IMG/VR virus record: IMGVR_UViG_3300017917_002466
Span: 1-64,000 of that record
DNA: 64,000 nucleotides
Direction: 5' to 3' (one strand)
In this document: one piece after another, positions 1-64,000 of the stretch
Layout: each line of letters opens with the position of its first letter
How positions within the stretch are numbered: the stretch's first letter is position 1
Program-made: the position numbers and the translations under genes
Notes under the pieces: model-generated
What the model was told of the DNA's origin: nothing
Database searches by the model: none
Seen by the model: the letters and a program-made list of their open reading frames with translations, nothing else

Positions 1-205
1 ACTTGTACCCGCATTAATACTTGTACCCGCACTTATAGTAGTTGCACTTAAACTACTGGATTTAATACTTGTACTATCTATTATACTTGTACCCGCATTA
101 ATACTTGTACCCGCACTTATAGTAGTTGCACTTAAACTACTGGATTTAATACTTGTACCCGCATTAATACTTGTACCCGCACTTATAGTAGTTGCACTTA
201 AACTA
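1..205. repeat. Coding tandem repeat, 66-nt unit (1-66, 85-150, partial 151-205) with an 18-nt spacer unit
   Basis: Nucleotide-identical copies; in frame in the 1..474 ORF. Confidence 0.9.
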
Positions 206-474
206 TTAGTATAACTAGTTGCATTAATATATAAATTATTAGAAGCACTTATATTACCAATTGCTGAAATACCAGTATTTAAAGCACTCAATTTAATACT
301 TTCATTTGTATAAGTTAATATACTATGATTATGATGTGTAACATCATTTATAATTTTTGATCCGCTAGTTGGCATTAATTGTGCAAAAGCTGAAAGTAAA
401 TTAAATTCTCTTTGTGACCAATCTACTGGTTCACCTGGTTGATTTAAACTATATTGATTAACTAATTGTGACAT
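1..474 (-). CDS. Ser/Thr-rich repetitive virion (fibre-like) protein, runs off window edge
   Basis: Not in ORF track. Manual translation from ATG at 474 (RBS TAGGAGG upstream): MSQLVNQYSLNQPGEPVDWSQREF...SLSATTISAGTSINAGTSIKSSSLSATT..., open to base 1. Confidence 0.8.
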   Translation of the reverse strand, partial: MSQLVNQYSLNQPGEPVDWSQREFNLLSAFAQLMPTSGSKIINDVTHHNHSILTYTNESIKLSALNTGISAIGNISASNNLYINATSYTNSLSATTISAGTSINAGTSIKSSSLSATTISAGTSINAGTSIIDSTSIKSSSLSATTISAGTSINAGTS

Positions 475-507
475 ATTGAAAATCCTCCTATCTAAATATC
501 TAATTAA

Positions 508-515
508 TATTTATA
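508..515 (-). promoter_or_regulatory. T4-type late promoter TATAAATA
   Basis: Exact consensus upstream of the 474 start; gp55 encoded in window. Confidence 0.7.
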
Positions 516-517
516 CA

Positions 518-1402
518 TTACCATTCATTCGAACCAGTTATAGTGATATTTTTTCCTAAAATCATATAATTAAAATCTTGTTTATTAGCTGACCAAGAAG
601 GCCAATGAATAGGAACATTCCATTTATATTGTATATTAGAAGATGAAGTTATTATAACTGTTCCTGATAATTGACTAAGATTTATAGATGGTACTGTATT
701 CCAATTCCATATTGCTGAAATAGCTGAAACTGGAGTTTTTATAAAACCATTTATTCCATCCTGAAAGTTTTGTGATTGAATATAAATTATAGAATCTTTA
801 ATCTGTAATAATGTTGGTTCTCTAAAATCAACATCTAAAATTTTATTTGAACTATCATCTGAAATAATTGTTGAACCAAAAATTCCAAAATATCTTTGTA
901 CATCTCCACAATAATTATTTCTACAATATCCATATCCTACTATTAAAGGAGTTGCTGATGAACTTGGAAAAGACCTTAAAGAAATTCTTTCTGCTTTAAT
1001 AAAACTTGTTTCAATAGCTGAAGTATAAAGCATTATATTTGGAGTGATTTCTTGAACTTCGCTAGAATTTCTAGTATAGTCTGAAACTATAATTCCTCCA
1101 TTAATTTCAATTACTCCATTTAAAGCAATTCTATTTAAAGAATCATATATTGACCAAGGCCCATAAGCAGATAAATCCCAAGCTAAAAGTTTAATTTGAA
1201 AATCAGTATCTTCTTTAAAACTCTTGTTTCCACTAGGGGAACTTGTAATATTCTTTGATCCTCTCAAATATATGTTATCACCATTAGCTACTGTTCCACC
1301 GGAACCACTAACATCGGCGTAAAACTGTAACCAAGTCCAAGGACTTCCAATTGTTCCTGAACCATTTGAAGATGCGCTTAAATTTACATAATAGTTTGAC
1401 AT
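518..1402 (-). CDS. Putative virion structural protein (beta-rich; N-terminal YYVN...GSGT.GSPW motif)
   Basis: ORF in structural operon; shares motifs (GSP/NPxxW, AWDLSAYGPW) with the adjacent 797-aa protein. Confidence 0.55.
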   Translation of the reverse strand: MSNYYVNLSASSNGSGTIGSPWTWLQFYADVSGSGGTVANGDNIYLRGSKNITSSPSGNKSFKEDTDFQIKLLAWDLSAYGPWSIYDSLNRIALNGVIEINGGIIVSDYTRNSSEVQEITPNIMLYTSAIETSFIKAERISLRSFPSSSATPLIVGYGYCRNNYCGDVQRYFGIFGSTIISDDSSNKILDVDFREPTLLQIKDSIIYIQSQNFQDGINGFIKTPVSAISAIWNWNTVPSINLSQLSGTVIITSSSNIQYKWNVPIHWPSWSANKQDFNYMILGKNITITGSNEW

Positions 1403-1405
1403 ATT

Positions 1406-3799
1406 TTATCCACTTGTAATGTACTGATTTCTGTAATATCCAAATAATCCTGTTTCGTAATTTAGGAAATTTGGTGCATTCTTACCTGGATTTGGTGGAA
1501 TTGTTATTTCATTAAAAGGACGAAGCTTTTTCTTATTAGTTCTAATATAGTTAATATCTTTATCATACAAATCATTATTTGGAGTGAATGGATAATCAGT
1601 AGGAGAATTCCATTCATATTGACAATTTTCATCAGCACAAGTTTTGAAATTAGCACTTATATCTACTGCTTTTCTATTAAATGTACTATTATATCTTGCA
1701 ACAGAGCAAGCACTAAAATCTGATGAGGTAATAGTTGTAAAATTAGTAATAACCGAATCAGTTATTTCCATAATATATGAAGATGCACTAACTGCCGAAA
1801 AAGTATTTGAATCAAAATTATCTTTCCAACCATTTCCACTACTAATATATAAAGTTGATCCTATTATACTTGAAGAAGCACTTGGTACAATTCCTCCAAG
1901 GTCTCCACAATAATGACTAAAATATGGATCAATAATAATTTTTGAATATTTTCCTTGATAAACTATAAAAGTATTATATAAATTACTTAATGTAATTTGA
2001 CCACCAGCACTAAGTGAGCTAAATATCTTATTATAAATAATTCCATTTTTAAGAGTACATCCTGCTGCTGAAAGTATTGTATTTCCATCAATATTAGTAA
2101 AATCTTTTATTTCTAATACCCAAGGTCCATATGCAGAAACATCCCAGTCTCTAATAGTAAAATTTTTTCTACGGTCAATATTTAAAACTTTTCTATTTGA
2201 ACTAGAAGCTGAAAGTACTCTTGAACCGCTTAACCTGAATGTATCTGCATACTCTCCACTAGTTTCAACCATCCCTTTAAATTCATTCCAGTTAAATGGA
2301 TTAGCTGATGTTCCAGAATTATTAGCACATACATCATATCCCGAAGTAATATTTACAAAATATTCAACTCCAGATAAATAAATTTTTAAAAATATATCAG
2401 TAGAAATATTAATTGATGAATCTACAGCTGCACTTGCTGTAATATATGGATTTTTAGTACCTGATGTTAAATAATATTCGGTTGGAGAAACTTCTGTTGA
2501 TGATGTACCATTATCAAAATACCAATAATAATTTCCAATTGCTAAACCATCAGAAGAAGCTGCAAATGTTAAATTAGTTAATACTTTTGTACTTCCAAAA
2601 TTTATAGAAATATTTTTACCATTTTGGTCAAAAATATATGGAGTTATATTAAAAGGACCAACAATTATATAAGTAGAAATATTTTTATTATACCATTCAT
2701 TAAATGAAATAATTGATACTGATACATTATATTTATTAGATGCAGAATATGTATGAGATTGTACAGTATTTGTACTAATAGCTGAAATAATTCCATCATT
2801 AAAATTATATGTTGCCGAAGAAGCACTAAAAATAATAAAAGGATTATTACCACTTAAAATAAAACTAACAGGATTTAAAGAAGGTTCATATGCTGTATTA
2901 GCTGATATAGATACTCCACTAATCTCTGGAAAATAAAGGGCGCCAATACCATCTCGTCGTCCACTCATCCAAGTATTAGTATAAAATTTATTTCCTGTTG
3001 CTGAAATAGTAGAAAAAGATGCACTAAGATAATTTAATTGAGAAGTAATATTAATTGCTGAGACTGCACTACTAAAAATTGATGGTCTTGTCCAAGAACT
3101 TTGAATATTAGACCAAGTAGTATTGGATTCTAAATAATTAGTAAAAGCCGATGTTGCACTCGTAAAAGTACAATTATCAATTATAATAGTACCCATATTA
3201 TCAGCTGTCGTTGCCTTAAAATCTGCAATATCAAAAATATTATTAACTAAACTCATTGTCATATTATCTGTTGGAAGAACTGGATCATCAAAAGAATATC
3301 CTTCTAATTTTCCATCCGAAATAACAATAGAGTTTCTTACCAATAAAGCCGTTAAACGACTAAATTTGGCAATACTATTGATCTTCAAATAACAGTTATC
3401 AATAGTTACTGTACCATAATTTCTTGTAAGAATTCTATGAGCACTATCTAAGAAAGCATTATTTGTGGCCGAGCATTTTGCTTGAATTAATAAATCTGTT
3501 ACATTAAATAATGGAGTTTCAAGTTCAAAATAAATACCTTCAGTTGAGTATATTATTGCTGGATTATTTTTATTCCAAGAATAAAAATTAATAGCATTAA
3601 TTGCCGAAAGCGTTATAAATGAGTCTGTATTAAGTGATCTAACTCCAGAAAGATAATAGTTATTTTCAGTAATAATTCCAATATTACTACCACCAGAAAG
3701 TTCAGTTAAAAATTGAGTCCAGTTTAATGGATTACTAGTTGAACCATCTCCATTTGATGAGTAACTATTACTTAGATAAACATATCTATTAGTTGCCAT
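1406..3799 (-). CDS. Virion structural protein with PKD-like domains and two GTSxNPxNW modules
   Basis: PKD-like YxWxFDNG and HTY..S.KYNVSV segments; duplicated N-terminal module; lies after gp6. Confidence 0.6.
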   Translation of the reverse strand: MATNRYVYLSNSYSSNGDGSTSNPLNWTQFLTELSGGSNIGIITENNYYLSGVRSLNTDSFITLSAINAINFYSWNKNNPAIIYSTEGIYFELETPLFNVTDLLIQAKCSATNNAFLDSAHRILTRNYGTVTIDNCYLKINSIAKFSRLTALLVRNSIVISDGKLEGYSFDDPVLPTDNMTMSLVNNIFDIADFKATTADNMGTIIIDNCTFTSATSAFTNYLESNTTWSNIQSSWTRPSIFSSAVSAINITSQLNYLSASFSTISATGNKFYTNTWMSGRRDGIGALYFPEISGVSISANTAYEPSLNPVSFILSGNNPFIIFSASSATYNFNDGIISAISTNTVQSHTYSASNKYNVSVSIISFNEWYNKNISTYIIVGPFNITPYIFDQNGKNISINFGSTKVLTNLTFAASSDGLAIGNYYWYFDNGTSSTEVSPTEYYLTSGTKNPYITASAAVDSSINISTDIFLKIYLSGVEYFVNITSGYDVCANNSGTSANPFNWNEFKGMVETSGEYADTFRLSGSRVLSASSSNRKVLNIDRRKNFTIRDWDVSAYGPWVLEIKDFTNIDGNTILSAAGCTLKNGIIYNKIFSSLSAGGQITLSNLYNTFIVYQGKYSKIIIDPYFSHYCGDLGGIVPSASSSIIGSTLYISSGNGWKDNFDSNTFSAVSASSYIMEITDSVITNFTTITSSDFSACSVARYNSTFNRKAVDISANFKTCADENCQYEWNSPTDYPFTPNNDLYDKDINYIRTNKKKLRPFNEITIPPNPGKNAPNFLNYETGLFGYYRNQYITSG

Positions 3800-3801
3800 T
3801 C

Positions 3802-6486
3802 TTACCTCTTATATTCATAAGTCAGTTGTATATTAATTTTAACTATTTCATTACCAAGAGAATATCCTCCCTTGATAGGCTTCTGATCTGTACTAACTTG
3901 TTCGTCTTTAGCAATATTTCCAAGAGTATCAATTAGGTTATATCTTATAATTTCAAGATAATCTTTTCTAATATCACTTAAAAGATTAATAAAATCATCT
4001 GAATTTGCAAAAATATCTTGGTCATTTGTTATTAATGATAAATAAAGATTTTTTCCAAAAACTTCAAGAAAAGTTCTTTCCGTTATTTCTCTATTCCATT
4101 TAAATGAATATGACTGATTTGTTTTATTTCCATAAACTATTAATTTTTCTTGTGCTCCACTTGTGTCTTCTTGATTAGTACCACTAATATATGCGGAAAG
4201 AGTTTGATTAACAGTAGTATAAATTATACTTCTATTAGCACTATCTTGCTTTTCAATAGAGGGATGACTGATTCCATTATAAAATAATCCACCAGCTGGA
4301 TTAACTGGAACTTCAGGAACAAATTTAATATCAGCATAAAAAACTGATGGAAATTGTTCAATTAGTTCAATAACATTAGATGTATAAATCTCCTTATTAA
4401 AATCTGCATTATCTTCAAACCATTTATAAACCGCATCTTCAATATTTGTCTTTTCGACTTGCTTATCATATAAATCTTTTAAAAATACTTTTCCAATTAA
4501 ATTCATTGACTGAATAATTGGGCTTATATAAATATTTCTAATAGTTACTTGACTTCTTTTATCAAGTTCCTCAACAACATCAATTATCTTTTTACTTAAA
4601 CTTCTATCAGTAGTAACTTCAAAAGAAGCAGCTGAATTAAGTCCCATATCAGAAGCTCCAGTGCCTTCTATTGAATAAATATAAGCGGGAGTATCTAAAT
4701 CGTGAGTAACTATAAACTTTCCAACATCAGCACTATAAGAAACTACTATATTTGGAAAAGCATCACTATTATAATTTGCATTTTTAACTATACTAGTTCC
4801 TCTTAAATCTTTAATACTTTGTAATTTTAAAGTAACTAAAGATGCAAGAAGATTGAGTCCTTCATCATTATTAGTAGTATCATTGTATGCGCTCAATCCT
4901 CTTACATCAACAAAAACTTCAGTTGATGCACTAAGAAGTGGATTATTAGCTACAATACTTGAAGAATATTTAATAGTTAAAGGCATACTCTCACCAAAAG
5001 TTCCTGCAAAATATGGAGCAGTTTTTTCAACTTGATCTCCCATTATTTTCCAAATAAAAGTAGTAGTTGTATATTCTTTAAGTTGTTCAACTAAACTGCT
5101 TTGATCTGTTGCATATCCTTTAGTAAAAACATTAAAATAATTTCTTTGATTTAATTCATCGTCGTCGTATCCATAATCCAAAACAGCAGTATCTAATCCT
5201 GTTTCTTTTGTCTTTACAAAATATGGAGATTTAGTTAAATCATAAAGAGAACCTACAACACTAAAGAAAACTACGTTAAACATTCTCATTAATGCAGTCT
5301 TTCCTCTTTCTTTAAGCTCTTCTTGTTCTCCCCAAGCAATTGCGTTCTTTACATTAATTGGACTTGTTAAGGACTTCAAATAGTTTACATAGTCTCTCTT
5401 TGAAACAAGCCTATCAAGTGTATAATAAATGTTAGGAGCATTGACTCGAATAGATTCAATATCTTCCATATCCGAACCACCAGTAATATTACTTTCAAAA
5501 TAGAAAGTTATATTACTTGTAATATCTTTTCCATTACTATCAAATACTTTACCTGAAAACTGAATCTTTTTATCCTTAACTCCTACCTGATTAGCTTCGG
5601 AACCTTTTGTCGCAAAATATTGAACATAAACATTATCATTAGAAGTTGCTGGAGCTTGTCCTGATGTACTTGCTCCTAGTTGAGTAAATCTACCATCACC
5701 GAATAAAATTTCAACTCCTTCAGTAATAGCTGTTCTTACAACACAAACTTTTTCTGCTACTCCAATAGTAGCTGCATCAATAACTTCCCAGTCAATTAAA
5801 GACCTTCTATTAATACCATATTCTGTTTCATCATTTTTAACGTCACCGACCCATACTTTAGTAATCGGATAATCATAATCATCTTCTCCATATCTATTAC
5901 TAAATTCAGTATCTTCTATTCTATAAATCTGGAAAGTTGAACCTACTTGTGAGTTAGTGGCTCCATCAATAAATTTTTCCTTAATCTCTCCTTGAATAAG
6001 TTCAATTTTATCTCCATTATAATCCTTGGTGATAAAATCAGTTTCTGAATTTTCTGGTAGTGGAGGTAAATCATCGACATTAATTGTCAAAGAATTTTTT
6101 AAAACAAATTTAATTCCATTATATGAAAACACTGCGTGTGCAGGAATTTGAATTGTACCATTACTACTTAAATCTTGTAATGGTCCTTTTATCTTTAGCT
6201 TAATAGTAGCTTCAGCAGGGATTGGTCTTTGAATAACATATCCAAGAGAACGAGCAAGCAACATAACGGAACTGCGAAGACGTGCAGTATCAAAGAAAGA
6301 TTCTTCGGCTCTTCTTTCAAGATTGTAGTTAATAATATCAACTGTTCCTGCGAAAATTTCTACAAGAGTCTGTGCGATAGCCGATTCTCTAAAGTTAGCA
6401 AATCTTTCGTCTGAGTTTAGTTTATCTGTTACTTGACGTACAATTTCATCATACGTCAAACCAGAATACTTCAAGAAGTTTTTCAT
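3802..6486 (-). CDS. gp6: Baseplate wedge subunit (T4 gp6-like)
   Basis: N-terminal ..NYNLERRAEESFFDTARLRSSV..LARSLGY, GGSDMEDIESIRVNAP..RLVSKRDY; follows gp25. Confidence 0.9.
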   Translation of the reverse strand: MKNFLKYSGLTYDEIVRQVTDKLNSDERFANFRESAIAQTLVEIFAGTVDIINYNLERRAEESFFDTARLRSSVMLLARSLGYVIQRPIPAEATIKLKIKGPLQDLSSNGTIQIPAHAVFSYNGIKFVLKNSLTINVDDLPPLPENSETDFITKDYNGDKIELIQGEIKEKFIDGATNSQVGSTFQIYRIEDTEFSNRYGEDDYDYPITKVWVGDVKNDETEYGINRRSLIDWEVIDAATIGVAEKVCVVRTAITEGVEILFGDGRFTQLGASTSGQAPATSNDNVYVQYFATKGSEANQVGVKDKKIQFSGKVFDSNGKDITSNITFYFESNITGGSDMEDIESIRVNAPNIYYTLDRLVSKRDYVNYLKSLTSPINVKNAIAWGEQEELKERGKTALMRMFNVVFFSVVGSLYDLTKSPYFVKTKETGLDTAVLDYGYDDDELNQRNYFNVFTKGYATDQSSLVEQLKEYTTTTFIWKIMGDQVEKTAPYFAGTFGESMPLTIKYSSSIVANNPLLSASTEVFVDVRGLSAYNDTTNNDEGLNLLASLVTLKLQSIKDLRGTSIVKNANYNSDAFPNIVVSYSADVGKFIVTHDLDTPAYIYSIEGTGASDMGLNSAASFEVTTDRSLSKKIIDVVEELDKRSQVTIRNIYISPIIQSMNLIGKVFLKDLYDKQVEKTNIEDAVYKWFEDNADFNKEIYTSNVIELIEQFPSVFYADIKFVPEVPVNPAGGLFYNGISHPSIEKQDSANRSIIYTTVNQTLSAYISGTNQEDTSGAQEKLIVYGNKTNQSYSFKWNREITERTFLEVFGKNLYLSLITNDQDIFANSDDFINLLSDIRKDYLEIIRYNLIDTLGNIAKDEQVSTDQKPIKGGYSLGNEIVKINIQLTYEYKR

Positions 6487-6496
6487 CTAAATCCCC

Positions 6497-6892
6497 TTAT
6501 GTGTTGCTAATAATCTTCTTTTTAAAAGTACTTTTAATACCAGTTCTTTTAATAATATATGGAATAATAATTATAATATAATGAGCATCTATATTTGCAA
6601 CTATTCTCATTTGGCTTTCAACTAAAGTAACTCTATCTTCCCATTTCTTAATTGCATCTGCTACTTCATTAAGTATATCTTCAGCTTCTTCTGGTGAAGC
6701 AATATTAAAGATTCTATATTGAAGTCCATAACCAAAGGTATTATTGAAAATTCTTTCACCCGGTAATGTACCAAGAATCATTTCAATGCTTTGATTTATA
6801 CAATCTGCATCCCATATTTCACCAACATCAATAGGGTTCTTATCAATGTCATAAGCCCATCTTTCTGAAATATTTCTTATTATTTTAGCCAC
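6497..6892 (-). CDS. gp25: Baseplate wedge subunit (gp25-like)
   Basis: INQSIEMILGTLPGERIFNNTFG...IKKWEDRV gp25/GPW signature. Confidence 0.9.
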   Translation of the reverse strand: MAKIIRNISERWAYDIDKNPIDVGEIWDADCINQSIEMILGTLPGERIFNNTFGYGLQYRIFNIASPEEAEDILNEVADAIKKWEDRVTLVESQMRIVANIDAHYIIIIIPYIIKRTGIKSTFKKKIISNT

Positions 6893-6931
6893 TTTAATAT
6901 TCCCTATAAGTCATTTACTTATATTTATCTT

Positions 6932-7669
6932 TTATTTAAAACTTACTGTTCCAGTTGATGCACCAACATAAGCTATTCCATTTGGAACCGTAGTTGTATC
7001 TGGTGTTCCAGCATCAACAGTGGATACAATATTTCCATTTAATCCTTGATAGATATATTTTCCAATAATATTCCAAACTTCTTTATATCCTTTTCCAGTT
7101 GGTTTTCCTTCACTGTCTACAAATTCTATTGCTGACGTTTCATTTAGACAAGACTCGGCTAAATTTACTGGAATAAAATTAGGAAAAGTTATTGTTCCTA
7201 CTCCTGTAACTGTCGAAAGATAAGATACTGGATTAACTGTTATATCTATTACTGGTCCTGTTACATTTGAAACTTTAGGTAACCATAACAAAATGTCATT
7301 AAAAAGAGTTGTCATATTTATTAAAGCATCTGTCACTGTAGAAGTTAAAGTATTACTAAATAATATTGATAAAATATTATAAGAAAAAACTGTTATATTT
7401 CCTTCTACAGCATAATTAGCAACTGGTAATGTTGCTCCTGGGGGTGGTGGAGAAAGAGTTATAGCTCCAGTAGTTTTAACATCAAATGTATATTCATTAG
7501 AAATATACTCATATAATCCTTCAGTAATTGCTTCCTGCCATCTAATTTTGAAGGTTGACATAAGAGATTGAGAAGGCGGATTATCCCCCATTTGATTTAT
7601 AAAATCATCAGTAACATCTTTAATCTTTTCTGTAATATATTTAGAAATTAAATCGCCTTTTTCTACCAT
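6932..7669 (-). CDS. Hypothetical baseplate-region protein
   Basis: ORF track 6932..7693; start reassigned to ATG 7669 after RBS AAGGA. Confidence 0.6.
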   Translation of the reverse strand: MVEKGDLISKYITEKIKDVTDDFINQMGDNPPSQSLMSTFKIRWQEAITEGLYEYISNEYTFDVKTTGAITLSPPPPGATLPVANYAVEGNITVFSYNILSILFSNTLTSTVTDALINMTTLFNDILLWLPKVSNVTGPVIDITVNPVSYLSTVTGVGTITFPNFIPVNLAESCLNETSAIEFVDSEGKPTGKGYKEVWNIIGKYIYQGLNGNIVSTVDAGTPDTTTVPNGIAYVGASTGTVSFK

Positions 7670-7679
7670 TATGAAATCC

Positions 7680-8441
7680 TTATGGAGTTCCACCCGTTGC
7701 TTTATTAGTTTGATGAGGAGCGCCAGTTATAACACAACTTGGAAGTAAACACATTGGTCCGATTCCACCATTAGGTGATGGAGTCCCGTGAATTAATAAA
7801 GACGCTGTTCCTTTAATATCAACAGTATTAGATGCTTCAATATTAATATTAGCGCTTCCCTTTATTGTAATATCTTTAGTTACTGTTTCTTTAACTTCCC
7901 CTTCAATAGTTTCAGTCTTATCCTTTTTAATAGTAATTTCAACACTTCCATCTTTCTTTATAAGAACCTTAGTTCCTGAATTATGATTGAAAGTTGTTTC
8001 TTTAGTCTTTCTATTGATAGTAAAGTAATCTCCTTCATCCATTTCCCACATTACTACGTTGTCAGGATAGTCAGTATCTTTCTGTATTGGCTGCTTACTT
8101 TTTCTTACTGCTTTTGTTATATAGTGCGGAAGGTAAATATCTCCTTTATCAAAATAGACATTAACAATTGCATCAACTGGTGGAACAGTAAAATTACCTA
8201 CCAAGCTACCTACAAAAGAAAAGTCAGGCAATGCCCACGGTAAATCTGCATCTGGTATATCATCCCCATAAATGCTATAAACTCTTATTTGACACTTACC
8301 CTCCTTGTCTTTATCATTATTATTTACTACTATACCCGTGTAGATGTAATTTTCTTGATCTTCAATATCTTCATCTAAAAAATCTTTAATATTTTCATCC
8401 AAAGATTTACCCGATCTAATTCTTACTTCATTGTCTATCAT
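7680..8441 (-). CDS. gp5: Baseplate central spike (gp5-like OB fold plus short beta-helix, no lysozyme)
   Basis: YTGIVVNNNDKDKEGKCQIRV...LPWA...VPPVDAIVNVYF gp5 OB motif; C-terminal CLLPSCVITGAPH putative metal-binding tip. Confidence 0.8.
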   Translation of the reverse strand: MIDNEVRIRSGKSLDENIKDFLDEDIEDQENYIYTGIVVNNNDKDKEGKCQIRVYSIYGDDIPDADLPWALPDFSFVGSLVGNFTVPPVDAIVNVYFDKGDIYLPHYITKAVRKSKQPIQKDTDYPDNVVMWEMDEGDYFTINRKTKETTFNHNSGTKVLIKKDGSVEITIKKDKTETIEGEVKETVTKDITIKGSANINIEASNTVDIKGTASLLIHGTPSPNGGIGPMCLLPSCVITGAPHQTNKATGGTP

Positions 8442-9640
8442 AGTGTTTCAACTCCATAGTTCTTAACATCAGGACTCTTCTCCATACCATTTCTTCCAAG
8501 AGCTAACTTCTTCTTATATATTCCACCATTAGAAACTTCGTGTTGGACTCCTGCTACTAAGTAGAATCCTGACATAGCTTCATTGGATTCTTCTTCTGCA
8601 AGCATAGATGGAATATCAACAAATATCTTATCCATTAAACTTACTTTACTAAGTGCATTAATATTCAAAACAAGAGAATTAGCAAAAAAGTTATTCTTCA
8701 AAAACTGATTTCTTAATTCTGATTCAAAATATTCTTCTCCATAAATATTGGCTTCAATCATATCAATATTAAATTGTCTTATGACTGGTTTACCTGCAAT
8801 TTCTTTGTTTCTAAAAGAAAGAGCCGTCATTTTTGGAATCTTACTATAAGTCTTTTGAATGCTTTCTTCAAGATTCCAATAGTTAAACTCAAAACCATAC
8901 CCAATTCTTTTATTAAAAAAACCTGAATTATTTACCATACTATATGAAGTAAACCAAATAGTATCGTCTTTATCTTCATCATCTTTAATGTTTCTTTCAT
9001 AGTTCTCTACACTAAATTTAGACTTCTTCGTATCTTTTCTTCCTATACTAGAATTTAAAGAATTAAGCACAAATTTATTATCAGTAGTTGCATAGAACAT
9101 TAACATATCATCTGGGACATATGATCTTCTAAGTACGTGTCTAATGAAATCAAAATTACTTTGGCTATTTTGAATCCACGTCATATTATCAGATGGAGTA
9201 ATATTAAATGGATTTGAAAACGGAATATTAGATTCATTCGCTATTGTAGATAAAACTAAAGAAGAATTTTGTTTTGAGAAGCTTCTTGTTCTCAATGTAA
9301 ACATATCGCTTGCTTTAAGAAATCCATTCAAATTAACAAAAGACCTTCTATTATCTCCTGCAATTGAAACTGTATAATCATTCAAAGAAAATGTAAGTCT
9401 TAATGGGTTTTCATCGTCTTCATTCTTGCCTAAAGTGACTTGAATATCCTCTCCATCTTCAAGAGGAAAGGTTTCCATAAGAAATCCATTATCTGCAAAC
9501 TGAATCTCTATGTACGGAAGTGGATTGAAAATCCATTCTCGGATAATCAAGTACGATATGTTAAGTGGATTGTACTTGTTTCCTTTGATAGTAAGTTCAA
9601 GATAAAATTGTTGGCCAGGTAGTTGTCCATATTCTGACAT
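8438..9640 (-). CDS. Baseplate hub protein (gp27/late control D-like)
   Basis: Position between gp53-like and gp5-like genes; size; C-terminal SGFYLVAGVQHEV...LALGRNG motif. Confidence 0.65.
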   Translation of the reverse strand: MSEYGQLPGQQFYLELTIKGNKYNPLNISYLIIREWIFNPLPYIEIQFADNGFLMETFPLEDGEDIQVTLGKNEDDENPLRLTFSLNDYTVSIAGDNRRSFVNLNGFLKASDMFTLRTRSFSKQNSSLVLSTIANESNIPFSNPFNITPSDNMTWIQNSQSNFDFIRHVLRRSYVPDDMLMFYATTDNKFVLNSLNSSIGRKDTKKSKFSVENYERNIKDDEDKDDTIWFTSYSMVNNSGFFNKRIGYGFEFNYWNLEESIQKTYSKIPKMTALSFRNKEIAGKPVIRQFNIDMIEANIYGEEYFESELRNQFLKNNFFANSLVLNINALSKVSLMDKIFVDIPSMLAEEESNEAMSGFYLVAGVQHEVSNGGIYKKKLALGRNGMEKSPDVKNYGVETL

Positions 9641-9975
9641 TAACTTGCTCTCCTTTTCCTGACTTCAGTATACCAATCTTCAATATCTCTAATATCTGGA
9701 ACTTCAATTACATCACCTACTACTAAATCGTTCCACCAATCCATAATAGTTGGATTGGCTTTAGCTAGAACCCACCAATAGTTTTCCTTACCATAAAGCT
9801 TTATTGAAAGTAAATCTGGTCTTTGAATATAAGAACGACCAACTGTAAAGAAGGTCATTGGTCTTTTGATTTCAAATAAATCCCAATCGTTATCAATCAA
9901 ATCCTTTTCTAGGATTCCATCAACAACAGCATCTTGTAAAAAGTTAGTTCTTCTATACTTATTTTGAAAAGACAT
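9640..9975 (-). CDS. gp53: Baseplate wedge protein, gp53/LysM-like
   Basis: RPDLLSIKLYGKENYWWVLAKAN...GDVIEVP. Confidence 0.8.
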   Translation of the reverse strand: MSFQNKYRRTNFLQDAVVDGILEKDLIDNDWDLFEIKRPMTFFTVGRSYIQRPDLLSIKLYGKENYWWVLAKANPTIMDWWNDLVVGDVIEVPDIRDIEDWYTEVRKRRAS

Positions 9976-9984
9976 TTTATCACC

Positions 9985-10947
9985 TTATGTTAAGTTTCCT
10001 GCACCGACTAATTCAAGGTATCTTGTATTACTAATAGTTCCTAATCCAATATCTTGAATACTTCCAAGAATTTTTCTTGTTGATAAAGAGATATTAAACT
10101 TAACATATAATGGACCTGCTTGAGTCATTTCTTTTGAAAAAGTATATTCAAGATTTTCTATTACCATATCATCGTGCTTAAAGAAACGACCAATCTCAAC
10201 TTTAACAGGAACTGGAGAAGACCTCAATGTTATAATATCATCAGCATCACCAATAATATTATCTTTACTATATTCAGTATTTGTTTTATCTACTAGTTCG
10301 TCTATACCTTTTGAAGCAGCATCTTTTCCTTTTATTACAGCACCTTCAAAATAATTTGCTGTTCCCTGTAAAAAGTTAGTAATCATTTCACCAGTCGCTC
10401 CAGAATCTTTCATTTTTTGAACTTGTGAGTCAATAAAATCTTTGGCCGCTTTAGTAATATCTTGTGTTACATTTCCACTTGGAAGACAATACCAAGCTAG
10501 AAGTAATGCCGAAAAAATAGGTTGTCCCATTCCGTCCCAATCTACTACCATCATAGGAATTTTAAGATTCATATAATTACTCTTTTGATAAATCTTTTTT
10601 GAAGCATAAACATTAGCTTGAGCCGTTGCTCCTAAAAGATTTGCTACACCACCAACTCTTTGATATGCGTCAATAATACCACCACCAGCACCACCTGGAA
10701 GAACTGACTGAGCTACTCCACCTAATTCTGCCCAAGTAGAATCAATTGTAAAAGATAAATCTCCTTCAGCAGTATTATATACTCCTTTAATCGGTGGGTC
10801 TTTAGAATCATTACCAACACGAGCATATTTTGGAGTTATTTTTACAACAGCATATCCATTCTTATCGTCTTTACCAATAGCTGCCGCATATGACTCTTTA
10901 TTAAATAAAGACTTATTAAAAGAACCTCCAATTGAAAAATCCGCCAT
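9985..10947 (-). CDS. Baseplate/tail-tube cap or initiator (gp48/gp54-like)
   Basis: Tube-fold-like C-terminus (VEIGRFF..DMVIENLEYTFS...PLYVKFNISL) and synteny. Confidence 0.5.
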   Translation of the reverse strand: MADFSIGGSFNKSLFNKESYAAAIGKDDKNGYAVVKITPKYARVGNDSKDPPIKGVYNTAEGDLSFTIDSTWAELGGVAQSVLPGGAGGGIIDAYQRVGGVANLLGATAQANVYASKKIYQKSNYMNLKIPMMVVDWDGMGQPIFSALLLAWYCLPSGNVTQDITKAAKDFIDSQVQKMKDSGATGEMITNFLQGTANYFEGAVIKGKDAASKGIDELVDKTNTEYSKDNIIGDADDIITLRSSPVPVKVEIGRFFKHDDMVIENLEYTFSKEMTQAGPLYVKFNISLSTRKILGSIQDIGLGTISNTRYLELVGAGNLT

Positions 10948-10951
10948 ATAA

Positions 10952-11041
10952 TTACTCCCAATTTAGTTTATCTCTTTTTGCTAAGTTATCTTTAGAAGTT
11001 AATATTTGAAGATTATTATATTGTTTACAAATTTTTTTCAT
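10952..11041 (-). pseudogene. Internally deleted HNH endonuclease remnant (29 aa)
   Basis: MKKICKQYNNLQILTSKDNLAKRDKLNWE: start resembles MKTKVC and end resembles HYTNLQLLTKEDNLIKHDKL of the 35027..35755 HNH. Confidence 0.7.
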
Positions 11042-11043
11042 TA

Positions 11044-13155
11044 TCAGCCCCGCATATTTGTATCTATGCTAACTCTTCCAGCTTTCTGAGTTGGCCAAGA
11101 ACCCTTGAAAGATGTTCCCATTGCTTGTGCCAATGCTTGAATAGTCGATTCAGATAAGTCTAACTTTGTATTAGAAGCTGGTGTTGAAGTTGCCGCTATT
11201 GCAGAAGATGGAAGATTGCCTGCTGATGCTTGTGCCATATTTCCGCTACTTGGACTTTCTGATGGCGCTTCTGGAGTTGATGTAGTTGTTGGAATAGCAA
11301 TTTCAGTTCCTTGTCCTGCAGCCTGCAAGAATGCTTGAGCATTAGCTTCGGCTCTTGGAGTTACTTGTTCATAATACAAAGAATTTCTAATTCCAGCAGC
11401 AGCCGCTGCATAGTCTCCCTTTCCAATTGCCTTAACAGTATTTTTAAATTTACTTATCCAACCTGGACCCATATTATAGGTCATATCAATCATAGCTGCT
11501 TGAACTGGGAATGGAGCCTTACCAAAATTAGGAATCTTACTTGCATTAGCTTGAGCTTTTGCAAAATCAGTTTCAAAAAATTGATCTGCTTGTTCTTTAG
11601 TAATCTTAGTTCCTAATCCACTTTTACCCGCACCAAGAAAATGACCATATCCTATTGACGTTCCAAAGGAGTCTGGATAAGCATCTAATTTTAATCCTTC
11701 TCTTTGTTTTATAGCCTCTTTTAAACTATTTAAATCAGTTATTTTAATATTCGAAGCCATACCAGATGGTGTTTGACCTCTCGATACAGTTCCTCCACTA
11801 GTCATTGAACCACCATAACCAGATTGAGAGCTTGCTAAAAATTCTTCTGACTTTGCTTTATATGATCTTGATACTTTTAACAAGGATTCTTTAGCTCTAT
11901 CAAACCAACCTTTCTTTTTTTCTTTTGGTATATCCGCACCTGCTACTACATCAACTGGTTTTTCTGGTTCTACTGTTGGTGGTTTATTATCTCCTTTTAT
12001 AAAATTTTCTGCAAAACTAAGAACTGGACTTAATAATAAATTTGCACCCGGTACTAAACTTCCCATTGCCAATGCAACTTCTTTCATTGCACCAATTTTA
12101 TCGGTCTTCCACAAACCAAAAGCTTCCTTGAAATGAATAAAAGTTCCAATAACTGGTAATGATTTAAGAACTTCTATTCCTACCTTCTTAAATCCACCTG
12201 CAATATCTGATCCTTTACCTTTACTTTCCCGAATAGGATTTTTAAAGTCTCTGAATAGAAGAAAAGCGTCAATAGCTATTCCAATTGCAGTTCCAACTCC
12301 TGGTATTACTGAAGAAATACCTGATGCAATTTCTAACATTCCACCAAGTATATCCCCCTTCTTAAATCTTTGTATTCCAAAGAAAAGTCCAATCAATCCA
12401 CCAACTACTGGAATCTTTTTAAGAACTGACATTCCTATTCCTTTTGCACCAGCTTTTGCTCCCTCTTTTGCCAATGCTCCACCGAAAAGTTTTCCAAGTG
12501 GTTCAAAAATATGACTAATTCCTTTAAATAATCCCATCACTGGCTTTACAATCTTTTCACCAACTCCCATAATTTGCTTCATTCCGGGAATCTTCATTAT
12601 CCATCCACCTATACCAGTGAATACTTTACCAATTCCTTCAAAAAGCTTCGGAGCCATCTTCTTAATTACATCATCTACAAATCCAAGTAAAAATTTCAAT
12701 GGAGAATATTTAGTAAGAGCCTTGACAACAGAAAAAAGCATTTCTTCTTTGCCAGTCAAAAGATAACCAAGAAGACCACCCAATCCCATCAAAGTACCAA
12801 CCCATCCAAGCAATCCCCTAGACTTCTTTTCTTTTTCCTTTTGAAGATTGATTGATTCTCTCATTAACTCTTCAAGATCATCAACAGCGAGATAAAGCTT
12901 CTTCATTGGATCATCACGACGAACAAAGTCCTTCTTCTTTTCAGTTGGTTTAGTAATCATCTTATTCAAATTTTGATTAAGAATAGCTAATTGTTTAGCT
13001 ACAACACCAAAAATACCAACATTCTTAGTAAGAGCATTAGTAAGTGGAACACCTTCTTTGTTTGCCATTGCTTGATTTTTAATAAAGCTTTGGGTTACAA
13101 AATTAGTTCCTTTACTTACTTCTGGATTATCTCTGTCTGCCACTTCTTCCTCCAA
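11044..13155 (-). CDS. Tape measure/hub protein with C-terminal phage lysozyme (GH24) domain
   Basis: Amphipathic Gly-rich helical repeats; IKQREGLKLDAYPDSFGTSIGYGH and AMIDMTYNMG lysozyme motifs. Confidence 0.8.
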   Translation of the reverse strand: MEEEVADRDNPEVSKGTNFVTQSFIKNQAMANKEGVPLTNALTKNVGIFGVVAKQLAILNQNLNKMITKPTEKKKDFVRRDDPMKKLYLAVDDLEELMRESINLQKEKEKKSRGLLGWVGTLMGLGGLLGYLLTGKEEMLFSVVKALTKYSPLKFLLGFVDDVIKKMAPKLFEGIGKVFTGIGGWIMKIPGMKQIMGVGEKIVKPVMGLFKGISHIFEPLGKLFGGALAKEGAKAGAKGIGMSVLKKIPVVGGLIGLFFGIQRFKKGDILGGMLEIASGISSVIPGVGTAIGIAIDAFLLFRDFKNPIRESKGKGSDIAGGFKKVGIEVLKSLPVIGTFIHFKEAFGLWKTDKIGAMKEVALAMGSLVPGANLLLSPVLSFAENFIKGDNKPPTVEPEKPVDVVAGADIPKEKKKGWFDRAKESLLKVSRSYKAKSEEFLASSQSGYGGSMTSGGTVSRGQTPSGMASNIKITDLNSLKEAIKQREGLKLDAYPDSFGTSIGYGHFLGAGKSGLGTKITKEQADQFFETDFAKAQANASKIPNFGKAPFPVQAAMIDMTYNMGPGWISKFKNTVKAIGKGDYAAAAAGIRNSLYYEQVTPRAEANAQAFLQAAGQGTEIAIPTTTSTPEAPSESPSSGNMAQASAGNLPSSAIAATSTPASNTKLDLSESTIQALAQAMGTSFKGSWPTQKAGRVSIDTNMRG

Positions 13156-13333
13156 GTAAATCAGCTATAGACATATTACCTTGACTCTTCTTAGCTTCTT
13201 CATTTTCCTTATATCTCTGTTCTGCCATTCGTTCATACTTCCAAATTAATTCAAAAAATTCCCAATCATTAAACATTGGTATAATACCCATCGCATAACC
13301 GAGACTAAATTCAACTTCTAATATTTCATTCAA
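13127..13333 (-). CDS. Small tail/baseplate assembly chaperone (TTG start only; possible frameshift extension of upstream gene)
   Basis: ORF overlaps end of the 312-aa chaperone and start of the tape measure gene. Confidence 0.55.
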   Translation of the reverse strand: MNEILEVEFSLGYAMGIIPMFNDWEFFELIWKYERMAEQRYKENEEAKKSQGNMSIADLLGGRSGRQR

Positions 13334-14264
13334 ACTTATATTCGGGAATAAAGAAACTTTCTTGAAAGGCTACCGGCACAAGGCCAGTACCTCCACAATC
13401 CTTGCACTCTACAGTGACAAGAGGCTTAATTCCCATTCCTTTCTTCTCAACATAAGTTTTTAGATAAGAAAAATCTCCCGGATTAAGGTCTATAATCCAA
13501 TGATACTTTTCTAACAAAGTTTTATTTTGTCCATTAATAGTTTTAATCATTTGAGCAATTGCTAGAAGTTCTTGGTCAATTTCTCCAACAGCTTCACGAT
13601 TAATCTCTCTGAATCTATTAATATACAACTCATCTTTGATTCTTAGATAGTCATACCTAATAACATCATTTCCAACCTTAATTTCAGCATCAGGACTAAA
13701 ATCATCCGAAAGAAGCTGAACTTCAAGATTGTTAATATCAAAATGGTATTCTGACTTCTTATTACATTTTGGACAAATGTAAGGAACGATGTATCCACTT
13801 TCTCTATATGTGTTGGCTCTCAACCAAAAGATGATAAACAACTTATCAGCAACATATAGATTATTAACATCAATTCCATTAACGGTCTTTCTAATAATAT
13901 CGTTAAGAATGAAATCTCCATTATCCTCTGTGATAGAAGAAATCTTCTTGACTTCTAATACTTTCATTGGTCTACCAAGAATTTCAGTTCCTTCTGGATA
14001 GAACTTTCCCTTGGAAGGAAGACCTTCTATCTTCCAAAAATTAACATTACTTAGTTGATTTTGAAACTCTAGGGCTTGCATCCTTGATTCCTCTGGTTCA
14101 ACTATCTTTGGTTGTTTAGGAGCAGCCGTTGTTTCTCCTTTCCTAATTTTTTCAACCATAGCAACCATCTGTTCATCTGAAATTTCATTACTAGCTTGAG
14201 ACGGTCTTTTAGCCATTCTTTCAAGTTGCTTCAATTCTTCCTCACTAACATCTTTCATTTGCAT
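13326..14264 (-). CDS. Baseplate hub assembly chaperone (gp26/gp51-like), two CxxC motifs
   Basis: LPSKGKFYP, RPMKVLEVK, DKLFIIFWLRANT, CPKC, CKDC. Confidence 0.75.
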   Translation of the reverse strand: MQMKDVSEEELKQLERMAKRPSQASNEISDEQMVAMVEKIRKGETTAAPKQPKIVEPEESRMQALEFQNQLSNVNFWKIEGLPSKGKFYPEGTEILGRPMKVLEVKKISSITEDNGDFILNDIIRKTVNGIDVNNLYVADKLFIIFWLRANTYRESGYIVPYICPKCNKKSEYHFDINNLEVQLLSDDFSPDAEIKVGNDVIRYDYLRIKDELYINRFREINREAVGEIDQELLAIAQMIKTINGQNKTLLEKYHWIIDLNPGDFSYLKTYVEKKGMGIKPLVTVECKDCGGTGLVPVAFQESFFIPEYKFE

Positions 14265-14281
14265 ATAAACCTCCTAGTTTA

Positions 14282-14938
14282 TTATGAACGATTTCCAAAT
14301 AATCCTGTCATTGCTCCAATTCCTGCGGCAACTGCATTTTGCTTTGTAAAGATTGTAGACATTCTATCACATCCGAAAGTAAGACTTCTCTTAATACTTT
14401 CATTACTTGTATATGAATAACTTGCTTCAGAAGCTTGCAAAAAGTAAATATCGTGAAACGTATAGTAAACAACTGGAATGCCCATCTTATCTTGAACTTC
14501 TACTACAAAGGCTTTAATTTTCGCCTTATTAGGTGCATTGTAATATCCACTACTATCTATAATATTTCTTTGATTCCAATTTATAAAGTATTCAACATTA
14601 CCCTTTTCATCTTCTTCTAAGGTAACATTAAAATTGAATCCTTCAAATTTTAATACTGGAAAACTTCTTGGAACCTGACCATACATCATTACGACTTTTT
14701 CAAACTCGTATGTCGGAATTGTAACGTCAAGAATATGGAATGGTTGTATGACAGGAGGCATTTCAATCTGTCTTCCAACAGTTACTCCCTGAAAAGGATT
14801 ATAGATAAACAATCCAAAGAACTGCCAGTTTCTTTGAATGGATTTGCCATAAGCACTTTCGGGCTGCCTAAAGTATCTTTGAAGCTCTAATCCGTTTACG
14901 CCTATTGGCATTTTATCGGCTCCCTTGTTACTTTCCAT
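14282..14938 (-). CDS. Tail tube-like protein (gp54/gp19 paralogue)
   Basis: Tube-fold pattern (DVTIPTYEF...YYTFHDIYFL...YSYTSNE..SLTFGCD); downstream of gp19. Confidence 0.6.
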   Translation of the reverse strand: MESNKGADKMPIGVNGLELQRYFRQPESAYGKSIQRNWQFFGLFIYNPFQGVTVGRQIEMPPVIQPFHILDVTIPTYEFEKVVMMYGQVPRSFPVLKFEGFNFNVTLEEDEKGNVEYFINWNQRNIIDSSGYYNAPNKAKIKAFVVEVQDKMGIPVVYYTFHDIYFLQASEASYSYTSNESIKRSLTFGCDRMSTIFTKQNAVAAGIGAMTGLFGNRS

Positions 14939-15576
14939 CCTTTATATACTTTGCCACTTCTAATATGTCTCAACAAAGTCGTTTCATTGAAATTCTTGAA
15001 GTGTTTGCAGATTTCATCAGCACTTATAAATCTAAGATATTGATTAAATCCTTCTAATATGTATTTATACTTTGCCTTAGATAGCTTTATCTTTTGGATA
15101 CTTTCTTTAGAATGTTTGATTCCCATTCTTGGACTATCTTTTCCTTTTTTACCAAACATTGAATTTTTACTTCCTAATTGTGCATTTGAAATTTTTAGCT
15201 TAGTTTCTTCTGAATGAGGCCCGTTTGATTTTCCTAAATGAGATTTACTCATCTTCTTTTTATCTTCTTTAGTAAAACGGTAACCTCTTATAGAATGACC
15301 ACCTTTAGTATCATTATAGCCATTATTATAGGTATCATAAAAGCTTATCCAATGTACTTCTCTTTCATCAAGAGTTTGAAGATTATTAATACCATCTTCA
15401 ACAATATTCCAAACGAATTTATCAAATCCGTATTGAACAATAGCTTTATGAAAACGGGTTTTTTGATATTTAAAAGCTTCGTTACGGTGTTTGTTTTTAC
15501 GATATTCTAAAGAATTAACTGTCTGACCAATATAAGATTTATCATTGATAATATTTGTGGCTTTATAAATAAGCAT
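14902..15576 (-). CDS. GIY-YIG homing endonuclease (Seg-like) with NUMOD3-type repeats
   Basis: MLIYKATNIINDKSYIGQT, EREVHWI, GYNDTKGG, HSEETKLKIS; start set to ATG 15576 after AGGAGG. Confidence 0.9.
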   Translation of the reverse strand: MLIYKATNIINDKSYIGQTVNSLEYRKNKHRNEAFKYQKTRFHKAIVQYGFDKFVWNIVEDGINNLQTLDEREVHWISFYDTYNNGYNDTKGGHSIRGYRFTKEDKKKMSKSHLGKSNGPHSEETKLKISNAQLGSKNSMFGKKGKDSPRMGIKHSKESIQKIKLSKAKYKYILEGFNQYLRFISADEICKHFKNFNETTLLRHIRSGKVYKGWKVTREPIKCQ

Positions 15577-15580
15577 TAAC

Positions 15581-15664
15581 AACCTCCTGATAGGTTAAAA
15601 AATAAAGTGGTAATCCTTACTTATCAGGTTTCAGGAAAAGGGTGGCCACCCTCTGTCCCACTTT
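15581..15664 (-). ncRNA. Structured leader, HEG-associated motif copy 1 (three-way junction plus RBS hairpin)
   Basis: AAAGTGG-GACAG-AGGGT ggcc ACCCT-TT-TCCT gaaaCCTGATAagta AGGA-TTA-CCACTTT, then AACCT atcagg AGGTT. Confidence 0.7.
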
Positions 15665-15672
15665 TAGTTTTA

Positions 15673-16221
15673 TTATACTAACTCCCAAAAATCAAATTGC
15701 CAGGTTACGTCATACTTAACGGATTCGTTACCACCATAAGCCATAGTAACGTCACCTATGTTCTGGATAAAACAATTGTAGAAGCGAATCTTTTTCTCAA
15801 GTGGTGCACCATTATAAGCATACATAAGTAAGTAAACATCTTTTGCCACATCTCTCTTTTTTGGTCTAAGAGACTGACCACCAGTTGGGTCATTTGGGCT
15901 AATATTATAAATCAAATTCTGCCAGAATGTCAATGCTTTGTGAACAATCTGGTTTTCAGTTTCTTCAATATTAACCGCAAATGTGGAACCAAAAGTTGGT
16001 TTACCAGGAAAGTATTGCTTCATACCAATAAACTCACTAGTAATAGGTTCATTACCGCGAGAAGGTATGACTACTGACCTTGCACGAATAACCAAGTCTT
16101 CTACATCACCCATTATTCCACCCGTTACATCTGCAATGGACGGAATCAAAAGCTCCCACATCCAGTTACGCTGAATGTCAGGTAGTTGTTTTGCTCTGCC
16201 TTCTATTGTAAAATTTGGCAT
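15673..16221 (-). CDS. gp19: Tail tube protein
   Basis: Follows sheath; QRNWMWEL, YFPGKPTFGSTFAVNIEETE, YDVTWQFDFW. Confidence 0.9.
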   Translation of the reverse strand: MPNFTIEGRAKQLPDIQRNWMWELLIPSIADVTGGIMGDVEDLVIRARSVVIPSRGNEPITSEFIGMKQYFPGKPTFGSTFAVNIEETENQIVHKALTFWQNLIYNISPNDPTGGQSLRPKKRDVAKDVYLLMYAYNGAPLEKKIRFYNCFIQNIGDVTMAYGGNESVKYDVTWQFDFWELV

Positions 16222-16238
16222 CTTACTCCTCCCTTATA

Positions 16239-18164
16239 TTATGCTGTAGCTATTCTTACTTCTTCAAAACTGATACCAGTACGGGTGATAACAGTTGTCA
16301 ACTGAATAAATTCAATTGTTCTTGCTGGCTGTACATAGATGTCAACATTCATTCTGTTTGAATCTATTACAGCAGGTGTGTTATTTGTTTCGTCAACAAC
16401 AACCTTGTATGCTGTCAATCCACCACCGGCCTGAACACCTGCCAAGAACTCGTCGACCAAGCTAAAGACTCTTAGTCTTGTCTTTGCAGTATTGTTCTCA
16501 AAGACGAATGGAAGTAATGATCTCTCAACATTATTCTCAATGAAAAGAAGATTTCTTCTAACATTGATTCTGTCAAGAGCAGATGCCTTCATTTGTGCAG
16601 TCTTCTGACCCCACATAACATATCCTGTTCCACGAATAAACTTAGGAACATTAATGTTTCTGTCATAAAGCTTTCCAATTTCATCATCTACAAAAACCTT
16701 TCTCTGGTCAAGAACTGAAAGGACTGCTCTATTAATACCTGCTGGAGCATCCCAAGGATTTGCGATATTGTCTACTCTTGCATAAAGAGCGGCTCCAAAA
16801 ATTGAATTTGGAAGGTAGACAAACTTATCATTATACTGGTCATAAGTCTTAGAGAAACCACCATAGATAGCAACATAAGATGGAGTTCTATATCCATACG
16901 CTTCTTTTGAAAGAACTTCTTCTGTTGAATCATCATCAAGAGTAGCTGCTTGAACTGTTGCAATAGCATCAGCTCTAGTAGCTGCAATTCTTCCCATTTC
17001 TTGTTTAATAGCAGTATTATTAGAAGTTCCAATAAGAATCTGAACGGATACATTTTCTCTATCTTCAAAGATTTTCCAAGCGGCAACATCATCATCACCA
17101 TTAGGATCAACTTTGGCTGGACTTGCCCCACCATCAAGAGGAATCAATCTATTATCTGTTGCTCCGCTTGTACCAGTTGTTTTATACTTAATGTATTCTT
17201 CTCCAGAAAGAGTTGCATACGGAAGAACCCCAGCATCAGCATCAGCTAATACTGGCCAGTTTAATGTTAGTGAGCTTCCTTTCTTTACATAGATATAAGT
17301 AGAATTTCCGTTTATAACATTCTCAATGAAAAGGTTATTTCCATTTCCATCCTTTAAATTCTCGTCTAAGGCTCCATAGAAAGTTTCAACAGGACTAATA
17401 TAAAGTCTTCCATTGGTTCTATCGTCTTGATTCCTGAAAAGATCATCCCACTCTTGAGTAGTTGTCTTAGTATAAACATTAATTTTAGCAACTTTACTTC
17501 CAATTGGATACCATGTCTGAATCTCACTAGTAGTCAAACCAGAAGTTGCACTTGCTGCTCTTGCACTAGTTGGGAATTCATCATAAGCAAATCTCCAATC
17601 AGCCGAAAGGCTGAATGGTTCAACAGTAACAGCAATACTATTACCATCTGTTCCAGGACCTAAAGCACCGACTAAAAAGTTAGATGCACCACCGGCAGCG
17701 GCATAACCGTCAAGAACACTAATATAAGTTTTAGTATCAAGTCTATCACCTTTTACCCAAGGAGTTCCAGTGATACCATCAGAAGATGTTGTAAACTGTA
17801 CGTCGCTTCCTTGTACGTTTATTTCATTATTAGCATACTTATCTGCTGTAGTTGTATATGATCTTACTACATAAAGTACTGAAGACTCTTTAAGGAATTC
17901 AAGTGAAGCATATGCTCCGTATCCATATTCTGGAACAAGATTCTGTGAGTTATTAGGAGCAGCGGAATTGTAACCAGATGTGAAAATTGGTTGTCCAAAA
18001 GTATCAATATACTCTTTATCGTTAGAAACAAGAACTGGTCTATTAACTGGACCTTTCTTTGCTCTAACTACAATTCCACCATTTGATATTCCAGTTGGAA
18101 CTAGAATTTCGGAAAGGTCGATTTCCCTTCTATATACACCGGGAGTTGAAAATACTCGTGCCAT
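16239..18164 (-). CDS. gp18: Tail sheath protein
   Basis: STPGVYRREIDLS, WDAPAGINR, GYVMWGQKT, LDRINVRRNLL, VYVQP.RTIEFI. Confidence 0.97.
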   Translation of the reverse strand: MARVFSTPGVYRREIDLSEILVPTGISNGGIVVRAKKGPVNRPVLVSNDKEYIDTFGQPIFTSGYNSAAPNNSQNLVPEYGYGAYASLEFLKESSVLYVVRSYTTTADKYANNEINVQGSDVQFTTSSDGITGTPWVKGDRLDTKTYISVLDGYAAAGGASNFLVGALGPGTDGNSIAVTVEPFSLSADWRFAYDEFPTSARAASATSGLTTSEIQTWYPIGSKVAKINVYTKTTTQEWDDLFRNQDDRTNGRLYISPVETFYGALDENLKDGNGNNLFIENVINGNSTYIYVKKGSSLTLNWPVLADADAGVLPYATLSGEEYIKYKTTGTSGATDNRLIPLDGGASPAKVDPNGDDDVAAWKIFEDRENVSVQILIGTSNNTAIKQEMGRIAATRADAIATVQAATLDDDSTEEVLSKEAYGYRTPSYVAIYGGFSKTYDQYNDKFVYLPNSIFGAALYARVDNIANPWDAPAGINRAVLSVLDQRKVFVDDEIGKLYDRNINVPKFIRGTGYVMWGQKTAQMKASALDRINVRRNLLFIENNVERSLLPFVFENNTAKTRLRVFSLVDEFLAGVQAGGGLTAYKVVVDETNNTPAVIDSNRMNVDIYVQPARTIEFIQLTTVITRTGISFEEVRIATA

Positions 18165-18179
18165 TATTTGCCTCCAAAT

Positions 18180-18332
18180 TTATTGGTTGTTCTTAGACTT
18201 TTTTAATCCTTCTTTCTTCGGCTGTATTTCAACGACTTCCGGTCTATTCAATTCTTCAGCCTTTACTACTTTTATCTCAACAGTAGTATTTATAGCTTTA
18301 CTCACTTTACCTGCATTTGGGTTTCTTCCCAT
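18180..18332 (-). CDS. Small hypothetical protein (50 aa)
   Basis: Manual: MGRNPNAGKVSKAINTT...; RBS GAGG; late promoters upstream. Confidence 0.4.
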   Translation of the reverse strand: MGRNPNAGKVSKAINTTVEIKVVKAEELNRPEVVEIQPKKEGLKKSKNNQ

Positions 18333-18361
18333 AATTATTCCTCTGCTTAAAATTCACAAAG

Positions 18362-18389
18362 TATTTATATTTCTTCACTTGTATTTATA
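18362..18389 (-). promoter_or_regulatory. Tandem late promoters TATAAATA (18382-18389, 18362-18369; another at 18287-18294) upstream of sheath
   Basis: Exact consensus copies. Confidence 0.75.
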
Positions 18390-18393
18390 CTTT

Positions 18394-19533
18394 TTACACC
18401 AAATCTTCATCCATAATAGCTGAAGGCTGCCAACTAGGATCACCTAAATCTTCCTGAGCATTAATTGCCTGAACTTCGTCTTCTTCTTTTCCTTCTTCCC
18501 ACTTACCTACTTGTACATTATACTCATCTTCTACATTCTTGGTTTCATAACTTTTTCCATTATAATCTTCTGTAGAAACAAAATATAAAGCCCAAAGTAA
18601 TGCTGTTACACAGTCATCGTGTTCGTGCCTTCCTGCCGCAAAAACATTTGGCTTAATTTCTTCAAATCTACTAAGTTCATAGATTGTTGGTTCGTCACAT
18701 ACTCTAATTCTATCTTTTTCAAGATATTCTTTAAGTAACATATTAGCTTTGAGTTTAGACTTTCTTGTACTTCTAACTCCTAAAGCATTTGGGTCTAAAT
18801 TAATCAAGTCCTCATATTCAAACTCGTGCCAAATTGTATCTGCTACAGTTCCACCAATATCATTGTTTTCAACCATCATATGGGCATTATTATAGAACTT
18901 GGCGACTGATACACATATCTGTGCAAAGTCTCTTGGATTAATCATATTGTTTCTGTAAATTGCTACTTGTTCAATATCATATTCATTTTTAATCCAAAGG
19001 ACTTGAATAACTGAATAATCTTTTCCTATTCCTTTACCAGTATCAACACCAAGCACATATTCTCCGCCGTGAACTGGTTGTCTATAAATTGACAAAAGTC
19101 CATTCCATTTGGTTGCGATTGGGTCTTTAAACTGAATTCTTTCAAGAACGTCCGAATCAATAAGAGTTGATTGACTTCCAAGAAATTTACAATTTTTACT
19201 TATAATATTATTTGTATAATAAGAATTATCAGAAGAATTAACTTGAAGTAATGTATAAACTTTTTCTTTCTTTTTATTCAATTCTATTTTAACTATTTCT
19301 TTTAAACCATTTTTTGTTTCAAGTAAATCGCCTTCAAGAAGATATTTTGATTGTTCTTCATTACCATTTATAATAAAAGTATGGTCAGTAGATACTTCAA
19401 TAATATTCTCATCTTCTAAAGTAAATTTTAAAATTTGAACTTTTTCTAAAACCTCACCGATACCAGCAAAAGTTTTAAAACCTTCAGGTGTTTCAACTTC
19501 AAAGTTTGATATAAATTTAGTTTTGGTTTTCAT
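18394..19533 (-). CDS. gp17: Large terminase C-terminal (nuclease) part fused to split-intein IntC
   Basis: First 114 aa intein-like (STDH block B; VYTLLQV...YYTNNIISKN/C), then CKFLGSQSTLI, YVLGVDTGKG.GKDYS, HDDCVTAL. Confidence 0.92.
   Translation of the reverse strand: MKTKTKFISNFEVETPEGFKTFAGIGEVLEKVQILKFTLEDENIIEVSTDHTFIINGNEEQSKYLLEGDLLETKNGLKEIVKIELNKKKEKVYTLLQVNSSDNSYYTNNIISKNCKFLGSQSTLIDSDVLERIQFKDPIATKWNGLLSIYRQPVHGGEYVLGVDTGKGIGKDYSVIQVLWIKNEYDIEQVAIYRNNMINPRDFAQICVSVAKFYNNAHMMVENNDIGGTVADTIWHEFEYEDLINLDPNALGVRSTRKSKLKANMLLKEYLEKDRIRVCDEPTIYELSRFEEIKPNVFAAGRHEHDDCVTALLWALYFVSTEDYNGKSYETKNVEDEYNVQVGKWEEGKEEDEVQAINAQEDLGDPSWQPSAIMDEDLV
19192..19533 (-). other. Split intein C-fragment (114 aa), ends Lys-Asn, +1 Cys
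   Basis: Hint-domain blocks B, F and G visible in the translation. Confidence 0.85.
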
Positions 19534-20518
19534 TCAATTTTTCCATAAATTGTTTTTCAGTTAAATAGTTTTTAGCCGAATTTATTTTACGAGAACAAAT
19601 ACATAAGTTTTTAAAAGAACCTATTTCTCTCGGATCAATCTTATTTACAAATCCATAATAAACAGAAATTTTATGGTCAATAGTTGGTTGCATAGAATTA
19701 GTATTAAAATGTCTATGATCTATTTTTTCATATTCTAAATTTCCAACTAATTTTTCTCCAGTATAATAATCATATCCATCAAATATTCTATAAACTCTAA
19801 TCCTATGTTTTAAAGTTTCATTTCTAACTAAAGACCAATATTTTTCATATTCAGTTTTAATTTTTCCAATCAACCATTTACCATTTTCTTCGTTACTTTT
19901 TCTTATTTTATCATAAACCCAATCTAATTGAGTATTCCACTCTACACCATATTTTTCTAAACAAGTTTGTTTTCTTTTATTTAAAATTATATTCAATTCT
20001 TCTTCAGTTAAATTTCTCCAAAATTTTTTTCTCTTTTCATTAATTTCTTTTTTATTTTCATTCAAAACTTTCCATCTAGCTTTAATACAAGACTTCATTA
20101 AAAAATTATGACTAACTCCATATTTTTCCTGAATAGTATTACTTTGTTTATTTTTGACATTTTCAACTTCCATAACATTATCGGCACCATATTTTTCTAA
20201 ACAAGTTTGTTTTCTTTTATTTGCTTCTTTTTTAACATCTCTTATTTCAAAAGATTTTTTAATTTTATCTCTAACATATTCTGATTTTTGTTGATGTTTT
20301 AAGCAACAAAATTTAGCATAACCTTTATTGTATCCATAAAATTTAGTTTCTTTTCCACAATATAAACATTTTCCTTCGTCTTCTTTTTTAATATGTTTAT
20401 CATAATATTCTTGTAAACTTATATTATGTTTTATTTTAAGATGATATTGACTAAAACTAATAATAGTTAAATTAGTTTGAATATTACATTCTTTACAAAA
20501 GAATTTTTCTTTTTCCAT
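19517..20518 (-). CDS. Free-standing HNH homing endonuclease with N-terminal Zn finger
   Basis: CKEC...HLKIKH, CLYCGK, KQTCLEKYG repeats, TIDHKISVYYGF...NLCICSRKINSAK. Confidence 0.85.
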   Translation of the reverse strand: MEKEKFFCKECNIQTNLTIISFSQYHLKIKHNISLQEYYDKHIKKEDEGKCLYCGKETKFYGYNKGYAKFCCLKHQQKSEYVRDKIKKSFEIRDVKKEANKRKQTCLEKYGADNVMEVENVKNKQSNTIQEKYGVSHNFLMKSCIKARWKVLNENKKEINEKRKKFWRNLTEEELNIILNKRKQTCLEKYGVEWNTQLDWVYDKIRKSNEENGKWLIGKIKTEYEKYWSLVRNETLKHRIRVYRIFDGYDYYTGEKLVGNLEYEKIDHRHFNTNSMQPTIDHKISVYYGFVNKIDPREIGSFKNLCICSRKINSAKNYLTEKQFMEKLNENQN

Positions 20519-20543
20519 TTTTGACTCCTTTATAAATAAAATT

Positions 20544-20604
20544 TAGAGGGACATATAGGAGATTTGACTCGCCTATCGCAGAACGCCAATTCTGCTTACC
20601 TCTA
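20544..20604 (+). ncRNA. HEG-associated motif copy 4, inverted relative to the HNH gene
   Basis: TAGAGG-GACAT-ATAGG agaTTTGACTCg CCTAT-C-GCAGAA cgccaa TTCTGC-TTA-CCTCTA; TATAAATA at 20531-20538 (+) and 20606-20613 (-). Confidence 0.6.
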
Positions 20605-20706
20605 TTATTTATATTTTTTACTTTTAAAAAATTCCCCAATTTCAATATTTTTTTCTACTTTCATCTTTATATCTCTAATATTTATAATAGTTTGTGAATT
20701 AGCGCA
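20605..20706 (-). other. Split intein N-fragment (33 aa, starts Cys)
   Basis: Block-A-like CANSQTII...IGEF after the extein EFQ. Confidence 0.8.
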
Positions 20707-21510
20707 TTGAAATTCTTGTGCGAATCTGATTGGGTTAGTATCAGCAATGGTTTGCTTTTTCCATTTTTCATCTCTACCAGGAACTTCCCACCAGCCAACA
20801 CTTATAGGAAAGAAGTTATTAGTATTTTCTGTTCTGATAGCCTTAGCCCAAAATTCATAAAAGTGGTTCAAACCCTTTGGGGTTGAAACCATAATAATCT
20901 TGTTGCCTTCATAGCTTGAAATAACTGGATAGGTTGATGTAATGAATTCTTCGGCAACGTGAGAAGGAACCTTGGCAAACTCATCCAAGAAAAGAAGGTT
21001 AACGGTTAAAGAGGTCAAAGCTTCCGCAGAGGTAGCAGATGCTAGTATCCTTGAACCATTCTCAAATTCAACAGACTTTTTATTCCAACCACTTTCTGTT
21101 AATCCTTGTTGTAGCCAAATAGGAAGCATTGTTATAGCTGTTTTAACTCTTTTTAAAATATCTACAGCGGCTTCTTGTTTATGAGCCACGATTGCAACAG
21201 TCTTATCCTTATTGAATAATGCATACCAAAGTAAAAAAATGGTTGAAACAGTAGTCTTTCCACTCTGTCTGGCTATCTTTACGATACAATGTCTCTTGTT
21301 ATTTGGGGTTTCTACGAAGGCTTTTAATACTTTCTTTTGCCATTCATAAAGAACAATCTTTGACTTTCCTTTTTTACCAGTAATAATATAAAAGTAATTC
21401 TCAGCAAAGTAAACAATATCCGTTTTACACTTGATGATTTCATCAATCATCTTTTGAGTATATTCAATCTTTTCACCAACTTTTCTTAAATTAGGATTTC
21501 CAAAAAACAT
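20605..21510 (-). CDS. gp17: Large terminase N-terminal (ATPase) part fused to short split-intein IntN
   Basis: ARQSGKTT Walker A, LLFLDEFA Walker B, VSTPKGLNHFY; ends FAQEFQ/CANSQTIINIRD...IEIGEFF. Confidence 0.93.
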   Translation of the reverse strand: MFFGNPNLRKVGEKIEYTQKMIDEIIKCKTDIVYFAENYFYIITGKKGKSKIVLYEWQKKVLKAFVETPNNKRHCIVKIARQSGKTTVSTIFLLWYALFNKDKTVAIVAHKQEAAVDILKRVKTAITMLPIWLQQGLTESGWNKKSVEFENGSRILASATSAEALTSLTVNLLFLDEFAKVPSHVAEEFITSTYPVISSYEGNKIIMVSTPKGLNHFYEFWAKAIRTENTNNFFPISVGWWEVPGRDEKWKKQTIADTNPIRFAQEFQCANSQTIINIRDIKMKVEKNIEIGEFFKSKKYK

Positions 21511-22046
21511 TATTCAATATCCTTTTCTTTTTTGAACCTGGCCGATGGTAAATGCTCATCTTCAATTGTAAAAGTGGCTTCAATTTTATTCATTTCACTT
21601 GTTGCACTGGCTTTATTTATCATATCAAGAAGCTGTTCCGAACTTAAGGATATTTTATTATTAGCTCCAATATTTTTAATATCAACTGCTCCAACTTGAA
21701 CTTGAGCATCAAAAATATTCTTATTCAATTCAATAAGAGAATTATATTGCTTACCAATAGCTTCTATAAGCTTTGCGTATACTTCTATCTTACGATTGTC
21801 AGTTCCTATCTTAATGTCTTGCTCAACCTTATACATGACTGTTCTCGCAGACATAATAAGGGAACGAAGTTCTGTTCTGATAAAGTCTTGATCTTGTAGT
21901 AATGTGGTAGGAGATTTTACTTTAAGTTCAATCTCAGTCTTTTTATTTTCAATCAAATTCATATCACGATCAACTTCTTTAATTATCTTTTTAAACTCTT
22001 CATCATTGATATTAAACGCACTGGTCAACCCTTCAAACCCTTCCAT
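21510..22046 (-). CDS. gp16: Small terminase subunit (gp16-like)
   Basis: Directly upstream of gp17; DQDFIRTELRSLI...IEVYAKLIEAI helical pattern. Confidence 0.7.
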   Translation of the reverse strand: MEGFEGLTSAFNINDEEFKKIIKEVDRDMNLIENKKTEIELKVKSPTTLLQDQDFIRTELRSLIMSARTVMYKVEQDIKIGTDNRKIEVYAKLIEAIGKQYNSLIELNKNIFDAQVQVGAVDIKNIGANNKISLSSEQLLDMINKASATSEMNKIEATFTIEDEHLPSARFKKEKDIE

Positions 22047-22059
22047 AATAAACTCTCCT

Positions 22060-23001
22060 TTACGTTATATTTGTAGCACTAGTAAAGTATGCAAAATCTT
22101 TTACATCATCTTTAAAATCTCCACTAAAAGTATAAGTTCCAATTGCTGGGACTGCGCTGGATGGTAATTCTCCCGCTGATGTGTATTTAACCCCTGAAGT
22201 TTCAAAATAATCTGCTGAAATAACTAATCCATTAAAGTCTGATGCAGAAGTATATTGTGCTGACATAACAGCAACAGCCTGTGAAGAATCAACAACAAAA
22301 TATTTACTATTAATAACTTTAATGATCTTACTATATTCAAATGGACGATACATCCAAGATTCAACAGTTAAATCTAAAGTTGCATTAATATATCTTCTTT
22401 CATCATCTGAAATTTCTGATGAAACAAATTCAGGAACTACTCCCGGCATCGTAACTTTCAAATCCCTCTCAACATTCAAAAAGGAAAATTCTTTGACTCT
22501 TAAAAACAAAGCTGGATTAAAATAAGGAAGAATGTTTTCCATTATCTGTGAAAAATAATCCATTGAGTCAACCATAATATGAAGAGTATAATTAATATCC
22601 CAAGGGGTTGGTTGATAATCACGAAGAACTTCATCAACATTGGTTCCATCAACTAATGTTTCTGCAAACCATTCTCTCCACTCATTGACTCCGTATGCTC
22701 TATCTGCATTATAAGCTATTCCATTCATCACCAAGGCCATTCTTGGTGTTGAAATCCAGTATCTCTGGCCATAAGGTTCTACTTGTTTATATCCATTAAT
22801 ATCATTAGCGCTTGCAATATACTCGTGATCTTCAATACGTTGCATATGTTCCTTTTCCATTGGACCAAAAGAAATAGGAACATTATATACATCAGCTGAA
22901 GTACCAGATGATGTATACTTATATACTATAATATCATTGAACATATCCATTAAAGCAACAGTCACATTACGAATTGTGCGTGGATAATAAAAAGTTTTCA
23001 T
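22060..23001 (-). CDS. gp15: Tail terminator / sheath stabiliser
   Basis: FYYPRTIRNVTVALMDMFNDI, VPISFGP, PTPWDINYTL, QIMENILPYFNP. Confidence 0.9.
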   Translation of the reverse strand: MKTFYYPRTIRNVTVALMDMFNDIIVYKYTSSGTSADVYNVPISFGPMEKEHMQRIEDHEYIASANDINGYKQVEPYGQRYWISTPRMALVMNGIAYNADRAYGVNEWREWFAETLVDGTNVDEVLRDYQPTPWDINYTLHIMVDSMDYFSQIMENILPYFNPALFLRVKEFSFLNVERDLKVTMPGVVPEFVSSEISDDERRYINATLDLTVESWMYRPFEYSKIIKVINSKYFVVDSSQAVAVMSAQYTSASDFNGLVISADYFETSGVKYTSAGELPSSAVPAIGTYTFSGDFKDDVKDFAYFTSATNIT

Positions 23002-23167
23002 TTAATTTTTTCCAATTTTATTTTTAAATTCTTCTTCTGTCATATAATTTTTTACACTATTAGTACTTCTACTACAAATACATAAATTATTTATGAGTTT
23101 GATTAATATGAGACATTAAACCTTGTAAACTTTTACATTCTTTTCTGCAAATCTTACAAATTTCCAT
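23002..23167 (-). pseudogene. Internally deleted Zn-finger/HNH endonuclease remnant
   Basis: MEICKICRKECKSLQGLMSHINQTH joined out of frame to NNLCICSRSTNSVKNYMTEEEF, matching both ends of 19517..20518. Confidence 0.8.
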
Positions 23168-23172
23168 AATTT

Positions 23173-23244
23173 ACCTCCAACTAGGTTAAAAATTGGGATA
23201 ATCTTTTGAGTTGGCAAAAGAAACGCCCGTCGGCGCTGTCTCCC
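23173..23244 (-). ncRNA. HEG-associated motif copy 2
   Basis: GGGA-GACAG-CGCC gacg GGCG-TT-TCTTTTG ccaact CAAAAGA-TTA-TCCC, then ACCT agttgg AGGT. Confidence 0.7.
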
Positions 23245-23251
23245 TCTATAT

Positions 23252-24001
23252 TTATCTTCCCATTCCCGGTATAACCATTGGGTTTGAAGCCTTTTTCTTA
23301 AAATTCATTTTCTTATCCATTAACATTTGAACAAAAGGTTGAAGACCTGCTTCTCCATTATCTGTTGAAATGATTTCTTGTATCATTGACTTGAAATGTT
23401 TCCAATCATCAAAGTTTCCTGATTTACTCTGATCTGCAATCTCAAGTTGCTCTAATGCCTTTTTTAAATAGTCAAGAGCAGCTTTTCCTGCAAATATTTC
23501 ACTTATATTTGAGTCTTGACCAAGAACTGATTCCTTAACAGGTTTTTCTGTTGAAGTTTCTTCTTTGCTTTCATCTTCTGGTTTATCAGTTGTATCAGCC
23601 TGAGCTTCTTCCTTTGTCTTATGAATAACACCGGCCTTATGGTTTGGTGGTGCATAGATAGTATAGACTTTAAGTCCCTTATCGTCTGCAATAACATTAT
23701 GCTTTGAACCGGCGGGAACAACAAAAGCAGAACCGTCTTTAATTTCTGTTTCTTTTCCGTTAATAACTACCTTTCCAGAACCACCATCAACTCTAAAAAA
23801 CTGATCTACCTTTTCGTGTGTTTCTTCCCCAATATCTTCATTTGGATTTAAAGACATTAACACAAGCTGAAGATGTTCTCCAGTAAAAATATCTTTACGA
23901 AAGTTGGTATTATCAGTAGTATCCTTCTCAATATCAACTACAATTCCCTTTGGTTGTTCTTCTGCTGCTTCTGCTTCTTTAACAAAATCTTTGAATGACA
24001 T
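23252..24001 (-). CDS. Cupin-domain protein with capsid-targeting-like N-terminus
   Basis: LQLVLMSL..EDIGEETHEKVDQFFRVDGGSG...VVPAGSKHNV cupin motifs; begins MSFKDFVKE. Confidence 0.8.
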   Translation of the reverse strand: MSFKDFVKEAEAAEEQPKGIVVDIEKDTTDNTNFRKDIFTGEHLQLVLMSLNPNEDIGEETHEKVDQFFRVDGGSGKVVINGKETEIKDGSAFVVPAGSKHNVIADDKGLKVYTIYAPPNHKAGVIHKTKEEAQADTTDKPEDESKEETSTEKPVKESVLGQDSNISEIFAGKAALDYLKKALEQLEIADQSKSGNFDDWKHFKSMIQEIISTDNGEAGLQPFVQMLMDKKMNFKKKASNPMVIPGMGR

Positions 24002-24003
24002 AG

Positions 24004-24231
24004 TTATACTCCTAAAGTTTGTTTAATTTTATCTATAATTGAAAGTTCTTCGCCTTCTTTTGGTTCATTAAGATATTCACTACCAAATTTTCTTGTAAGC
24101 CGAATTTGTACTTCTTCCCAACGAGCACCTTGGTCTAACATCTTCTTAGCTGTATCAATAATGAAATTAATTTCATCATCTGCGCCTTCTTCATCGTCAA
24201 TAAATTGATCTAGTTCTTGTAGAATATCCAT
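24004..24231 (-). CDS. Small acidic hypothetical protein
   Basis: ORF in coupled operon. Confidence 0.6.
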   Translation of the reverse strand: MDILQELDQFIDDEEGADDEINFIIDTAKKMLDQGARWEEVQIRLTRKFGSEYLNEPKEGEELSIIDKIKQTLGV

Positions 24232-24614
24232 TATGACTCTCCTCCAATTTTAGTATAAAAATTTTTTTTATAAGCTATGTTATCAAGAGCAAGCTTTCTT
24301 GCGATTGCTTCTGAATTAGTATGTATATCTAATTCAAATTTAATACCTTTTTTAAGTTCTTCTTCATCTGGCTCAATTGGATTCTCTTTAAATTTTCCCG
24401 CATTAAATAAATCAGAAAGAAGAGAATAAATTTTATCTTCAAATTCGTGAATAGTCTTTCCCTTATCTCCCTCTACATAACCAAAAGATTTGGCTATTTT
24501 ATGTATATCTTCATCTTCTGGATGATCGTGAGTAGAAAAGTATTCAATTATAGCACCCATCTCTTTATCTTCAGTCTCTTCTTTCTTTTCTCTAATGAAT
24601 TCTTTGAATGACAT
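24231..24614 (-). CDS. Putative internal head protein (GIKFELDIHT...IALDNI..Y motif)
   Basis: Begins MSFKEFIRE. Confidence 0.55.
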   Translation of the reverse strand: MSFKEFIREKKEETEDKEMGAIIEYFSTHDHPEDEDIHKIAKSFGYVEGDKGKTIHEFEDKIYSLLSDLFNAGKFKENPIEPDEEELKKGIKFELDIHTNSEAIARKLALDNIAYKKNFYTKIGGES

Positions 24615-24616
24615 AT

Positions 24617-24892
24617 TTAACTCCTATGTACTCTAAGTTCGCCTCTTTTAATCATTTCAGCAAATTGATCGTATCCAAATTCTACTTTTTTATCAAGATA
24701 TATAGTTCTATTATTAAATTCTACTGTAACTCCAAAATCTCCAATATATGTAATATGTCCAAATCCTCTTCCATAACTTTCAACAACATCTCCAACTTTA
24801 ACTTGTTTTATATTAGTCTTATATGCCATTTCATTACTTACATCTAATAATTCATTGAACAATGTCTCTCTTAAATAGTATTTAAATGACAT
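24617..24892 (-). CDS. Putative internal head protein
   Basis: Start reassigned to ATG 24892 (RBS AGGAG): MSFKYYLRE. Confidence 0.55.
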   Translation of the reverse strand: MSFKYYLRETLFNELLDVSNEMAYKTNIKQVKVGDVVESYGRGFGHITYIGDFGVTVEFNNRTIYLDKKVEFGYDQFAEMIKRGELRVHRS

Positions 24893-24893
24893 T

Positions 24894-25097
24894 TTAAGCT
24901 CCTTTGATTTCCAAATTTCTAAAAATAGTTTTAAGAACTTTGTCATAGATTTGGTTAGCTATATTATCCTCAAGCCCAAACTCTAAGTCTTGTGATGTCA
25001 TTTCTTCAATAATTTTCGCGATTCGATCTACTATATCTTCACGAAAACTTGGGTCTACACGACTACTAAATTCTTTCAAATATTTCTTATAAGACAT
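24894..25097 (-). CDS. Putative internal head protein
   Basis: Begins MSYKKYLKE; RBS AGGAGGAG. Confidence 0.55.
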   Translation of the reverse strand: MSYKKYLKEFSSRVDPSFREDIVDRIAKIIEEMTSQDLEFGLEDNIANQIYDKVLKTIFRNLEIKGA

Positions 25098-25109
25098 ATT
25101 GACTCCTCC

Positions 25110-25889
25110 TTATGCTACAATAAAATCTGGTGGGTGTGATTCATCAAAGAATCTATCAAACCACTTTTCTTCCATCTCTTTATATTCGCTGATAATATCA
25201 GCCGCATTAATTGTCAATCCGTCTGGTAATGTTCCACCATACTTAGAAAGGTTTCGTCCCCAACGTATACCGGCTCTTGCAACAGCTACCTTCTTAACCA
25301 ACGGATTATTATAAAGGTTCTCTGCATATTCCCTTCTCCAAAAGATAAGGACTCCTACTAAGGCTTCGCTTGGAGTTGGTGTGATTCTTATGACCTCTCG
25401 CCCCGGTAAATAGTCTACTTGATACATCTTACCAAACATTTCGTTAATCATATCCAAGTAAACCATTGCGGTAGAATAATTGGTCAAGGTTAGTCCAGTT
25501 CCTCCTACAGAACCCGGACCTCCCGGATAACCACCTTGGTTAACATACTGATCATAAAGAAGAATATGTGTTGGACTGAATAGAGTATTAATTCCATCAG
25601 CACCAAAAGCAATGGATAATTCCCAAGCGTGCTGGACATTTTCTAGTGTTGCACTTGTTCCATATTCCCTACACGAAGAAATAGGGTAGTCCATTTGACC
25701 AGCTGATGTTTGAAAAAGAAAGTAATCTCTGAAAGAGCCTTCGTCGTAGTTATATCGCTGAAAATCTTGACAAACATCATATATTGCTTGTTCAAGTTGG
25801 GTATCAGAGATTTCGATGTTTATTACTGGATAACCTAATTGAGTTAAAATATAATTTTTCATTTCTGTAAGATTAGTAATTTTTGCCAT
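25110..25889 (-). CDS. gp13: Neck protein
   Basis: MKNYILTQLGYPVINIEI...Q..QAI..F.RYNYDEG; WGRNLSKYGGTLPDGLTIN. Confidence 0.9.
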   Translation of the reverse strand: MAKITNLTEMKNYILTQLGYPVINIEISDTQLEQAIYDVCQDFQRYNYDEGSFRDYFLFQTSAGQMDYPISSCREYGTSATLENVQHAWELSIAFGADGINTLFSPTHILLYDQYVNQGGYPGGPGSVGGTGLTLTNYSTAMVYLDMINEMFGKMYQVDYLPGREVIRITPTPSEALVGVLIFWRREYAENLYNNPLVKKVAVARAGIRWGRNLSKYGGTLPDGLTINAADIISEYKEMEEKWFDRFFDESHPPDFIVA

Positions 25890-25890
25890 A

Positions 25891-26583
25891 TTATTCTCCT
25901 AAAAATTCATTAAGTTGAATTTGATTATTTCTTTTCTTACCATAAATTTTATGAAATTGTTTATGGCAATGATTACATAAACAAATTCCATTATCAAAAT
26001 CAACTCTTTTATCTTTATTTGAAACAAAATTCTCAATATGATAAGCTATTAAAGTTCCATCATATCTTTCACCAATATACCCACATTTTTGACAAGTAAA
26101 ATTATAATTTTGTAATATTGTTCTTTTCCAACGGTCATATCCATTAATTGATCGACCTTTAATTCTTTCTTTATAACTCAATTTTATTTTTCTTTTTATA
26201 GATTTTTCTATTGCTGAACAATCCAAACATCTTACTGAATTATAAGTAATCTTTTTTCCACAATCTTTACAATAATGTTGTTTAATAGAAACTCCATTTC
26301 TCCATTGTCTATTTCTCTCACCAGAAGTTGCACACTTAACACAAATATTTCTATATTGATAAAATTCTAATTCTGAAATTTCACCACATACATCACATTT
26401 TCTTAAAACTTTAGCTTTAGATTTTGGAAGTAAATCTTTTATACTAACTAAAATAATAGTTCCGTTTTTAATATACCATCTATAACTACTATCTTTATAT
26501 CTTGGAATTTCATAACCAAGACCTTCATAGTGTCTATAATTGCGGCCATTAATACTTACTTCAACTCTATCAGATAGTATCAT
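25891..26583 (-). CDS. HNH homing endonuclease
   Basis: Several CxxC; FTCQKCG...AYHIENF...DNGICLCNHCHKQFH. Confidence 0.8.
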   Translation of the reverse strand: MILSDRVEVSINGRNYRHYEGLGYEIPRYKDSSYRWYIKNGTIILVSIKDLLPKSKAKVLRKCDVCGEISELEFYQYRNICVKCATSGERNRQWRNGVSIKQHYCKDCGKKITYNSVRCLDCSAIEKSIKRKIKLSYKERIKGRSINGYDRWKRTILQNYNFTCQKCGYIGERYDGTLIAYHIENFVSNKDKRVDFDNGICLCNHCHKQFHKIYGKKRNNQIQLNEFLGE

Positions 26584-26938
26584 TTGCTTCCTCTGTTACT
26601 AGAGTTTTATTATCAGATGGTCTTGTCTTTTTCTTTTCAGACCTTACTTTCTTATCAAGACGAACACCTTTCAATGGCTTATTCTTCTTTTCTTCAATCT
26701 TTTCAATAATGATTTCTTTTATAGAAGGCTCATTTATATCATATTTTGGACTATCAATTGTTTTAAGAATCTGCTTCACAGGTTGAGGCGGGACTATTAC
26801 TCTTAGTAATCCAGTAAAATTATCTTCAAAAAAACAAATATCTGGAATTATATGAAGAAGACCATCACAAGGAACTTTATAAGTTTGTCCATTCTTATCA
26901 AATTTTATGTCAAATCCTGCTACATTTATTACTTTCAT
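26570..26938 (-). CDS. Hypothetical protein
   Basis: ATG 26938 follows AGGAGG. Confidence 0.6.
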   Translation of the reverse strand: MKVINVAGFDIKFDKNGQTYKVPCDGLLHIIPDICFFEDNFTGLLRVIVPPQPVKQILKTIDSPKYDINEPSIKEIIIEKIEEKKNKPLKGVRLDKKVRSEKKKTRPSDNKTLVTEEANDTI

Positions 26939-26965
26939 CTTAGTCCTCCTTTTCAAATTTTCAAT

Positions 26966-27104
26966 TTAATACATTTTGGTATGTTTAACTAAATTATCTT
27001 CTTTAGTTAATAACTGAAGATTTGTATAATGACACAATTTATTAACCTCTTCTTCAGTTTTAGCAGTCACTAAAGGAATGATATGGTCTATATGATACCT
27101 ATTA
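26966..27104 (-). pseudogene. 3' remnant of HNH endonuclease
   Basis: NRYHIDHIIPLVTAKTEEEVNKLCHYTNLQLLTKEDNLVKH, near-identical to C-terminus of 35027..35755; no start or N-terminus. Confidence 0.85.
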
Positions 27105-27110
27105 TTTTAA

Positions 27111-27167
27111 AGTAGAGATAATCTTTGTGTTGGCAAAGAAAAGTTAATTACTCCCTGTCTCTCTACT
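27111..27167 (-). ncRNA. HEG-associated motif copy 5
   Basis: TATAAATA (27172-27179), then AGTAGAGA-GACAG-P2 (G-U rich)-TCTTTG ccaaca CAAAGA-TTA-TCTCTACT. Confidence 0.7.
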
Positions 27168-27204
27168 TATGTATTTATACTTGAATGACTTCTGAACGCA
27201 AAAT

Positions 27205-27230
27205 GGGGTTGGTGATTTCTCACCAACCCC
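27205..27230 (-). terminator. Intrinsic terminator after major capsid gene
   Basis: GGGGTTGGTGA-gaaa-TCACCAACCCC followed by ATTTT. Confidence 0.85.
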
Positions 27231-27260
27231 TATTTTTACCGAGTATCTTTACTCAGTTAA

Positions 27261-28640
27261 TTACCATCCACGAACAGCAGTAGAAATTCCAGAAGGAAGA
27301 TTACTGGTTGTTGCACCCGGGATAAGCTTATTAACATTGTAGAACGGAATCAATCTGTAATAACGTCCACTACCAAGCAATGTATCGGTGATAGCATATC
27401 TGCTCATAACACCAATTCTTGGTGTGAAGTCAGCAGGGTGAATTGCCCTATTGGTAAGACCCATAATATAAGGACTGAAGATAATACCACAGTCACTGAT
27501 ACCATTGCCTTTGTAACCAATCAATGCATACTCTGTACGAGCATATTGATCACGATATACGTCCATTGTTCCATTCAACTTACCAATTGCGGCCATAACC
27601 TGAGTTGGGTTAACATTCTGGTTATAGTTGACAAAGGTATGTCCAGCAGCTTGAAGTGCAGTTGCAATCGCAGGAGATACGATAACAAAGTTACCTGGAC
27701 CTCTACGAGTTGTAACAGCAATCTTATTGGACTGATAGACAATTGCGCTAATGATGTTCATGTACTTTTCACCAGACCATCTTCCGTCGATACCAGTGGA
27801 GTTTACACCACCAGTAAGGTCAACGGCACCGATAACCTCTCCACCATTATTGGTGTTGACGGCTGCGGCCTTCATTCTGGCAATAAGCTCTCTGTCAAGC
27901 TCAGCAGTAACCTCGTACTGAAGGAACTGAACCATTTCCCTCTCAATGTCAATACCGTGCATAGCCTTTACGTCCTGAGCCGCTTCAAGGCTGAAGCTAG
28001 CTGCAAGCTTTCTGGTCTTAGCAGTAATTGCAAGCTGGTCAATTCTCATTCTAAGTTGAGGCCAGTCACCACAACCATTAGCAGACTCAGCAGTATCACA
28101 AGTGTTTGCGATAGTCCACGTTTCACCGGCGGATGTTGCAACACCTGTACCAGATGTATCATATACTCCAGTATCAGCAGAACTATTGTTCCAAGAACCT
28201 TGCAATATGCCAGATGTTCCAACCTGATTACCAGTGTATCCACCGTATTCAGGAACCTTATCCCAAGCAGCTTCATTTCCATTACCATCATCGTAAACAA
28301 CTCGCATAGCATAAGCAAGTCCAACTGGTGTTGACATTGCCTGCACGCCTACGACCTTGTTTGCGAAAAGGTCAGGGAAAGTACGTCTGACAAGGGCAAG
28401 GGCGATTGGTCTGAAAATCCAAGAGTCAGAAGCTGCGGCACCATCGGTGAATCCACCCATATTACCATAGTTCATATTACCCTGAGAAGTTTCAGTTAAA
28501 ACTTCCTGTCCGTTAAAGTCCTTTCTCTCTTGATTCTCCAAAAGAGTTGCAAGGTTTTCCTTAACGTATCTGTCCTTAATGTCCTTAATAGACATCTTAC
28601 CTTCGGCAGATTCCCATTTCTTAATTAGTGAAAGACTCAT
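27261..28640 (-). CDS. gp23: Major capsid protein
   Basis: LALVRRTFPDL.A..VVGVQAMSTPVGLAYAMR, TAKTRKLAASFSLEAAQDVKAMHGID, FTPRIGVMSRY. Confidence 0.97.
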   Translation of the reverse strand: MSLSLIKKWESAEGKMSIKDIKDRYVKENLATLLENQERKDFNGQEVLTETSQGNMNYGNMGGFTDGAAASDSWIFRPIALALVRRTFPDLFANKVVGVQAMSTPVGLAYAMRVVYDDGNGNEAAWDKVPEYGGYTGNQVGTSGILQGSWNNSSADTGVYDTSGTGVATSAGETWTIANTCDTAESANGCGDWPQLRMRIDQLAITAKTRKLAASFSLEAAQDVKAMHGIDIEREMVQFLQYEVTAELDRELIARMKAAAVNTNNGGEVIGAVDLTGGVNSTGIDGRWSGEKYMNIISAIVYQSNKIAVTTRRGPGNFVIVSPAIATALQAAGHTFVNYNQNVNPTQVMAAIGKLNGTMDVYRDQYARTEYALIGYKGNGISDCGIIFSPYIMGLTNRAIHPADFTPRIGVMSRYAITDTLLGSGRYYRLIPFYNVNKLIPGATTSNLPSGISTAVRGW

Positions 28641-28682
28641 AATTTTTCCTCCCTTTCCTATCTTAATTGTTAAAAGACCTAT

Positions 28683-29480
28683 TTACTCATCCAAATATCT
28701 GTTTGCCTTCTCGGCATATGTGAATTCTTCTTTTTCCTCATTGATAGATGGCTTAGATTCCTCAATATGGTCGTCCTCAGTGATGATTTCTTCCATAGTT
28801 CCCTTACTCTCATTCTTTGGAGCAGGAGTATTGGATTCCTTTACCATTCCGATAAACTCGTCAATTGCATCCTTGACTTCGTCGAACTTCTTGTTCTTGA
28901 ACATCTTGGTTACTCTCTGAATCTGAGACTCAGTAAGTCCCTTTGTCTTCTCAGAGATAAGCAAGAATGTTGCAGACTTCTCAAGTCTATCCTCAGCTTC
29001 CATAAGCTTTGCGTGTGCATCGGAAAGCTCACTCTCAAGCTTTGCAGCCTTCTGCTGTTCCTGCTTAAGCAATGCGGAACCATCGGAATCAAGCTCAATA
29101 TAGTTCTGTCCAAAAACTTTCTTAATCTGCTCTACAACGGGCATTGCAATTTCGTTAATTGCAAGTTTGGTGATTGTATCGTCAGAAATTTGCTCAACAA
29201 TTACGTGGTCAAGAAAAGAACCAAGCTTGGTAACAACTTTCTGCTCAATATTCTTGAGCTTAGCATCGTATTCCTCAATGAGAGTAGCCTTGGACTTTTC
29301 AGTTTCCTCGGTTACTTTCTTTGCGACATACTCTTCTGCCAATGCATCGTACTTACTCTTAAGCTCTTCTTCCTTCAAACCAACTCTTGTTGCAACCATT
29401 TTCTCAATGGCTGCTTCAAAGACTTTAAGGTCTTCTGGAGTCAACATTTCTTTAATCTTATCAGTAATTTTCTTGCTCAT
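28683..29480 (-). CDS. gp22: Prohead core scaffold protein
   Basis: Acidic coiled coil between gp21 and gp23; LGSFLDHVIVE. Confidence 0.85.
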   Translation of the reverse strand: MSKKITDKIKEMLTPEDLKVFEAAIEKMVATRVGLKEEELKSKYDALAEEYVAKKVTEETEKSKATLIEEYDAKLKNIEQKVVTKLGSFLDHVIVEQISDDTITKLAINEIAMPVVEQIKKVFGQNYIELDSDGSALLKQEQQKAAKLESELSDAHAKLMEAEDRLEKSATFLLISEKTKGLTESQIQRVTKMFKNKKFDEVKDAIDEFIGMVKESNTPAPKNESKGTMEEIITEDDHIEESKPSINEEKEEFTYAEKANRYLDE

Positions 29481-29547
29481 AAAAAACTCCTCCTATTACT
29501 TACTCGTTAATTATTTATGCTTTCTATACTTAAAAAAGCAGAAAATT

Positions 29548-30201
29548 TTATAATTTTTTCTGCTGAATTTCTTCCAAGAACCTCATCATATAACTTAAAA
29601 CGTGATTTGACATAGACTTAGGATCATATTTTTTGTCAACAGATTTCTGTAAATTCTGAACTGCAACTTCAACAATCCTATCTCCATCCATAATGTACTC
29701 TTTATTTTCCAACACTCCTTCTACAAAGCAGTTAGGTGCTGAAGGGTCTGCAACAATGTCAACGGTAATGAGTTTATAGTCTTCCTTAACGGTCTTACCG
29801 TCAAGGGTTCCAACACCACGAGTTGACATTCCTACGATGATACCTTCATCAACAAGAGTCTTTGCAATCCTTCCCATCGGAGTATCAAGAAGCTTTGCAC
29901 AACCATATCCCACATTATCCTTCATTTCCAAGCTCTCAATAACGTGAGAGACTCTTTCAAGGTTAATCTGTGGATTTTCTGGATGGTCAAGCTCGCCCAT
30001 TGAACGGTTCTTCTTAATCTTGTTCTCAAAGAAATCTTTGACTTCACGAACAAGAATATCTTTGGAATAGACTCTTCCGTTCTTATTCTCAATCTCAGCT
30101 TCTAAGAAAGGGCCTTTCAAACGGAAAATCTTCTTTCCTTCCACTTCTTCTTTGATAACTTCAAGTTTATCAAAGGCAACTATTTCGGTTAAAAGTTTCA
30201 T
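29548..30201 (-). CDS. gp21: Prohead protease
   Basis: NKNGRVYS, MGELDHP, LLDTPMGRI, GMSTRGVG, TVDIVADPSAP. Confidence 0.97.
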   Translation of the reverse strand: MKLLTEIVAFDKLEVIKEEVEGKKIFRLKGPFLEAEIENKNGRVYSKDILVREVKDFFENKIKKNRSMGELDHPENPQINLERVSHVIESLEMKDNVGYGCAKLLDTPMGRIAKTLVDEGIIVGMSTRGVGTLDGKTVKEDYKLITVDIVADPSAPNCFVEGVLENKEYIMDGDRIVEVAVQNLQKSVDKKYDPKSMSNHVLSYMMRFLEEIQQKKL

Positions 30202-30215
30202 TTAATTTCCCCTTA

Positions 30216-30398
30216 TTACTTAGATGCTAATGCCATTACTTCCTTCTGTTTCTCAATATTGATGCCGTTGAGCTTTGCCAAAACATCAAACTTCTTCTCG
30301 TCAACCTTTGACTTAACCTTATCAGCAGCCATCTTCTCTATATCCTGCTGGAGACTTGCCCAGTCACCATCAAGAACTCTTTTAATAACACTCTTCAT
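30216..30398 (-). CDS. Small prohead core protein (gp67/gp68 position)
   Basis: Synteny between portal and protease. Confidence 0.55.
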   Translation of the reverse strand: MKSVIKRVLDGDWASLQQDIEKMAADKVKSKVDEKKFDVLAKLNGINIEKQKEVMALASK

Positions 30399-30438
30399 AA
30401 TTTCCTCCTAACAATTTGAGTTTATACCAATTCCTAAT

Positions 30439-30446
30439 TATTTATA
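30439..30446 (-). promoter_or_regulatory. Late promoter TATAAATA for head-core genes
   Basis: Exact consensus after portal stop. Confidence 0.75.
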
Positions 30447-30456
30447 AGAATTACAC

Positions 30457-32343
30457 TTATTTTTGTGGTTTGAACTTCTTTCTCAAGCTTGAATCCTTGT
30501 ATTTGTCCTTAATCGAATTATCTAGAGTCTTCCACTCATTAAGTAAGGTAGAGTCACTCTGAGTCACTGGAAAGCTAACTGATTCTGGAGTTTCTGGTGG
30601 TGTAGCTTCAGCTCCACCTCCTGCTTCTGCTCCAGCCGGTACTGCGCCTGCTTCAGCCCCTGTCTCAGGAGCCATACCCGCTTCGGCTCCACCTGCTCCA
30701 AATCCTTCACCACCACCACCCGCTTCGGCTCCGAATCCACCGGCTCCACCACCTGCGGCGGCAATAGCGGCTTGTTCTTCCTTGGAAGGCTTAATAGCAT
30801 CCAATAGTTTCTTATTCCAGTTCCACTCTTCTTCAGTCATTAAAAACATTCTTCTAAGAGCAAACTCTGGTGCAAAGAATCCAGTTGGGTTCTCTGTCGG
30901 ATTGTAAATAAACTCAGATGTTGATGCAAGAACCGCAAGTCTTGACTCCATCAACTCCATCTCTTTATATTCTTTGAATAGGCTAGACTTTGTAAAGCTT
31001 ACATTAAAAATATCCTGTCCAACGTATCTTTCGTCAATTCCACGAAGTCTTAGCAATGTAATGAATGGGTCAAGAACAATGTATTTGAATCTTCTCTGAA
31101 GTCTTTCAACAAATCTTGAAAACTTAATTTCTTCTCTCTGAATTTCACCAGACTTACCAGATGAATACATTGAAGTTGCTGGGTCTTCCCATCTTGAACG
31201 AGGAAGCATAAGAGACTTATAAAGATTTTGCTGAAAGTACTTTACGTCTTCCATATCACTAAAGTTATTCTCTCCACCAATAGAATCGACTGTTGTTCCA
31301 TTTCCATTAATATCTCTTGTGAACCAATAGTCTTCTGTAAGAGACTGTACGTTCTGTGCAGAGTTCATTGCACCAGTCGAAGAATCATAAATAAGCTTCT
31401 TCTTGTATCTATTTGCCAATTGCTTGACAAACTCATCAGCTTTACCCTTTGGCATACGTCCCGTATAGATGTTCCAAATTCTTCTTTGTGGAGCCCTTAC
31501 AATCTTATTAACAACAATAGCATCTTCCATATTGTTAAGCATATTAAAAGGTCTAATTGCCGCTTCTAAGAATCCTCTAACATCAAGGAAAGTTTCACCA
31601 TAATCTCCATAGTTTGCGTAGGCAACTTGGTCTTTATCAAAGATAACGCTTTGAGTATCTTCTGAAAAAGTTGCAGTTCTAGCATAGTCAACATTACCTT
31701 GAACTGCACCTTCTGAACCAGTTCCTTTTAATGGAATATTTGCATTTGTCTGCATATAGGCTTTGATCTTACCTTCTTCATAAACTGGCATCATAGTATG
31801 TGCAGGAAGAACCTTTATTCCGATAATATCACTACCTTTATCATTCAAAACTATTTCAACATATAGCTCGGCCTCAATAAGCCACTTACGAAATAAATCC
31901 CATCCTCTTTCATTAAACTTAAAGACTTTGTAAATAAGGTCTTTCCAAATTTTTCTTATCTCGTCTTCAATATGTTCCGGGATTTCTTCTAGAATTTCAA
32001 GATTAAGAATATCTCCTTCTGGGTTATCAACTACTGCATCATCACAGATTTGGTTCAAAGCATCATTGATAATCGGATACCTTGCCATCTGACGATACTT
32101 TTGAATTCTTCCTCTCTTACTTCCAAAATATTGCTCAAACTGAATTCCAACGAATGTTATTGAAGACCCCGGATTTGCCAAATAATCATAATTGATAAAG
32201 TTTGCTGCTTCAATTTGTTCTTGAGAAATACCTTGGCTATTTTCCATTTCTTGTTTTTCGCGTTTTTCTTCTTCTGGTCTTGATTCACGAAAGAACTTAG
32301 AAAACGGATTAAAAAGAAAAATCTTGCTTAAATCAAAATTCAT
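30457..32343 (-). CDS. gp20: Portal protein
   Basis: MEDAIVVNKIVRAPQRRIWNIYTG.MPK.KA, EDYWF, EIQREEIKFSRFVERLQ. Confidence 0.97.
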   Translation of the reverse strand: MNFDLSKIFLFNPFSKFFRESRPEEEKREKQEMENSQGISQEQIEAANFINYDYLANPGSSITFVGIQFEQYFGSKRGRIQKYRQMARYPIINDALNQICDDAVVDNPEGDILNLEILEEIPEHIEDEIRKIWKDLIYKVFKFNERGWDLFRKWLIEAELYVEIVLNDKGSDIIGIKVLPAHTMMPVYEEGKIKAYMQTNANIPLKGTGSEGAVQGNVDYARTATFSEDTQSVIFDKDQVAYANYGDYGETFLDVRGFLEAAIRPFNMLNNMEDAIVVNKIVRAPQRRIWNIYTGRMPKGKADEFVKQLANRYKKKLIYDSSTGAMNSAQNVQSLTEDYWFTRDINGNGTTVDSIGGENNFSDMEDVKYFQQNLYKSLMLPRSRWEDPATSMYSSGKSGEIQREEIKFSRFVERLQRRFKYIVLDPFITLLRLRGIDERYVGQDIFNVSFTKSSLFKEYKEMELMESRLAVLASTSEFIYNPTENPTGFFAPEFALRRMFLMTEEEWNWNKKLLDAIKPSKEEQAAIAAAGGGAGGFGAEAGGGGEGFGAGGAEAGMAPETGAEAGAVPAGAEAGGGAEATPPETPESVSFPVTQSDSTLLNEWKTLDNSIKDKYKDSSLRKKFKPQK

Positions 32344-32344
32344 A

Positions 32345-33349
32345 TTAAACTCCTAATAATTTTTCACTTAAAATTTTATCAATATTTTTAAAATTTTTAT
32401 AACTTATTCTAATTAAATCTATATCATTATTTATGCAATATTCATTCTTGATATTATCATTCTTTTTCGTTATTTCAAAATTTTTAATAGCTTCTTCATA
32501 TTTAATACCACCAAATTGAACTGGTCTAAAGTGATGTTCCCCATCTAACTCAATACAAGTATTTTCTTTAATCAAATAAAAATCAAAAGGTAAACAATTT
32601 TTTAAACCTCTACAATTATCAAACTTTTTTTGTTCTTCATACAATAAATTATTATCTATTATCCATTTTTTAGCTTTTAATTCAGCTAATGAATTAATAT
32701 TACATTCCGGGCAATAAGTTCCTTTTCTTAATAAATCTAAATTTCTATAAAAAATCCCATGTTTTTTACAAATAATAGGTAATTTAATTTTAGTATTCTT
32801 ATAAGTTTCTTCATTAATTAAAGAGAAATCAAAAGGTTCATTTTTATATAATTCTTTTAATTCTTTAATAACTTCTATAAAAGAATTTCTTCTAGCATTT
32901 TCTATTCTTTCTCTAGCACATTTAGGACATGAATGATTTGATTTATGATTATTGGCCATTTGATGAAATAATCCATGTTCTATTCCTTTTTTATCTTTTT
33001 TATGACAAATAATTGGAATAATACTATAATTATTTTCATAATTAAATTCATTTATTAAACTATAATCATATTTTTCGATTCCATAAATTTGTTCAAATTC
33101 TTTAATTAAATCTTTAACTTTAGTTTTAAATTCTGCTTTTAATATATCAATTTTACATTTTGGACACCTATTACCACTCATATGATTATTAATTATTTGA
33201 TAAAAAATTCCGTGTTTTTTACATATAATTGGTATTTTAGATTTACTATTAACACAGTTATCTTCGTTTAATAAAGAATAATCAAATTCATTCCCATGAA
33301 CTTTTTGAAAACTTTCAATATATTCTTTATAACTTTTAGGTTTACTCAT
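32345..33349 (-). CDS. Putative homing endonuclease: repeated Zn modules plus Vsr/EDxHD-like nuclease
   Basis: VHG..FDYS...CKKHG.F...CPKC repeats; LPFDFYL...CIELDGEHHF. Confidence 0.8.
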   Translation of the reverse strand: MSKPKSYKEYIESFQKVHGNEFDYSLLNEDNCVNSKSKIPIICKKHGIFYQIINNHMSGNRCPKCKIDILKAEFKTKVKDLIKEFEQIYGIEKYDYSLINEFNYENNYSIIPIICHKKDKKGIEHGLFHQMANNHKSNHSCPKCARERIENARRNSFIEVIKELKELYKNEPFDFSLINEETYKNTKIKLPIICKKHGIFYRNLDLLRKGTYCPECNINSLAELKAKKWIIDNNLLYEEQKKFDNCRGLKNCLPFDFYLIKENTCIELDGEHHFRPVQFGGIKYEEAIKNFEITKKNDNIKNEYCINNDIDLIRISYKNFKNIDKILSEKLLGV

Positions 33350-33516
33350 TAACTTTTCTTTGCAAAATAATGTTCAACAAAGGATTCATTTTTACTTTTC
33401 CACATATTTAAACACTGGGCAACACCTTGTTTATGAGGCTTGCCTTCCTTCTTGGTTGTATGCATACAAGCCTTCATAAATTTCTTTTGGCTTTTATACT
33501 TCTTTGGATTTGGCAT
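33349..33516 (-). CDS. Small basic hypothetical protein (55 aa)
   Basis: Manual: MPNPKKYKSQKKFMKACMH...QGVAQCLNMW; coupled start and stop. Confidence 0.55.
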   Translation of the reverse strand: MPNPKKYKSQKKFMKACMHTTKKEGKPHKQGVAQCLNMWKSKNESFVEHYFAKKS

Positions 33517-33517
33517 T

Positions 33518-33982
33518 TTATTCCTTATTGAAATAATATTCTGTAAATTCTCTGACCTTTTTCTTTCTTTTCTTAGAAGGAATATCGCCTTTTCTACTTA
33601 GCATAGAACCAACCTTTGGAGCAAAAATTGCAGAACTTCCAAAACGAGCAGGTTCGCCTGTTGCCATAGTCGGAGAGCCAATACTGCCTGTGGTAATTCC
33701 ACCTTGGGCATCCTCATATTGCGTAGATTCTAAACCAGCAATTTTCATTATTTCTGGATCAGTTGGATTCATTCCAGCCTGCTGTAATTTTTGAGCGACT
33801 GCTTTAGCAAGTTTAGCTTTTTCTTTAGCCGCTTTTCTGGCCGGGGTAAGAATACCAGTAGATGATTTAGCTGCTTTTGCAGCCGCTTTAATGGCCGCAT
33901 CTCTCTGAAATTTAACCACATTTTTAGCTTGTGGAGCAAGGTCTTGAAGAATATCGGCTTCATTTACTTTTTTATTTTCCAT
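33518..33982 (-). CDS. Hypothetical protein
   Basis: ORF with RBS; LE/SQYE possible prohead protease site. Confidence 0.6.
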   Translation of the reverse strand: MENKKVNEADILQDLAPQAKNVVKFQRDAAIKAAAKAAKSSTGILTPARKAAKEKAKLAKAVAQKLQQAGMNPTDPEIMKIAGLESTQYEDAQGGITTGSIGSPTMATGEPARFGSSAIFAPKVGSMLSRKGDIPSKKRKKKVREFTEYYFNKE

Positions 33983-33991
33983 ATTTTCCTC

Positions 33992-34414
33992 TTAGAAATC
34001 GTTCTCCAACTCTTCTTTGATTAGTGAACAAATTAGTTCTTCGGTGTCTATATTATATTTCTCTTGGATGCCTTTTACGTCTTTGGCAATCCTTAAAATT
34101 TCTGCTCTTTGTTTAATAGTTCCCCTTACCACTAACTTGTTATAGAAGTCATTATTAATGGTTTGGAGATAGAGGAAATTATTGAGATTGAGAATCTTAT
34201 TACCAAGCAATCTTTTCAACTTAAATACTATTCTATCGAGAAGAGTTAGAGCTTCATTTTCCTTATCCGTCTGCGGTTCCTTAATTACTTTGCCGGCAGA
34301 ATTGACAAGATTAAGCTTATAGGCTTCTGTCCTGACAATTGGTGTAACCAATTTCTTGATAAAGATAAAAGACATTATAGCATCAACATTGCTCTTGTGG
34401 TCTTCTTTAGACAT
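33992..34414 (-). CDS. Conserved T4-like hypothetical protein (30.3-like)
   Basis: FIFIKKLVTP..RTEAYKL.LV...GKVI motif. Confidence 0.55.
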   Translation of the reverse strand: MSKEDHKSNVDAIMSFIFIKKLVTPIVRTEAYKLNLVNSAGKVIKEPQTDKENEALTLLDRIVFKLKRLLGNKILNLNNFLYLQTINNDFYNKLVVRGTIKQRAEILRIAKDVKGIQEKYNIDTEELICSLIKEELENDF

Positions 34415-34767
34415 TATCTAATCCTCACTAAGATTTCTTCAACAACCTTTCTTGCATCTAATCCCTTCTCTTTAGCCTTATCACTAATAGCTTTAGCAAA
34501 ATACTTTGCCATTAAAGTCTCAGGAGACTTACTACCAAACATATCTTCATTTATAAGAATCTCTCCTTTATCATCAACCGAAATAACCTCAACAAGCTTA
34601 GTTAGCTTTCCAATAAAGTCAATTTCTTCCTTCTTCTCAAAGGTTTCAATCTTTGAATTGGCTTCAGCAAGCTGAGCTTTAAGACTACTATTCTCTTGAA
34701 GAACCTTATCCTTTTGCTCGCTTATAGAAGTCAATTTTTCGTAAAGTAATTCCTTATTTTCTTTCAT
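34414..34767 (-). CDS. Hypothetical coiled-coil protein
   Basis: ORF track. Confidence 0.6.
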   Translation of the reverse strand: MKENKELLYEKLTSISEQKDKVLQENSSLKAQLAEANSKIETFEKKEEIDFIGKLTKLVEVISVDDKGEILINEDMFGSKSPETLMAKYFAKAISDKAKEKGLDARKVVEEILVRIR

Positions 34768-34795
34768 AAGCCTTTCCTCTTTGTATTTATGTCAC

Positions 34796-35011
34796 TTACG
34801 AAATCGTGCATCCAGACATTACTGGAACTGGAACGTGTGCAGAAAGAGCATCACTCCAATTATAGACACAACTTAGTGAACCAGCTTTAAGTTGTCCGCC
34901 TTCATAATAAACTACAGAAACTTGAGAACCTTCAAGTTGTACGTCAACGGCTGTTACCGTTTTTCCAAAGTCTAAATTAGGAATTAATAATGTTCCTACT
35001 ATTGTTGCCAT
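34796..35011 (-). CDS. Small hypothetical virion-region protein
   Basis: ORF with RBS AGGAG. Confidence 0.55.
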   Translation of the reverse strand: MATIVGTLLIPNLDFGKTVTAVDVQLEGSQVSVVYYEGGQLKAGSLSCVYNWSDALSAHVPVPVMSGCTIS

Positions 35012-35026
35012 ATTTTATTTCTCCTT

Positions 35027-35755
35027 TTATTTTAAAATTAATTTGTCATGTTTAATTAAATTATCTTCTTTAGTTAATAACTGAAGATTTGTATAATGAC
35101 ATAATCTAATAACATCTTCTTCAGTTTTAGCAGTTGATAAAGGTACTATATGATCTATATGATATTTATTCTTTTCAAGAAATTCTTTTGGCTCAAAATT
35201 AGTATATTTAAGTTTGATATTTTTAAAAAGATATTTTTGAAGTTCTTCAAAAGAGCAACCAAGAATTTGATAAGTTTTAGATTTTTTTGAAAAACCTTGT
35301 CTTGTAAATGAAATCCTTATTAAACTTCTAATATTAGTTATTATTTTATATAAAATATCTTTTTTTCTTCTATTAACTTCATATAAACTTCTATATTCTG
35401 GATTTTTTTCTCTCCACTCTTTATTTTTTTTATTAATTTCTTCTTTATTTGTTTGATATTTTATTTTTCTTTTTTCTCTTATTATTTCTTTATTTTTTTC
35501 ATACCATTCTTTTTTCCATTGTTTATTTTCATTTTTATATTTTAAATTATAATTTTTTTTATAATCTTTATAATGTTCATTATTTTTATTTTTCCAATTT
35601 TCAAATTCATTTTTGATTTTATTCTTATTTTCTAAACGATATATTTTTCTACAAGATTTACAAATAGATTGTATTCCGTTTTTTGATCTATTATCTTTAT
35701 CAAATTTATCTAAAGATTTTTTAATTTTACATTTATTACAAACTTTAGTTTTCAT
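35027..35755 (-). CDS. HNH homing endonuclease
   Basis: CNKC...CKSC N-terminus; YHIDHIVPLS...CHYTNLQLL...DN. Confidence 0.85.
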   Translation of the reverse strand: MKTKVCNKCKIKKSLDKFDKDNRSKNGIQSICKSCRKIYRLENKNKIKNEFENWKNKNNEHYKDYKKNYNLKYKNENKQWKKEWYEKNKEIIREKRKIKYQTNKEEINKKNKEWREKNPEYRSLYEVNRRKKDILYKIITNIRSLIRISFTRQGFSKKSKTYQILGCSFEELQKYLFKNIKLKYTNFEPKEFLEKNKYHIDHIVPLSTAKTEEDVIRLCHYTNLQLLTKEDNLIKHDKLILK

Positions 35756-35775
35756 AATTTTTCGTCGCCGTCAAT

Positions 35776-36564
35776 TTACCAATTTGCCCACGGATCACGA
35801 CTTTCACACTCATTCGGTTTTGGTTGATAATTTACTGATGTCTTCTTATCATCTATAGTTTGCTTTATATCAAACTTATCAGTCTTTTTATTCGTAAAAT
35901 CAGCAATAGGAGCCGCCGAAGTAATAGAAGTTGTCGCGATTTTCTCATCTTTAAATGGTTTCACCAAAAACTCCCATACGTGTTGTTTAGATAAAAGATT
36001 CATCATAATTTCATCTTTGACTTCTACTATCTCATAACAGTATTTATTATATTTTGCAAAAATATAATCCCCTGCCTTTGGTATATATGGAGCAAAAGCT
36101 TTTGGATTAGTTTGAATATCGTTATACTGAGAAGATTCCCAAAAATGTCGCTTAGATACATAGATGCTAAAAGAATCCATACCTTCAATTCCAAACTTTG
36201 ACCAAAGTTTTTCTTCCCTTGGAAGATTAAAGAAAGCCATAATCTGGAATCTTCTTTCATATCTTCTGTTATTATCTTCTCCCCAAATCTTATCATAGGA
36301 CTTATCATAACTCGTAACATAGTAGTCCATACATACACCGTGTTTATTATAAGCTTCAGTAACTAACACATCAAAAAGTTCTCTTTCGTTGTTATAATTT
36401 CCGACTGAACCGGCATAACTACTATTTACACACTTAGTTATATACTCATTTGGAATATCCGAGTATTGTAAATAAGTACCAGAAATATTGGAAGCCGATG
36501 ATTCGATTTCTATAATTTCTTCATCAAACCATCCAAGAGTATCTACTGATACAAAGTCTGCCAT
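35776..36564 (-). CDS. gp14: Neck (head completion) protein
   Basis: LVTEAYNKHG..MDYY...DKIWGED, SKFGIEGMD, PKAGDYIF. Confidence 0.85.
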   Translation of the reverse strand: MADFVSVDTLGWFDEEIIEIESSASNISGTYLQYSDIPNEYITKCVNSSYAGSVGNYNNERELFDVLVTEAYNKHGVCMDYYVTSYDKSYDKIWGEDNNRRYERRFQIMAFFNLPREEKLWSKFGIEGMDSFSIYVSKRHFWESSQYNDIQTNPKAFAPYIPKAGDYIFAKYNKYCYEIVEVKDEIMMNLLSKQHVWEFLVKPFKDEKIATTSITSAAPIADFTNKKTDKFDIKQTIDDKKTSVNYQPKPNECESRDPWANW

Positions 36565-39500
36565 TATAACCTTGTCCTTTCGCTACGTTCACTCTCCAAG
36601 GTATACAATGCTGTTGTATTATCTTGCTTATAATAAGTGAATTTATTGTTAATTCTCGTAATTCTACCAGTTGCCATTGCGAGCAATATCTCCATCAATT
36701 CTTCAAAAGTTTTTCCATCAACAGTAGTTGATAATAATGCGGCAATAATAGTATTTGGATCAGCAGAAACAACACCACCAGAAACAAATGAATTAACAAT
36801 ACCAGGTGAATTAAAAGTAAACTGATCTTGTATTGCAATTATACAACTAGCTGAAATTTCATCAATAGTGGAACTTAACGACCAATTTGTATCTCCGTGT
36901 TCTATAATTCCAGCTGATGTTGCGGATAAATCTGATAATGATGCAACTATACCATAATCAACTGAGCTTATATTTACACTTGGAAAGTTCTTATATGCAA
37001 TAGTAGAATTCCAAACTGCTGATGCATCATATTCTGATGTATGAATATGATTTGGAAGAATTACATATCCAGTTGTAGTATCTGGAATTTCTTTCCAAAT
37101 ATGATTAATATAAGCTGTATGAGTTGATCCATCATAAGCTGTTACTAATCCAACCTGATCCTGTCCATAACCTGATCTCAAAAATATTAACTGACCAATA
37201 TAAACATCATCAAAGTCACTTGCCCACTGATTAAGAGATATAGAAGATAATGTTCCAGCTGTTACTCTTCCTTCATTAACGTGTTCTCTACCTGGATGAG
37301 CATAAATGATAAAATCCGATGAAGAATCTGGTATTATCTTCCAATCTCTATCAACAAGGGCAATATGATTAGAACCGTTATACTCAAGAATTAATCTACT
37401 CTGACCTGCTCCTATTCCTCCAACTATTGCAATAAGTGATGGATCATATGCTCCACTATAAGATGCAGCACTTGAGTCTAAAGTTATTGAATTAGAGGTT
37501 GCACTTATTACAACACCACTATAAATAGTTGTTCCCCCAACTGCAACTGATAATTCTCTTAATTTTTTACCAGAAGAATTATTAATATTATGTTTAGCAA
37601 TTGTTAACTCTTCATCCCATACTCCATTAACCATATCAATTTTGGTAGCAGAGGTAAAAGCAGAAACTATAACTTCTGGAAAGTTTTGATATGCACTTAC
37701 ACTTCCATAAACACCATTATTAATACCCGAAATCTGTACTTGTGGAAAGTTTTGATAACCAGAAACTATAACTGGGTTTGTAATAGAATTAACGGTTCCT
37801 GCTGATACTTGGACTTGTGGAAAGTTTTGATAAGCACTAACAATTGTTGGATTAATAACATTATTTATTGTTCCACCTGATACTTGAACTGTTCCACTTA
37901 TATTAATGCTTGGAAAATTCTGGTAAGCAGAAACGACTACTGCATTTGTTACATTATTTACAGTTCCACTTATTACCGTATAGTTCATCTTATCAAGATT
38001 TGCACTTACTGTAACTTGAGGCATATTTTGATATGCACTTACACTTCCATAAACACCAGTATTGATTCCGGATACTTGAACTTGTGGAAAGTTCTGGTAC
38101 GCAGAAACTATTACAGCACCAGGAAGAATAATTTCATTAACTGAATAAGCTTCAACAGCTGAACCATTAAAAACAAATGATTCTTCAATAGCTGATATTG
38201 AAGCATTTTTTATTGCAACATAATCTATTATAGTTGTTGCAGAAATTTCAATACCACTATTAATTCCAGATACTTGAACTTGTGGAAAGTTCTGATAAGC
38301 GGATACTGTTATAGGATTAATTACGTTATTAATAGTTCCACTAGAAACTGTATAATTTGTTTTATCTAAATTAGCTGATACTGAAACTTGAGGAAAGTTA
38401 GTATAAGCTGATGTTCCAATGTATAGTCCTCCATTAACACCTGATACTTGAACTCTTGGAAAATTTTGATAAGCTGATACTATAACTGGATTAGTTATAT
38501 TATTAATAGTTCCGCTTGAAACTGTATAATTTATTTTATCTAAATTAGCGGATACTGTGACTTGAGGAAAATTCTGATAACCAGAAACTATAACTGGGTT
38601 TGTAATAGAATTAACGGTTCCTGCTGATACTTGGACTTGTGGAAAGTTCTGGTACGCAGATGTTCCAACAAATAAACCTCCATTTATAGCTGATACTGTA
38701 ACTTGTGGGAAGTTCGTATATGCACTAACTGTAACTGAATTTGCCAAAGAATATCCTGTCTTATCGTTATTAGTTCCAACGGTGACTGGGTTTGTAACAG
38801 TAGAAACTGTTCCACTAGAAACAGTATAGTTTATCTTATCCAAGTTAGCTGATACAGTTACCTGTGGGAAGTTAGAATATGCTGAAACAGTCTTTTCTTC
38901 TCTAGATACATTTTCAATTGTCTTTTCAACTGAATTAGTTCCAATTGAAATAGTTGAAGCATCAAATTCTCTAACTGCTCTTGCAATAACGTCTTTATTA
39001 ATATTAGTATTTGCAAGTTCCATTGTACCTGGAGCTTGAGCATAAACTGTAATTACTCTACCATAATGAAGTTCCTTGGTATTTTCTTTAAGAGCAAAAT
39101 CAATAACTATTTCGTCTGGAAGAACAAAAGCCGATGTTGCAAACTTATAATAAGTTTGCCAAACACCTACTCCTGCGCTTGTCATTGCATAATAATCGCC
39201 GCTAAATGTTGGTGAAATTGATGCGTGAACTGATCCAGAAATATCATTATAAAATTCTGTAAGTGCTATAATTTGTCTTACTGAATTTGCTTCAATAGCA
39301 ATTTCACCATCAGGATTCTCCATTGTACCACTCATATTATAAAAATAAACTTTGATTTCATAAATCTGTGAACCAGAGATTGGTACAATAACTTCCGTAG
39401 GAACTGCGGCTACAAATCTTGTATTTTGAATAATAGAAGCAACATCTGTTTGGCTTGCAATTTGACCAACTGGAAGTTTGCTCTGAATTTCATTTGTATC

Positions 39501-42176
39501 AGTAAGGATTGCTCCAGTATCTGCTGAAATCTGATTTACAGTTGTCTGTACATCAGATGTAGCAAGTCCAAGCTGTACTCTGGTCCAATAGTTTGCTCCA
39601 AATTCAGCACTTGTTAATGCTCCATCAGTAACTGCGTTAGATGTAATTACGTTATTTGCCATATTACCAACGCTAACACTTAATCTTCCACCCACAACCT
39701 GAGTAGCTGTTAATGCAGTTCCTCCTGCTTGTCTTAAATCTGCTGAAAGAGGAACTGTAGTTGAAGAAACTTGAACTTGTGGAAAGTTTTGATAAGCAGA
39801 TACAATAACAGGATTTGTAACCGTGTTTATTATTCCGCTAGAAACTGTATAGTTAGTCTTATCTCCATTAGCAGAAACATATACTTGTGGAAAGTTTTGA
39901 TAAGCTGATACTGTTATAGGATTAATTACGTTATTAATATTACCACCAGAAACATAGACTTGTGGGAAGTTCTGATAAGCTGAGACTGTAACTGGAATTG
40001 TATTATCATATCTTGCACTACTAGTGATAATAACTCCTGTTCCATTGTTAGTAACTTGCCAGAATCCTCTTAATGTTAAGTCTCCACCGGAACAACTTGA
40101 AGCAATAACTACTCTTCCAGCACCATCTAGCTTAATGGAGTTAGAAGATATCATATTATTAAATTGAATTCCTCCACGATAATCTCTAAATGCCATTGTT
40201 GCACTTGGTGTACAAACAAATGTTGGTGAAGCCAATCCCGCTGGATTTGCGTCAATACATCTTTTAAAAACATATACTCCATTTGCACAAGTAGTAAATG
40301 TTCCATTAAATTCGCTATTGTGAATACTTCCAGAATCTAGTGTAACATCTCCAATAGCACAATCATCCATTACATAGTCTTGACCAACTGATGTTCCAGA
40401 AATCCATTCTACATTTTCAAAAGATGCATCAGCAATACTTTGACCATTTAATCCAATAATTGCTCTTCCAATAAATCTCCACGCATCATAAGCAGAAACA
40501 AGAACTATACTAGAGTCTGGCTTCAAATAGAATCTCTTTAAATTAATTTGTTGTGCTAAATTTAATGCATTTGCTAGATTATTAGAAGGATATGTAGAAA
40601 TACCATTGACTCCAAGGGTAGTTCCTGAGAATCCATTAATGGTATCAATCCATATTCCATTATCATAAACTACCATTCCCATCTTGTTATAAACTGCATT
40701 AGCAATATCGGTAACGGATGTACCAGCTGCTACTGCATTCATAATTACATAATCTAAATTTAATATATCATTTGTATTAGTTCTTCCTGCTACAAATAAT
40801 ATTTGGGAATTTCCAGTTGAATTAACATGAGTTGTTGAATTTAACACATAGGAATATGTTGAATTAGAAGTTCCATTAAGAATTGCAGTACTAGCATTAC
40901 TAATTAATTCATATGCTGATGTTATATAATTGTATGCGTGGACATTAACTATACCCGCATTAGTTGGTGTACCAGCTTGTAAATATCCATAAATTGAAAT
41001 AGTAGATGGAACCCTTGTGCCTAAATTAAAAGTTAAACTTGCAGATAGTGGGACTGTTCCACTTGTTTGAATTTTCCATAAACTTCCATCATTAGCAGAG
41101 GTATTTAAATAAGAACCGGACAAATTTGTTCCGCCAATTACTGATCCTCCATTTGCTGTTAATGATGATGCATTATTAGAAACAATTTGATTATAAATTC
41201 CTTTTAATGAATTAGCAGAAATAAAAGTACTTCCAGTACTTCCATCAGCTATTTGTTGTAACATTCCTGCAATAGTAGATGTTCCACCATTCAAAGAAAC
41301 TGGAGTTCCTATTCCAATTTTATTCCAATAGTCTATTGCATAATCAGCTGAAGTAATTGATCCATCTGTAACAGAAGATACATTTACTGATGGAAAATTT
41401 GTATAGGCGGATGTTCCAACAAATAAACCTCCATTTATAGCTGATACTGTAACTTGTGGAAAGTTTGTATAAGCGGATACTGCAACAATTGGATGATTAG
41501 TTTGAGCGGATACAGAAACAGAATTAACAACTCCGTTAACTGTTCCTGCAACATTTCCAGTAACTGAACCAACTGATCCGGTTACGTTTCCAGCAACTGC
41601 TGTTATAGAACCGCTTGAAACTGTATAATTTGTTTTGTCTAAATTAGCTGATACCGTAACTTGTGGATGGTTTAAATATGCTGATGTTCCAACAAATAAA
41701 CCTCCATTTATAGCTGATACCGTAACTTGTGGATGGTTTAAATATGCTGATGTTCCAACAAATAAACCTCCATTTATAGCTGATACCGTAACTTGTGGGA
41801 AGTTCTGATATGCTGAAATAGTTAATGGACTACTTACTGTATCAATAGAAGCATCATAATTAGTTATTCTTATTAAAATAGTTTGTTCAAGAACTTGATC
41901 TGATTTTAACTTAATTGACATATAATCAGACGATGCAGAAATTTCAGAAGCTGAAATAACCAAATACCATTTTCCAGTCGAACCAAGTTGAATTGGATTT
42001 GCTGCAATTGTTGATGAAGTAGGCGCACTGGCATCGTCTGACCATAAATAAACTGATTTACTTGCATTAGTCATTGATGTCCAAGCGCTTGTCGTATAGT
42101 ACTGTGTTGCGCTTGCGGCATTTATTAAAGGAAAGACAACTTTTGTGGCTTGAGACCTTTTTCTGCTAACTTCCAT
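36564..42176 (-). CDS. Large repetitive virion appendage/fibre protein (1870 aa)
   Basis: About 22 copies of SAY(Q/T)NFPQV; adjacent to neck gene; duplicated domain near C-terminus. Confidence 0.75.
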   Translation of the reverse strand: MEVSRKRSQATKVVFPLINAASATQYYTTSAWTSMTNASKSVYLWSDDASAPTSSTIAANPIQLGSTGKWYLVISASEISASSDYMSIKLKSDQVLEQTILIRITNYDASIDTVSSPLTISAYQNFPQVTVSAINGGLFVGTSAYLNHPQVTVSAINGGLFVGTSAYLNHPQVTVSANLDKTNYTVSSGSITAVAGNVTGSVGSVTGNVAGTVNGVVNSVSVSAQTNHPIVAVSAYTNFPQVTVSAINGGLFVGTSAYTNFPSVNVSSVTDGSITSADYAIDYWNKIGIGTPVSLNGGTSTIAGMLQQIADGSTGSTFISANSLKGIYNQIVSNNASSLTANGGSVIGGTNLSGSYLNTSANDGSLWKIQTSGTVPLSASLTFNLGTRVPSTISIYGYLQAGTPTNAGIVNVHAYNYITSAYELISNASTAILNGTSNSTYSYVLNSTTHVNSTGNSQILFVAGRTNTNDILNLDYVIMNAVAAGTSVTDIANAVYNKMGMVVYDNGIWIDTINGFSGTTLGVNGISTYPSNNLANALNLAQQINLKRFYLKPDSSIVLVSAYDAWRFIGRAIIGLNGQSIADASFENVEWISGTSVGQDYVMDDCAIGDVTLDSGSIHNSEFNGTFTTCANGVYVFKRCIDANPAGLASPTFVCTPSATMAFRDYRGGIQFNNMISSNSIKLDGAGRVVIASSCSGGDLTLRGFWQVTNNGTGVIITSSARYDNTIPVTVSAYQNFPQVYVSGGNINNVINPITVSAYQNFPQVYVSANGDKTNYTVSSGIINTVTNPVIVSAYQNFPQVQVSSTTVPLSADLRQAGGTALTATQVVGGRLSVSVGNMANNVITSNAVTDGALTSAEFGANYWTRVQLGLATSDVQTTVNQISADTGAILTDTNEIQSKLPVGQIASQTDVASIIQNTRFVAAVPTEVIVPISGSQIYEIKVYFYNMSGTMENPDGEIAIEANSVRQIIALTEFYNDISGSVHASISPTFSGDYYAMTSAGVGVWQTYYKFATSAFVLPDEIVIDFALKENTKELHYGRVITVYAQAPGTMELANTNINKDVIARAVREFDASTISIGTNSVEKTIENVSREEKTVSAYSNFPQVTVSANLDKINYTVSSGTVSTVTNPVTVGTNNDKTGYSLANSVTVSAYTNFPQVTVSAINGGLFVGTSAYQNFPQVQVSAGTVNSITNPVIVSGYQNFPQVTVSANLDKINYTVSSGTINNITNPVIVSAYQNFPRVQVSGVNGGLYIGTSAYTNFPQVSVSANLDKTNYTVSSGTINNVINPITVSAYQNFPQVQVSGINSGIEISATTIIDYVAIKNASISAIEESFVFNGSAVEAYSVNEIILPGAVIVSAYQNFPQVQVSGINTGVYGSVSAYQNMPQVTVSANLDKMNYTVISGTVNNVTNAVVVSAYQNFPSINISGTVQVSGGTINNVINPTIVSAYQNFPQVQVSAGTVNSITNPVIVSGYQNFPQVQISGINNGVYGSVSAYQNFPEVIVSAFTSATKIDMVNGVWDEELTIAKHNINNSSGKKLRELSVAVGGTTIYSGVVISATSNSITLDSSAASYSGAYDPSLIAIVGGIGAGQSRLILEYNGSNHIALVDRDWKIIPDSSSDFIIYAHPGREHVNEGRVTAGTLSSISLNQWASDFDDVYIGQLIFLRSGYGQDQVGLVTAYDGSTHTAYINHIWKEIPDTTTGYVILPNHIHTSEYDASAVWNSTIAYKNFPSVNISSVDYGIVASLSDLSATSAGIIEHGDTNWSLSSTIDEISASCIIAIQDQFTFNSPGIVNSFVSGGVVSADPNTIIAALLSTTVDGKTFEELMEILLAMATGRITRINNKFTYYKQDNTTALYTLESERSERTRL
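41645..41798. repeat. 66-nt exact tandem repeat inside the 1870-aa gene
   Basis: Period 66 (starts 41645, 41711, 41777). Confidence 0.85.
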
Positions 42177-42210
42177 TTATTTCCCCTATAATTTGTTGAG
42201 TACTCAAGTA

Positions 42211-42218
42211 TATTTATA
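42211..42218 (-). promoter_or_regulatory. Late promoter TATAAATA upstream of the 1870-aa gene
   Basis: Exact consensus, followed by palindrome TTGAGTACTCAA. Confidence 0.75.
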
Positions 42219-42225
42219 GTAAATA

Positions 42226-43404
42226 TTATCCTATTCCTACCCAAACTCCACGACCAACTCCTTCCCAAATTCCACGAAAATAAAAATTAATTGATTCTAC
42301 CTCTATTGTTTCAACTGTTCCAACTGTCCAAAAGTTTGTATTATTATTTTCATAATTATAAATTGTTTTAATCCAGTTTGCATTAACTAATCCTTTTCTA
42401 ATTCTTATTTCATCAATAGTTGCTCCAAATCCTCCGTCTTGTTCACCTACACCAGTTGTAGTATGTCTTCCAATTGCTTCATTAACATTAGTTAATGGTT
42501 CAGTAATAACATTAAGTCCAGCTGCACTATTAACAAAATTTCCATTAATGTACCATAATCCATTTTTTAGTCCAGTTCTATTATCTAAAACAAAATCCAT
42601 TTTATACCAAGTATTAATATTCCATGATGCACAAGTACATGCTATTACGTTCAAATCTTCTCCATTATAATATTGAAATTTTGGCGCACCATCTTCATCA
42701 AAATAAATCCAAAAATGTTCATTAGTAGTACTCCCTTTACTAATTACATTTTTAAGTTTACCAACTAATGTTGTTGAATTCCAAGCTGCATGTGGTTTTA
42801 TCCACCATTGCCAAGATGATACATTTCCACTTGTAATTAAATTACCTGCTTTTAATTGAGTATTTGCACTTAATCCTAAACCAGTATCATTATCACCACT
42901 AAAAGCACTACCAATAAATCCAGAAGTAAATTTTGAAGCTGCCGTATTTAATATTCTAGCATTATGTCCATAAACTGATTCAACAACATTCATTGTATTT
43001 GAGCTTGTACCAGATTGAAGATGCCATACTCTTAAATAGGTTGGATTCCAAACTAAAGAATATCCGTATGTATTTCCGCTTGATGGTTGAGTACTACTAG
43101 GGTCTCCCCAATATAGATAAAAGTCATTAGTAGCAGAAGAACCAGAAACATTTAATGAACCAGATGTAGTAAAATAAACTTGTCCTGTTTTTGCTGTAGT
43201 ATTGATATACACTATTTCAAGTGGACATCTTACTAATCCACTTGGAGAATTCCAATATACTAAAAGATCATCACCATTTGATTTTATATTACTCCAAAAT
43301 TGATTTGCTGAAATATTAGAAAGTTCAAATTCTAATGGTAAATTAGCTGAATTAGAAAGAACAAGATTATTATTAGTTGTAATCTTAACTCTATTAATTG
43401 GCAT
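42226..43404 (-). CDS. DUF2341-like plus LamG/ConA-like virion protein
   Basis: NGDDLLVY...EIVY, FYLYWGDPS, VWHLQ; GATIDEIRI...WIKTIYN. Confidence 0.75.
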   Translation of the reverse strand: MPINRVKITTNNNLVLSNSANLPLEFELSNISANQFWSNIKSNGDDLLVYWNSPSGLVRCPLEIVYINTTAKTGQVYFTTSGSLNVSGSSATNDFYLYWGDPSSTQPSSGNTYGYSLVWNPTYLRVWHLQSGTSSNTMNVVESVYGHNARILNTAASKFTSGFIGSAFSGDNDTGLGLSANTQLKAGNLITSGNVSSWQWWIKPHAAWNSTTLVGKLKNVISKGSTTNEHFWIYFDEDGAPKFQYYNGEDLNVIACTCASWNINTWYKMDFVLDNRTGLKNGLWYINGNFVNSAAGLNVITEPLTNVNEAIGRHTTTGVGEQDGGFGATIDEIRIRKGLVNANWIKTIYNYENNNTNFWTVGTVETIEVESINFYFRGIWEGVGRGVWVGIG

Positions 43405-43426
43405 CTTTTCTCCAAATTTTCAAACA

Positions 43427-43852
43427 TTAAATAATATTCATTATTCCATTAGAATTCCATTGAATTGTAATACTTCCATTAACTGTAATTATTGGACTAT
43501 TCGTAAATTCAACAAATCCTACAACTATTCCATCACTTACTCTATAAATTGTATATCCATATGAATTTAATGTAACACCGCTCCATACAATATTATCTCC
43601 ATCCCACGAAATAACACTTTCGTTAATTAAACTAATTGTAGGTGAAGTTAAACTTACTGAATTATATCCAACCGCAGTTACTTCATAAGCTGAAACTTCT
43701 GACCAATTAATTATAGATTGTAATATACTAGTATCTGTTATACTGATATATTCTCCCATTAAAGCAATAGCAAATGTATCGTTAATTAAATCAATTTGCT
43801 TTTTTGCCATCAATTCTCTAAAATAATTAGTTGTTACGACTTTATTAGCCAT
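43427..43852 (-). CDS. Putative small virion structural protein
   Basis: Beta-rich; WDGDNIVWSGVTL...ITIQWNSNGI pattern seen in fibre-associated phage proteins. Confidence 0.5.
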   Translation of the reverse strand: MANKVVTTNYFRELMAKKQIDLINDTFAIALMGEYISITDTSILQSIINWSEVSAYEVTAVGYNSVSLTSPTISLINESVISWDGDNIVWSGVTLNSYGYTIYRVSDGIVVGFVEFTNSPIITVNGSITIQWNSNGIMNII

Positions 43853-43864
43853 TTGAAATACTCC

Positions 43865-44317
43865 TTACAAAAGTGCTGATGCATGACCAGCAACTGTCTC
43901 GTTTTTAATTATCTGAGGTTTATTTTGTAGGCTACTTGTATTTATGTTAGATTTAATTATTTCCTCAGTAATAATATTATCATCAGGAAGGCCGTTCAAA
44001 ATATCTACTGCATGAGACTTAGCTTCTTTAATTGGTGATTGAACGATCTTCTTTGGTAAAATCTGATATTTGTGATCAACTGAAGTGGTTTCTTTAAGCT
44101 CAAAATGTTCTTTGGATTCTTGTTTTGAAATCCATTCTTGAAGTTTATCAATAACCTTTTGGGCTCCTTCAACTGTACGAATTTCAACATTCATACAAAG
44201 AACTTTCGGTTTACTAATGTCTTGCTCCTCAACTTTTTTAACCGCTGGTTTTGGTTGAGAAACAACCTTCTGTTGCTTTTTATTGAAATCATCTAGATAG
44301 TCTAAAAATCCGTCCAT
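43865..44317 (-). CDS. Hypothetical protein
   Basis: ORF track; RBS GAGG. Confidence 0.6.
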   Translation of the reverse strand: MDGFLDYLDDFNKKQQKVVSQPKPAVKKVEEQDISKPKVLCMNVEIRTVEGAQKVIDKLQEWISKQESKEHFELKETTSVDHKYQILPKKIVQSPIKEAKSHAVDILNGLPDDNIITEEIIKSNINTSSLQNKPQIIKNETVAGHASALL

Positions 44318-44331
44318 ATGAATATCCTCAC

Positions 44332-44706
44332 TTATTCGTATAGAATATTAGCAGCAACTTTACTCATAAAACTGCTTGCTGACTCTTCTGTGGTTGATTG
44401 TTTTGGTTCTTCTTCGGATACATCTTCTGGCTCTTCAGTTTCTATTTCTCCTTCAACTGGCTCTAATATTTCAACTGGAATTTCTTCTATATCACTATCA
44501 GGTGCCATCAAAGAATATTCAGAAGCAAGTTTTTTACCTGCTTCAAAAAATGCTTTAAGAAACTGACGAACATTAGTTTCATCTTCATAAATAATCTTCT
44601 TAAATTGTCTAATAAGTTCTTCTTTATCTTCTTTTTGATAGTAATTCTTCTCAATATCAAAATTGACAAATTTTTTTACAATATCATTAATTTCTGTGTT
44701 TACCAT
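44332..44706 (-). CDS. Acidic hypothetical protein
   Basis: Start reassigned to ATG 44706 after AGGAG. Confidence 0.6.
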   Translation of the reverse strand: MVNTEINDIVKKFVNFDIEKNYYQKEDKEELIRQFKKIIYEDETNVRQFLKAFFEAGKKLASEYSLMAPDSDIEEIPVEILEPVEGEIETEEPEDVSEEEPKQSTTEESASSFMSKVAANILYE

Positions 44707-44716
44707 TAGAAATCTC

Positions 44717-45457
44717 CTATTTAATTTTCTTATTCTCGTTAATCTTATCACTATAAAACGAAATTAGACTTGAATGCATTTCAGTAAGTTTCTGTTCTGC
44801 AAAATTCATTTGAGATTTTAAAGTTTTTAAAAACTTAGATTTTTTATTTTCTGTAATTAATTTTTTTCCAAACATAACTGTTACACAACTACCACAATCT
44901 TTATCATTTTTATTATTAGTAAATTCATTAATTTCTTGTTCAAATTTCTTATCAATTTCTTCAATTGATTCATCATCTTGCTTCTTAAACTTTTTAGCTT
45001 CCATATAAATTTCTAAAATAACTGATTCAAATTTAGATTCATCTTTATCTATTTGAACCAATATTTCTTCCATTGAAACTAACATTCCCCTATTATCAGG
45101 AGGATAAAGATTAATAACGTGATTTCTTAAATATGAAATCAAACTTTTACTTTGATTCTTTACATACTGTAAAAAATCTTTTTCGTCTAAATCATGAAAC
45201 CCATTTTCTTTAAACGATCTTCTTATTTCGTCTTTCATCTTCATATTAATTGCATCATTAGAAAGCCCCCAAAACATTCTATAATAAAGTGTTTCTGATT
45301 TTTCTCCAAATAATTTAACTCCTATAAATGATAAAACATTTCTCCAAAATTTACCAACAATCAATAAAAAAGTCATAGTCAAAAGAATAATAAGTCCTTG
45401 CCACCATTCAAAGGCTGATACATATTGTATTAGTTCTTTAAAAAAATCCAATAACAT
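44717..45457 (-). CDS. Membrane-anchored protein (one N-terminal TM segment), function unknown
   Basis: WWQGLIILLTMTFLLIVG hydrophobic helix. Confidence 0.6.
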   Translation of the reverse strand: MLLDFFKELIQYVSAFEWWQGLIILLTMTFLLIVGKFWRNVLSFIGVKLFGEKSETLYYRMFWGLSNDAINMKMKDEIRRSFKENGFHDLDEKDFLQYVKNQSKSLISYLRNHVINLYPPDNRGMLVSMEEILVQIDKDESKFESVILEIYMEAKKFKKQDDESIEEIDKKFEQEINEFTNNKNDKDCGSCVTVMFGKKLITENKKSKFLKTLKSQMNFAEQKLTEMHSSLISFYSDKINENKKIK

Positions 45458-45471
45458 TTTACTCTCCTTGT

Positions 45472-46029
45472 TTAAATTCTTGTAATAGAAGAGTCTTTTT
45501 GATTAAGGTTAATATTTGGACTACTAATCTGAACCAACTCAGTTCTCTTTCTAATATTATTATTTCTCATTAATATAAGCTTAAGAATTTTATGATTTTC
45601 CTCGTCTACAGAAATCTTTGAATCAATATCGTAAATATCCCCCAATCTTCTTATCAAATTAAGAATAAGATGTTGCTGTATTCCTTGAAGAAAAAAGTCA
45701 TTTGTGTCTTCAGAATCCATCTTTGTAACAACAAATGTAAATATAATTTCCTTTTCTAAAAGGTCTACTCTCCACGTCATATTTCTAAGAAATAGATGTT
45801 TGTCTGTCAAATCCTTTATTGCCTTGATGGCTTCATAATACTCTGAATGATTGTCTGTAACAAAACCATTTCCTCTTGAGTAGAAAGACTGCATATCCGA
45901 ATTGGAATACATATGGTCTTCTGCTCCGTGAATTGGATCAGAAGCATCTGGGACCTTTTGAACAACCTTTGGGTTATCATAGAATTCCATTTCTTTTTCA
46001 GTAAGATATTCTAATATATTTTTATTCAT
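45472..46029 (-). CDS. Hypothetical protein
   Basis: ORF track. Confidence 0.6.
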   Translation of the reverse strand: MNKNILEYLTEKEMEFYDNPKVVQKVPDASDPIHGAEDHMYSNSDMQSFYSRGNGFVTDNHSEYYEAIKAIKDLTDKHLFLRNMTWRVDLLEKEIIFTFVVTKMDSEDTNDFFLQGIQQHLILNLIRRLGDIYDIDSKISVDEENHKILKLILMRNNNIRKRTELVQISSPNINLNQKDSSITRI

Positions 46030-46879
46030 TTTGAAAAATAGTTATAAATGATTCTAATTGGTTGTTATTTTCTAAATTAAAATTGCTATTATTTAACTTT
46101 AACTTAATAGCAAACGTAATACTAAAATTTGAAAAATCTGTTCGACTTCCAGTATGATATTTTAGTCGCAATCTAACACTTGCGCTTGTTATTTCGTTAT
46201 CTAAAGATGGTATCTTTAACTCTTTACTTTCTTTATTATTTTTTTTATTTAGACTAAACAAACCAATTCTTTTAATTTGAATAAAGTCATATTTTGAGTA
46301 GTATTCGGATATTATATGTTTATCAACTTTTATAACTGTTTCCCTGTTTCCTTCAAACAATATTTCTTGTAACTTGTTTTTAATAGTCCCACCAACTATT
46401 GAATCGCCTTTTTCATTCTTTACATTTCTCAAATTAACTGATGAAATTAAGTTATTTTTGATTTTTACATTTATATCTTTTTTGTTTTCTTCAATAAAAT
46501 TTCTAAACAATTCTATTTTTGGGTCTAGAAATTTCTTAATATAATCCTCAAAAATTATAAGCATTACTAAGTTTTTATCACTATCTAAATTTTTACTGGT
46601 TCCACCAATAATCCATTGGTTTTTAGATACATCAAAAGCGATTCGGCCTTGACCAAAATCTAAACGGTCAATGTCCGTATTATCTTCCAAATTTTTGGCT
46701 TCAATAAAAATATTACCTTTTGTAAATTTACATACTATATCAGCACCGGGACCAGTACAACCAGTATTTGGAACATCTACCCCTTTTTGACGAAAAAGGT
46801 CTGCAATAAATGTTTCATATTCACATCCTTTTTCCACACTAATATTTCTCTCTAAGAAGTAAAATTCATTAAAATTCAT
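46022..46879 (-). CDS. PD-(D/E)XK restriction-endonuclease-fold protein
   Basis: G.EYE..IADL, GADI...IFIEAK motif; start reassigned to ATG 46879 (MNFNEFYFLE) after GGAG. Confidence 0.6.
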   Translation of the reverse strand: MNFNEFYFLERNISVEKGCEYETFIADLFRQKGVDVPNTGCTGPGADIVCKFTKGNIFIEAKNLEDNTDIDRLDFGQGRIAFDVSKNQWIIGGTSKNLDSDKNLVMLIIFEDYIKKFLDPKIELFRNFIEENKKDINVKIKNNLISSVNLRNVKNEKGDSIVGGTIKNKLQEILFEGNRETVIKVDKHIISEYYSKYDFIQIKRIGLFSLNKKNNKESKELKIPSLDNEITSASVRLRLKYHTGSRTDFSNFSITFAIKLKLNNSNFNLENNNQLESFITIFQNE

Positions 46880-46907
46880 TAAAGTTCTCCGATAAAATAA
46901 ATTTCTA

Positions 46908-48452
46908 CTAAATATTGATCTCACTTATATTTATCTTTTTAGCGATATTCTCAAAGCCTTGCTTCTTATAATACTGTAATCTTTCGTGCCAATGCTTAAA
47001 TACATGATTTGTATGGAGAACTTCTTTATCTCCCCATTGATGAATCCAAGTGAGGTCGTCTACTATGTCCCATACAATTAATCGTTCTTTGCTTTCATGG
47101 ACTCTCAATCCTCGTCCAATGCTTTGAAGAACCTTAATCTTTGAACGGTAACTGGAAGCAAAAATAATATGGTGTAGTCTTTTTATATTTATCCCAGTAC
47201 TCATTGTTGCATAAGTACCAAGAATAATTGTGCTACCTTGGATATTAGTAAGTTGTCTAATTCTTTCTCTTTCTTCGGCTTCAGTTTTTCCGTAAATCTC
47301 AAAGATTTTATGTTCCTTGAAATTTTCTTCAAGGTACTTCTTGATGTCTTTAAGATGAGCTATCTTGTGACAAAGAATAAGAATGTTTTGGGTTTTATCG
47401 AGTCTGTTTATGATATACTTGAAAATCTTATTTCGGTCGGTATTGCCATAAATAATGTCCAATTCTTCTTGATATTCCTTCTGCTGAATATCTCCTTCAT
47501 CATCATGCCAATAGCTATAAACCTGTTCCTTTGGATATTTCAGAAGAAGATTGGCTATCTTGATTTTTGATAGAATTCCTTTGTCAATCAACTCTGAACT
47601 GGTTGATTCAAAAATCTTCGGGCCAAGATAACCGTAAATCGTATACTGATTGCAAAGCTCTTCTGGCATTGTTCCGGTCATACCGATACGATACTCTGCG
47701 TTGACACACTTTTTCATACATGATTGAATTGATTCGGCTTTGGCTCCATGTGTTTCATCAACAATGACAGCCTGAAACTTGTCAAAGAAATCAATTCCTT
47801 TTTTGTAAATAGACTGCCAAGTTGAAATAATAATGGGACATTCCCAGTTAATTCTTTTACTTTTGTGAAAAACTAAAGCACAATTGGATTCACAGTATTT
47901 CCAACCATAGTCTTTGAAATCATTGAACATTTGGTTGACGAGACTTACATTAGGCACGATAAGCAATATCTTGCCTTGAGCAATACCTAAGATGAACCTG
48001 ATGATAGAATAGATAACCAAAGACTTTCCTGAACCAGTCGGAGACTCTATGACTCCTCTTTTCATTCTCAAAGCCTTTTTGATGCATTCGTCTTGGTAGT
48101 CTCTTGGGGAGTAAGAAGAGTCAGTAAAAATGGCTTCATAGAAAGTTTCAAACTTTTCGTCTGAAATTTCGTTGACAACATCGCTACGATTAAAATTAAC
48201 TTTATACTGATAGTTAAACCGATGACAGAATTTAACAAATTGAGGAAAAAGGCCAATGGGAATTGTTTGGCTTTTCCAATCATAAAAAGAAATTCTTCCA
48301 TCCCACTGCTTTGATCTGAACAAAGGATGAAAAAAATAGTTCTCAATATAACAAGAAAAATGTTCTCTTATTTCCATCGCTGAACTTCTTTCTAAATTCC
48401 TAATTTGTAAATAAACTTCGTTAACTTTATCTACTTCAAGTATTTCTGACAT
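46908..48452 (-). CDS. uvsW: SF2 DNA helicase UvsW
   Basis: SPTGSGKS, VDETH, MSTGINIKRLH, LQSIGRGLR. Confidence 0.95.
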   Translation of the reverse strand: MSEILEVDKVNEVYLQIRNLERSSAMEIREHFSCYIENYFFHPLFRSKQWDGRISFYDWKSQTIPIGLFPQFVKFCHRFNYQYKVNFNRSDVVNEISDEKFETFYEAIFTDSSYSPRDYQDECIKKALRMKRGVIESPTGSGKSLVIYSIIRFILGIAQGKILLIVPNVSLVNQMFNDFKDYGWKYCESNCALVFHKSKRINWECPIIISTWQSIYKKGIDFFDKFQAVIVDETHGAKAESIQSCMKKCVNAEYRIGMTGTMPEELCNQYTIYGYLGPKIFESTSSELIDKGILSKIKIANLLLKYPKEQVYSYWHDDEGDIQQKEYQEELDIIYGNTDRNKIFKYIINRLDKTQNILILCHKIAHLKDIKKYLEENFKEHKIFEIYGKTEAEERERIRQLTNIQGSTIILGTYATMSTGINIKRLHHIIFASSYRSKIKVLQSIGRGLRVHESKERLIVWDIVDDLTWIHQWGDKEVLHTNHVFKHWHERLQYYKKQGFENIAKKINISEINI

Positions 48453-48478
48453 AAAAATTCCTTAATTTGAAAAAATTA

Positions 48479-48901
48479 TTATAAAAGGCCCAGCTTCATT
48501 TTTTTGAGGTCTACGAAGTTCTTGATTCTAAATCCAAGATTATCTATATGAGTCAAAGTTTTCTCTAAAAAGTTAACTTGAGTTTCAATTTGAGAAAATT
48601 CTAGTTTGAGTTGATAATATTGGTTGTCATTGAAAATATAAATTTCAGCTTCTTTTATTGATTCTACTGACCTACCATTGTAGCCTTCGTTTTTATACTT
48701 AGCATAATTAATCCCAAAACACCTATCAATTTCAAGCTTTTTTTCTTTAAGAGATTTTAACTCTTTTGAGTAAATTTTTAAAACCATTGAGTACAGGTTA
48801 GAAAGTTGAATAGATTTTTCCATTACATTGTCTTCAGTAACTTTCAGTTCAATTTCAATTCGGTCTTTCAATTTCTGAAAATCTTCAGTCTTCATAAACA
48901 A
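48479..48901 (-). CDS. uvsY: Recombination mediator UvsY-like
   Basis: Adjacent to uvsW; FLEKTLTHIDNLGFRIKNFVD...KMKLG ending. Confidence 0.75.
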   Translation of the reverse strand: MFMKTEDFQKLKDRIEIELKVTEDNVMEKSIQLSNLYSMVLKIYSKELKSLKEKKLEIDRCFGINYAKYKNEGYNGRSVESIKEAEIYIFNDNQYYQLKLEFSQIETQVNFLEKTLTHIDNLGFRIKNFVDLKKMKLGLL

Positions 48902-48924
48902 ACTCCTTATGGAAAAGTAGGAAA

Positions 48925-49056
48925 GCGGCCGAAGGCCGCACTTTCTAGGTTATTTAGGTCTTTAGGAAACTTAAGGTCTAGGTACCAGTTTCCGGGTTCT
49001 AGAACCAAGATACCTAGAAAACTCTAGATATTTATACCTAGGTTCTTTCTAGGTTC
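48925..49056. other. Strand-switch intergenic region with GC hairpin and 7 CTAG copies (candidate origin)
   Basis: GCGGCC-gaa-GGCCGC at 48925-48939; CTAG at 48945, 48978, 48999, 49014, 49024, 49038, 49049; TATAAATA (-) 49029-49036. Confidence 0.4.
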
Positions 49057-49151
49057 TTTATTTTTATATATTCATTATAGGCGATTTTAGAACCCTGAAA
49101 AAGAAAAACCCAACAGATTGTGGAAAAAATTTCAATAAACACAATTAAACA

Positions 49152-49180
49152 TTGACAACTCAGAAAGAAAATGTTATCAT
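49152..49180 (+). promoter_or_regulatory. Sigma70-type early promoter
   Basis: TTGACA-N17-TATCAT with TG extended -10. Confidence 0.85.
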
Positions 49181-49216
49181 ATGATTAGTGCTTAATCCAT
49201 TTGAAACGGAGAAACT

Positions 49217-50992
49217 ATGGTAGTAACATTTAAAAAGCTTGTATTTCAGAACATTTTGTCATTCGGAGCAAAGCCGATAACAATAGATTTTCAACACGGA
49301 GTCAATCTGATTTCAGGAAAAAATGGATCAGGAAAGTCAGCAATACTCGATGCTTTATCTTTCTGCTTATTTGGTCAACCCTACCGCAAAATCAAAATTA
49401 AAGAATTAATAAATCGTCGAAATAAGCGTAATTTAAGCGTTACTTGTGAGTTCGTTATTGACGAAAAAGATACTTTTACGATCACAAGAACAATGAATCC
49501 AGACACAATAGAAATTTTGAAAAATAGGGAGGAGCTTGAGCTTCTTTCATCTAAGCGCTTAAATCAAGAGGAAATTGACAAGATAATCGGCATCAACTAC
49601 CAGATGTTCAAACAAGTCATTTCGTTGGCTGTCAACTATAACAGGCCATTTTTATCTCTACAGCTTTGGGAAAAGAGAGAAATTATTGAACAAATTTTCA
49701 ATATTGTAGTTTTTGGACAGATGCTTAAGTATCTCAAAAAGAACAATGTTGAAATCAAAACCAAGAATGAAGTGAATGAAAGAACTATTAAAATCCTTGA
49801 AGAAAATCTAAAATCTTTACGAAGAAGAGTTACTGAACTAACAGAAGCCCAAAGTAATTTCAAAACCAACAAGGAAAAAGACCTATCGGATATTGATGGT
49901 CGTATTAAACAATATTTAGCTGAAAGAATACAAATAGATGAAGAAATTGAATCATTAACTGACTGTATTGATAAAAGTAGCTATGATGAAGAAAAAATTA
50001 AACAACTTAAAACAGAAAGAGATACGGTAATTAAAAGTATCAATGAAAATGAATATGCGACCAAAACCTCAATTGAACAAATATCATTGATAGATCGCAA
50101 TACCGTTTGTCCGTGGTGCAAGAATGAAATAACTGCTGAACACAAAGATACAGAAATTAAAAGATTATCTGGGGAGAACAGAGACAGAGTCACCGCGGTT
50201 AAAGGACTTAAAAGTCATAGGATAGAAATTGAAAAGGAAATATCTAGACAGGAAACTTGGCTACAAGAACTTAACGATTTTAAATCTAAAAAAGAGGCTT
50301 TACAAGATAAAATAAATATAATAGATCGAGAAATAACTAGTGCTGAAGAAAGAAGAAACGAAATTCTCAACAGAGAAATTGAGTTTAATCTTGATAATTT
50401 AATTCAAGAATTTGAAGACAAAAAAAATGAGTACAAAGTAATTTGGAATGAAACTAAAGGTATCAAAAAGAAGCTTAAAAATAATGATATTATCCAAAGT
50501 ATTCTTTCAGAAAGTGGTATTAAGGCTTATTTCTTTAAGAAACTTATCCCTATTCTTAACAGTAAAATTAACGAGTATATCAAACTTTTTGAACTTCCAG
50601 TTATCATTCAATTTGATGAATTGATGAATGAGAAGATAACCAACCTTGAAAATCTAAGGGGTGAAATTTCGTACTATGCATATTCGGAAGGAGAAAAGAA
50701 GCGAATTGATATGTCCATTCTCCTTTCATTTATCAGTATTACAAAAATTATTTCAAATTGGAACTGTAACCTTTTGATTATTGATGAACTTTTAGATAGT
50801 GCTATTGATGAAAGTGGTCTTGAAAAGTTAGTTGGTAGTTTAAAAAATATGTCATTTGACTCAAAAGAACTATGCATATACATAATATCACATAGATTAC
50901 AACAAGAATATAGTACACATTTTAAAAACTGTATAACTATTCAAAAGAATAACAACAGTTTTTCAGATGTTATCTTCTCTAAGGAGGCGTAA
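49217..50992 (+). CDS. gp46: Recombination endonuclease ATPase subunit (Rad50/SbcC-like)
   Basis: GKNGSGKS, CPWC hook, YSEGEKKRID, LIIDELLD. Confidence 0.95.
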   Translation: MVVTFKKLVFQNILSFGAKPITIDFQHGVNLISGKNGSGKSAILDALSFCLFGQPYRKIKIKELINRRNKRNLSVTCEFVIDEKDTFTITRTMNPDTIEILKNREELELLSSKRLNQEEIDKIIGINYQMFKQVISLAVNYNRPFLSLQLWEKREIIEQIFNIVVFGQMLKYLKKNNVEIKTKNEVNERTIKILEENLKSLRRRVTELTEAQSNFKTNKEKDLSDIDGRIKQYLAERIQIDEEIESLTDCIDKSSYDEEKIKQLKTERDTVIKSINENEYATKTSIEQISLIDRNTVCPWCKNEITAEHKDTEIKRLSGENRDRVTAVKGLKSHRIEIEKEISRQETWLQELNDFKSKKEALQDKINIIDREITSAEERRNEILNREIEFNLDNLIQEFEDKKNEYKVIWNETKGIKKKLKNNDIIQSILSESGIKAYFFKKLIPILNSKINEYIKLFELPVIIQFDELMNEKITNLENLRGEISYYAYSEGEKKRIDMSILLSFISITKIISNWNCNLLIIDELLDSAIDESGLEKLVGSLKNMSFDSKELCIYIISHRLQQEYSTHFKNCITIQKNNNSFSDVIFSKEA

Positions 50993-50993
50993 G

Positions 50994-51359
50994 ATGGCAG
51001 AATATATTAACAACAAGGAATTTCACGGTCTGTTGAAAGACTACAGACAAACAAGGTCTAAGAAAATATTTGAACAAATTGGTAAAAGTTTTTTGTTAAT
51101 AGCCAAAAATCTTCTTAACAAATCTAACTTTATTAATTACACTCAAGATAGAAAAGATGAAATGATTTCTGATGCTGTTTATTATATGTGTAGATATGTT
51201 GATAAGTTTGATGTTGAAAGAAAGAATCCATTCGCGTATTTCACAATGATAGCTAGAAATGCCTTTCTCCAGAATATTAATGATTATTCCAAACGTGACT
51301 TAATGTTTACAAGTATTGAGTATATAGATAATTGTGAAGTTGCGGATAATATTTTATAA
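50994..51359 (+). CDS. gp55: Late-transcription sigma factor
   Basis: YINNKEF, FINYT..RKDEMISDA, FD.ERKNPFAYFTMIARNAFLQ; ATG 50994 after AGGAGG. Confidence 0.92.
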   Translation: MAEYINNKEFHGLLKDYRQTRSKKIFEQIGKSFLLIAKNLLNKSNFINYTQDRKDEMISDAVYYMCRYVDKFDVERKNPFAYFTMIARNAFLQNINDYSKRDLMFTSIEYIDNCEVADNIL

Positions 51360-51387
51360 ATAATTAGACAAAATATGAATGATTTTT

Positions 51388-51413
51388 TATAAATACTTCT
51401 AAAGGAGAGAAGT
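51388..51413 (+). promoter_or_regulatory. Late promoter overlapping an RBS hairpin
   Basis: TATAAATA, then ACTTCT-aaaggag-AGAAGT; second TATAAATA at 51355-51362. Confidence 0.7.
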
Positions 51414-51418
51414 TAGTT

Positions 51419-52318
51419 ATGAAAAATCTTATAAAACAATTTCAAAAAGTTCATGGAAATAAGTATAATTATGATAAAGTAGTTTATAATAATTGTAGAA
51501 CTAAAATTTGTATTATTTGTCAAGAACATGGAGAATTTTGGCAACTTCCACTCAATCATAGAAATGGTCAAGGATGTCCAGATTGTGGTAAAAAAGACCA
51601 AGTTAGGCAAGTTCAAAATGAAGAATTTATTCGACGATTAGTAGATAAGTATGGAAATCAATATAATTTTGATAAAACTATTTTTAGAGGTACTAAAAAA
51701 AGAATAATTGTTACTTGTAAACAACATGGAGATTTTGAAGTTTTTCCGTTTAATTTCCTTAAAGGAAAAGGTTGTCCAAAATGTGTAAATGAAAGAGTTA
51801 GTAATGAAAGAAGGAATGATTTTGATAAAATAGTTCAAAAATTTAATAAAGTTCATAATTTTAAGTACGATTATTCAAATTCAGTCTATCAAAATTATTG
51901 TAAGAAAATTGAAATTATTTGTTCAAAACATGGTTCTTTTTGGCAATCAGTCTCAGACCATATAAAAGGAAGAGGTTGTCCAATTTGTAAAAGCTCTAAA
52001 GGAGAAATTATTGTTAGTAATATTTTGCTTAAAAAACAAATTGAATTTATTCCACAAAAAAGATTTGAAGAATGTAAATTATTTAAACCATTGGCGTTTG
52101 ATTTCTTTTTACCAAAAAATAATACTTGTATAGAATATAACGGCATTCAACATTATGAATCTTTAGATTATTTTGGTGGAAAACAAGAATTAGAAGAAAT
52201 TCAAAAAAGAGATGCTATTAAAATTAAATTTTGTAAAGACAATAATATTAAGTTAATAATAATACCATATTGGAAATTGGATGAAATTGAAAATATTTTA
52301 AAAGGATTTTTATTATGA
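51419..52318 (+). CDS. Putative homing endonuclease (Zn-module repeats plus Vsr/EDxHD-like)
   Basis: Paralogue of 32345..33349; LAFDFFL...IEYNGIQHY. Confidence 0.8.
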   Translation: MKNLIKQFQKVHGNKYNYDKVVYNNCRTKICIICQEHGEFWQLPLNHRNGQGCPDCGKKDQVRQVQNEEFIRRLVDKYGNQYNFDKTIFRGTKKRIIVTCKQHGDFEVFPFNFLKGKGCPKCVNERVSNERRNDFDKIVQKFNKVHNFKYDYSNSVYQNYCKKIEIICSKHGSFWQSVSDHIKGRGCPICKSSKGEIIVSNILLKKQIEFIPQKRFEECKLFKPLAFDFFLPKNNTCIEYNGIQHYESLDYFGGKQELEEIQKRDAIKIKFCKDNNIKLIIIPYWKLDEIENILKGFLL

Positions 52319-53364
52319 TGATTTGTTTGGTTAGCGACCTTCACTTCGGCGTTAGGAAAAATTCTGAAATCTTCTTAGAAAGCCAAGTAAGGTTTGTTGA
52401 AGAACAATTTATCCCTTATCTCAAAGAGCATAACATCAAAGAAGTCTTCATCCTTGGAGATTTGTTTGATAATCGCAACAGCACGAATACAAAAGTGATG
52501 AATACGGTATTTGACTTATTTGATAAAAAGCTCACCGATTTTAATGTTCATATGCTCATTGGAAACCACGACTGTTACTTTAACAGTTCAGTTGAAATTA
52601 ATTCACTAAAGTTTCTTGAAAAATTCTCCAATGTCAATCTTGTTGAAAAAATTACCGTTGTTGAGGTTGGTAGAAAAAAGATAGTTATGGTTCCTTGGGT
52701 TACCGATACCCTTTCGTTTGTCAGAGATTTTAGCCAAATAGAATCCTGTGATCTTTGCTTTGGACATTTCAATATATACGGATTCAATTTCAACAAAGTT
52801 AAAAGAAGCGATGATGGAATACAAGGAAAGCTTTTTGCTAAGTTCAAGAAAGTTTTCACAGGTCATTTCCATATCCGAAATTCACAGAATGTTCAAGGAA
52901 GTGATATCATTTATATCGGTTCACCTTTTCAATTAACAAGAAACGATATAGATGAGAATAGAGGATTTGTTATTTTGGATACTGATACTTTAGAGTATCA
53001 GCATATAGATAACAATGTCTCACTTAAATATATAAAGATAAAATACCCCGAAAAGTTTACATCAAGCAGAATCAAGAATAATATCATAGACGTTTATGTG
53101 GATTATGATGAAAATTATAATGAAGAAAAAGTTAATAAATACGTTAAAAAGATAGAAGAATTTGGACCAGCCTCAACACCTAATATCTTCGTTGAGAATA
53201 ATAACGCATTGAACAGTGATATTGATTTAGAAAATTATAAATTTGGTTCAATGCTTGATCTTATGAGAGAATATGTAGACAGTCTTGATGTCGGAAATAA
53301 AGAAGAAATTAACCAACTTCTCATTGAATTGTACAATGAGTCCACTAAAGGTGAAAGTATTTAA
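52315..53364 (+). CDS. gp47: Recombination endonuclease nuclease subunit (Mre11/SbcD-like)
   Basis: SDLHFG, LGDLFD, IGNHD, GHFH. Confidence 0.93.
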   Translation: MMICLVSDLHFGVRKNSEIFLESQVRFVEEQFIPYLKEHNIKEVFILGDLFDNRNSTNTKVMNTVFDLFDKKLTDFNVHMLIGNHDCYFNSSVEINSLKFLEKFSNVNLVEKITVVEVGRKKIVMVPWVTDTLSFVRDFSQIESCDLCFGHFNIYGFNFNKVKRSDDGIQGKLFAKFKKVFTGHFHIRNSQNVQGSDIIYIGSPFQLTRNDIDENRGFVILDTDTLEYQHIDNNVSLKYIKIKYPEKFTSSRIKNNIIDVYVDYDENYNEEKVNKYVKKIEEFGPASTPNIFVENNNALNSDIDLENYKFGSMLDLMREYVDSLDVGNKEEINQLLIELYNESTKGESI

Positions 53365-53375
53365 GGAGAAGAAAG

Positions 53376-54575
53376 ATGGAAAATCAGCAGCAAATTCCTA
53401 CCAGTAATTACGAAGTGTTTAGACAACATTTGTTGAATCCAAACACAGCTTTTGAACTTTCTGTCCAAGAAGGACAGATAATGAAAATTCAAAAAAATTT
53501 GGTAATATCTTACGTTTCGGATTCGACGGGATGTGGCCACATTAGAAACATTTTTCCAATGACATATCTGAATTCTATTTTTGGAAAAACCGGAAGATTC
53601 AATATCATCATATCACCAGTTATGCTTTTCCAACACGATGTTCTTTTGAGAACAAGAAGTATTTTCTTCCAAAGAACTATGGCACCTGGACATATTCAAG
53701 CTGTCAAAATGTACAAGGATGCACAGAAGAAATACGGATTCAAAATGGTCTACGACATTGACGACTTCATTTGGGATGGTCCGGATGAAGGAGAAACTAT
53801 TCCTCCGTATAACTTTGGAAAAGATGGAATCACACCAGAAGTTCAAAAATCTTCACTTGAAATTATGAACGAAATGGACGTTGTATGTGTCTCGACAGAT
53901 TTTCTTGGACAGTATATTAGAAATCACGGAGTAACAAATCCCAAGATAATTACAGTCTATAATGCTGTTCCTCAATACTTCTGGGGGCCTCAGAGAAAGA
54001 AGCCTATTAAAGAAAAATTGAAGAAGCCAAGAGTTATTTACACTGGAAGTCCCACTCATTATCATCAAATGAAAAAATTAAAAGGAGACTGGGAAAATGC
54101 TTGGTGTGAATGGGTTATCAAAAACGTGGAAAATGGTAAGATTGAGTTTTGTTGTATGGGTGGTCTTCCTTTCTTCTTTGAAGGAATCAAAAATAAAATC
54201 AAAATAGTTGACTGGGTCAACTCATATCAGTATCATCTTCCAATCAAGGATTTCCGTGCAGATATTGGAGTTGCGCCGCTTGTACCAAACTATTTCAACT
54301 ATAGTAAGTCCGATATTAAACATATAGAGTATTGCGCTCTTGGAATCCTAAGTATAGGAACTGTATTTACAAATGGAAGGCCAAGCCCTTATGACAATAA
54401 CCTTCTAAAAGTCCCGAACAACTGCTCTGTACAAGATATAGACAGACTTGTAGACGAATATACAGAACCAGAAAATTACAATAGAATCATTAAACAGCAA
54501 TATGAAATATTGGATAAAACCGGGAGGTGGCTTGAAAGCCCCGAATATGTCAAGATGATTACAGAAATTTTATAA
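53376..54575 (+). CDS. Glycosyltransferase (GT-B-like)
   Basis: GCGHIR, YDIDD, YTGSPTH, DIGVAPL..N.FN..KSDIK.IEY. Confidence 0.75.
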   Translation: MENQQQIPTSNYEVFRQHLLNPNTAFELSVQEGQIMKIQKNLVISYVSDSTGCGHIRNIFPMTYLNSIFGKTGRFNIIISPVMLFQHDVLLRTRSIFFQRTMAPGHIQAVKMYKDAQKKYGFKMVYDIDDFIWDGPDEGETIPPYNFGKDGITPEVQKSSLEIMNEMDVVCVSTDFLGQYIRNHGVTNPKIITVYNAVPQYFWGPQRKKPIKEKLKKPRVIYTGSPTHYHQMKKLKGDWENAWCEWVIKNVENGKIEFCCMGGLPFFFEGIKNKIKIVDWVNSYQYHLPIKDFRADIGVAPLVPNYFNYSKSDIKHIEYCALGILSIGTVFTNGRPSPYDNNLLKVPNNCSVQDIDRLVDEYTEPENYNRIIKQQYEILDKTGRWLESPEYVKMITEIL

Positions 54576-54585
54576 ATAATTTTAG

Positions 54586-54669
54586 AGTATGTTAGGACAG
54601 GGAGGCATCCTTTTCTGACACGAACAGAATTACTGACATACTTCTTTCAAATACCTTATTCGTGGAGGT
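54586..54669 (+). ncRNA. HEG-associated motif copy 3
   Basis: TATAAATA 54571-54578; AGTATGTTAG-GACAG-GGA ggca TCC-TT-TTCTG acacgaa CAGAA-TTA-CTGACATACT; ACCT tattcgtgg AGGT. Confidence 0.72.
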
Positions 54670-54673
54670 TCCT

Positions 54674-55232
54674 ATGAGTTGCTTTATTATCTACAAAACT
54701 ACGTGTCTTGTTAACCAAAAAATCTATGTTGGTCAGCATAATACTTCAGCTAATGATGGTTATTTAGGCACTGGAAAAATAATCAAGTTAGCCATTAGAA
54801 AGTATGGCAGAAAAACTTTAAAAGAGAAACAATAGAGTTCTGTACTTCTGCTAACGTAAACGAAAGAGAAGTTTACTGGGTTGGTAAGTTAGATTCTACG
54901 AACCCTCAAATCGGTTATAACATCACTAGAGGGGGAGATGGTGTAATAATTGTTGGTAGAAATAATCCTATGCTTGGAAAAAACAAAGTCAAAATTCAAG
55001 AAATTTGATGAGTTTAAATCATCAAGATTTTAATGGAAAGTTAAATCCAAGATACGGAAAAGGAAAATACCTTTATATTTTTTCATCCAAAGAAAAAAAT
55101 ATTAAAACTAAAAGTCTCACTGAATTTTGTAAAAATCAAAATCTTAATTTGAATACACTTAATTGGTGTTTTAGAGTTGGTCGAAAATTTCATAAAGGGT
55201 GGGAAATTAAAAGAATCTTGTTAACTTCTTGA
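54674..55232 (+). pseudogene. GIY-YIG (Seg-like) endonuclease with two frameshifts
   Basis: MSCFIIYKTTCLVNQKIYVGQH..GYLGTG / NFKRETIE..EREVYW..GYNITRGG / ..LMSLNH..; both shifts in A runs. Confidence 0.8.
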
Positions 55233-55257
55233 CATCAAACAATGAATATGTTATAAT
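55229..55257 (+). promoter_or_regulatory. Sigma70-type early promoter
   Basis: Perfect TTGACA-N17-TATAAT with TG extension. Confidence 0.9.
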
Positions 55258-55280
55258 AATAGAAAGGAGTTAATATTGAT

Positions 55281-56180
55281 ATGAAAATTATTCCAAAAAC
55301 AAGTAAGATTTTATCCATTTCCCACAACGATTGGGACGGAGTTTTCAGCCAAATTATTTTAGGAAACGTGTTTCCAAATATTAGTTATCTTAATGCTTCT
55401 TTTTATAAAATAGACTCTATTATGGAATCTATTGAGTATAATAGATATGATTTTGTTTTTCTTACAGATATAAACCTAACTGATATTAAACTTCTTGATT
55501 TATCGGACAACATTATTCTTCTTGACCACCACGAATCGGCTATTGAAGCTAATAATCCATCTAAAATGCATTACGTTATACCGGGACAATGTGCAGCTAA
55601 ATTAACACTTAAATTTGTTGAAAAATACTATAAAATTAAACTTAATCATCTTTATGACCACTGCGAAATGGTTAACGATTATGATTTATGGATTTTGAAA
55701 AATCCAGATAGTAAAAAATTAAACGATTTGATGTTCTACCACTACAAGCCAAGAAAGTTTAGAGAAATTTTCTTTGATGGTCGCACAACTTTTACTGATG
55801 AAGAAAAAGAATGGCTTGAAATGAGAGCAAAGGAATTTGAAGCAAGATATAATGCTATTACCGTATTTGATTGTGAAAAAATCAATGGTTGTGTTGTTCA
55901 ATCAGAAGAGTTTATAAATGAAATTTGCGATAGGTTGATGAAGGAAGAAGGGTATGATATTGTGTTTTGTCGAAATCCTGTTCATGGAAGAGTCAGTATA
56001 AGACATAAAATTGAAGGATTGGATATGGGAAATATGTTAAAAGAAAAAGGTTGGGGGGGAGGGCACCGGGATTCGTGTGGAATGTTTTGTTCAGATATTT
56101 CAGATTTTCAAATAAAAATTAAAATACTTGACGATGAAATTGCCAAAATTAATCCAAGAGGAGAAATTGATTATGAGTAA
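55281..56180 (+). CDS. DHH/DHHA1 phosphoesterase
   Basis: SHNDWDG, FLTD, LDHH, GGGH. Confidence 0.85.
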   Translation: MKIIPKTSKILSISHNDWDGVFSQIILGNVFPNISYLNASFYKIDSIMESIEYNRYDFVFLTDINLTDIKLLDLSDNIILLDHHESAIEANNPSKMHYVIPGQCAAKLTLKFVEKYYKIKLNHLYDHCEMVNDYDLWILKNPDSKKLNDLMFYHYKPRKFREIFFDGRTTFTDEEKEWLEMRAKEFEARYNAITVFDCEKINGCVVQSEEFINEICDRLMKEEGYDIVFCRNPVHGRVSIRHKIEGLDMGNMLKEKGWGGGHRDSCGMFCSDISDFQIKIKILDDEIAKINPRGEIDYE

Positions 56181-56550
56181 AAAGAAAGTTAATTTACAAA
56201 AAATTATTAAAGATATTACACCTATTTTTGAAAAATATACAGATTTGACAGCTTTTCCGATTTATGCGTGGGGAAGATATTATAAGTATGAATTACGCGG
56301 CGAACCATTTGATTCTAGTGGATATGCTTGGTCAGAAGGAATTAGCTATGGTGTTAAAGATGTTAAGATTGATTGGAAACTAATTTCAAAAATTGAAAAA
56401 GAACAAGACTTTAATATTCATATTCCAGATAGAAAAGAATGGGCATACGAATACGGTGATGATGAACGAGGCGGTCAAATGGCGGTTGCTATCAAAGATA
56501 AAAAAGGAAAAATAAAAATTGAATTTTATGATTGTGATTCACCAGAATAA
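56173..56550 (+). CDS. Hypothetical protein
   Basis: Start reassigned to ATG 56173 after GAGGAG. Confidence 0.6.
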   Translation: MSKKKVNLQKIIKDITPIFEKYTDLTAFPIYAWGRYYKYELRGEPFDSSGYAWSEGISYGVKDVKIDWKLISKIEKEQDFNIHIPDRKEWAYEYGDDERGGQMAVAIKDKKGKIKIEFYDCDSPE

Positions 56551-56568
56551 TATGAAAGGAGTTAAAAT

Positions 56569-57048
56569 ATGTATTGTTATCTCGCTGGACTAATTCAGGG
56601 CAGTGTCATTGACAAATGTATTGCGTGGAGAAGAAAAATAGTTGAACATTACTCTGACTGGAAAGGATCGGGAATTCCGTATGAAAACTTATATTTTTTA
56701 GACCCGTGTAATGGAGAAAAGGATATTTCTGCGGATGGAATGAAATCTAATATTCCAACTAAAGTTATCCTTGATAAAGACTATAATGCTATAAAGAAGT
56801 GTGATCTTTTCGTGGCTAATATGGATAAATTTGGTGTAGAAAGAGCCCCCATTGGTACTATTATGGAAGTTGCTTTTGCATACGACTTTCATAAACCAAT
56901 TATAATGATAACAACAGAAGAAGTTTATAAAAAACACCCGTTTGTTTCAAATATGGTTTCTTGGTATTTTGAAACAGTGGATGAAATGTTAGAAGCTAAA
57001 GCTATCAATCAGTTTTATAAATCTATTAATTCGGTCCAATATGTTTAA
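56569..57048 (+). CDS. Nucleoside 2-deoxyribosyltransferase / dNMP N-glycosidase-like protein
   Basis: YLAG, D...IKKCD.FVA, IGTIMEVAFA. Confidence 0.75.
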   Translation: MYCYLAGLIQGSVIDKCIAWRRKIVEHYSDWKGSGIPYENLYFLDPCNGEKDISADGMKSNIPTKVILDKDYNAIKKCDLFVANMDKFGVERAPIGTIMEVAFAYDFHKPIIMITTEEVYKKHPFVSNMVSWYFETVDEMLEAKAINQFYKSINSVQYV

Positions 57049-57523
57049 AACAACAGCAATTTACGAAAATAGAATTCGTGACAAAAAAGAGTTGTTTGCA
57101 GAGATACCCCTTACCGAAGAAGGTGACGCACAGACTCTTTTTTTGACCAACAAAGACAATTTGCTCTGTACTGGTTATGAAAGAATAGTTTTCGGAGATC
57201 ACGGGCCTTACATAGAATTTAGCATTTATCAAGTCAATTTTGATAATTGGTTTAGTGAAAGAATTGGAGTAGGATACTATGATAAATTCTACCCAAGGGA
57301 TGAAACCAGAATTTTGATGTATGCTCAAAGAAGAACAGTGGAAAAACTTCCCAATCCACCCAAAGGAAAAAGAAGTTTTTTTGGAAAAAGAATGGAAGGA
57401 TACGCAGACTACAAAGTAGGAATGTTTTATATTTGCCCTTGGGAAAAACAGTTGAAGATTGTGAAAAGTGGAGTTGTTATAAACAATCAGAAGAGTTTTC
57501 TTTCTGATATATTAGGAGGATGA
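57041..57523 (+). CDS. Hypothetical protein
   Basis: ORF track; ERIVFGDHGPYIEF and ADYKVG segments. Confidence 0.65.
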   Translation: MFKTTAIYENRIRDKKELFAEIPLTEEGDAQTLFLTNKDNLLCTGYERIVFGDHGPYIEFSIYQVNFDNWFSERIGVGYYDKFYPRDETRILMYAQRRTVEKLPNPPKGKRSFFGKRMEGYADYKVGMFYICPWEKQLKIVKSGVVINNQKSFLSDILGG

Positions 57524-57526
57524 AGT

Positions 57527-57814
57527 ATGATTAATGTAGAAAACCTTTTCAAAACTTATGATTGGGATAAAAAACCAGAAGAATTAAATGTTAATGAAAT
57601 TTTAAAAGATTATAAAAATGTTCATATAGTAGACGCTCCACAAATAGAATATAACGATAAAAAAATTCTATTAGTTTCCAGAAAGTTTACAAATTTAGAA
57701 ACATTTCTTAAATGGTTACAATATTTCGCATTAATATTTATTTGGAAAATTATTAAAATTGAAAATAGTGAATCTATTGTTGTAAGATGTGCTATTCCAG
57801 ATATTGGAGGTTGA
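57527..57814 (+). CDS. Hypothetical protein
   Basis: ORF track. Confidence 0.55.
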   Translation: MINVENLFKTYDWDKKPEELNVNEILKDYKNVHIVDAPQIEYNDKKILLVSRKFTNLETFLKWLQYFALIFIWKIIKIENSESIVVRCAIPDIGG

Positions 57815-57817
57815 AAT

Positions 57818-57898
57818 ATGCCATACATTAAAGCAGAAGAAATCTTGATAAAAGAGAAGATGAAGCAATGTTTCAGAATGGAGATATTAGATGAATGA
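57818..57898 (+). pseudogene. Internally deleted small phage gene remnant (MPYIK...NGDI type)
   Basis: RBS GGAGG; MPYIKAEE joined out of frame to KREDEAMFQNGDIR. Confidence 0.45.
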
Positions 57899-58056
57899 AT
57901 TTTTAGTTATTACATTAATAGTCATAGTTGGAATTCTTTTTTCCAAGATACTTCTTTACATTTATAACAGAATATGTTATATTTTTTTAGAATTGTGTAT
58001 CAGATTCGGAAATGATTGGGTTCAAAATAAAATTAATAAATTACTTTTATGAAAAA

Positions 58057-58350
58057 ATGGCGTTTAGAAAAATCACAACTTTTATTAATTGAAAATAACA
58101 ATAATAAAGAAAAACTTCTTTTTATTAGAAATTTAAGTAATTTAAATACAAAAGAGTTTAAAAAATCTTTGAAACTATTAATTTAATTTCTTCTTCTAAT
58201 AAAGATGCTATTCTTAATTTTAAACATTCAAACGATATTATTAAAGAAATAGCTCAATTTAAAATTATAGAAGCACCAAATGAAAATATTGAAGTTTCTG
58301 CATTAAATATTGAAGAAGCTTATATTAAAGTAGCAAATTTATTTATGTAA
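58057..58350 (+). pseudogene. Frameshifted small ORF
   Basis: Adding one T at about 58168-58170 gives a continuous ~98-codon frame. Confidence 0.4.
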
Positions 58351-58395
58351 TAAAAAATATAACATAAATATAAATCAAATTTATAAGGAGAATTA

Positions 58396-59751
58396 ATGTT
58401 TACAAGAATTTTTTATGATCCATACAAGAATCACCTATATTGTGTTGAAACAGTTAATGGAAAAAGAACAAAGATAGATTTCCACCCAAAGTTTGAGTAT
58501 TACGTTCCAGACAATACAGGCAATTCTCCATATAAAGATATTTATGGCAATCCTGTCATGCTCCAAGAAAGTGAGACAAGACAGGATATGAAAACTGTTG
58601 CCGAATCTGTAAAGACCTGTGAGACAGATATTTCAGAAGATATAAAGTTTCTTCAAAAGAGATATAGAGGTCAGAATCTTAAAGCCGATCTAAACAATTT
58701 TCAGATTTGTACAGTGGACATTGAGGTTGAATCAGAAAAAGAATTTCCCAAGGCGGACGAAGCAAAATATCCAATCAACCTTATTACCGCTCACTATTCC
58801 AAAGACAATCAGACATATACTTGGGGATTGAGGCCATACACTGGCAATGACCCGAGTGTTAAGAACTATACCTACTGCGCTGACGAACCCACCCTTATAA
58901 GAAGCTTCATTGCACATTTCCGAAAGAAGTCCGTGGATATTCTTACAGGCTGGAATATTATGGGATTTGATGTTCCATATATGGTCAACCGATGTAAGAT
59001 ACTTAAAATTGAAGAATCATTATCGCCTCTCAATATGTACAAGGAAAGAAAACACGGAGGATATCATATTGACGGTGGTGGTTATATCATTGCCGGTATT
59101 TCAATTCTTGATGGATTGGAACTTTATAAGAACTTTGTTTATGTTAAGAGAGAAAGATATTCGCTTCAGTTTATTGGAAAGCTTGAAGTTGGAGAAGGAA
59201 AGAAAGACCTTGAAGGAACTGTTAATACAGCTTGGAAGCAATGGAATGAGTTCGTTGAATATAACGTACAAGACGTTAACCTTTGTCGCAAGATAGAAGA
59301 AAAGAAAAAGCTTATTAAGCTCACCATTGAATTCTGTTATCAAGCCCTCATTCCTTTTGATAGAATCTTTTCATCAATCACTCTCGTAACTGGATATATG
59401 TTGCGAAGACTTCACGACAAAAATATTGTCTTCCCTGATAGAGTATCTACTGAAAAGAATCAAAAATTCCCCGGTGCATATGTTATGGCAAAACCCGGTT
59501 ACTATAACTGGGTTGTGTCGTTTGATGTCGCTTCTATGTACCCACACGAAATTTTAACTTATAATATTAGTCCAGAAACTTTATGTTTTAAAGAATATAC
59601 ACTAATTTATAAAGATAAAGAATATTTTTTTGATGGAAACGATGAAATTTTAGTTGAAAGTAAAGATGAATATATTAAAAAATTTGTTAAAGACTTACAA
59701 GAAAATGATGTTATTTATATAAATACTTCTAAAGAGAATACATCGTTATAA
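58396..59751 (+). CDS. gp43: Family B DNA polymerase, N-terminal part (3'-5' exonuclease and motif A)
   Basis: TVDIEV, GWNIMGFDVPY, YNVQDV, SFDVASMYP, YNISPETL. Confidence 0.93.
   Translation: MFTRIFYDPYKNHLYCVETVNGKRTKIDFHPKFEYYVPDNTGNSPYKDIYGNPVMLQESETRQDMKTVAESVKTCETDISEDIKFLQKRYRGQNLKADLNNFQICTVDIEVESEKEFPKADEAKYPINLITAHYSKDNQTYTWGLRPYTGNDPSVKNYTYCADEPTLIRSFIAHFRKKSVDILTGWNIMGFDVPYMVNRCKILKIEESLSPLNMYKERKHGGYHIDGGGYIIAGISILDGLELYKNFVYVKRERYSLQFIGKLEVGEGKKDLEGTVNTAWKQWNEFVEYNVQDVNLCRKIEEKKKLIKLTIEFCYQALIPFDRIFSSITLVTGYMLRRLHDKNIVFPDRVSTEKNQKFPGAYVMAKPGYYNWVVSFDVASMYPHEILTYNISPETLCFKEYTLIYKDKEYFFDGNDEILVESKDEYIKKFVKDLQENDVIYINTSKENTSL
59718..59734 (+). promoter_or_regulatory. Late promoter for the HEG embedded at end of polymerase N-part
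   Basis: TATAAATACTTCTAAAG, identical to 51388-51404. Confidence 0.7.
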
Positions 59752-59769
59752 CATCTTTGGGAGAAATTT

Positions 59770-60711
59770 ATGAAATGGAATAAAGAAATTTTTATTAAAG
59801 AATCTAAAAAAGTTCACGGTGATAAGTATAATTATAGCAAAGTAGAATATATTAATAGTAGAACTAAAATTCAAATTAAATGTTTAGAACATGGTTTTTT
59901 TGAACAACTTCCTTCCAATCATATTAGAGGATATGGTTGTCCTCGGTGTGCTATTAATAATAGAACTACAAAACAAAAAATTTTTATTAAAGAAGCTAAA
60001 AAAGTTCACGGTGATAAGTATGATTATAGCAAAGTAGAATATGTTAATAATCATGTTAAGGTTGCTATAATTTGTCAAAAACATGGAATTTTCTTACAAG
60101 AACCACAAAATCATTTAAGAAATCATGGTTGTCCTAATTGTATGGTTAATAATCATGTCTTAAAAAATTCTTTTAATAAAGAAATTTTTATTAAAGAAGC
60201 TAAAAAAGTTCACGGTGATAAGTATGATTATAGCAAAGTAGAGTATGTTCAAAGTACAATTAAAGTTTGTATTATTTGTTCAAAACATGGTAAATTTTGG
60301 CAAACTTATAATTCACATATTCATCAAAAAAGTGGTTGTCCAAGTTGTAAACAGTCTAAAAATGAAATTTTAATTGAAAATTGGCTTAAAAGTAAAAATA
60401 TTAAATTTATTCCTCAAATGAAGTTTAATAAATGTCGTGGTAAGAAAAGGCCATTACCATTTGACTTTTATCTTCCTGATTATAATACTTGTATTGAATA
60501 TGATGGAGAACAACATTTTTATCCGATTGATTTGAGTTTTGGACAATTAACAAAAAAAGAAATTAAAGAAAAATTTCAACAAACTAAATTAAGAGATCAA
60601 ATTAAAAATATTTTTTGTAAAAACAATAATATTGAATTAATAAGAATTTCTTATAAACAAAATACTAAAAAGGAACTTGAAAAATGGTTGAAGGAAAAAA
60701 CTTTAAATTAA
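59770..60711 (+). CDS. Putative homing endonuclease (Zn-module repeats plus Vsr/EDxHD-like) splitting gp43
   Basis: Three KKVHGDKY(N/D)YSKVEY repeats; LPFDFYL..CIEYDGEQHF. Confidence 0.85.
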   Translation: MKWNKEIFIKESKKVHGDKYNYSKVEYINSRTKIQIKCLEHGFFEQLPSNHIRGYGCPRCAINNRTTKQKIFIKEAKKVHGDKYDYSKVEYVNNHVKVAIICQKHGIFLQEPQNHLRNHGCPNCMVNNHVLKNSFNKEIFIKEAKKVHGDKYDYSKVEYVQSTIKVCIICSKHGKFWQTYNSHIHQKSGCPSCKQSKNEILIENWLKSKNIKFIPQMKFNKCRGKKRPLPFDFYLPDYNTCIEYDGEQHFYPIDLSFGQLTKKEIKEKFQQTKLRDQIKNIFCKNNNIELIRISYKQNTKKELEKWLKEKTLN

Positions 60712-62081
60712 GCAAAAATTATAGTTGTCCATTATCCAAGCAAAGAACTTGGGAAACTATTGAAGGCCCATTTGAGTGCGGCGGAATTTATTATCGCTCA
60801 GATAAAAAAGGTGTTCTTCCATCAATTGTCGGCGACATATACAATGAAAGAAAAATACTAAAGAAGAAGGGATTTATTGCCGATGCTATTGCCAAGGGTA
60901 GACCGATTGAAGGATACCCAGCCAATCTTATTGAAGCAGTACATTCGGAAGGAGAAACTGCCGAATACTACGATTCTCAACAGCAGATTCGTAAAATCCT
61001 TATCAATTCTGTATATGGAGTTCTTGGTAATCCATATTTTAACTTCTATAATATCAACAACGCAATAGCTGTAACATTGGGTGGTCAAGACCTTATTCGT
61101 TACCTATCTAATACATTGAATGATTATATGAAAAAGAATTGGCATACTCTTGGGCCAAGACTTTATCCAGAGTTCAAGGGAGAATGGAAACCTTTGACTC
61201 AAGACGTAGTAATCCTTCTTGATACAGACTCTAACTACGTTTGTTTACAAGAAATTGTCAAGAATATGGGATTGGATTTCAAGACTAATCAGGAATTTCT
61301 TGACTGGGTAAACGACCTTGATAAGAGGTTCTTTAAACCTTTCTTTGACAAGATTTTGAAAATCTATGCAGACCGATATGGTGTGCCACAAATGATTGAG
61401 TTTAAGAGAGAAAAGGTTATCACTCAGAAATTCATCCTTGCCAAGAAGAAGTATGCTGATGAAGTTATTGCTGATGAAGACAAAATATATGTTGACCATC
61501 CGAAGATTTCAACTACTGGAATTGAAGTTGTCAGAACAGATACTCCTAAATTCAGCCGAGAAAGAATTATGGGAGTTCTTCAAAAGATATTTGAAGTTCG
61601 TGGAAAAGATAGACACGTTGTAATGCAAAGACTTCGTCAAATTCACGATGAGTTTTTGAAGGCAACTCCAACTGACATTGCCAATCCAAAGGGAATCAAA
61701 GACTACCAGAAGTATGCTGAGCCAGTTGAAACCTATCTTGCTAAGAATGTAGCTTCATATCCTAAGCATTTACCAATTCACGTAAGAGCCGCAATCAACT
61801 ATAACTTTACTATTGCCAAGTATAAGCTTCCTCTTATGGAAATCAACAATGGAACCAAGATGAAGTTCATATATGTTGCACCCCAAAAGAATGAGCTTAA
61901 ACAAAATATTATTGGCTTCATTAATGAGTGGCCAAAAGAATTTGAAGCAATGTTTAAAGTAGATGTTGAAGAACAGTGGCAAAAAGTCTTCCAAGACGTT
62001 ATTCAAAGATTTTTTAATGTACTTGGATGGGGAAATATTGAAATTGAAGAAAATACTTTGTCAGACTTTATTCAGTTTTAG
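60684..62081 (+). CDS. gp43: Family B DNA polymerase, C-terminal part (motifs B, C and thumb)
   Basis: KGVLPSIV, RKILINSVYG, LLDTDS, KKKY; ATG 60684 with AAGGA 9 nt upstream. Confidence 0.9.
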   Translation: MVEGKNFKLSKNYSCPLSKQRTWETIEGPFECGGIYYRSDKKGVLPSIVGDIYNERKILKKKGFIADAIAKGRPIEGYPANLIEAVHSEGETAEYYDSQQQIRKILINSVYGVLGNPYFNFYNINNAIAVTLGGQDLIRYLSNTLNDYMKKNWHTLGPRLYPEFKGEWKPLTQDVVILLDTDSNYVCLQEIVKNMGLDFKTNQEFLDWVNDLDKRFFKPFFDKILKIYADRYGVPQMIEFKREKVITQKFILAKKKYADEVIADEDKIYVDHPKISTTGIEVVRTDTPKFSRERIMGVLQKIFEVRGKDRHVVMQRLRQIHDEFLKATPTDIANPKGIKDYQKYAEPVETYLAKNVASYPKHLPIHVRAAINYNFTIAKYKLPLMEINNGTKMKFIYVAPQKNELKQNIIGFINEWPKEFEAMFKVDVEEQWQKVFQDVIQRFFNVLGWGNIEIEENTLSDFIQF

Positions 62082-62092
62082 CTGAAAACCCC

Positions 62093-62121
62093 TTGACAAA
62101 ATCTAATGAAAATGTTATCTT
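62093..62121 (+). promoter_or_regulatory. Sigma70-type promoter upstream of uvsX
   Basis: TTGACA-N17-TATCTT with TG extension. Confidence 0.75.
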
Positions 62122-62152
62122 TAAAGAAATACATTACCATCAAGGAGGTATT

Positions 62153-63301
62153 ATGCGATCATTATATGATATAATAATTAAAGATAAGGAAACCAAAGAC
62201 AGTCCACCACTTTCTTCTTATTTGTTTACAGAAGATGAAAAGATTGAGTTTCTTTCAACTAACGTAATTTCGCTTAATCTTCTTTTTAGTGGAAGAGTTG
62301 ACGGTGGAATCCCTAAGGGAAGGATTTCAATGATTTCAGCCCCGTCAATGCTTGGTAAGTCTTTCATTGCATATGGACTTGTTAAGAACGCACAAAAGAA
62401 GGGGATGCAGGTTTGTATCATTGATACTGAGAGAGCCTTTAGCTTCCAGTTCGCACAAGCTATCGGAATTGATATTAGTCCAGATAAACTTGTTGTTCTT
62501 CAAGAAAATGGAATCGAAGAAGTGTCTGGTATGATTATGACAATCTGTAACGAAATTCCAAAGAATGAAAGAAAAGATGTTCTTTTCATTATTGATAGCT
62601 GGGGTTCTTTGGTCACTTCCAAAACACTTAATAATGCACTTGTCGGAAACGATGCCGCAGACTTTACAATTCCAAAGAAGAAAAACAATCTTGCCAATAT
62701 CATTCTTAATACCAAAGCAACCTATTTCATTGCCAACCATGTTTATGATAACGTCGGTGGAATGGGAGATACTTTGAGTGTGCCTGGTGGAAGAAAAATC
62801 GTATTTAATAGCGAATGTGTTATCTTAGGAAGAAGCCGAGCAAAGGAAAAGAAGTCTGCATCAGACCCAACAATTGTCGGTCATATTATTACAGCTGAAA
62901 CATACAAGTCAAGATGGTCTAAGGAAAAGTCTAAGCTTCAGTTTAGAATTAAGGTAGATGGTGGTTTAGATATTTTCTATGGTATACTTGATGATGCACT
63001 TGAAGCAGGAGTTGTAGATTCCCCAGCCGCTGGTTCGTTCCGTAGACCAATTATTAATAAGAACGAAAAGATTAAAGAAGCAAATATTTACAATTCAGAA
63101 TTTTGGCTTCCAATTTTTAAGGAAACCGATTTCAAGAAGTGGCTTGAAGCAAAGTATACATTTAGCAGTCCTTTGGATATTTCCAAAGAATCGGATATTT
63201 TGAACATGCTAAATGGAGAACCAATAGTAGAAAATCTATTAGAAGAAAAGAAGGAAGAAAATACAGAAGAAAAGAAAACTTCATCCAAAAAGAAAAAATA
63301 A
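62153..63301 (+). CDS. uvsX: RecA-like recombinase UvsX
   Basis: SAPSMLGKS Walker A, IDTE, IIDSWG, GGRK; start reassigned to ATG 62153 after AGGAGG. Confidence 0.92.
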   Translation: MRSLYDIIIKDKETKDSPPLSSYLFTEDEKIEFLSTNVISLNLLFSGRVDGGIPKGRISMISAPSMLGKSFIAYGLVKNAQKKGMQVCIIDTERAFSFQFAQAIGIDISPDKLVVLQENGIEEVSGMIMTICNEIPKNERKDVLFIIDSWGSLVTSKTLNNALVGNDAADFTIPKKKNNLANIILNTKATYFIANHVYDNVGGMGDTLSVPGGRKIVFNSECVILGRSRAKEKKSASDPTIVGHIITAETYKSRWSKEKSKLQFRIKVDGGLDIFYGILDDALEAGVVDSPAAGSFRRPIINKNEKIKEANIYNSEFWLPIFKETDFKKWLEAKYTFSSPLDISKESDILNMLNGEPIVENLLEEKKEENTEEKKTSSKKKK

Positions 63302-64000
63302 ATGGATATTATATTTTTTGAAAAAGTTCTAATTAAGTTCTTGTTTATTGATGAAAAGATTAGGGACAAGGTAATTCCATTCCTTGTCCCTGAAATCTTT
63401 GAAGATCACAAGAACATCCAATTGATTAAGTCAATACTTTCTATTCTTGAAAGGTTTGAGCATTTTCCTTCTATTTCAGAAATGAAGCTTGAACTCAATA
63501 ATGAGGAAGTATTCAATCGTCTTATTGAAATAAAGGAAATGGATATTAATGAGTACAAAAAGGAATTCCTTTTAGAACAGATTGAAGAATTTATCAGAAA
63601 TAAGATGGTTCACAATGTCAATGTTGAGATTGTTATGAGTCTTAATAGTGAAGATAATGAATCTCTTAAACAGGCACCAGATAAACTAAGAGAAGCAATT
63701 GCTTTTAGTTTTGACACAAAAGTTGGACTTGACCTTTTTGATGAAGAAGAAAGATTGTATAATCATCTTCATAATAAAGATAGAGTAATTCCAACAAGTA
63801 TCACACAGTTCAATAGACTTATTGAAGGTGGTTTCCACGAGAAATCTTTGACTTTGTTTATGGCAGAAACCAACCTTGGTAAGTCTCTCATTATGACTTC
63901 TCTTGGAGTAGACTGTATTTTAAGGAACAAAAATGTTCTTTATGTCTCTTGTGAAATGTCAGAAGAAAAGATTTCTGAGCGTGTAATGTCAAATATGTTT
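63302..64000 (+). CDS. gp41: Replicative DnaB-like helicase, 5' part (truncated by window)
   Basis: Not in ORF track. Manual: MDIIFFEKVLIK...GGFHEKSLTLFMAETNLGKS...YVSCEMSEEKI. Confidence 0.9.
   Translation, partial: MDIIFFEKVLIKFLFIDEKIRDKVIPFLVPEIFEDHKNIQLIKSILSILERFEHFPSISEMKLELNNEEVFNRLIEIKEMDINEYKKEFLLEQIEEFIRNKMVHNVNVEIVMSLNSEDNESLKQAPDKLREAIAFSFDTKVGLDLFDEEERLYNHLHNKDRVIPTSITQFNRLIEGGFHEKSLTLFMAETNLGKSLIMTSLGVDCILRNKNVLYVSCEMSEEKISERVMSNMF

What the first reader, a model, noticed from the sequence alone, without database searches (positions are those of the whole stretch)
1406..3799. Directional Ser-Ala bias across virion proteins: candidate modification sequon
Seen: by hand count the 797-aa protein has 25 SA dipeptides, roughly half of its Ala residues. 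The bias recurs in the 1..474 ORF, the 294-aa and 1870-aa proteins, and in insertions in gp15 (MSAQYTSASD, ISAD, TSAG) and gp14 (ESSAS, TSAAP). It is not evident in replication proteins. Known: virion O-glycosylation by phage glycosyltransferases is reported for mycobacteriophages. Inference: S-(A/G) may be a selected glycosylation or other modification site on the virion surface; a glycosyltransferase is encoded at 53376..54575.
Basis: partly seen in the sequence, partly recalled or inferred. Interest (0 to 1): 0.6.

Follow-up and report, generated by a model that had tools for sequence, protein, structure and literature searches.

The report
Ser-Ala motif in phage fibres
The tail-fibre and neck-appendage proteins of an uncultured clade of large T4-like phages carry three to five times more [I/L/V/T]-Ser-(Ala/Gly) tripeptides than chance predicts, a bias absent from T4, a cyanophage and cellular relatives of the same domains; it may mark sugar-attachment sites, but that is unproven.

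Summary
The 797-aa protein has 25 SA against 6.6 expected (z 8). The 1870-aa protein has 62 against 19 (z 11). AS, TA and GA are flat.

The full motif is [I/L/V/T]-Ser-(Ala>Gly). It is strictly Ser (Thr is under-represented), uses mixed codons, and is enriched only in the coding frame.

It is not a property of virion proteins in general: capsid, portal and the gp6-like and gp5-like baseplate proteins are flat. It is confined to the fibre cluster after the gp6-like gene, a giant repeat protein at the neck-fibre position, a LamG-domain protein and the C-terminal tail of gp15.

It is a clade trait (dozens of metagenomic contigs, GC 24–43%). It is absent from T4, cyanophage P-SSM2, two complete outgroup genomes and 119 cellular PKD homologues, so the folds do not require it.

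The cited glycosyltransferase is a clade-conserved soluble GT-B beside gp47. It co-occurs with the motif (6 of 6 carriers, 0 of 3 non-carriers; one blind prediction held), but all carriers form one clade.

An O-glycosylation sequon is the leading hypothesis (about 0.4) but unproven. A structural idiom is the main rival.

The parts
1..474 (-). N-terminal part of a fibre-like protein with tandem units (LSATTISAGTSINAGTSI...). It runs off the contig end. Joined through the 41-bp terminal overlap it becomes a 313-aa ORF.
   Evidence: 10 SA vs 3.2 expected. The joined ORF has 16 SA vs about 5.3. The overlap lies inside the repeat, so copy number is uncertain.
518..1402 (-). 294-aa fibre protein, a paralogue of the C-terminal domain of the 797-aa protein.
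   Evidence: 7 SA vs 1.8, z = 4.3. 24% identical to residues 480-756 of the 797-aa protein. 45% identical orthologue in G001, also SA-biased.
1406..3799 (-). 797-aa fibre protein: a beta-rich N-terminal domain, a linker, two PKD/Ig-like domains (about residues 296-475) and a C-terminal domain. It carries 25 SA sites.
   Evidence: z = 8.1. All 24 homologues keep the bias, z = 2.7-10.5 and above 5 in 23 of 24. AF2 model pLDDT 85.7. PKD/Ig fold matches.
3802..6486 (-). gp6-like baseplate wedge protein. It anchors the fibre cluster and is not itself SA-biased.
   Evidence: phrog_219 E = 1.6e-42. 7 SA vs 3.9. Used as the syntenic marker.
22060..23001 (-). gp15 tail-sheath stabiliser. Its clade-specific C-terminal tail (about 22060-22284) is built from T-S-(A/G) motifs.
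   Evidence: PF16724 E = 5.5e-38 over residues 5-240. 8 SA vs 1.8. The ISAD, TSAG, TSA[VIL]P and FTSAT sites are conserved in G000-G003 and absent from T4 and P-SSM2. A and G interchange across the clade.
35776..36564 (-). gp14 neck protein (head closure Hc2).
   Evidence: phrog_679 E = 2.2e-15. Only 2 SA vs 1.2 expected, not significant.
36564..42176 (-). 1870-aa giant repeat protein at the wac/gp13 position, a candidate neck or whisker fibre. Nearly every 11-, 14-, 22- or 25-residue unit starts with S-A (sometimes S-G) and ends in V-x-V.
   Evidence: 62 SA vs 19.2, z = 10.8. Unit structure. Four homologues keep the SAYxNFPQVxV and SGxxxGLxxGT units, with z up to 15. No Pfam or PHROG match.
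42226..43404 (-). 392-aa concanavalin-like (Laminin_G_3) protein next to the giant fibre, moderately SA-biased.
   Evidence: PF13385 E = 8.7e-10. 6 SA vs 1.8, z = 3.3.
53376..54575 (+). 399-aa soluble GT-B (GT4-like) glycosyltransferase beside the gp46/gp47-like recombination genes.
   Evidence: phrog_7162 E = 5e-20. Atlas neighbours carry Glyco_trans_1_4 and are nearly all viral. Orthologues: 75% in G001, 54% in G010, 46% in G018, 44% in G016; absent from the complete genome G017. No hydrophobic segment. Not an AGT family member, and the genome has no thymidylate-synthase-family hydroxymethylase.

Best explanation
Shown. An uncultured clade of large T4-like myoviruses keeps a short linear motif, [I/L/V/T]-Ser-(Ala>Gly), at 3-5 times the chance frequency. 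The motif is found in its external appendage proteins: the tail-fibre cluster after the gp6-like gene, a giant repeat protein at the neck-fibre position, a lectin-like neighbour of that protein, and the C-terminal tail of gp15. It is selected at the protein level, is strictly Ser rather than Thr, and has been laid over unrelated folds, including PKD domains whose cellular relatives read L-T-V/A where the phage reads L-S-A.

Inferred. The motif is the acceptor site (sequon) for O-glycosylation of Ser by soluble phage-encoded glycosyltransferases acting in the cytoplasm, before or during fibre assembly. Candidate priming enzymes are the clade-conserved 399-aa GT-B and the conserved GT2 / GT4-like pair. 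The variable island next to the fibre genes (GT2, GT11, a GT17-methyltransferase fusion, methyltransferases, an acyltransferase and radical-SAM enzymes) would then extend and tailor the glycan. The result would be sugar-coated fibres and neck appendages.
For: - Directional, Ser-specific motif: SA 151 vs 48.9, with AS, TA and GA flat. In [ILVT]-X-A contexts X is Ser in 57% of cases and Thr is at 0.59x. After [ILVT]-S, Ala is at 5.8x and Gly at 2.2x.
- Protein-level selection: mixed codon pairs; enrichment only in the coding frame, 151 vs 49.5; the same bias in genomes of 24-43% GC.
- Not intrinsic to the folds: 119 cellular PKD homologues have 602 SA vs 708 expected. Phage PKD domains carry 2.3 SA each against 0.5 in cellular ones, with T->S at the F strand. 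T4 fibres and the whole P-SSM2 genome are flat. P-SSM2 giant proteins show only a 1.4x baseline, equal for phi-S and phi-T.
- The motif sits in unlinked, non-homologous proteins: fibres, the 11-mer repeat protein and the gp15 tail.
- Glycosylation capacity: at least 9 glycosyltransferase domains plus tailoring enzymes lie beside the fibre genes in G000. A conserved GT cassette is present in G001-G003. A Gmd / GT2 / GT11 / methyltransferase island starts 1.6 kb after the fibres in G014.
- No phage-encoded polytopic membrane protein, and mostly soluble glycosyltransferases. No hydroxymethylase for a DNA-sugar pathway.
- The GT-B co-occurs with the motif in 6 of 6 carriers and 0 of 3 non-carriers. 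G018, chosen only because it carries the GT-B, turned out strongly motif-positive.
Against: - There is no direct evidence that any Ser is modified.
- All GT-B carriers belong to one clade, so the co-occurrence is not a set of independent events.
- G016 carries the GT-B but has no SA bias, only a weaker S-G form (z = 5.1).
- Motif-negative outgroups G016 and G017 also have GT2 genes beside their fibres. From my own memory (Sullivan et al. 2005), P-SSM2 carries glycosyltransferase/LPS gene clusters; it shows no bias.
- The GT-B lies among replication and recombination genes, not virion genes.
- Cytoplasmic phage proteins do not avoid the motif.
- In the giant protein, S-A holds a fixed place in a structural repeat.
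- Capsid, portal and the gp6-like and gp5-like baseplate proteins lack the motif.
- G001's 1543-aa protein at the neck-fibre position is rich in S and A but depleted in SA (6 vs 18.9).
Confidence: 0.4

Rival explanations
1. Structural idiom. phi-S-(A/G) is a strand-terminating or turn-starting cap: Ser acts as a polar cap on the outer face and Ala/Gly as the small inward residue. The clade's beta-rich fibre architectures favour it, and it has no chemical modification.
For: - Hydrophobic residues at -1 and -3 fit an amphipathic beta strand.
- In the giant protein, S-A opens every repeat unit. In the low-confidence model it forms the last two residues of the predicted strand in 15 of 17 units.
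- SAxSA pairs coincide with short helical turns in the confident 797-aa model, where Ser could act as an N-cap.
- Several sites are positionally conserved.
- A weak generic phi-(S/T)-(G/A) preference of about 1.4x exists in P-SSM2 giant proteins.
Against: - The same PKD fold in 119 cellular proteins, plus T4 and cyanophage fibres, does without the motif.
- Thr, the better strand former, is excluded, whereas the generic baseline treats S and T alike.
- In the confident 797-aa model the 25 sites lie in mixed contexts. By my reading of the DSSP string, 11 of 25 lie within 2 residues of a strand end, against about 35% expected by chance.
- The motif spans unrelated folds and a probably flexible tail.
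Confidence: 0.25
2. A recognition motif for something other than glycosylation. Candidates are a clade-specific fibre chaperone or assembly factor that binds phi-S-A in unfolded chains, or another Ser modification such as phosphorylation, acylation or radical-SAM chemistry.
For: - The linear, fold-independent, Ser-specific character of the motif.
- Radical-SAM, methyltransferase and acyltransferase genes lie beside the fibre cluster.
- Small conserved ORFs lie inside the fibre cluster.
- From my own knowledge: T4-like fibres need dedicated chaperones.
Against: - No candidate kinase or chaperone was identified.
- The radical-SAM and methyltransferase genes lie within a glycan island and vary between genomes, which suits sugar tailoring better.
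- 25-60 sites per protein is many for a chaperone signal.
Confidence: 0.15
3. An inherited quirk. The SA-rich proteins descend from a pool of fibre modules that exchange among these phages and happen to carry this composition, and the motif has no present function.
For: - The N- and C-terminal domains of the 797-aa protein, the 294-aa protein and G001's 763-aa protein are paralogues.
- Motif-positive and motif-negative fibres are interleaved among phages with similar gp6 proteins, as module exchange would give.
- G006 has a motif-bearing gp15 tail but motif-free fibres.
Against: - The bias is kept at z = 5-20 across divergence down to about 26-40% identity and GC from 24 to 43%, while individual sites turn over.
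- It appears in families that are not detectably homologous: PKD domains, the 11-mer repeat protein and the gp15 tail.
- PKD domains shifted towards it, relative to their cellular kin.
Confidence: 0.15
4. A DNA-level or codon-level artefact, such as a nucleotide motif, a mutational bias or an overlapping frame.
For: None found.
Against: - At least 14 different codon pairs encode SA.
- The SA-coding hexamers are enriched only in frame 0 (151 vs 49.5) and not in other frames or on the antisense strand.
- The bias persists from 24 to 43% GC.
Confidence: 0.01

Closest known systems
Mycobacteriophage virion glycosylation (Freeman et al. 2023, Cell Host Microbe; cited in PMC12582341; details from my own memory, since the paper was not held)
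   Same: Phage-encoded glycosyltransferases are proposed to modify virion proteins in the cytoplasm. Acceptor segments include terminal extensions of structural proteins, which compares with the gp15 tail here.
   Different: - There the targets are capsid and tail-tube subunits of siphoviruses. Here capsid, portal and the gp6-like and gp5-like baseplate proteins lack the motif, and fibres and neck appendages carry it.
- No Ser-Ala sequon is known to me for those phages.
- Modification is shown there and only inferred here.
Serine-rich-repeat adhesins glycosylated by GtfA/GtfB (a GT4, GT-B O-GlcNAc transferase of Gram-positive cocci)
   Same: A soluble GT-B enzyme glycosylates Ser in the cytoplasm, on a fibrillar surface protein rich in S-A/V/T dipeptides.
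   Different: - SRR tracts are long alternating runs (SASASA...), so AS equals SA. Here SASA is avoided (spacing 2: 2 observed vs 11 expected) and AS is flat.
- Sequence search against solved structures gave no match to GtfA.
AIDA-I / TibA / Ag43 autotransporters heptosylated by Aah/TibC (BAHT family)
   Same: Many Ser residues in short, repeated beta-helical units of an adhesin are glycosylated in the cytoplasm. Recognition depends on a local strand-loop context, with a small residue after the Ser.
   Different: - Different enzyme family, with no match found here.
- 19-residue repeats there, against 11-mer units, PKD domains and globular domains here.
- Bacterial rather than viral.
General O-glycosylation of Bacteroidota, sequon D-(S/T)-(A/I/L/V/M/T)
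   Same: A three-residue O-glycosylation sequon with Ala allowed after the hydroxy amino acid.
   Different: Position -1 here is I/L/V/T, not Asp. Thr is excluded. That system acts in the periplasm, whereas phage fibres are made in the cytoplasm.
Chlorovirus and mimivirus virus-encoded glycosylation machineries
   Same: A large virus-encoded toolkit of soluble glycosyltransferases, GT-methyltransferase fusions, fucose-type enzymes and methyltransferases, with atypical acceptor sites on capsid or fibril proteins.
   Different: Those are eukaryotic giant viruses with N-linked (chlorovirus) or fibril glycans. No homology was tested beyond shared Pfam families.
T4 alpha/beta-glucosyltransferases (DNA hydroxymethylcytosine glucosylation)
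   Same: T4's alpha-gt gene lies beside gene 47, the same position as the GT-B here, and the protein size is similar (T4 facts from my own memory).
   Different: No match to the AGT family. The genome has no thymidylate-synthase-family hydroxymethylase.

Membership tests
Phage virion protein O-glycosylation system | Phage-encoded glycosyltransferases are present. | tested here: met
   The GT-B at 53376-54575. Outside the window: three GT2, two GT11, a GT17-methyltransferase fusion, a GT2+GT4 fusion and a GT4-like protein.
Phage virion protein O-glycosylation system | Glycan covalently attached to virion proteins (mass shift, glycostain). | not testable with these tools
Phage virion protein O-glycosylation system | Presence of the enzyme tracks presence of the acceptor motif across phages. 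| tested here: inconclusive
   GT-B carriers have the motif in 6 of 6 cases (weak, S-G form in G016) and non-carriers in 0 of 3, and the blind pick G018 was positive. All carriers form one clade, and motif-negative genomes also hold GT2 genes.
SRRP / GtfA-GtfB O-GlcNAc system | Long alternating Ser-X dipeptide tracts. | tested here: not met
   SASA is depleted (spacing 2: 2 vs 11.3 expected) and AS is not enriched.
SRRP / GtfA-GtfB O-GlcNAc system | A GtfA-type enzyme with its GtfB partner. | tested here: not met
   No GtfA chain appears among solved-structure sequence matches at E <= 1. No partner was identified.
Bacteroidota general O-glycosylation sequon | Asp at -1, and Ser or Thr as the acceptor. 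| tested here: not met
   Position -1 is I/L/V/T in 73% of non-redundant sites, and D is not among the common residues there. Thr is at 0.59x.
T4-type DNA glucosyltransferase (AGT) | An AGT-family fold and sequence, plus a hydroxymethyl-pyrimidine pathway. | tested here: not met
   PF11440 gave no match, although that search's control genomes also gave none. PF00303 gave no match and its controls were positive.
PKD domain (PF00801 / PF18911) | A profile match and an Ig-like fold. | tested here: met
   - The 506-aa and 554-aa cluster proteins score above the curated cut-off.
- The 797-aa protein scores just below it, but its model matches PKD/Ig structures.
- The SA bias is not a family feature.
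T4 gp15 tail-sheath stabiliser (PF16724) | A profile match over the core. | tested here: met
   E = 5.5e-38 over residues 5-240. The SA-rich tail lies outside the profile.

The most novel reading that the evidence does not exclude
A whole clade of large T4-like phages decorates its tail fibres, neck fibre and neck proteins with O-linked glycans, at a genetically encoded sequon [I/L/V/T]-Ser-(Ala/Gly). A conserved soluble GT-B (or the GT2 / GT4-like pair) primes the sites, and a hypervariable island of glycosyltransferases, methyltransferases and radical-SAM enzymes beside the fibre genes diversifies the glycan. This would be the first sequon defined for a phage protein-glycosylation system and the first such system in T4-like myoviruses. 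With 25-60 sites per protein, the receptor-binding apparatus would effectively be sugar-coated.
Probability: 0.35. Interest if true: 0.85.

Novelty: new variant of a known kind. Interest (0 to 1): 0.65.

Why it matters
If the motif is a sequon, glycosylated virion proteins could be read directly from phage genomes. Phage protein glycosylation would extend from actinobacteriophages to the T4-like lineage and to receptor-binding fibres. That has consequences for host recognition, protease and immune shielding, and phage engineering. The variable glycan island beside the fibres would then be a second layer of host-range or defence-evasion diversity, comparable to O-antigen variation.

Even if the motif turns out to be structural, it is unusual. 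A strictly directional, Ser-only dipeptide rule has been imposed convergently on unrelated folds and kept across deep divergence. That gives a simple sequence signature for recognising this clade's appendage proteins, most of which have no family annotation.

Tried and rejected
- **T4 late-promoter mapping (TATAAATA), to time the glycosyltransferase genes.** The motif is not enriched in this AT-rich genome (84 found vs about 76 expected), so it is unusable.
- **Ser codon-family switching (TCN/AGY) at conserved SA columns.** 1 of 9 SA columns is mixed, against 8 of 22 for other Ser columns. Uninformative.
- **Strand-end position rule in the confident 797-aa model.** By my reading of the DSSP string, 11 of 25 sites lie within 2 residues of a strand end, against about 35% expected by chance. 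Not significant.
- **AF2 of the 11-mer repeat array.** pLDDT 40, used only as a hint.
- **Complex prediction of the GT-B with the gp15 tail.** The daily limit had been reached, so it was not run.
- **Foldseek of the 797-aa model against PDB and BFVD.** Only the PKD/Ig tandem was placed. The N- and C-terminal domains remain unassigned.
- **Cultured relatives.** No phage in the isolate collection carries the fibre family, and none carries a close GT-B.
- **Motif-negative fragments G006-G009 as negative cases for glycosyltransferase content.** Their downstream regions are not on the contigs.
- **The genome search on metagenome records.** Not possible.
- **Literature.** No report of a Ser-Ala sequon or of fibre glycosylation in T4-like phages in the held library. 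The key mycobacteriophage paper is not held.
- **DNA-level, repeat-only and paralogy-only explanations.** Considered and rejected.
- Not used.
Full report
**Context**

The window is the first 64 kb of a 253,664-bp single-contig virus record with 33% GC. It is a deep-branching, uncultured T4-like myovirus. It has a gp15 tail-sheath stabiliser (PF16724, E = 5.5e-38), a gp6-like wedge protein, a gp14 neck protein, a portal and a gp5-like hub-lysozyme protein. Its major capsid protein is only about 34% identical to cyanophage gp23. No isolate in the phage collection shares its DNA or its fibre proteins.

**The observation**

The 797-aa protein (1406-3799, minus strand) has 25 SA and 8 AS. From its 108 Ser and 49 Ala, 6.6 SA are expected (z = 8.1), and no shuffle out of 2000 reaches 25. 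Other proteins in the window:

| Protein | SA observed vs expected | z |
|---|---|---|
| 1870-aa protein | 62 vs 19.2 | 10.8 |
| ORF 1-474 | 10 vs 3.2 | 4.4 |
| 294-aa protein | 7 vs 1.8 | 4.3 |
| gp15 | 8 vs 1.8 | 5.0 |
| LamG-domain protein (42226-43404) | 6 vs 1.8 | 3.3 |

- Further biased proteins lie at the other end of the contig, at 243.9-253.1 kb. The two ends join through a 41-bp overlap that lies inside the tandem repeat of ORF 1-474. The joined ORF is 313 aa with 16 SA against about 5.3 expected.
- Pooled over the fibre-like set, SA is 151 vs 48.9 (z = 15.4), the strongest of all 400 dipeptides. AS, TA and GA are flat or low. The remaining roughly 350 ORFs give 210 vs 200.6.
- Repeats explain only part of this: 120 non-redundant contexts remain against about 49 expected.
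- BLAST finds almost no paralogy among the biased proteins.
- Capsid, portal and the gp6-like and gp5-like baseplate proteins are flat. "Virion proteins" is therefore too broad; "external appendages" fits.

**Anatomy of the motif**

- Position -1 is I, L, V or T in 73% of non-redundant sites, and -3 tends to be hydrophobic.
- In [ILVT]-X-A contexts, X is Ser in 57% of cases and Thr is at 0.59x. After [ILVT]-S, Ala is at 5.8x and Gly at 2.2x. About 40% of all Ala in these proteins follow a Ser.
- At least 14 different codon pairs encode SA.
- The SA-coding hexamer is enriched only in the coding frame, 151 vs 49.5 after codon shuffling. Selection therefore acts on the protein.
- Spacings of 3 and 5 between sites are twice the expected number, and spacing 2 (SASA) is avoided.
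- In the 1870-aa protein, S-A (sometimes S-G) opens almost every 11-, 14-, 22- or 25-residue unit, for example SAYQNFPQVTV and SAINGGLFVGT. Its four metagenomic relatives keep these units.
- That protein lies directly upstream of gp14, at the position of T4's wac and gene 13. It is therefore a candidate neck or whisker fibre (the T4 gene order is).

**Structure**

- An AlphaFold model of the 797-aa protein, built from 24 homologues, is confident (pLDDT 85.7). It shows a beta-rich N-terminal domain, a linker, two PKD/Ig-like domains (fold matches) and a C-terminal domain.
- The 25 SA sites lie in mixed contexts: strand ends, strand interiors, short helical turns and coil. None is significantly preferred.
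- The model of the repeat array is poor (pLDDT 40). Its periodic strands do end in S-A in 15 of 17 mapped units.

**Is the motif intrinsic to the folds? No.**

- T4's baseplate and fibre proteins are all flat.
- So is the whole 252-kb cyanophage P-SSM2 genome: 346 SA, 344 AS, 351 expected, and no biased ORF.
- 119 cellular PKD-repeat homologues of the phage's 4xPKD protein have 602 SA against 708 expected, and none exceeds z = 3.
- Aligned PKD domains show cellular L-T-V/A (T 83%) where the phage has L-S-A (S 77%, A 77%). That is 2.3 SA per phage domain against 0.5 per cellular domain.
- P-SSM2's giant proteins show only a generic 1.4x preference, equal for phi-S-(A/G) and phi-T-(A/G).

**Distribution**

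- All 24 homologues of the 797-aa protein keep the bias, with z above 5 in 23 of 24. Some sites are conserved (247, 299, 325, 328, 339, 555, 577, 640) and others turn over.
- Genome-wide scans of G001 (264 kb, 43% GC), G002 (29% GC) and G003 (35% GC) find the bias in the cluster after the gp6-like gene and in gp15.
- The gp15 sites are conserved in all four genomes and absent from T4 and P-SSM2. The gp15 tail is a run of T-S-(A/G) motifs in which A and G interchange across the clade.
- 13 of 14 viral loci, about half of a second subclade and at least 19 further metagenome loci with GC 24-42% are positive.
- Negative cases exist. The L013 subclade has the same gp25/gp6/fibre synteny but no motif in its fibres. 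G017 is complete, 151 kb, and flat.
- G016, complete at 158 kb, has no SA bias genome-wide (112 vs 127). Its fibres do carry a weaker, Ser-specific S-G form of the motif: phi-S-(A/G) 17 vs 6, z = 5.1.

**The glycosyltransferase question**

- The cited enzyme (53376-54575) is a soluble GT-B of the GT4-like kind, from a nearly virus-only family.
- It lies directly after the gp46-like gene, a homing endonuclease and the gp47-like gene. In G001 it is 75% identical, against a genome median of 53%.
- It is not an AGT family member, and the genome has no thymidylate-synthase-family hydroxymethylase, so T4-style DNA glucosylation is unlikely.
- Its orthologues are found in motif-positive G001, G005, G010 and G018 and in the weakly positive G016. 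It is absent from the complete, motif-free G017. It has no BLAST match at E <= 1e-5 in P-SSM2. For T4 it was not searched directly; the annotated half of T4 seen here lists no such gene.
- G018 was picked only because it carries the enzyme, and it proved strongly positive: SA 68 vs 19, z = 12.4, and gp15 6 vs 1.1.
- This gives 6 of 6 against 0 of 3, but all carriers form one clade, so it counts as one evolutionary observation rather than nine.

- At 208-230 kb, co-oriented with the fibre cluster, lies a roughly 22-kb glycan island. It holds a GT2+GT4 fusion, three GT2, two GT11, a GT17-methyltransferase fusion, O- and C-methyltransferases, a hexapeptide acyltransferase, two radical-SAM enzymes, DUF3431 and DUF5672 proteins, and a GT4-like 268-aa protein.
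- A core of GT4-like, GT2, GT2 and GT11 genes is shared with G001 and G003, and partly with G002. It always lies a few kb from the fibres. The rest of the island varies between genomes.
- In the distant positive phage G014, an island of GDP-mannose 4,6-dehydratase, a 1097-aa GT2 protein, a GT47-like protein, a GT11 and methyltransferases starts 1.6 kb after the last SA-rich fibre gene.
- None of G000, G001 or G018 encodes a polytopic membrane protein, so the phage brings no flippase, polymerase or oligosaccharyltransferase of its own.
- Against a specific link: the motif-negative or weak genomes G016 and G017 also carry GT2 genes next to their fibres. From my own memory (Sullivan et al. 2005), P-SSM2 carries glycosyltransferase/LPS gene clusters.

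**Weighing**

- The DNA-level, repeat-only, paralogy-only and fold-intrinsic explanations are excluded.
- What remains is a clade-specific selective force acting on a linear, Ser-only tripeptide in external appendages.
- An O-glycosylation sequon fits that description best and has mechanistic precedents: cytoplasmic GT-B enzymes acting on Ser in fibrous adhesins, and mycobacteriophage virion glycosylation. I put it at about 0.4.
- The other readings cannot be excluded without biochemistry or a structure: a structural capping idiom (about 0.25), another recognition or modification role (about 0.15) and an inherited module quirk (about 0.15).
- No membership in a known glycosylation system is claimed. 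The SRRP, Bacteroidota-sequon and T4 AGT definitions were tested and are not met.

Noticed in passing
Outside the window: G000 208161-229998, minus strand (loci L066, L067): A roughly 22-kb glycan-biosynthesis island beside the fibre cluster. It holds a GT2+GT4 fusion, three GT2, two GT11, a GT17-methyltransferase fusion, O- and C-methyltransferases, a hexapeptide acyltransferase, a B12-binding radical-SAM enzyme and a second radical-SAM enzyme, and DUF3431 and DUF5672 proteins. Its gene content is mosaic between related phages.
   Followed up: partly
window 58396-59751 and 60684-62081 (+), with ORF 59770-60711 between them: The family-B DNA polymerase appears split into two ORFs, N-terminal/exonuclease and C-terminal/polymerase parts, separated by a 313-aa ORF of unknown function.
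   Followed up: no
window 51419-52318 (+) and 35027-35755 (-): An HNH homing-endonuclease gene lies between the gp46-like (SbcC/Rad50-like) and gp47-like (SbcD-like) genes. An endonuclease VII-like ORF lies next to gp14. Both look like mobile insertions in conserved modules.
   Followed up: no
window 1-41 and genome 253624-253664: The 41-bp 'direct terminal repeat' lies inside the tandem repeat of the fibre ORF 1-474. It may therefore be an assembly overlap of a circularly permuted genome, and the repeat copy number at the junction is uncertain.
   Followed up: partly
G001 168885-173516 (loci L027 and neighbours): At the neck-fibre position G001 has a non-homologous 1543-aa protein that is rich in Ser and Ala but depleted in SA (6 vs 18.9 expected). 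Not every appendage of the clade uses the motif.
   Followed up: no
L068-L070 (record G002), position 511-1800 of each locus: An IS605-type OrfB/TnpB (Cas12f-like) gene is inserted just upstream of the 791-aa fibre gene in one relative.
   Followed up: no
window 21510-22046 (-): A 178-aa small-terminase-like protein, not a surface protein, has 4 SA vs 0.7 expected (z = 4.3). The numbers are small, but it is an exception to the 'appendages only' pattern.
   Followed up: no
G016 11651-13243 (locus L219): The gp15 orthologue of this outgroup is 530 aa, against about 300 aa elsewhere. It has a long extra region and lacks the T-S-(A/G) tail.
   Followed up: no
window, whole: No tRNA genes in the 64-kb window. 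The T4 late-promoter consensus TATAAATA is not over-represented genome-wide, so this lineage's late promoters may differ from T4's.
   Followed up: partly

Follow-up and report, generated by a model that had tools for sequence, protein, structure and literature searches.

In an uncultured T4-like phage and its relatives, the same folded RNA of about 90 nt is found in front of several unrelated homing endonuclease genes (HEGs), and one of its loops pairs with the ribosome-binding site of the gene, which most likely keeps these selfish nucleases barely translated. The structure is shown by covariation, whereas repression is inferred from geometry alone, in the absence of expression data. The full element comprises, in order, a T4-type late promoter, P1, GAC(AG), P2, UU, P3, UUA, P1', an A/U-rich linker, a small hairpin holding the ribosome-binding site (P4), and the start codon. 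The P3 loop is complementary over 6 to 8 bases to the P4 loop, which is the 5' half of the Shine-Dalgarno sequence. The element is thus larger than the three-way junction of the original prediction, whose inference of a conserved cis-regulatory RNA module shared between HEG families and gating endonuclease expression was supported, although toxicity of the proteins, which it also assumed, was not shown.

We analyzed the first 64 kb (the window) of the IMG/VR contig IMGVR_UViG_3300017917_002466 (253,664 bp). The window has 32% G+C, and its genes identify a T4-like myovirus, with the gp23 major capsid protein, gp15, tail sheath, tail tube and large terminase. Nothing similar at the DNA level was found among 50,697 deposited phage genomes: a megablast search with the locus and a blastn search with a typical leader gave only chance hits at E=10. 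The closest cultured gp23 proteins are about 34% identical and come from cyanophages.

The presence of the five predicted copies was confirmed using a structural descriptor (P1 of at least 4 bp, GACA[GT], two hairpins, TTA, P1'). It found copies 1 to 5 at 15604-15664(-), 20544-20604(+), 23195-23244(-), 27110-27168(-) and 54585-54643(+), plus one weak, chance-like hit, i.e., 6 hits against 0.99 +/- 0.94 in 200 dinucleotide shuffles, and the real copies have far longer stems than the thresholds. All five fold into the three-way junction as the minimum-free-energy structure, with z-scores of -0.8, -2.7, -2.6, -2.6 and -4.7. We next collected relatives from 32 loci identified through the capsid protein, from an exact-pattern scan of viral contigs and from a scan of metagenomes, and we built a covariance model, R1, from 20 copies on other contigs plus copy 1. 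Over the window, this model returned copies 1, 4, 3, 5 and 2 as the five best hits (84.5, 35.9, 26.7, 20.7 and 19.5 bits), and the next hit scored 12.7 bits at E=0.7. The latter, at 62057-62153 (+), has no junction, but CCCCUUGA lies about 50 nt upstream and is complementary to UCAAGGAGG at the ribosome-binding site of the next gene, and it may represent a simpler long-range anti-Shine-Dalgarno pairing. The features of the five copies are as follows.

15604..15664 (-): copy 1, three-way junction of the loop-E subtype; P1 15658-15664 / 15604-15610, GACAG 15653-15657, P2 15639-15652 (a perfect 14-nt palindrome), P3 15614-15636 with an internal GAA/AGUA loop, UUA 15611-15613.
15622..15628 (-): copy 1, P3 loop segment CCUGAUA (anti-Shine-Dalgarno).
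15581..15596 (-): copy 1, P4 hairpin holding the ribosome-binding site (AACCU-aucagg-AGGUU); UAUCAGG at 15586-15592 pairs with the P3 loop, and the start codon is at 15574-15576.
14902..15576 (-): intact GIY-YIG/NUMOD3 homing endonuclease gene, inferred to be controlled by copy 1.
20531..20538 (+): TATAAATA late-promoter motif of copy 2, overlapping the 5' untranslated region of the minus-strand HEG.
20544..20604 (+): copy 2, inverted (putative trans) subtype; P1 20544-20549 / 20599-20604, GACAU 20550-20554, P2 20555-20576, P3 20578-20595, UUA 20596-20598.
20563..20570 (+): copy 2, P2 loop UUUGACUC, complementary to GAGUCAAA in the Shine-Dalgarno region of the minus-strand HEG mRNA (20520-20527).
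19517..20518 (-): DUF7487 zinc-finger HEG that splits the large terminase gene, the presumed target of copy 2.
23195..23244 (-): copy 3, three-way junction with a simple P3; the P3 loop CCAACU is at 23209-23214, and GATAAATA lies at 23249-23256.
23173..23186 (-): copy 3, P4 hairpin holding the ribosome-binding site (ACCU-aguugg-AGGU); AGUUGG at 23177-23182 pairs with the P3 loop, and a 26-codon zinc-finger remnant starts at 23167.
27110..27168 (-): copy 4, three-way junction; TATAAATA lies at 27172-27179, P4 is lost, and an HNH C-terminal remnant follows (about 26969-27095).
54571..54578 (+): TATAAATA late-promoter motif of copy 5.
54585..54643 (+): copy 5, three-way junction with a simple P3; the P3 loop CACGAA is at 54619-54624.
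54653..54669 (+): copy 5, P4 hairpin holding the ribosome-binding site; UUCGUG at 54659-54664 pairs with the P3 loop, and the start codon at 54674-54676 is followed by a frameshifted GIY-YIG gene.

Several points of the original prediction had to be amended. It placed every copy at the 5' end of an HEG or HEG remnant, but copy 2 lies next to the 5' end of its HEG on the opposite strand and cannot act on it in cis. Only copies 1 and 2 are next to intact HEGs. The exact TATAAATA precedes copies 2, 4 and 5, whereas copy 3 has GATAAATA and copy 1 has TATAATAAA. Finally, the genes called zinc-finger HNH belong to Pfam DUF7487.

Analyses of the region downstream of P1' revealed an A/U-rich linker of about 8 to 20 nt, followed by P4, whose UCU/AGA or AACCU/AGGUU stem contains Shine-Dalgarno bases, with the start codon a few bases later. 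The P3 loop reads ACCUUNNN, and the P4 loop reads NNNAAGG. In 22 distinct copies, the two loops are Watson-Crick complementary over 6 to 8 contiguous bases in all but one. At least 7 contiguous bases pair in 77% of cognate loop/site pairs, against 4.4% when loops and sites from different copies are combined, and the mean predicted duplex energy is -7.2 kcal/mol for cognate pairs against -2.9 kcal/mol for noncognate pairs. The complementarity noted originally for copy 1 (CCUGAUA/UAUCAGG) also holds for copy 3 (CCAACU/AGUUGG) and copy 5 (CACGAA/UUCGUG), with three unrelated sequences. As the P4 stem holds the rest of the Shine-Dalgarno sequence, the ribosome-binding site would be locked twice, and the endonuclease would be translated only at a very low level.

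Pairing was then assessed on a model-guided alignment of 37 sequences, with the kissing helix written as a pseudoknot. Over 27 pairs, 91.3% of cells are paired against 74.9% in shuffles, 23 of the 27 pairs have changes on both sides, and there are 165 double-change cells against 47 in shuffles. None of 500 shuffles reached any of the observed measures, and sliding the 3' partners by 1 to 3 columns dropped pairing to 45 to 60%. The MAFFT and covariance-model alignments put P2 one column out of register in half of the rows, and the P2 counts therefore understate its pairing. The variable part of the kissing helix is 95.4% paired, and all five of its variable pairs covary (for example AU 12, UA 9, CG 5, GC 3). 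The two most variable of these pairs rank second and third in a blind mutual-information scan, behind one P1 pair. RNAalifold on the plain MAFFT alignment recovered P1 and P4 on its own. Invariant or recurrent G-U pairs and the orientation relative to promoters and genes point to RNA read on the listed strand.

The element is associated with homing endonucleases. Of 29 ORFs that start behind a copy, 27 hit nuclease or HEG families, of which there are at least five: LEM-3-like GIY-YIG, GIY-YIG/NUMOD3/SegE, DUF7487 zinc-finger, DUF723+DUF4379 (Hef-like) and HNH. The two exceptions, behind the leaders at L173:404-494(-) and L179:846-939(-) on two metagenome contigs, are DnaD/RepA_N-like replication-initiator genes. 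In the capsid-anchored loci, which were chosen without reference to the motif, all nine distinct strong hits precede an HEG or an HEG remnant. The converse is weaker, as about half of the HEG-like genes in the window lack the motif. A search with the DUF7487 HEG protein found only close relatives, and we therefore compared HEG proteins with the gp23-anchored loci by blastp. At least five more HEG-like genes of the window (HNH-like, and Hef-like DUF4379/DUF723), at 25894-26583(-), 32351-33349(-), 35033-35755(-), 51419-52315(+) and 59770-60708(+), have no leader, making about ten HEGs or remnants in 64 kb together with the five motif-linked loci. The genes at 51419 and 59770 are preceded by TATAAATA and by a simple ribosome-binding-site hairpin or nothing obvious. 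Copies also persist without a working target, as for copy 4, for locus L024, where only 9 codons are left, and for contigs L308 and L312, where the HEG is absent. We found no trans target for the loop of the orphan copy 4, its single match lying inside a gene and being at chance level.

An exact TATAAATA lies just upstream in 17 of 41 copies, and a one-mismatch version in 10 more, against a background of 21 sites in 128 kb of window sequence counting both strands. In 16 of the 17 exact cases, the motif lies 1 to 6 nt (mostly 3 to 6) upstream of P1. As T4 late transcripts usually start about six bases after this motif, the transcript should begin at the foot of P1 and carry the complete fold. 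The spacing in most copies does not support transcripts starting inside P1 and so destroying the fold. A base-paired 5' terminus might protect the transcript from 5'-end-dependent decay, or the fold might terminate or insulate read-through from the upstream structural gene, with ribosome-binding-site pairing being secondary. The position of the predicted start and the location of copies directly after highly expressed late genes, the tail tube gene and gp23, would fit this idea. However, we consider it unlikely, because the copies are not scored as intrinsic terminators beyond chance, the tails after P1' are A/U-rich rather than U-runs, and the strongest covariation outside P1 is in the helix with the ribosome-binding site, which a stabilizer would not need. 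Only the separate hairpin at 27205-27230, a strong bidirectional intrinsic terminator with an 11-bp stem directly after gp23 and just upstream of the promoter of copy 4, qualifies as a terminator.

Copy 2 shows a different arrangement. The large terminase gene (18394-21510, -) is in two pieces, the N-terminal ATPase part at 20605-21510 and the C-terminal nuclease part (Terminase_6C) at 18394-19533, with the DUF7487 HEG and copy 2 between them. Copy 2 has its own TATAAATA pointing away from the HEG, and its P2 loop, UUUGACUC, repeats the antisense of the Shine-Dalgarno region of that HEG, GAGUCAAA. A pattern scan found four further distinct members, in each of which the P2 loop tracks the Shine-Dalgarno region of its own HEG: UUGGACUC/GAGUCCAA, UUUGACUCC/GGAGUCAAA, AUACACUC/GAGUGUAU and ACACUCCU/AGGAGUGU. 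P2 and P3 show compensatory changes across these members. This suggests a divergently transcribed, antisense-like small RNA on the same scaffold that would pair in trans with the HEG ribosome-binding site. L308 and L312 carry an inverted junction identical to that at L313:3749-3825 but lack the DUF7487 HEG, and the breakpoint falls exactly at the TATAAATA.

This polymorphism raises the possibility that the element is mainly a DNA-level recombination or mobility cassette, with shared sequence providing patches of homology for HEG swapping and any RNA fold being incidental. Five copies are present in 64 kb next to genes that vary between genomes, and near-identical leaders (P2 GGGUAGCUCCC) precede different HEG families and also one of the two DnaD/RepA_N-like genes (loci L046, L041, L004 and L173). 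In addition, a truncated leader at L004:5757-5838(+) shares its 5' 43 nt with the full copy at L004:14413-14498(+) in the same genome and then diverges, which looks like a recombination or deletion scar. Such cassettes have a precedent in T4-like phages (PMC4122927). Nevertheless, homology patches need identical sequence rather than compensatory change, and here the stems and the kissing helix differ between copies while pairing is kept. Strand-specific G-U pairs and a fixed position relative to the ribosome-binding site also point to an RNA function. Recombination is therefore probably a consequence and not the selected function, and this reading is very unlikely.

Plain occlusion does not account for all conserved features, as a simple hairpin would be enough to hide a Shine-Dalgarno sequence. 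The junction strands GAC and UUA (rarely UGA or UAA) and the A-U and G-U pairs at the base of P2 are essentially invariant across all subtypes, amounting to about 10 nucleotides. In the commonest subtype, to which copy 1 belongs, P3 carries GAA opposite AGUA, which appears to correspond to the sarcin-ricin/loop-E consensus and would stiffen the arm presenting the anti-Shine-Dalgarno loop, but copies 2 to 5 have a plain P3, indicating that this module is dispensable. In the loop-E subtype, the center of the P2 loop is a self-complementary tetranucleotide or hexanucleotide (AGCU, GAUC, UCGA, UGCA, CAUG, GGCC) in 28 of 31 copies, four P2 hairpins are perfect 14-nt palindromes, and adjacent central columns covary, which no intramolecular hairpin explains. 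RNA dimerization and quasi-palindrome correction, a mutational bias, are candidate causes.

These features might instead belong to a regulated switch, in which the junction, the GAA/AGUA loop and the P2 loop sense a small ligand, a phage late protein or the concentration of the RNA itself through dimerization, and open or stabilize the kissing helix to time HEG translation. HEGs have to be expressed at some point, and no route to derepression is visible. For the loop-E subtype, RNAalifold preferred an alternative inner fold (alignment A4, columns 12-14/34-36 and 40-44/50-54) pairing CAG of the junction with CUG of P3, and CCUU of the anti-Shine-Dalgarno loop with AAGG of the P3 3' strand, which would free that loop and could be an "on" conformer. 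However, this pairing consists of invariant bases and so has no covariation support, it is absent from the simple-P3 copies, and the conserved core is small for an aptamer. A common, transferable on-switch for otherwise unrelated nucleases, with its scaffold re-used as a trans-acting small RNA, remains a tentative idea. Self-cleavage or binding by the cognate endonuclease has no support, and one leader shared by unrelated proteins argues against protein-specific autoregulation.

No Rfam family was found to match the element. Scans against Rfam 15 gave no hits at gathering thresholds in the window and, at E up to 10, no hit overlapping any of the five copies as a match to the motif, and a permissive scan of the 1.1-kb locus L039, which holds a typical copy, gave nothing at the motif. 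Two subthreshold hits on opposite strands at 29755-29976, Bacillus-plasmid RNA (25.1 bits against a gathering score of 31) and mir-2833 (28 bits), suggest a structured intergenic region upstream of the capsid module. A tRNA-like element was also rejected, as ARAGORN found no genes in the window and GUUCGAAA-like P2 loops occur in only a minority of copies. In a wider scan filtered for P1 pairing, about 10 metagenome hits were true copies and no genome hit looked genuine, although this does not establish absence from bacterial genomes. Full-text searches found no description of the motif, but a 2023 catalogue of about 8,500 predicted RNAs from IMG/VR may contain it unnamed (PMC10690425). These data suggest that a whole clade of uncultured T4-like phages tolerates its selfish genes through one interchangeable RNA module. 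The element adds a well-supported class, with a rare kissing loop onto a Shine-Dalgarno sequence, to the short list of structured regulatory RNAs in phages. It provides a sequence marker for HEG cassettes and their remnants, and a compact design for tight translational silencing whose specificity is set by 3 to 4 loop bases.

Several known systems resemble parts of this element. Riboswitch expression platforms that bury the Shine-Dalgarno sequence in a pseudoknot (preQ1-II, SAM-II) and three-way-junction aptamers (purine) likewise combine a compact junction or pseudoknot fold with Shine-Dalgarno pairing, but no ligand is known for the present element and its junction strands appear to differ from those of the known classes. 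PeSL (promoter-early stem-loop) cassettes of T4-like phages are also short, repeated promoter-plus-structure modules that flank variable genes and appear to take part in modular shuffling (PMC4122927). However, they combine an early promoter with a terminator-type hairpin and have no junction, no pairing with the ribosome-binding site and no HEG specificity. In kissing-loop antisense control (CopA/CopT, RNAI/RNAII, hok/sok) and with the cyanophage S-PM2 antisense RNA over an HEG (cited in PMC10690425), structured loops start RNA-RNA pairing that blocks translation, which the copy 2 subtype may resemble. In most copies here, however, the two loops lie on the same molecule, and the putative trans subtype shares its scaffold with the cis form.

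The closest systems are the hairpins that sequester the ribosome-binding site of T4-family HEGs (I-TevI, I-TevII, I-TevIII, segB, Aeh1 mobE), which are the documented means of translational control of these genes (PMC2988022). In both cases, a cis RNA structure linked to a TATAAATA late promoter hides the Shine-Dalgarno sequence of an HEG in a T4-like phage, with limitation of HEG translation as its purpose (inferred for the present element). The regulatory theme is known. The fold, the kissing loop, the sharing across HEG families and the inferred cis/trans duality appear to be new. The T4-family structures are single, gene-specific hairpins with the late promoter inside them, such that late transcripts lack the inhibitory arm. 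Here, one conserved three-way junction is shared by at least five HEG families, the Shine-Dalgarno sequence is held by a loop-loop helix plus a mini-hairpin, and the promoter lies upstream, so that late transcripts should keep the whole structure.

What the first reader, a model, noticed from the sequence alone, without database searches (positions are those of the whole stretch)
18394..21510. Large terminase fractured by an atypically split intein with an HNH gene between the halves
Seen: the N-part ends ...FAQEFQ|C + 32 aa (33-aa IntN). The C-part begins with a 114-aa IntC ending ISKN|CKFLGS. Trans-splicing would restore EFQCKFLGS. An HNH gene and the inverted motif lie between the halves. 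Known: short-IntN/long-IntC inteins (AceL-TerL type) and fractured genes with free-standing endonucleases are described in phage terminases. The penultimate residue is Lys rather than the usual His. Inference: a functional new member, potentially useful for protein trans-splicing.
Basis: partly seen in the sequence, partly recalled or inferred. Interest (0 to 1): 0.72.

Follow-up and report, generated by a model that had tools for sequence, protein, structure and literature searches.

The report
Split-intein terminase with homing endonuclease
The only large-terminase gene of this 254-kb pond phage is cut in two by a short-N/long-C split intein with an HNH-type homing endonuclease gene between the halves; this arrangement is already described, so the locus is a new member of it with a few unusual details.

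Summary
Three minus-strand ORFs encode:
- TerL ATPase domain plus a 33-aa IntN (20605-21510);
- a 333-aa endonuclease (19517-20518);
- a 114-aa IntC plus the TerL nuclease domain (18394-19533).

Intein-less relatives read ..QEFQ-CKFLGS.. straight through, so the junction is exact. IntC and IntN both match the solved "Cat" atypical TerL split intein (PDB 6DSL). Cys1, the block-B His, the terminal Asn and Cys+1 are invariant in 61 relatives. dN/dS is 0.14-0.22, and this is the only TerL in a complete genome. Trans-splicing is therefore very likely, but it was not tested.

The penultimate Lys is not decay. It marks a clade of 18 inteins that also carry Thr/Ser where the others have the block-F Asp.

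The middle gene has an HNH fold and motif that Pfam HNH models miss; databases list it only as DUF7487.

The "inverted motif" is one hairpin of a conserved, covarying 5' leader of the endonuclease gene.

On the TerL tree intein presence is scattered, which suggests a mobile element.

Verdict: a new member of the known "fractured gene" / AceL-GOS-TerL kind. Interest is moderate.

The parts
20707..21510 (-). TerL N-extein (residues 1-268): ATPase domain with intact Walker A (..ARQSGKT..) and Walker B (..LLFLDE..), ending ..FAQEFQ
   Evidence: Terminase_6N 2.2e-22; phrog_5989 9e-52; aligned with intein-less TerL relatives
20608..20706 (-). IntN, 33 aa, starts with Cys1 (block A only). The stop codon is 20605-20607
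   Evidence: Homologous 28-50-aa tails, all starting with Cys, in 21 related loci. The profile's top hit is CatN, 6dsl_A, E 0.0025. dN/dS 0.22 against L044
20606..20613 (-). T4-type late-promoter motif TATAAATA, overlapping the last IntN codons (Y-K-stop). A second copy lies at 20679-20686 inside the IntN codons
   Evidence: the motif is enriched in the window (21 found against 12.7 expected). Three more copies lie between the TerL-C stop and the tail-sheath gene. Promoter function is inferred
20519..20604 (-). Structured 5' leader of the endonuclease gene. Outer stem AGAGG (20599-20603) / CCCTCT (20545-20550). Hairpin 2 is 20555-20576. Then ATTTATA, SD GGAG (20525-20528) and ATG (20516-20518)
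   Evidence: Consensus fold with 8 of 16 pairs compensatory. 91% of cells are paired against 37-49% in slid controls, and 0 of 500 shuffles reach the score. The leader is 100% identical to L044 over 89 nt where the locus averages about 85%. The covariance model also finds it in L011, L028 and L044. No Rfam family matches
19517..20518 (-). Free-standing homing endonuclease gene, 333 aa. It has an N-terminal C2H2-type finger (C8, C11, H26, H31), a second Cys finger, DUF7487 helical repeats, and a C-terminal HNH-like nuclease domain (residues about 230-333, nt 19520-19831) with invariant D281, H282, N304 and N313
   Evidence: DUF7487 1.3e-11; phrog_3339 'homing endonuclease' 1.5e-14; alignment A2. 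AF2 model pLDDT 85.8; its C-terminal domain best fits HNH nucleases (4h9d Z 6.7, McrA, Cas9 HNH). dN/dS 0.13. A homologue lies between the intein halves in 17 of the 36 related loci
19517..19533 (-). 17-nt overlap between the end of the endonuclease ORF and the start of the IntC ORF
   Evidence: The same feature is described for fractured genes in PMC2677866
19192..19533 (-). IntC, 114 aa, carrying blocks B, F and G: S48..H51 (block B), T94 at the block-F Asp position, K113 penultimate, N114 terminal
   Evidence: 6dsl_B E 6e-8. The profile gives 3.8e-19 and also hits the gp41-1, VidaL and DnaE inteins. AF2 model pLDDT 86, TM 0.75/0.79 to 6dsl_B, and all top hits are inteins. H51 and N114 are invariant in 61 sequences. 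dN/dS 0.14
18394..19191 (-). TerL C-extein (nuclease domain), starting with Cys+1 (CKFLGS..); stop codon included
   Evidence: Terminase_6C 3.5e-14. RB49 and T4 gp17 nuclease domains at 3e-21 and 2e-15, with the alignment starting at the splice junction

Best explanation
This is a 'fractured' large-terminase gene. A class-1 intein, split after its first helix (short IntN, long IntC), interrupts TerL at the boundary between the ATPase and nuclease domains. A free-standing HNH-type homing endonuclease gene sits inside the intein-coding region.

Proposed mechanism:
1. The two TerL halves are translated separately late in infection.
2. The 33-aa IntN docks onto the 114-aa IntC to complete a HINT fold.
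3. Cys1, Cys+1 and the terminal Asn carry out protein trans-splicing, which yields an uninterrupted ..EFQ-CKFLGS.. terminase.
4. The endonuclease is expressed from its own structured leader. It cuts TerL alleles that lack the cassette, so that repair copies IntN, endonuclease gene and IntC in as one unit.

Shown here: the anatomy, homology of both halves to a solved and active intein family, the exact junction, purifying selection, and patchy distribution on the TerL tree.

Inferred: splicing activity, endonuclease activity and its target, and the role of the leader.
For: - The junction is exact against intein-less alleles.
- IntC and IntN match 6dsl_B and 6dsl_A. The IntC model matches 6dsl_B with TM 0.75-0.79, and only inteins follow.
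- Cys1 is invariant in 21 IntN sequences. The block-B His and the terminal Asn are invariant in 61 IntC sequences. Every one of those was collected by a pattern that requires Cys+1.
- dN/dS against the closest relative L044: IntN 0.22, IntC 0.14, endonuclease 0.13, exteins 0.08-0.09, with dS 0.4-1.0.
- The genome is complete (direct terminal repeats, 100% by CheckV). It holds one TerL ATPase domain and one such intein.
- Seventeen of the 36 related loci have a homologous endonuclease between the halves; others have only the leader or a different gene.
- On a tree of 96 C-exteins the split intein needs 27 gains or losses, at least 13 of them forced by supported branches. That is no more clustered than shuffled labels. 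One pair of near-identical exteins differs in intein presence, P0056 against P0101.
- The endonuclease has an HNH fold and an invariant DH..N..N motif.
- The layout matches the published description of fractured genes: hairpin in the 5' leader, late-promoter motif, overlap with the downstream ORF (PMC2677866).
Against: - No experiment and no RNA or protein data exist; the only runs that hold the sequence are DNA metagenomes.
- The complex prediction of IntN with IntC gave no answer (score 0.02).
- Two usual helper residues are replaced: penultimate His by Lys, and block-F Asp by Thr.
- Pfam's intein model is below threshold on this copy (E 0.1).
- No Pfam HNH model hits the endonuclease, and the fold match is middling (Z 6.7).
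Confidence: 0.85

Rival explanations
1. The intein halves no longer splice. They serve only as a non-covalent dimerisation module that holds the ATPase and nuclease halves of TerL together. This is the situation reported for the endonuclease-fractured NrdA of phage Aeh1.
For: - The split lies exactly at the ATPase/nuclease domain boundary: the alignment to the RB49 and T4 nuclease-domain structures starts at the junction.
- The penultimate His and the block-F Asp are both replaced.
- Precedents for non-covalent assembly of fractured phage enzymes exist (PMC3045599, listed; PMC2677866).
Against: - Cys1, the block-B His, the terminal Asn and Cys+1 are invariant across all relatives, including the 18 members of the Lys clade. 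A mere docking module would not need them.
- Inteins without a penultimate His are known to splice; see the references in PMC4031507.
Confidence: 0.08
2. The locus is a decaying, non-functional TerL in a defective or mis-assembled genome.
For: It is a metagenome-assembled genome. A decayed remnant of the same endonuclease family lies 2.5 kb away, at 23005-23165.
Against: - All three ORFs are intact. dN/dS is 0.08-0.22 at dS 0.4-1.0 against an independent contig.
- The same arrangement occurs in dozens of independent contigs.
- The genome is complete and has no second TerL.
Confidence: 0.03
3. The middle gene and its leader form a self-splicing RNA intron, or the whole insert is one contiguous maxi-intein that only looks split because of sequence errors.
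For: A structured RNA lies directly upstream of the endonuclease ORF. Intron plus intein combinations in TerL have been reported for a Campylobacter phage (PMC3322345).
Against: - No group I or group II intron, or any other Rfam family, matches at E up to 1.
- The stop codon after IntN, the 86-nt spacer, the separate SD and ATG, and the out-of-frame overlap with IntC are conserved in many loci.
- The related AceL-TerL and GOS-TerL inteins are reported in the literature as naturally split and active in trans (PMC11766414).
Confidence: 0.03

Closest known systems
AceL-TerL, GOS-TerL and their consensus 'Cat' (PDB 6DSL): naturally split TerL inteins with an atypical (S2) split site
   Same: - The host protein is also a T4-type large terminase.
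- The split is the same kind, short IntN and long IntC: 25/104, 37/115 and 30/104 aa against 33/114 here.
- The nucleophiles are Cys1 and Cys+1, as in AceL-TerL and Cat.
- Sequence and predicted fold are homologous for both halves (lengths from PMC11766414; split-site class from PMC13014065).
- CatN in the crystal starts EFE before residue 1, close to the EFQ here.
   Different: - Only about 30% identical to Cat IntC.
- The penultimate residue is Lys rather than His, and the block-F position is Thr rather than Asp. This pairing is seen in 18 of 61 relatives.
- I could not obtain the native AceL-TerL or GOS-TerL extein sequences, so an identical insertion site is likely but not proven.
'Fractured genes' of Dassa et al. 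2009 (PMC2677866), including the Lake Gatun terminase locus
   Same: N-extein with IntN, a short structured non-coding leader, a free-standing endonuclease gene on the same strand, and an overlap of its 3' end with the IntC ORF. There is a late-promoter motif TATAAATA at the leader. The terminase intein is the one broken at the unusual point.
   Different: - The endonucleases described there are GIY-YIG or Vsr-like; here it is an HNH-like enzyme with zinc fingers and DUF7487 repeats.
- The leader is longer (86 nt against 27-51 nt) and has two covarying hairpins inside an outer stem.
- The ribosome-binding site is not sequestered in the predicted fold.
Split TerL of Campylobacter phages (Fletchervirus CPX, NCTC12673, CP81 and others) and the interrupted TerL of IBB_35
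   Same: The intein belongs to the same family and has the same atypical split. IntN is 30 aa, starting CVAGDTKITVRN... IntC is about 101 aa, ending ..FVSHN followed by C. An HNH endonuclease in TerL was reported for IBB_35 (PMC3322345).
   Different: The insertion is at another TerL site, after the Walker B motif (..LIFIDE). The two halves lie 22 kb apart with no endonuclease between them. The penultimate residue is His and the block-F residue is Asp.
mobE in nrdA of Aeromonas phage Aeh1 (an HNH endonuclease that fractures a gene)
   Same: A free-standing HNH homing endonuclease gene splits an essential phage gene into two ORFs, with a late-promoter motif and RNA structure in its leader (described in PMC2677866).
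   Different: There is no intein there; the NrdA halves assemble without splicing. Its hairpin sequesters the ribosome-binding site, which the leader here does not appear to do.

Membership tests
Atypically split TerL intein (AceL-TerL / GOS-TerL / Cat type) | IntC is a HINT-fold homologue carrying blocks B, F and G | tested here: met
   6dsl_B E 6e-8 for the single sequence and 3.8e-19 for the profile. AF2 model TM 0.75/0.79 to 6dsl_B, and only inteins follow
Atypically split TerL intein (AceL-TerL / GOS-TerL / Cat type) | Short IntN (about 15-37 aa) holding block A only, homologous to CatN | tested here: met
   33 aa. A profile of 21 IntN sequences has 6dsl_A as its top hit, E 0.0025
Atypically split TerL intein (AceL-TerL / GOS-TerL / Cat type) | Class-1 catalytic set: Cys/Ser1, block-B His, terminal Asn, Cys/Ser/Thr+1 | tested here: met
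   C269 of the N-part, and H51, N114 and C115 of the C-part. All are invariant in relatives
Atypically split TerL intein (AceL-TerL / GOS-TerL / Cat type) | Same insertion site in TerL as AceL-TerL and GOS-TerL | tested here: inconclusive
   The site is ..QEF(Q)|C.. at the ATPase/nuclease boundary. CatN in 6dsl_A begins EFE before residue 1. The native AceL and GOS exteins were not available
Atypically split TerL intein (AceL-TerL / GOS-TerL / Cat type) | Usual helper residues (common but not obligatory): penultimate His and block-F Asp | tested here: not met
   K113 and T94. Both positions are called 'assisting' and less conserved in PMC4031507
Atypically split TerL intein (AceL-TerL / GOS-TerL / Cat type) | Protein trans-splicing activity | not testable with these tools
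   The complex prediction gave no answer. Only indirect support exists: it is the sole TerL and it is under purifying selection
Fractured gene arrangement (Dassa et al. 2009) | N-extein with IntN, free-standing endonuclease gene, and IntC with C-extein, all on one strand | tested here: met
Fractured gene arrangement (Dassa et al. 2009) | Hairpin-bearing non-coding leader before the endonuclease ORF, and overlap of its 3' end with the downstream ORF | tested here: met
   86-nt leader with covarying hairpins; 17-nt overlap
Fractured gene arrangement (Dassa et al. 2009) | Endonuclease of the GIY-YIG or Vsr-like type | tested here: not met
   HNH-like fold and motif instead. The closest relative L044 carries a second endonuclease, with an ..EFDGTYWHG.. 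motif that I recognise from memory as Vsr-like, at another TerL site
HNH (His-Me finger) homing endonuclease | beta-beta-alpha-metal fold | tested here: met
   Model residues 230-333 fit the Gme HNH nickase 4h9d (Z 6.7, 78 of 81 residues, rmsd 2.9), McrA, Cas9 HNH domains and Vvn. The Z values are middling but the family is consistent
HNH (His-Me finger) homing endonuclease | Conserved catalytic His with its Asp/Asn partners | tested here: met
   D281, H282, N304 and N313 are invariant in 12 homologues. The motif is present in most of 120 further homologues
HNH (His-Me finger) homing endonuclease | Match to a curated HNH sequence model | tested here: not met
   Pfam gives only DUF7487. A PDB profile search finds only zinc-finger fragments
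HNH (His-Me finger) homing endonuclease | Site-specific cleavage of the cassette-less allele | not testable with these tools
   Inferred from position, from selection (dN/dS 0.13) and from the patchy intein distribution

The most novel reading that the evidence does not exclude
The Lys clade may be a distinct catalytic variant of the TerL split intein. In it, a penultimate Lys together with a block-F Thr/Ser would replace the usual His/Asp pair in promoting branch resolution and Asn cyclisation, possibly with a different pH or rate profile.

Separately, the 86-nt two-hairpin leader, invariant against L044 and covarying in more distant loci, may be a new class of regulatory RNA. It would travel with this endonuclease family and time its expression by a route other than sequestering the ribosome-binding site.
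Probability: 0.3. Interest if true: 0.6.

Novelty: new member of a known kind. Interest (0 to 1): 0.42.

Why it matters
- **Protein engineering.** Short-IntN split inteins are sought-after tools for protein semisynthesis and labelling. Few natural ones have been characterised: AceL-TerL, GOS-TerL, VidaL and PolB16 (PMC13014065). This locus and its 60 or more relatives form a ready panel of natural variants. The panel includes a sub-family with Lys/Thr in place of His/Asp at two helper positions, so a swap experiment would test directly how those positions work.
- **Mobile-element biology.** The data link an unannotated protein family (DUF7487 with a divergent HNH domain, hundreds of members) to homing at a split intein. 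They also show TerL genes broken into two or three pieces in close relatives. In addition, they suggest frequent gain and loss of the cassette.
- **Annotation.** Routine pipelines label the third ORF only as Terminase_6C and miss both the intein and the endonuclease.

Tried and rejected
- **Complex prediction of IntC(1-135) with the N-part tail (255-301).** Score 0.02, 'no answer'. Not used as evidence either way.
- **Single-sequence PDB search with the 41-aa IntN tail.** Only a chance fibrinogen hit. The IntN profile was needed.
- **Pfam on the ORFs.** No intein or HNH model at E up to 1. For IntC alone, Intein_splicing gives only E 0.1.
- **PDB profile search with the endonuclease alignment.** Only zinc-finger fragments.
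- **Rfam scan of 18300-21600 at E up to 1.** Nothing, so no intron or known riboswitch or leader.
- **Nucleotide search against cultured phages.** Only 50-160-nt TerL patches. The phage has no close cultured relative; its tail sheath is 29% identical at best.
- **Lys with Thr/Ser as evidence of functional coupling.** Rejected as a statistical claim. The association is perfect (18 against 43), but the intein tree needs only about 2 changes and gives 2 independent pairs (p 0.5).
- **Leader hairpins sequestering the endonuclease ribosome-binding site, as in Aeh1 mobE.** The predicted fold leaves GGAG free, so I do not claim that mechanism.
- **Papers not held.** Bachmann & Mootz 2015 and Stevens et al. 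2018 could not be read.
Full report
**Observation.** On the minus strand the window holds three consecutive ORFs.
- 20605-21510 (301 aa).
- 19517-20518 (333 aa).
- 18394-19533 (379 aa).

The first matches Terminase_6N (2.2e-22) and the third Terminase_6C (3.5e-14). PHROGs calls both large terminase, and calls the N-terminal half of the middle ORF 'homing endonuclease' (phrog_3339, 1.5e-14). The first ORF ends ..FAQEFQ followed by Cys and 32 more residues. The third begins with 114 residues ending ..ISKN, followed by CKFLGS.

**The junction is exact.** Fifty-eight of the 120 best database relatives of the third ORF are uninterrupted TerL proteins of about 500-590 aa. They read straight through the site; P0012, for example, has ..FSQEFQCKFLGSQSTLIDSDVLERIQFK. 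Alignment to the T4 and RB49 gp17 structures starts at the junction (3c6a E 3e-21; T4 gp17 chain residue about 354). From what I know of gp17, this places the insertion at the boundary between the ATPase and nuclease domains.

**Both halves are intein halves of the known atypical TerL type.**
- IntC alone hits one intein in the PDB, chain B of 6DSL, the 'Cat' consensus atypical split intein (E 6e-8).
- A profile of 40 IntC relatives raises this to 3.8e-19. It also reaches the gp41-1, VidaL, PolB16, DnaE and CDC21 inteins.
- A profile of 21 IntN tails has CatN (6dsl_A) as its top hit (E 0.0025).
- An AlphaFold2 model of IntC (pLDDT 86, pTM 0.76) superposes best on 6dsl_B (TM 0.75/0.79, rmsd 2.8). 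The next 49 hits are all inteins or intein-like HINT domains.
- Pfam's Intein_splicing model is below threshold on this copy (E 0.1). It matches 35 of 40 relatives, the best at 3e-10. This is why public annotation shows only Terminase_6C.
- The complex predictor gave no answer.

**Is it likely to splice?**
- Cys1 is invariant in 21 IntN sequences.
- The block-B His (H51) and the terminal Asn (N114) are invariant in 61 distinct IntC sequences. All of these carry Cys+1, although the collection patterns used required it.
- Against the closest relative, an independent contig (L044), dN/dS is 0.22 for IntN and 0.14 for IntC. It is 0.13 for the endonuclease and 0.08-0.09 for the exteins. dS is 0.4-1.0.
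- The virus record is complete: 253,664 bp, direct terminal repeats, 100% by CheckV. It contains one TerL ATPase domain and one such intein.

An essential gene that exists only in this form, with the splicing residues conserved and the parts under selection, argues strongly for trans-splicing. No direct test was possible. The runs that hold the sequence are DNA metagenomes from a pond and from sediments.

**The penultimate Lys.** Among 61 IntC sequences the residue pairs (block-F Asp position / penultimate position) are:

| Pair | Count |
|---|---|
| D/H | 34 |
| E/H | 7 |
| D/S | 2 |
| T/K | 14 |
| S/K | 3 |
| T/V | 1 |

Lys (or Val) always goes with Thr/Ser, and His (or Ser) always goes with Asp/Glu. 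The window has T94 and K113. On the intein tree this needs only about two changes. On the extein tree all Lys-type inteins sit in one half. It is therefore a clade-level co-substitution, kept over sequences down to about 55% identity. It is not decay in this copy, and it is not statistically testable covariation either. Both positions are 'assisting' rather than obligatory, and inteins without a penultimate His are known to splice (PMC4031507).

**The middle gene.** Pfam sees only DUF7487. An alignment of 12 homologues shows four parts:
- a C2H2-type finger (C8, C11, H26, H31);
- a second Cys finger;
- helical DUF7487 repeats, including the exact 38-nt direct repeat found;
- a C-terminal block with invariant P278-T-x-D281-H282-K, N304-L and N313..K316.

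The AF2 model (pLDDT 85.8) places residues 230-333 in a fold whose best matches are all His-Me finger nucleases. These include the Gme HNH nickase (Z 6.7 over 78 of 81 residues), McrA, many Cas9 HNH domains and Vvn. The Z values are middling, but the family is consistent and the motif fits. I accept 'HNH-type' with moderate-to-good confidence. The family has at least 686 members in the large protein collection, all unnamed or labelled DUF7487, and most carry the motif. Cultured phages share only the DNA-binding half, for example the LIMEstone F-LimVIII endonucleases.

**The 'inverted motif'.** GCAGAA-N6-TTCTGC (20578-20595) occurs once in the window. It is hairpin 1 of an 86-nt leader between the IntN stop and the endonuclease ATG. 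An outer stem (AGAGG / CCCTCT) encloses hairpin 1 and hairpin 2. An ATTTATA box and the GGAG ribosome-binding site follow.
- Across eight loci, 8 of the 16 pairs show compensatory changes.
- 91% of cells are paired against 37-49% when partners are slid, and no shuffle out of 500 reaches the covariation score. The outer stem never varies, so covariation says nothing about it.
- Against L044 the leader is 100% identical over 89 nt, while the surrounding locus averages about 85%.
- A covariance model finds it again in L011, where the endonuclease gene is gone, and in L028.
- No Rfam family matches.
- A T4-type late-promoter motif, TATAAATA, overlaps the last IntN codons (20606-20613). Another lies at 20679-20686. 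The motif is enriched in the window, and three more copies lie between the TerL-C stop and the tail-sheath gene.

This matches the hairpins and late-promoter motifs that Dassa et al. described upstream of endonucleases in fractured genes (PMC2677866). The leader here is longer, however, and the predicted fold leaves the ribosome-binding site free. Its mechanism is therefore open. My guess is timing or attenuation of endonuclease expression.

**Relatives and mobility.** A scan of IMG/VR gave 36 loci with this IntC.
- Seventeen of them have a homologue of this endonuclease (35-69% identity) between the halves.
- Four have only a 120-290-nt gap.
- Others have a different insert.

On a tree of 96 C-exteins, presence of the split intein needs 27 changes, at least 13 of them forced by supported branches. 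That is no better than shuffled labels (74 of 500 as low). P0056 (split) and P0101 (unsplit) have almost identical exteins. The closest intein-less allele (P0009, 81% identical over the aligned C-extein) is about as close to the window as the closest intein-bearing ones. The cassette is therefore gained and lost often, as expected for a homing element. The direction of these changes was not resolved.

**Comparison with what is known.** Dassa et al. 2009 described exactly this arrangement, including one terminase locus broken at the unusual point. GOS-TerL (37/115 aa, Ser1), AceL-TerL (25/104) and Cat (30/104) are its characterised members (PMC2677866; PMC11766414; PMC13014065). The present locus is a further member. 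It differs in four ways:
- the endonuclease type (HNH-like, not GIY-YIG or Vsr-like);
- the Lys/Thr pair;
- the more elaborate leader;
- its position in a complete 254-kb genome of a deep-branching T4-like pond phage.

**Verdict.** The locus is a new member of a known kind. It has moderate interest as a natural variant for intein engineering and as an entry point to an unannotated endonuclease family.

Noticed in passing
window 23005-23165 (-): A decayed copy of the same endonuclease family lies between ORF 23252-24001 and ORF 22060-23001 (313 aa, function not checked). It consists of a 26-aa ORF with the C2H2 finger (MEICKICRKEC..HINQTHK), followed directly by a frame encoding the last 30 residues (..LCICSRSTNS.KN.., 57% identical). 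The middle has been deleted. A TAGAGG plus GC-hairpin sequence lies upstream.
   Followed up: partly
L044:1291-6143 (closest relative, Logan contig): Here TerL is in three pieces. A second atypically split intein sits in the P-loop: ..ARQSGK|C plus a 32-aa IntN, and an IntC ending ..ILSHN|TTIST. A 393-aa zinc-finger endonuclease with an ..EFDGTYWHG.. motif lies between those halves; from memory this looks Vsr-like. The window's site and endonuclease (83% identical) are also present. The window's P-loop is uninterrupted.
   Followed up: partly
L001, L007, L012, L016, L018, L019, L032 (N-extein residues about 68-86); L002-L004, L029 (C-extein residue about 194): Many TerL genes of this group carry further intein-like or roughly 1-kb insertions at other sites. 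TerL is a hotspot for several mobile elements at once.
   Followed up: no
L039:3498-4826 and L040:1411-2127 (Campylobacter phage CPX, NC_016562): Cultured Campylobacter phages have the same intein family with the same atypical split (30-aa IntN). It is inserted after Walker B (..LIFIDE|C), and the two TerL halves lie 22 kb apart with no endonuclease between them. The C-half is annotated simply as terminase.
   Followed up: partly
window 15595-15692 (+): A weak hit of the leader covariance model (E about 0.002, rough) on the strand opposite to the flanking genes, just downstream of ORF 15673-16221 (-). It shares the ..CTGTCCCAC.. box and a GC hairpin (GGGTGGCCACCC). It may be a related structured element or a terminator.
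   Followed up: no
window 18287-18389 (-) and elsewhere: TATAAATA, the T4 late-promoter motif, is enriched (21 found against 12.7 expected). It occurs three times between the TerL-C stop and the tail-sheath gene, consistent with T4-type late transcription in this distant relative.
   Followed up: no
P0056 versus P0101 (database proteins): Two TerL C-exteins that are almost identical (branch lengths 0.006 and 0.016), one with the split intein and one without. This points to a very recent gain or precise loss.
   Followed up: no

Follow-up and report, generated by a model that had tools for sequence, protein, structure and literature searches.

An inverted leader RNA element, predicted by comparative analysis, facing a homing-endonuclease gene in a split phage terminase locus

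Why should a folded RNA element that elsewhere precedes homing-endonuclease genes (HEGs) on their own strand be found, between the two halves of a split phage terminase gene, on the strand opposite such a gene? Homing endonucleases are selfish genes that sit inside essential phage genes, so their expression has to be held down, and the controls known so far are hairpins in cis and protein autorepression. The locus lies in a 64,000-nt window, i.e., the whole stretch of DNA that was analyzed, which is the first 64 kb of a single 253,664-bp contig with 33% G+C of a T4-like phage assembled from a pond metagenome. A sequence-only reading of this window proposed that an inverted motif copy between convergent late promoters encodes a small late RNA, whose loop pairs in trans with the ribosome-binding site (RBS) of the HNH gene. 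Here, we report that the observation itself is confirmed, with all of its coordinates correct, and that its interpretation is supported in part: comparative evidence favors the idea that the loop-RBS pairing done in cis elsewhere is encoded here on the opposite strand, whereas transcription of that strand is inferred.

The split terminase locus and its folded spacer

The element occupies an 86-nt spacer between two minus-strand ORFs (Table 1). The terminase large subunit is a fractured gene: the Terminase_6N and Terminase_6C domains lie on separate ORFs, the N-part ends with a 33-aa intein fragment, the C-part begins with a 114-aa fragment (...IISKN before a Cys; the intein motifs were read by eye), and a free-standing endonuclease ORF lies between them and overlaps the C-part by 17 nt. 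This is the arrangement of Dassa et al. 2009 (PMC2677866), including the atypical short-N, long-C break point described there for a freshwater (Lake Gatun) terminase locus. The endonuclease ORF matches Pfam DUF7487 (1.3e-11) and PHROG 3339 "homing endonuclease" (1.5e-14); the HNH-like motif in its C-terminus was seen only by eye.

Table 1. Coordinates of the locus, of the cis leader copies, and of further features of the window and genome.
Feature	Position	Strand	Description
Antisense late-promoter box	20531-20538	+	TATAAATA, T4-type late-promoter consensus, opposite the endonuclease gene; a start about 6 nt downstream (20544-20545) would coincide with the first base of P1
Three-way-junction element	20544-20604	+	61 nt; P1 20544-20549 with 20599-20604; junction GACAT 20550-20554; first hairpin 20555-20576; C 20577; second hairpin 20578-20595; junction TTA 20596-20598
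Proposed anti-RBS loop	20563-20570	+	TTTGACTC in the loop of the first hairpin, complementary to GAGUCAAA of the endonuclease mRNA
Second occurrence of the loop word	20520-20527	+	TTTGACTC, complement of GAGTCAAA inside the HEG RBS
T-rich tract	20605-20625	+	Directly after P1; possible 3' end of a short RNA (inference only); complement of the minus-strand promoter and of the last terminase N-part codons
Sense late-promoter box	20606-20613	-	TATAAATA; overlaps the last codons and the stop (20605-20607) of the terminase N-part; likely late promoter of the endonuclease mRNA
Endonuclease initiation region	20516-20528	-	GGAGTCAAAAATG; Shine-Dalgarno 20525-20528, proposed target GAGTCAAA 20520-20527, ATG 20516-20518
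Endonuclease ORF	19517-20518	-	333 aa, homing-endonuclease type, DUF7487 domain, N-terminal C2H2-like motif
Terminase N-part	20605-21510	-	Pfam Terminase_6N
Terminase C-part	18394-19533	-	Pfam Terminase_6C on residues 162-316
Fractured terminase gene	18394-21510	-	Both halves and the endonuclease ORF
Small ORF	20564-20710	+	Not conserved among variants
Cis leader copies in the window	15604-15664; 23190-23249; 27110-27168; 54585-54643	-; -; -; +	Four of the 16 copies
Cis leader copies elsewhere in the genome	66704; 69602; 71491; 110151; 112531; 136179; 148573; 158810; 159851; 171354; 187567; 189316	(-) given for 110151	Twelve of the 16 copies
C2H2-like ORF	23087-23167	-	26 aa (MEICKICRKEC...HINQTHK), behind a cis leader; looks like the stump of a DUF7487-type endonuclease gene
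Orphan cis leader region	26957-27260	-	The 27110-27168 leader with no RBS or intact ORF behind it, after a strong hairpin plus T run that follows the 459-aa ORF at 27261-28640
GIY-YIG-type gene	54662-55232	+	Behind the 54585 leader, apparently in pieces: a 57-aa ORF, then GIY-YIG-like residues in the next 170 nt outside any called ORF
Repeat-rich ORF	36564-42176	-	1870 aa, full of diverged internal direct repeats of about 100-220 nt (repeat families D2-D7)

The spacer is predicted to fold into a three-way junction, P1 enclosing two hairpins, and the fold of 20539-20605 gives this on either strand; on the plus strand it is better than all 200 shuffles, with a z-score of -3.2. The loop is complementary to the 3' half of the Shine-Dalgarno plus the spacer of the HEG. 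For the octamer match alone, 11 of 2000 shuffles do as well; however, the loop/RBS identity recurs with different sequences in relatives (see below). A simple terminator scan found no terminator on either strand at the locus. The plus-strand small ORF and a tiny upstream ORF in the sense leader are not conserved among variants, and both were dismissed.

Cis leaders, orientation and relatives

We scanned the whole genome with a descriptor (a P1 of at least 5 bp, GACA[GT], 20-70 nt, TTA, then the P1 partner), which found 16 further copies, each in the same orientation as the ORF that follows it. Most of them sit 3-12 nt after a TATAAATA-type box (CATAAATA or GATAAATA in four copies, none at 15604) and 15-25 nt before a Shine-Dalgarno. 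Their order is late promoter, P1, GACAG, hairpin, UU, hairpin, UUA, P1 partner. The ORFs tested behind them carry GIY-YIG, NUMOD3, HNH or DUF723/DUF4379 domains, hallmarks of homing endonucleases. P1 and the second hairpin covary strongly, with double changes in 10 of 11 predicted pairs. In the 14 copies that have an RBS, the longest complement between the motif interior and the next 45 nt always joins the second-hairpin loop to the 6-7 nt ending at the Shine-Dalgarno, and that sequence differs from copy to copy. This is therefore a cis leader with a loop-to-RBS pseudoknot. Rfam gave no match, neither at the gathering threshold on the whole 64-kb window nor by E-value (up to 10 on 20480-20650) on the locus and on 12 cis copies.

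A covariance model (R1) built only from these 16 cis copies scores the element at 20544 at 12.8 bits on the plus strand and 1.8 bits on the minus strand. Please note that this is a weak, partial match: the model aligns only P1 and the junction bases, which are GACAT, C and TTA here instead of GACAG, UU and UUA, and the inner 41 nt are treated as an insertion. The inner hairpins do not resemble the cis consensus, in which the second hairpin is UCUUUG-loop-CAAAGA; it is GCAGAA-loop-TTCTGC here. The TATAAATA box lies 5 nt before TAGAGG on the same strand, within the range of the cis copies. The sequence-only reading is thus right in substance that the motif reads in consensus orientation on the plus strand, but the copy is a divergent member, and two corrections are needed: the loop that matches the RBS is in the first hairpin, whereas the cis copies of this genome use the second hairpin and a target on the same RNA. 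Cis copies using the first hairpin loop do exist in other phages: L064 and L065 pair TTGCTAC with GTAGCAA, and L083 pairs CTACTAA with TTAGTAG (L and V labels denote contigs and variant lineages of relatives).

Protein-guided and pattern-guided searches of viral and metagenome contigs and of a large protein collection recovered the same terminase/spacer/endonuclease locus in four diverged lineages, and a structure-based DNA pattern then recovered the same leader in front of other endonuclease genes; in three of these the gene is a LEM-3-like GIY-YIG protein, with NUMOD3 in two of them, unrelated to DUF7487. In total, the reverse-oriented arrangement ("type-R", as opposed to the usual "type-F") was found in at least eight lineages of uncultured phages, in front of two unrelated nuclease families. 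BLASTN of the locus and of the 3.3-kb region against 50,697 phage records gave no cultured relative with the element, and the 15-mer TAGAGGTAAGCAGAA used as a probe gave mostly chance hits. Written on the endonuclease strand, every variant has, in order, TATAAATA (GATAAATA in L003), P1, TAA or TTA, hairpin A, AA or G, hairpin B, CTGTC or ATGTC, the P1 partner, 3-8 nt, TATTTATA (absent in one lineage), 1-3 nt, GGAG and the start codon; the sense box is 2-9 nt from the AGAGG of P1. Read on the other strand, the junctions become GACAG (GACAT in the window and V4 lineages), UU (C in those two) and UUA or UAA, i.e., the junctions of the cis family in the correct order. R1 hits these relatives only on the strand antisense to the endonuclease gene, with 30.2 bits for L137, 30.1 for L087, 24.1 for L099, 21.8 for L061, 20.1 for L003, 16.0 for L050 and 10.5 for L051, and E-values down to 1.5e-5 in an 83-kb search. 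An antisense TATAAATA box lies 6-8 nt before P1 in 10 of 11 variants, the same geometry as in cis copies. The exception is the V3 lineage (L050, L060, L090), which has the longest loop/RBS identity but only TAAAAATA, 12 nt from P1.

The loop tracks the RBS. In nine of ten type-R variants, the longest identity between the motif and the initiation region, read on the same strand, is 8-10 nt, and it always falls in the loop of hairpin B; L137, found later, adds an eleventh variant and another 8-nt allele by reading. The seven alleles are GAGTCAAA, GAGTCCAA, GGAGTAGAAT, AGGAGTGT, AGGAGATTT, GGAGCAAT and GTGAGGTA. Only 2-22 of 2000 shuffles do as well, and each motif matches its own RBS better than the RBSs of other variants. 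The identity extends 3-6 nt beyond the Shine-Dalgarno core, and in the window and V2 variants the loop lacks a full GGAG; ribosome binding alone therefore does not explain it. The one weak case, L087, has only a 4-nt identity, although by reading it still gives six pairs on the antisense strand if one G-U is allowed. Pairing whole motifs against initiation regions in an RNAduplex cross-matrix was not discriminating, because it ignores intramolecular structure.

All 11 type-R variants fold into P1 plus two hairpins. The stems of both hairpins show several Watson-Crick pair types at nearly every position, and P1 changes compensatorily in L137; these pairs were counted from anchored folds, since a MAFFT alignment of the type-R copies was not in structural register. 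The spacer is as conserved as, or more conserved than, the flanking coding DNA in most comparisons: against L059 it is 95/95 identical where the flanks are 85-90%, and against L051 and L052 it is 82-88% where the flanks are 67-73%. A related fractured terminase locus (L085 10372-10560, and L098) has lost the endonuclease ORF but keeps the motif, both TATAAATA boxes and the last few endonuclease codons that carry the RBS of the terminase C-part; a short hairpin with an A run replaces the gene. In L003 (587-2911) the terminase N-part is a 774-aa ORF, and on the near-identical contig L062 the equivalent ORF carries extra intein-like insertions (precomputed Pfam Intein_splicing, weak, and LAGLIDADG_3) in addition to the split intein at its end.

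A search for a third element on the sense strand, complementary to both the loop and the RBS, gave no exact match within 4 kb and no wobble-tolerant match at a conserved place in the terminase loci. In two GIY-YIG loci, a short element complementary (allowing G-U) to the loop and RBS word lies at the same distance upstream of the sense promoter, about 57 nt (L088) and about 59 nt (L091) 5' of the motif on the sense strand, where the chance expectation is about 0.4-0.6 per locus; this element is not seen in the terminase loci. Neither G-U against A-C asymmetry nor fold energy tells the strands apart, with 16 G-U pairs on each and equal summed energies. Among sequencing runs, only DNA runs of pond and sediment metagenomes hold the sequence, plus one RNA-labelled run with an unstranded 243-nt contig of a relative covering 20508-20742, which says nothing about strand.

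A putative antisense RNA and the competing readings

We consider it about as likely as not that the element is a reverse-oriented copy of a promoter-plus-leader RNA module that this phage group uses to control homing-endonuclease genes. In the usual orientation, a late promoter drives an mRNA whose 5' end folds into the three-way junction, and one hairpin loop pairs with the bases at the Shine-Dalgarno on the same RNA. The cis family establishes the rule that the RNA carrying the GACAG junction has a hairpin loop complementary to the endonuclease initiation region, and in the reverse-oriented copies this rule holds only for the strand opposite the gene. In this view, the plus-strand box would start a short late RNA at about the first base of P1, by the usual geometry of T4 late promoters and as in the cis copies; this RNA would fold into the same junction, expose UUUGACUC in its first hairpin loop, pair in trans with GAGUCAAA, and so lower translation of the endonuclease mRNA. 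The box lies between the motif and the RBS, so the RNA would not itself overlap the RBS and only the loop could reach it, which would explain why the loop has to be re-matched whenever the RBS changes. A long duplex with the fully complementary 5' leader of that mRNA could also form. The fold, its orientation signature, its conservation, and the covariation of the stems and of loop with RBS are shown by our analysis, while transcription of the plus strand, the end of the RNA and repression of translation by the pairing are inferred; it is also not obvious why an mRNA and its repressor would both be made from late promoters. The sequence-only reading further claimed that the transcript would run antisense into the terminase N-part; this remains only a possibility, since the T-rich tract that follows P1 directly might stop it.

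The main rival, which we regard as less likely though not exclusive of the first, is that the element acts on the sense strand only, as the 5' leader of the endonuclease mRNA, like the I-TevI and Aeh1 mobE controls. The minus-strand late promoter would lie in the 5' arm of a long helix, whose 3' arm, the complement of TATAAATA, ends 1-3 nt before the Shine-Dalgarno; read-through transcripts from the terminase gene would be poorly translated, and late transcripts or terminating ribosomes would open the helix. The plus-strand TATAAATA would then be no promoter but only the 3' arm, and the RBS-like loop would have some other role on the sense RNA, such as a ribosome standby or decoy site. Indeed, the extended helix between TATAAATA and TATTTATA is predicted in nine of ten variants, the terminase N-part stop codon lies inside its 5' arm, and there is published precedent for late promoters embedded in hairpins upstream of homing-endonuclease genes, including fractured genes (PMC2988022; PMC2677866). 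However, this reading explains neither why the loop stays identical to the spacer bases beyond the Shine-Dalgarno through seven alleles, nor why the junction bases are the exact reverse complement, in the right order, of GACAG, UU and UUA of the cis family. In the minimum-free-energy folds, the GGAG is unpaired, outside the helix. In the window and V2 variants the sense box is only 2-4 nt from the AGAGG of P1, so late sense transcripts, given T4 late start sites, would lack the 5' arm of P1.

A DNA-level operator is unlikely. The two direct copies of the 8-10-bp word have a constant spacing (43 bp apart in four lineages and 48 bp in V3), and T4 intron endonucleases bind operators that overlap their promoters (PMC2988022), so that the endonuclease or another protein might bind them, with autorepression of the kind shown for I-TevI at its late promoter. 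But the same arrangement precedes two unrelated nuclease families with different DNA-binding parts, the stems covary as base pairs, and the cis family shows that the element works as RNA with a complementary loop, not an identical one; we saw by eye no similarity of the word to the terminase sequence at the insertion point. Still less likely is a functionless relic, i.e., a cis leader flipped by recombination between the perfect 9-bp inverted repeat TATAAATAA/TTATTTATA that flanks the element, although a flip of a first-hairpin-type cis copy would by itself create a loop identical to the RBS. The inverted state is found in at least eight diverged lineages, with conservation of the spacer usually at least that of the flanking genes, compensatory stem changes, and concerted changes of loop and RBS; a relic would decay.

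The locus points to an undescribed RNA family, without an Rfam match, attached to endonuclease genes of at least four families, and to a version of it that appears to have moved from cis to trans simply by facing the other way, the evidence for which is a loop that tracks the RBS through seven alleles. If confirmed, this would be a clear natural case of a modular, re-targetable anti-RBS RNA in lytic phages, and a second antisense RNA linked to a homing endonuclease in T4-like phages, after CfrI. A more speculative view, which we hold to be improbable on present evidence, is that the GACAG three-way junction is one portable scaffold used by aquatic T4-like phages as a programmable silencer of selfish endonuclease genes, either in cis, as a leader whose loop clamps the RBS, or in trans after inversion, as a convergent late antisense RNA whose loop is re-matched to each new RBS; the invariant junction bases could be a docking site for a phage or host factor or a small ligand, which would make endonuclease expression conditional.

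Comparison with known systems

The C4 antisense RNA of phages P1/P7 and the CI RNA of P4, to which the sequence-only reading likened the element, are small structured phage RNAs whose exposed loops are complementary to a target that covers a ribosome-binding site, and the cis copies of the present family, like C4, lie upstream of their target on the same transcript. The resemblance is apt as a working principle but an analogy only: there is no sequence or structure match in Rfam, the fold is a different three-way junction, the target is a homing-endonuclease gene and not an antirepressor or immunity gene, and the copy in the window is encoded on the opposite strand between convergent late promoters.

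The closest biological precedents are the late-promoter hairpins of T4-type endonuclease genes and CfrI. In the control of I-TevI, I-TevII, I-TevIII, segB and Aeh1 mobE (PMC2988022, and the papers of Gibb and Edgell cited there), a T4-type late promoter likewise lies directly upstream of a homing-endonuclease gene and inside a predicted helix next to its RBS, with the endonuclease within an essential gene; here the minus-strand TATAAATAA is predicted to pair with TTATTTATA. In those systems, however, the helix itself sequesters the RBS in cis and no second RNA is involved, whereas here the Shine-Dalgarno lies just outside the helix, a conserved three-way junction sits at the apex, and a loop covaries with the RBS as an identical word, not a complementary one. 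CfrI of cyanophage S-PM2 (Millard et al. 2010, as summarized in PMC2984593) is an antisense RNA of a T4-like aquatic phage that overlaps a homing-endonuclease gene and its neighbor and is expressed together with them; it is about 225 nt, was detected experimentally, has no known function, and no three-way junction or loop-to-RBS match has been described for it, while the present RNA is only predicted, unproven at the RNA level, and would not overlap the RBS it targets. The fractured genes of Dassa et al. 2009 (PMC2677866) share the genomic setting, i.e., a split-intein host gene with a free-standing endonuclease gene between the halves, TATAAATA in an upstream hairpin and overlap of the endonuclease 3' end with the downstream half, but that paper describes simple hairpins with two complementary motifs, and not a three-way junction, a loop matched to the RBS, or an antisense reading. 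What is new here is the three-way-junction family itself, its use in both orientations, and the allele-by-allele matching of a loop to an RBS on the opposite strand.
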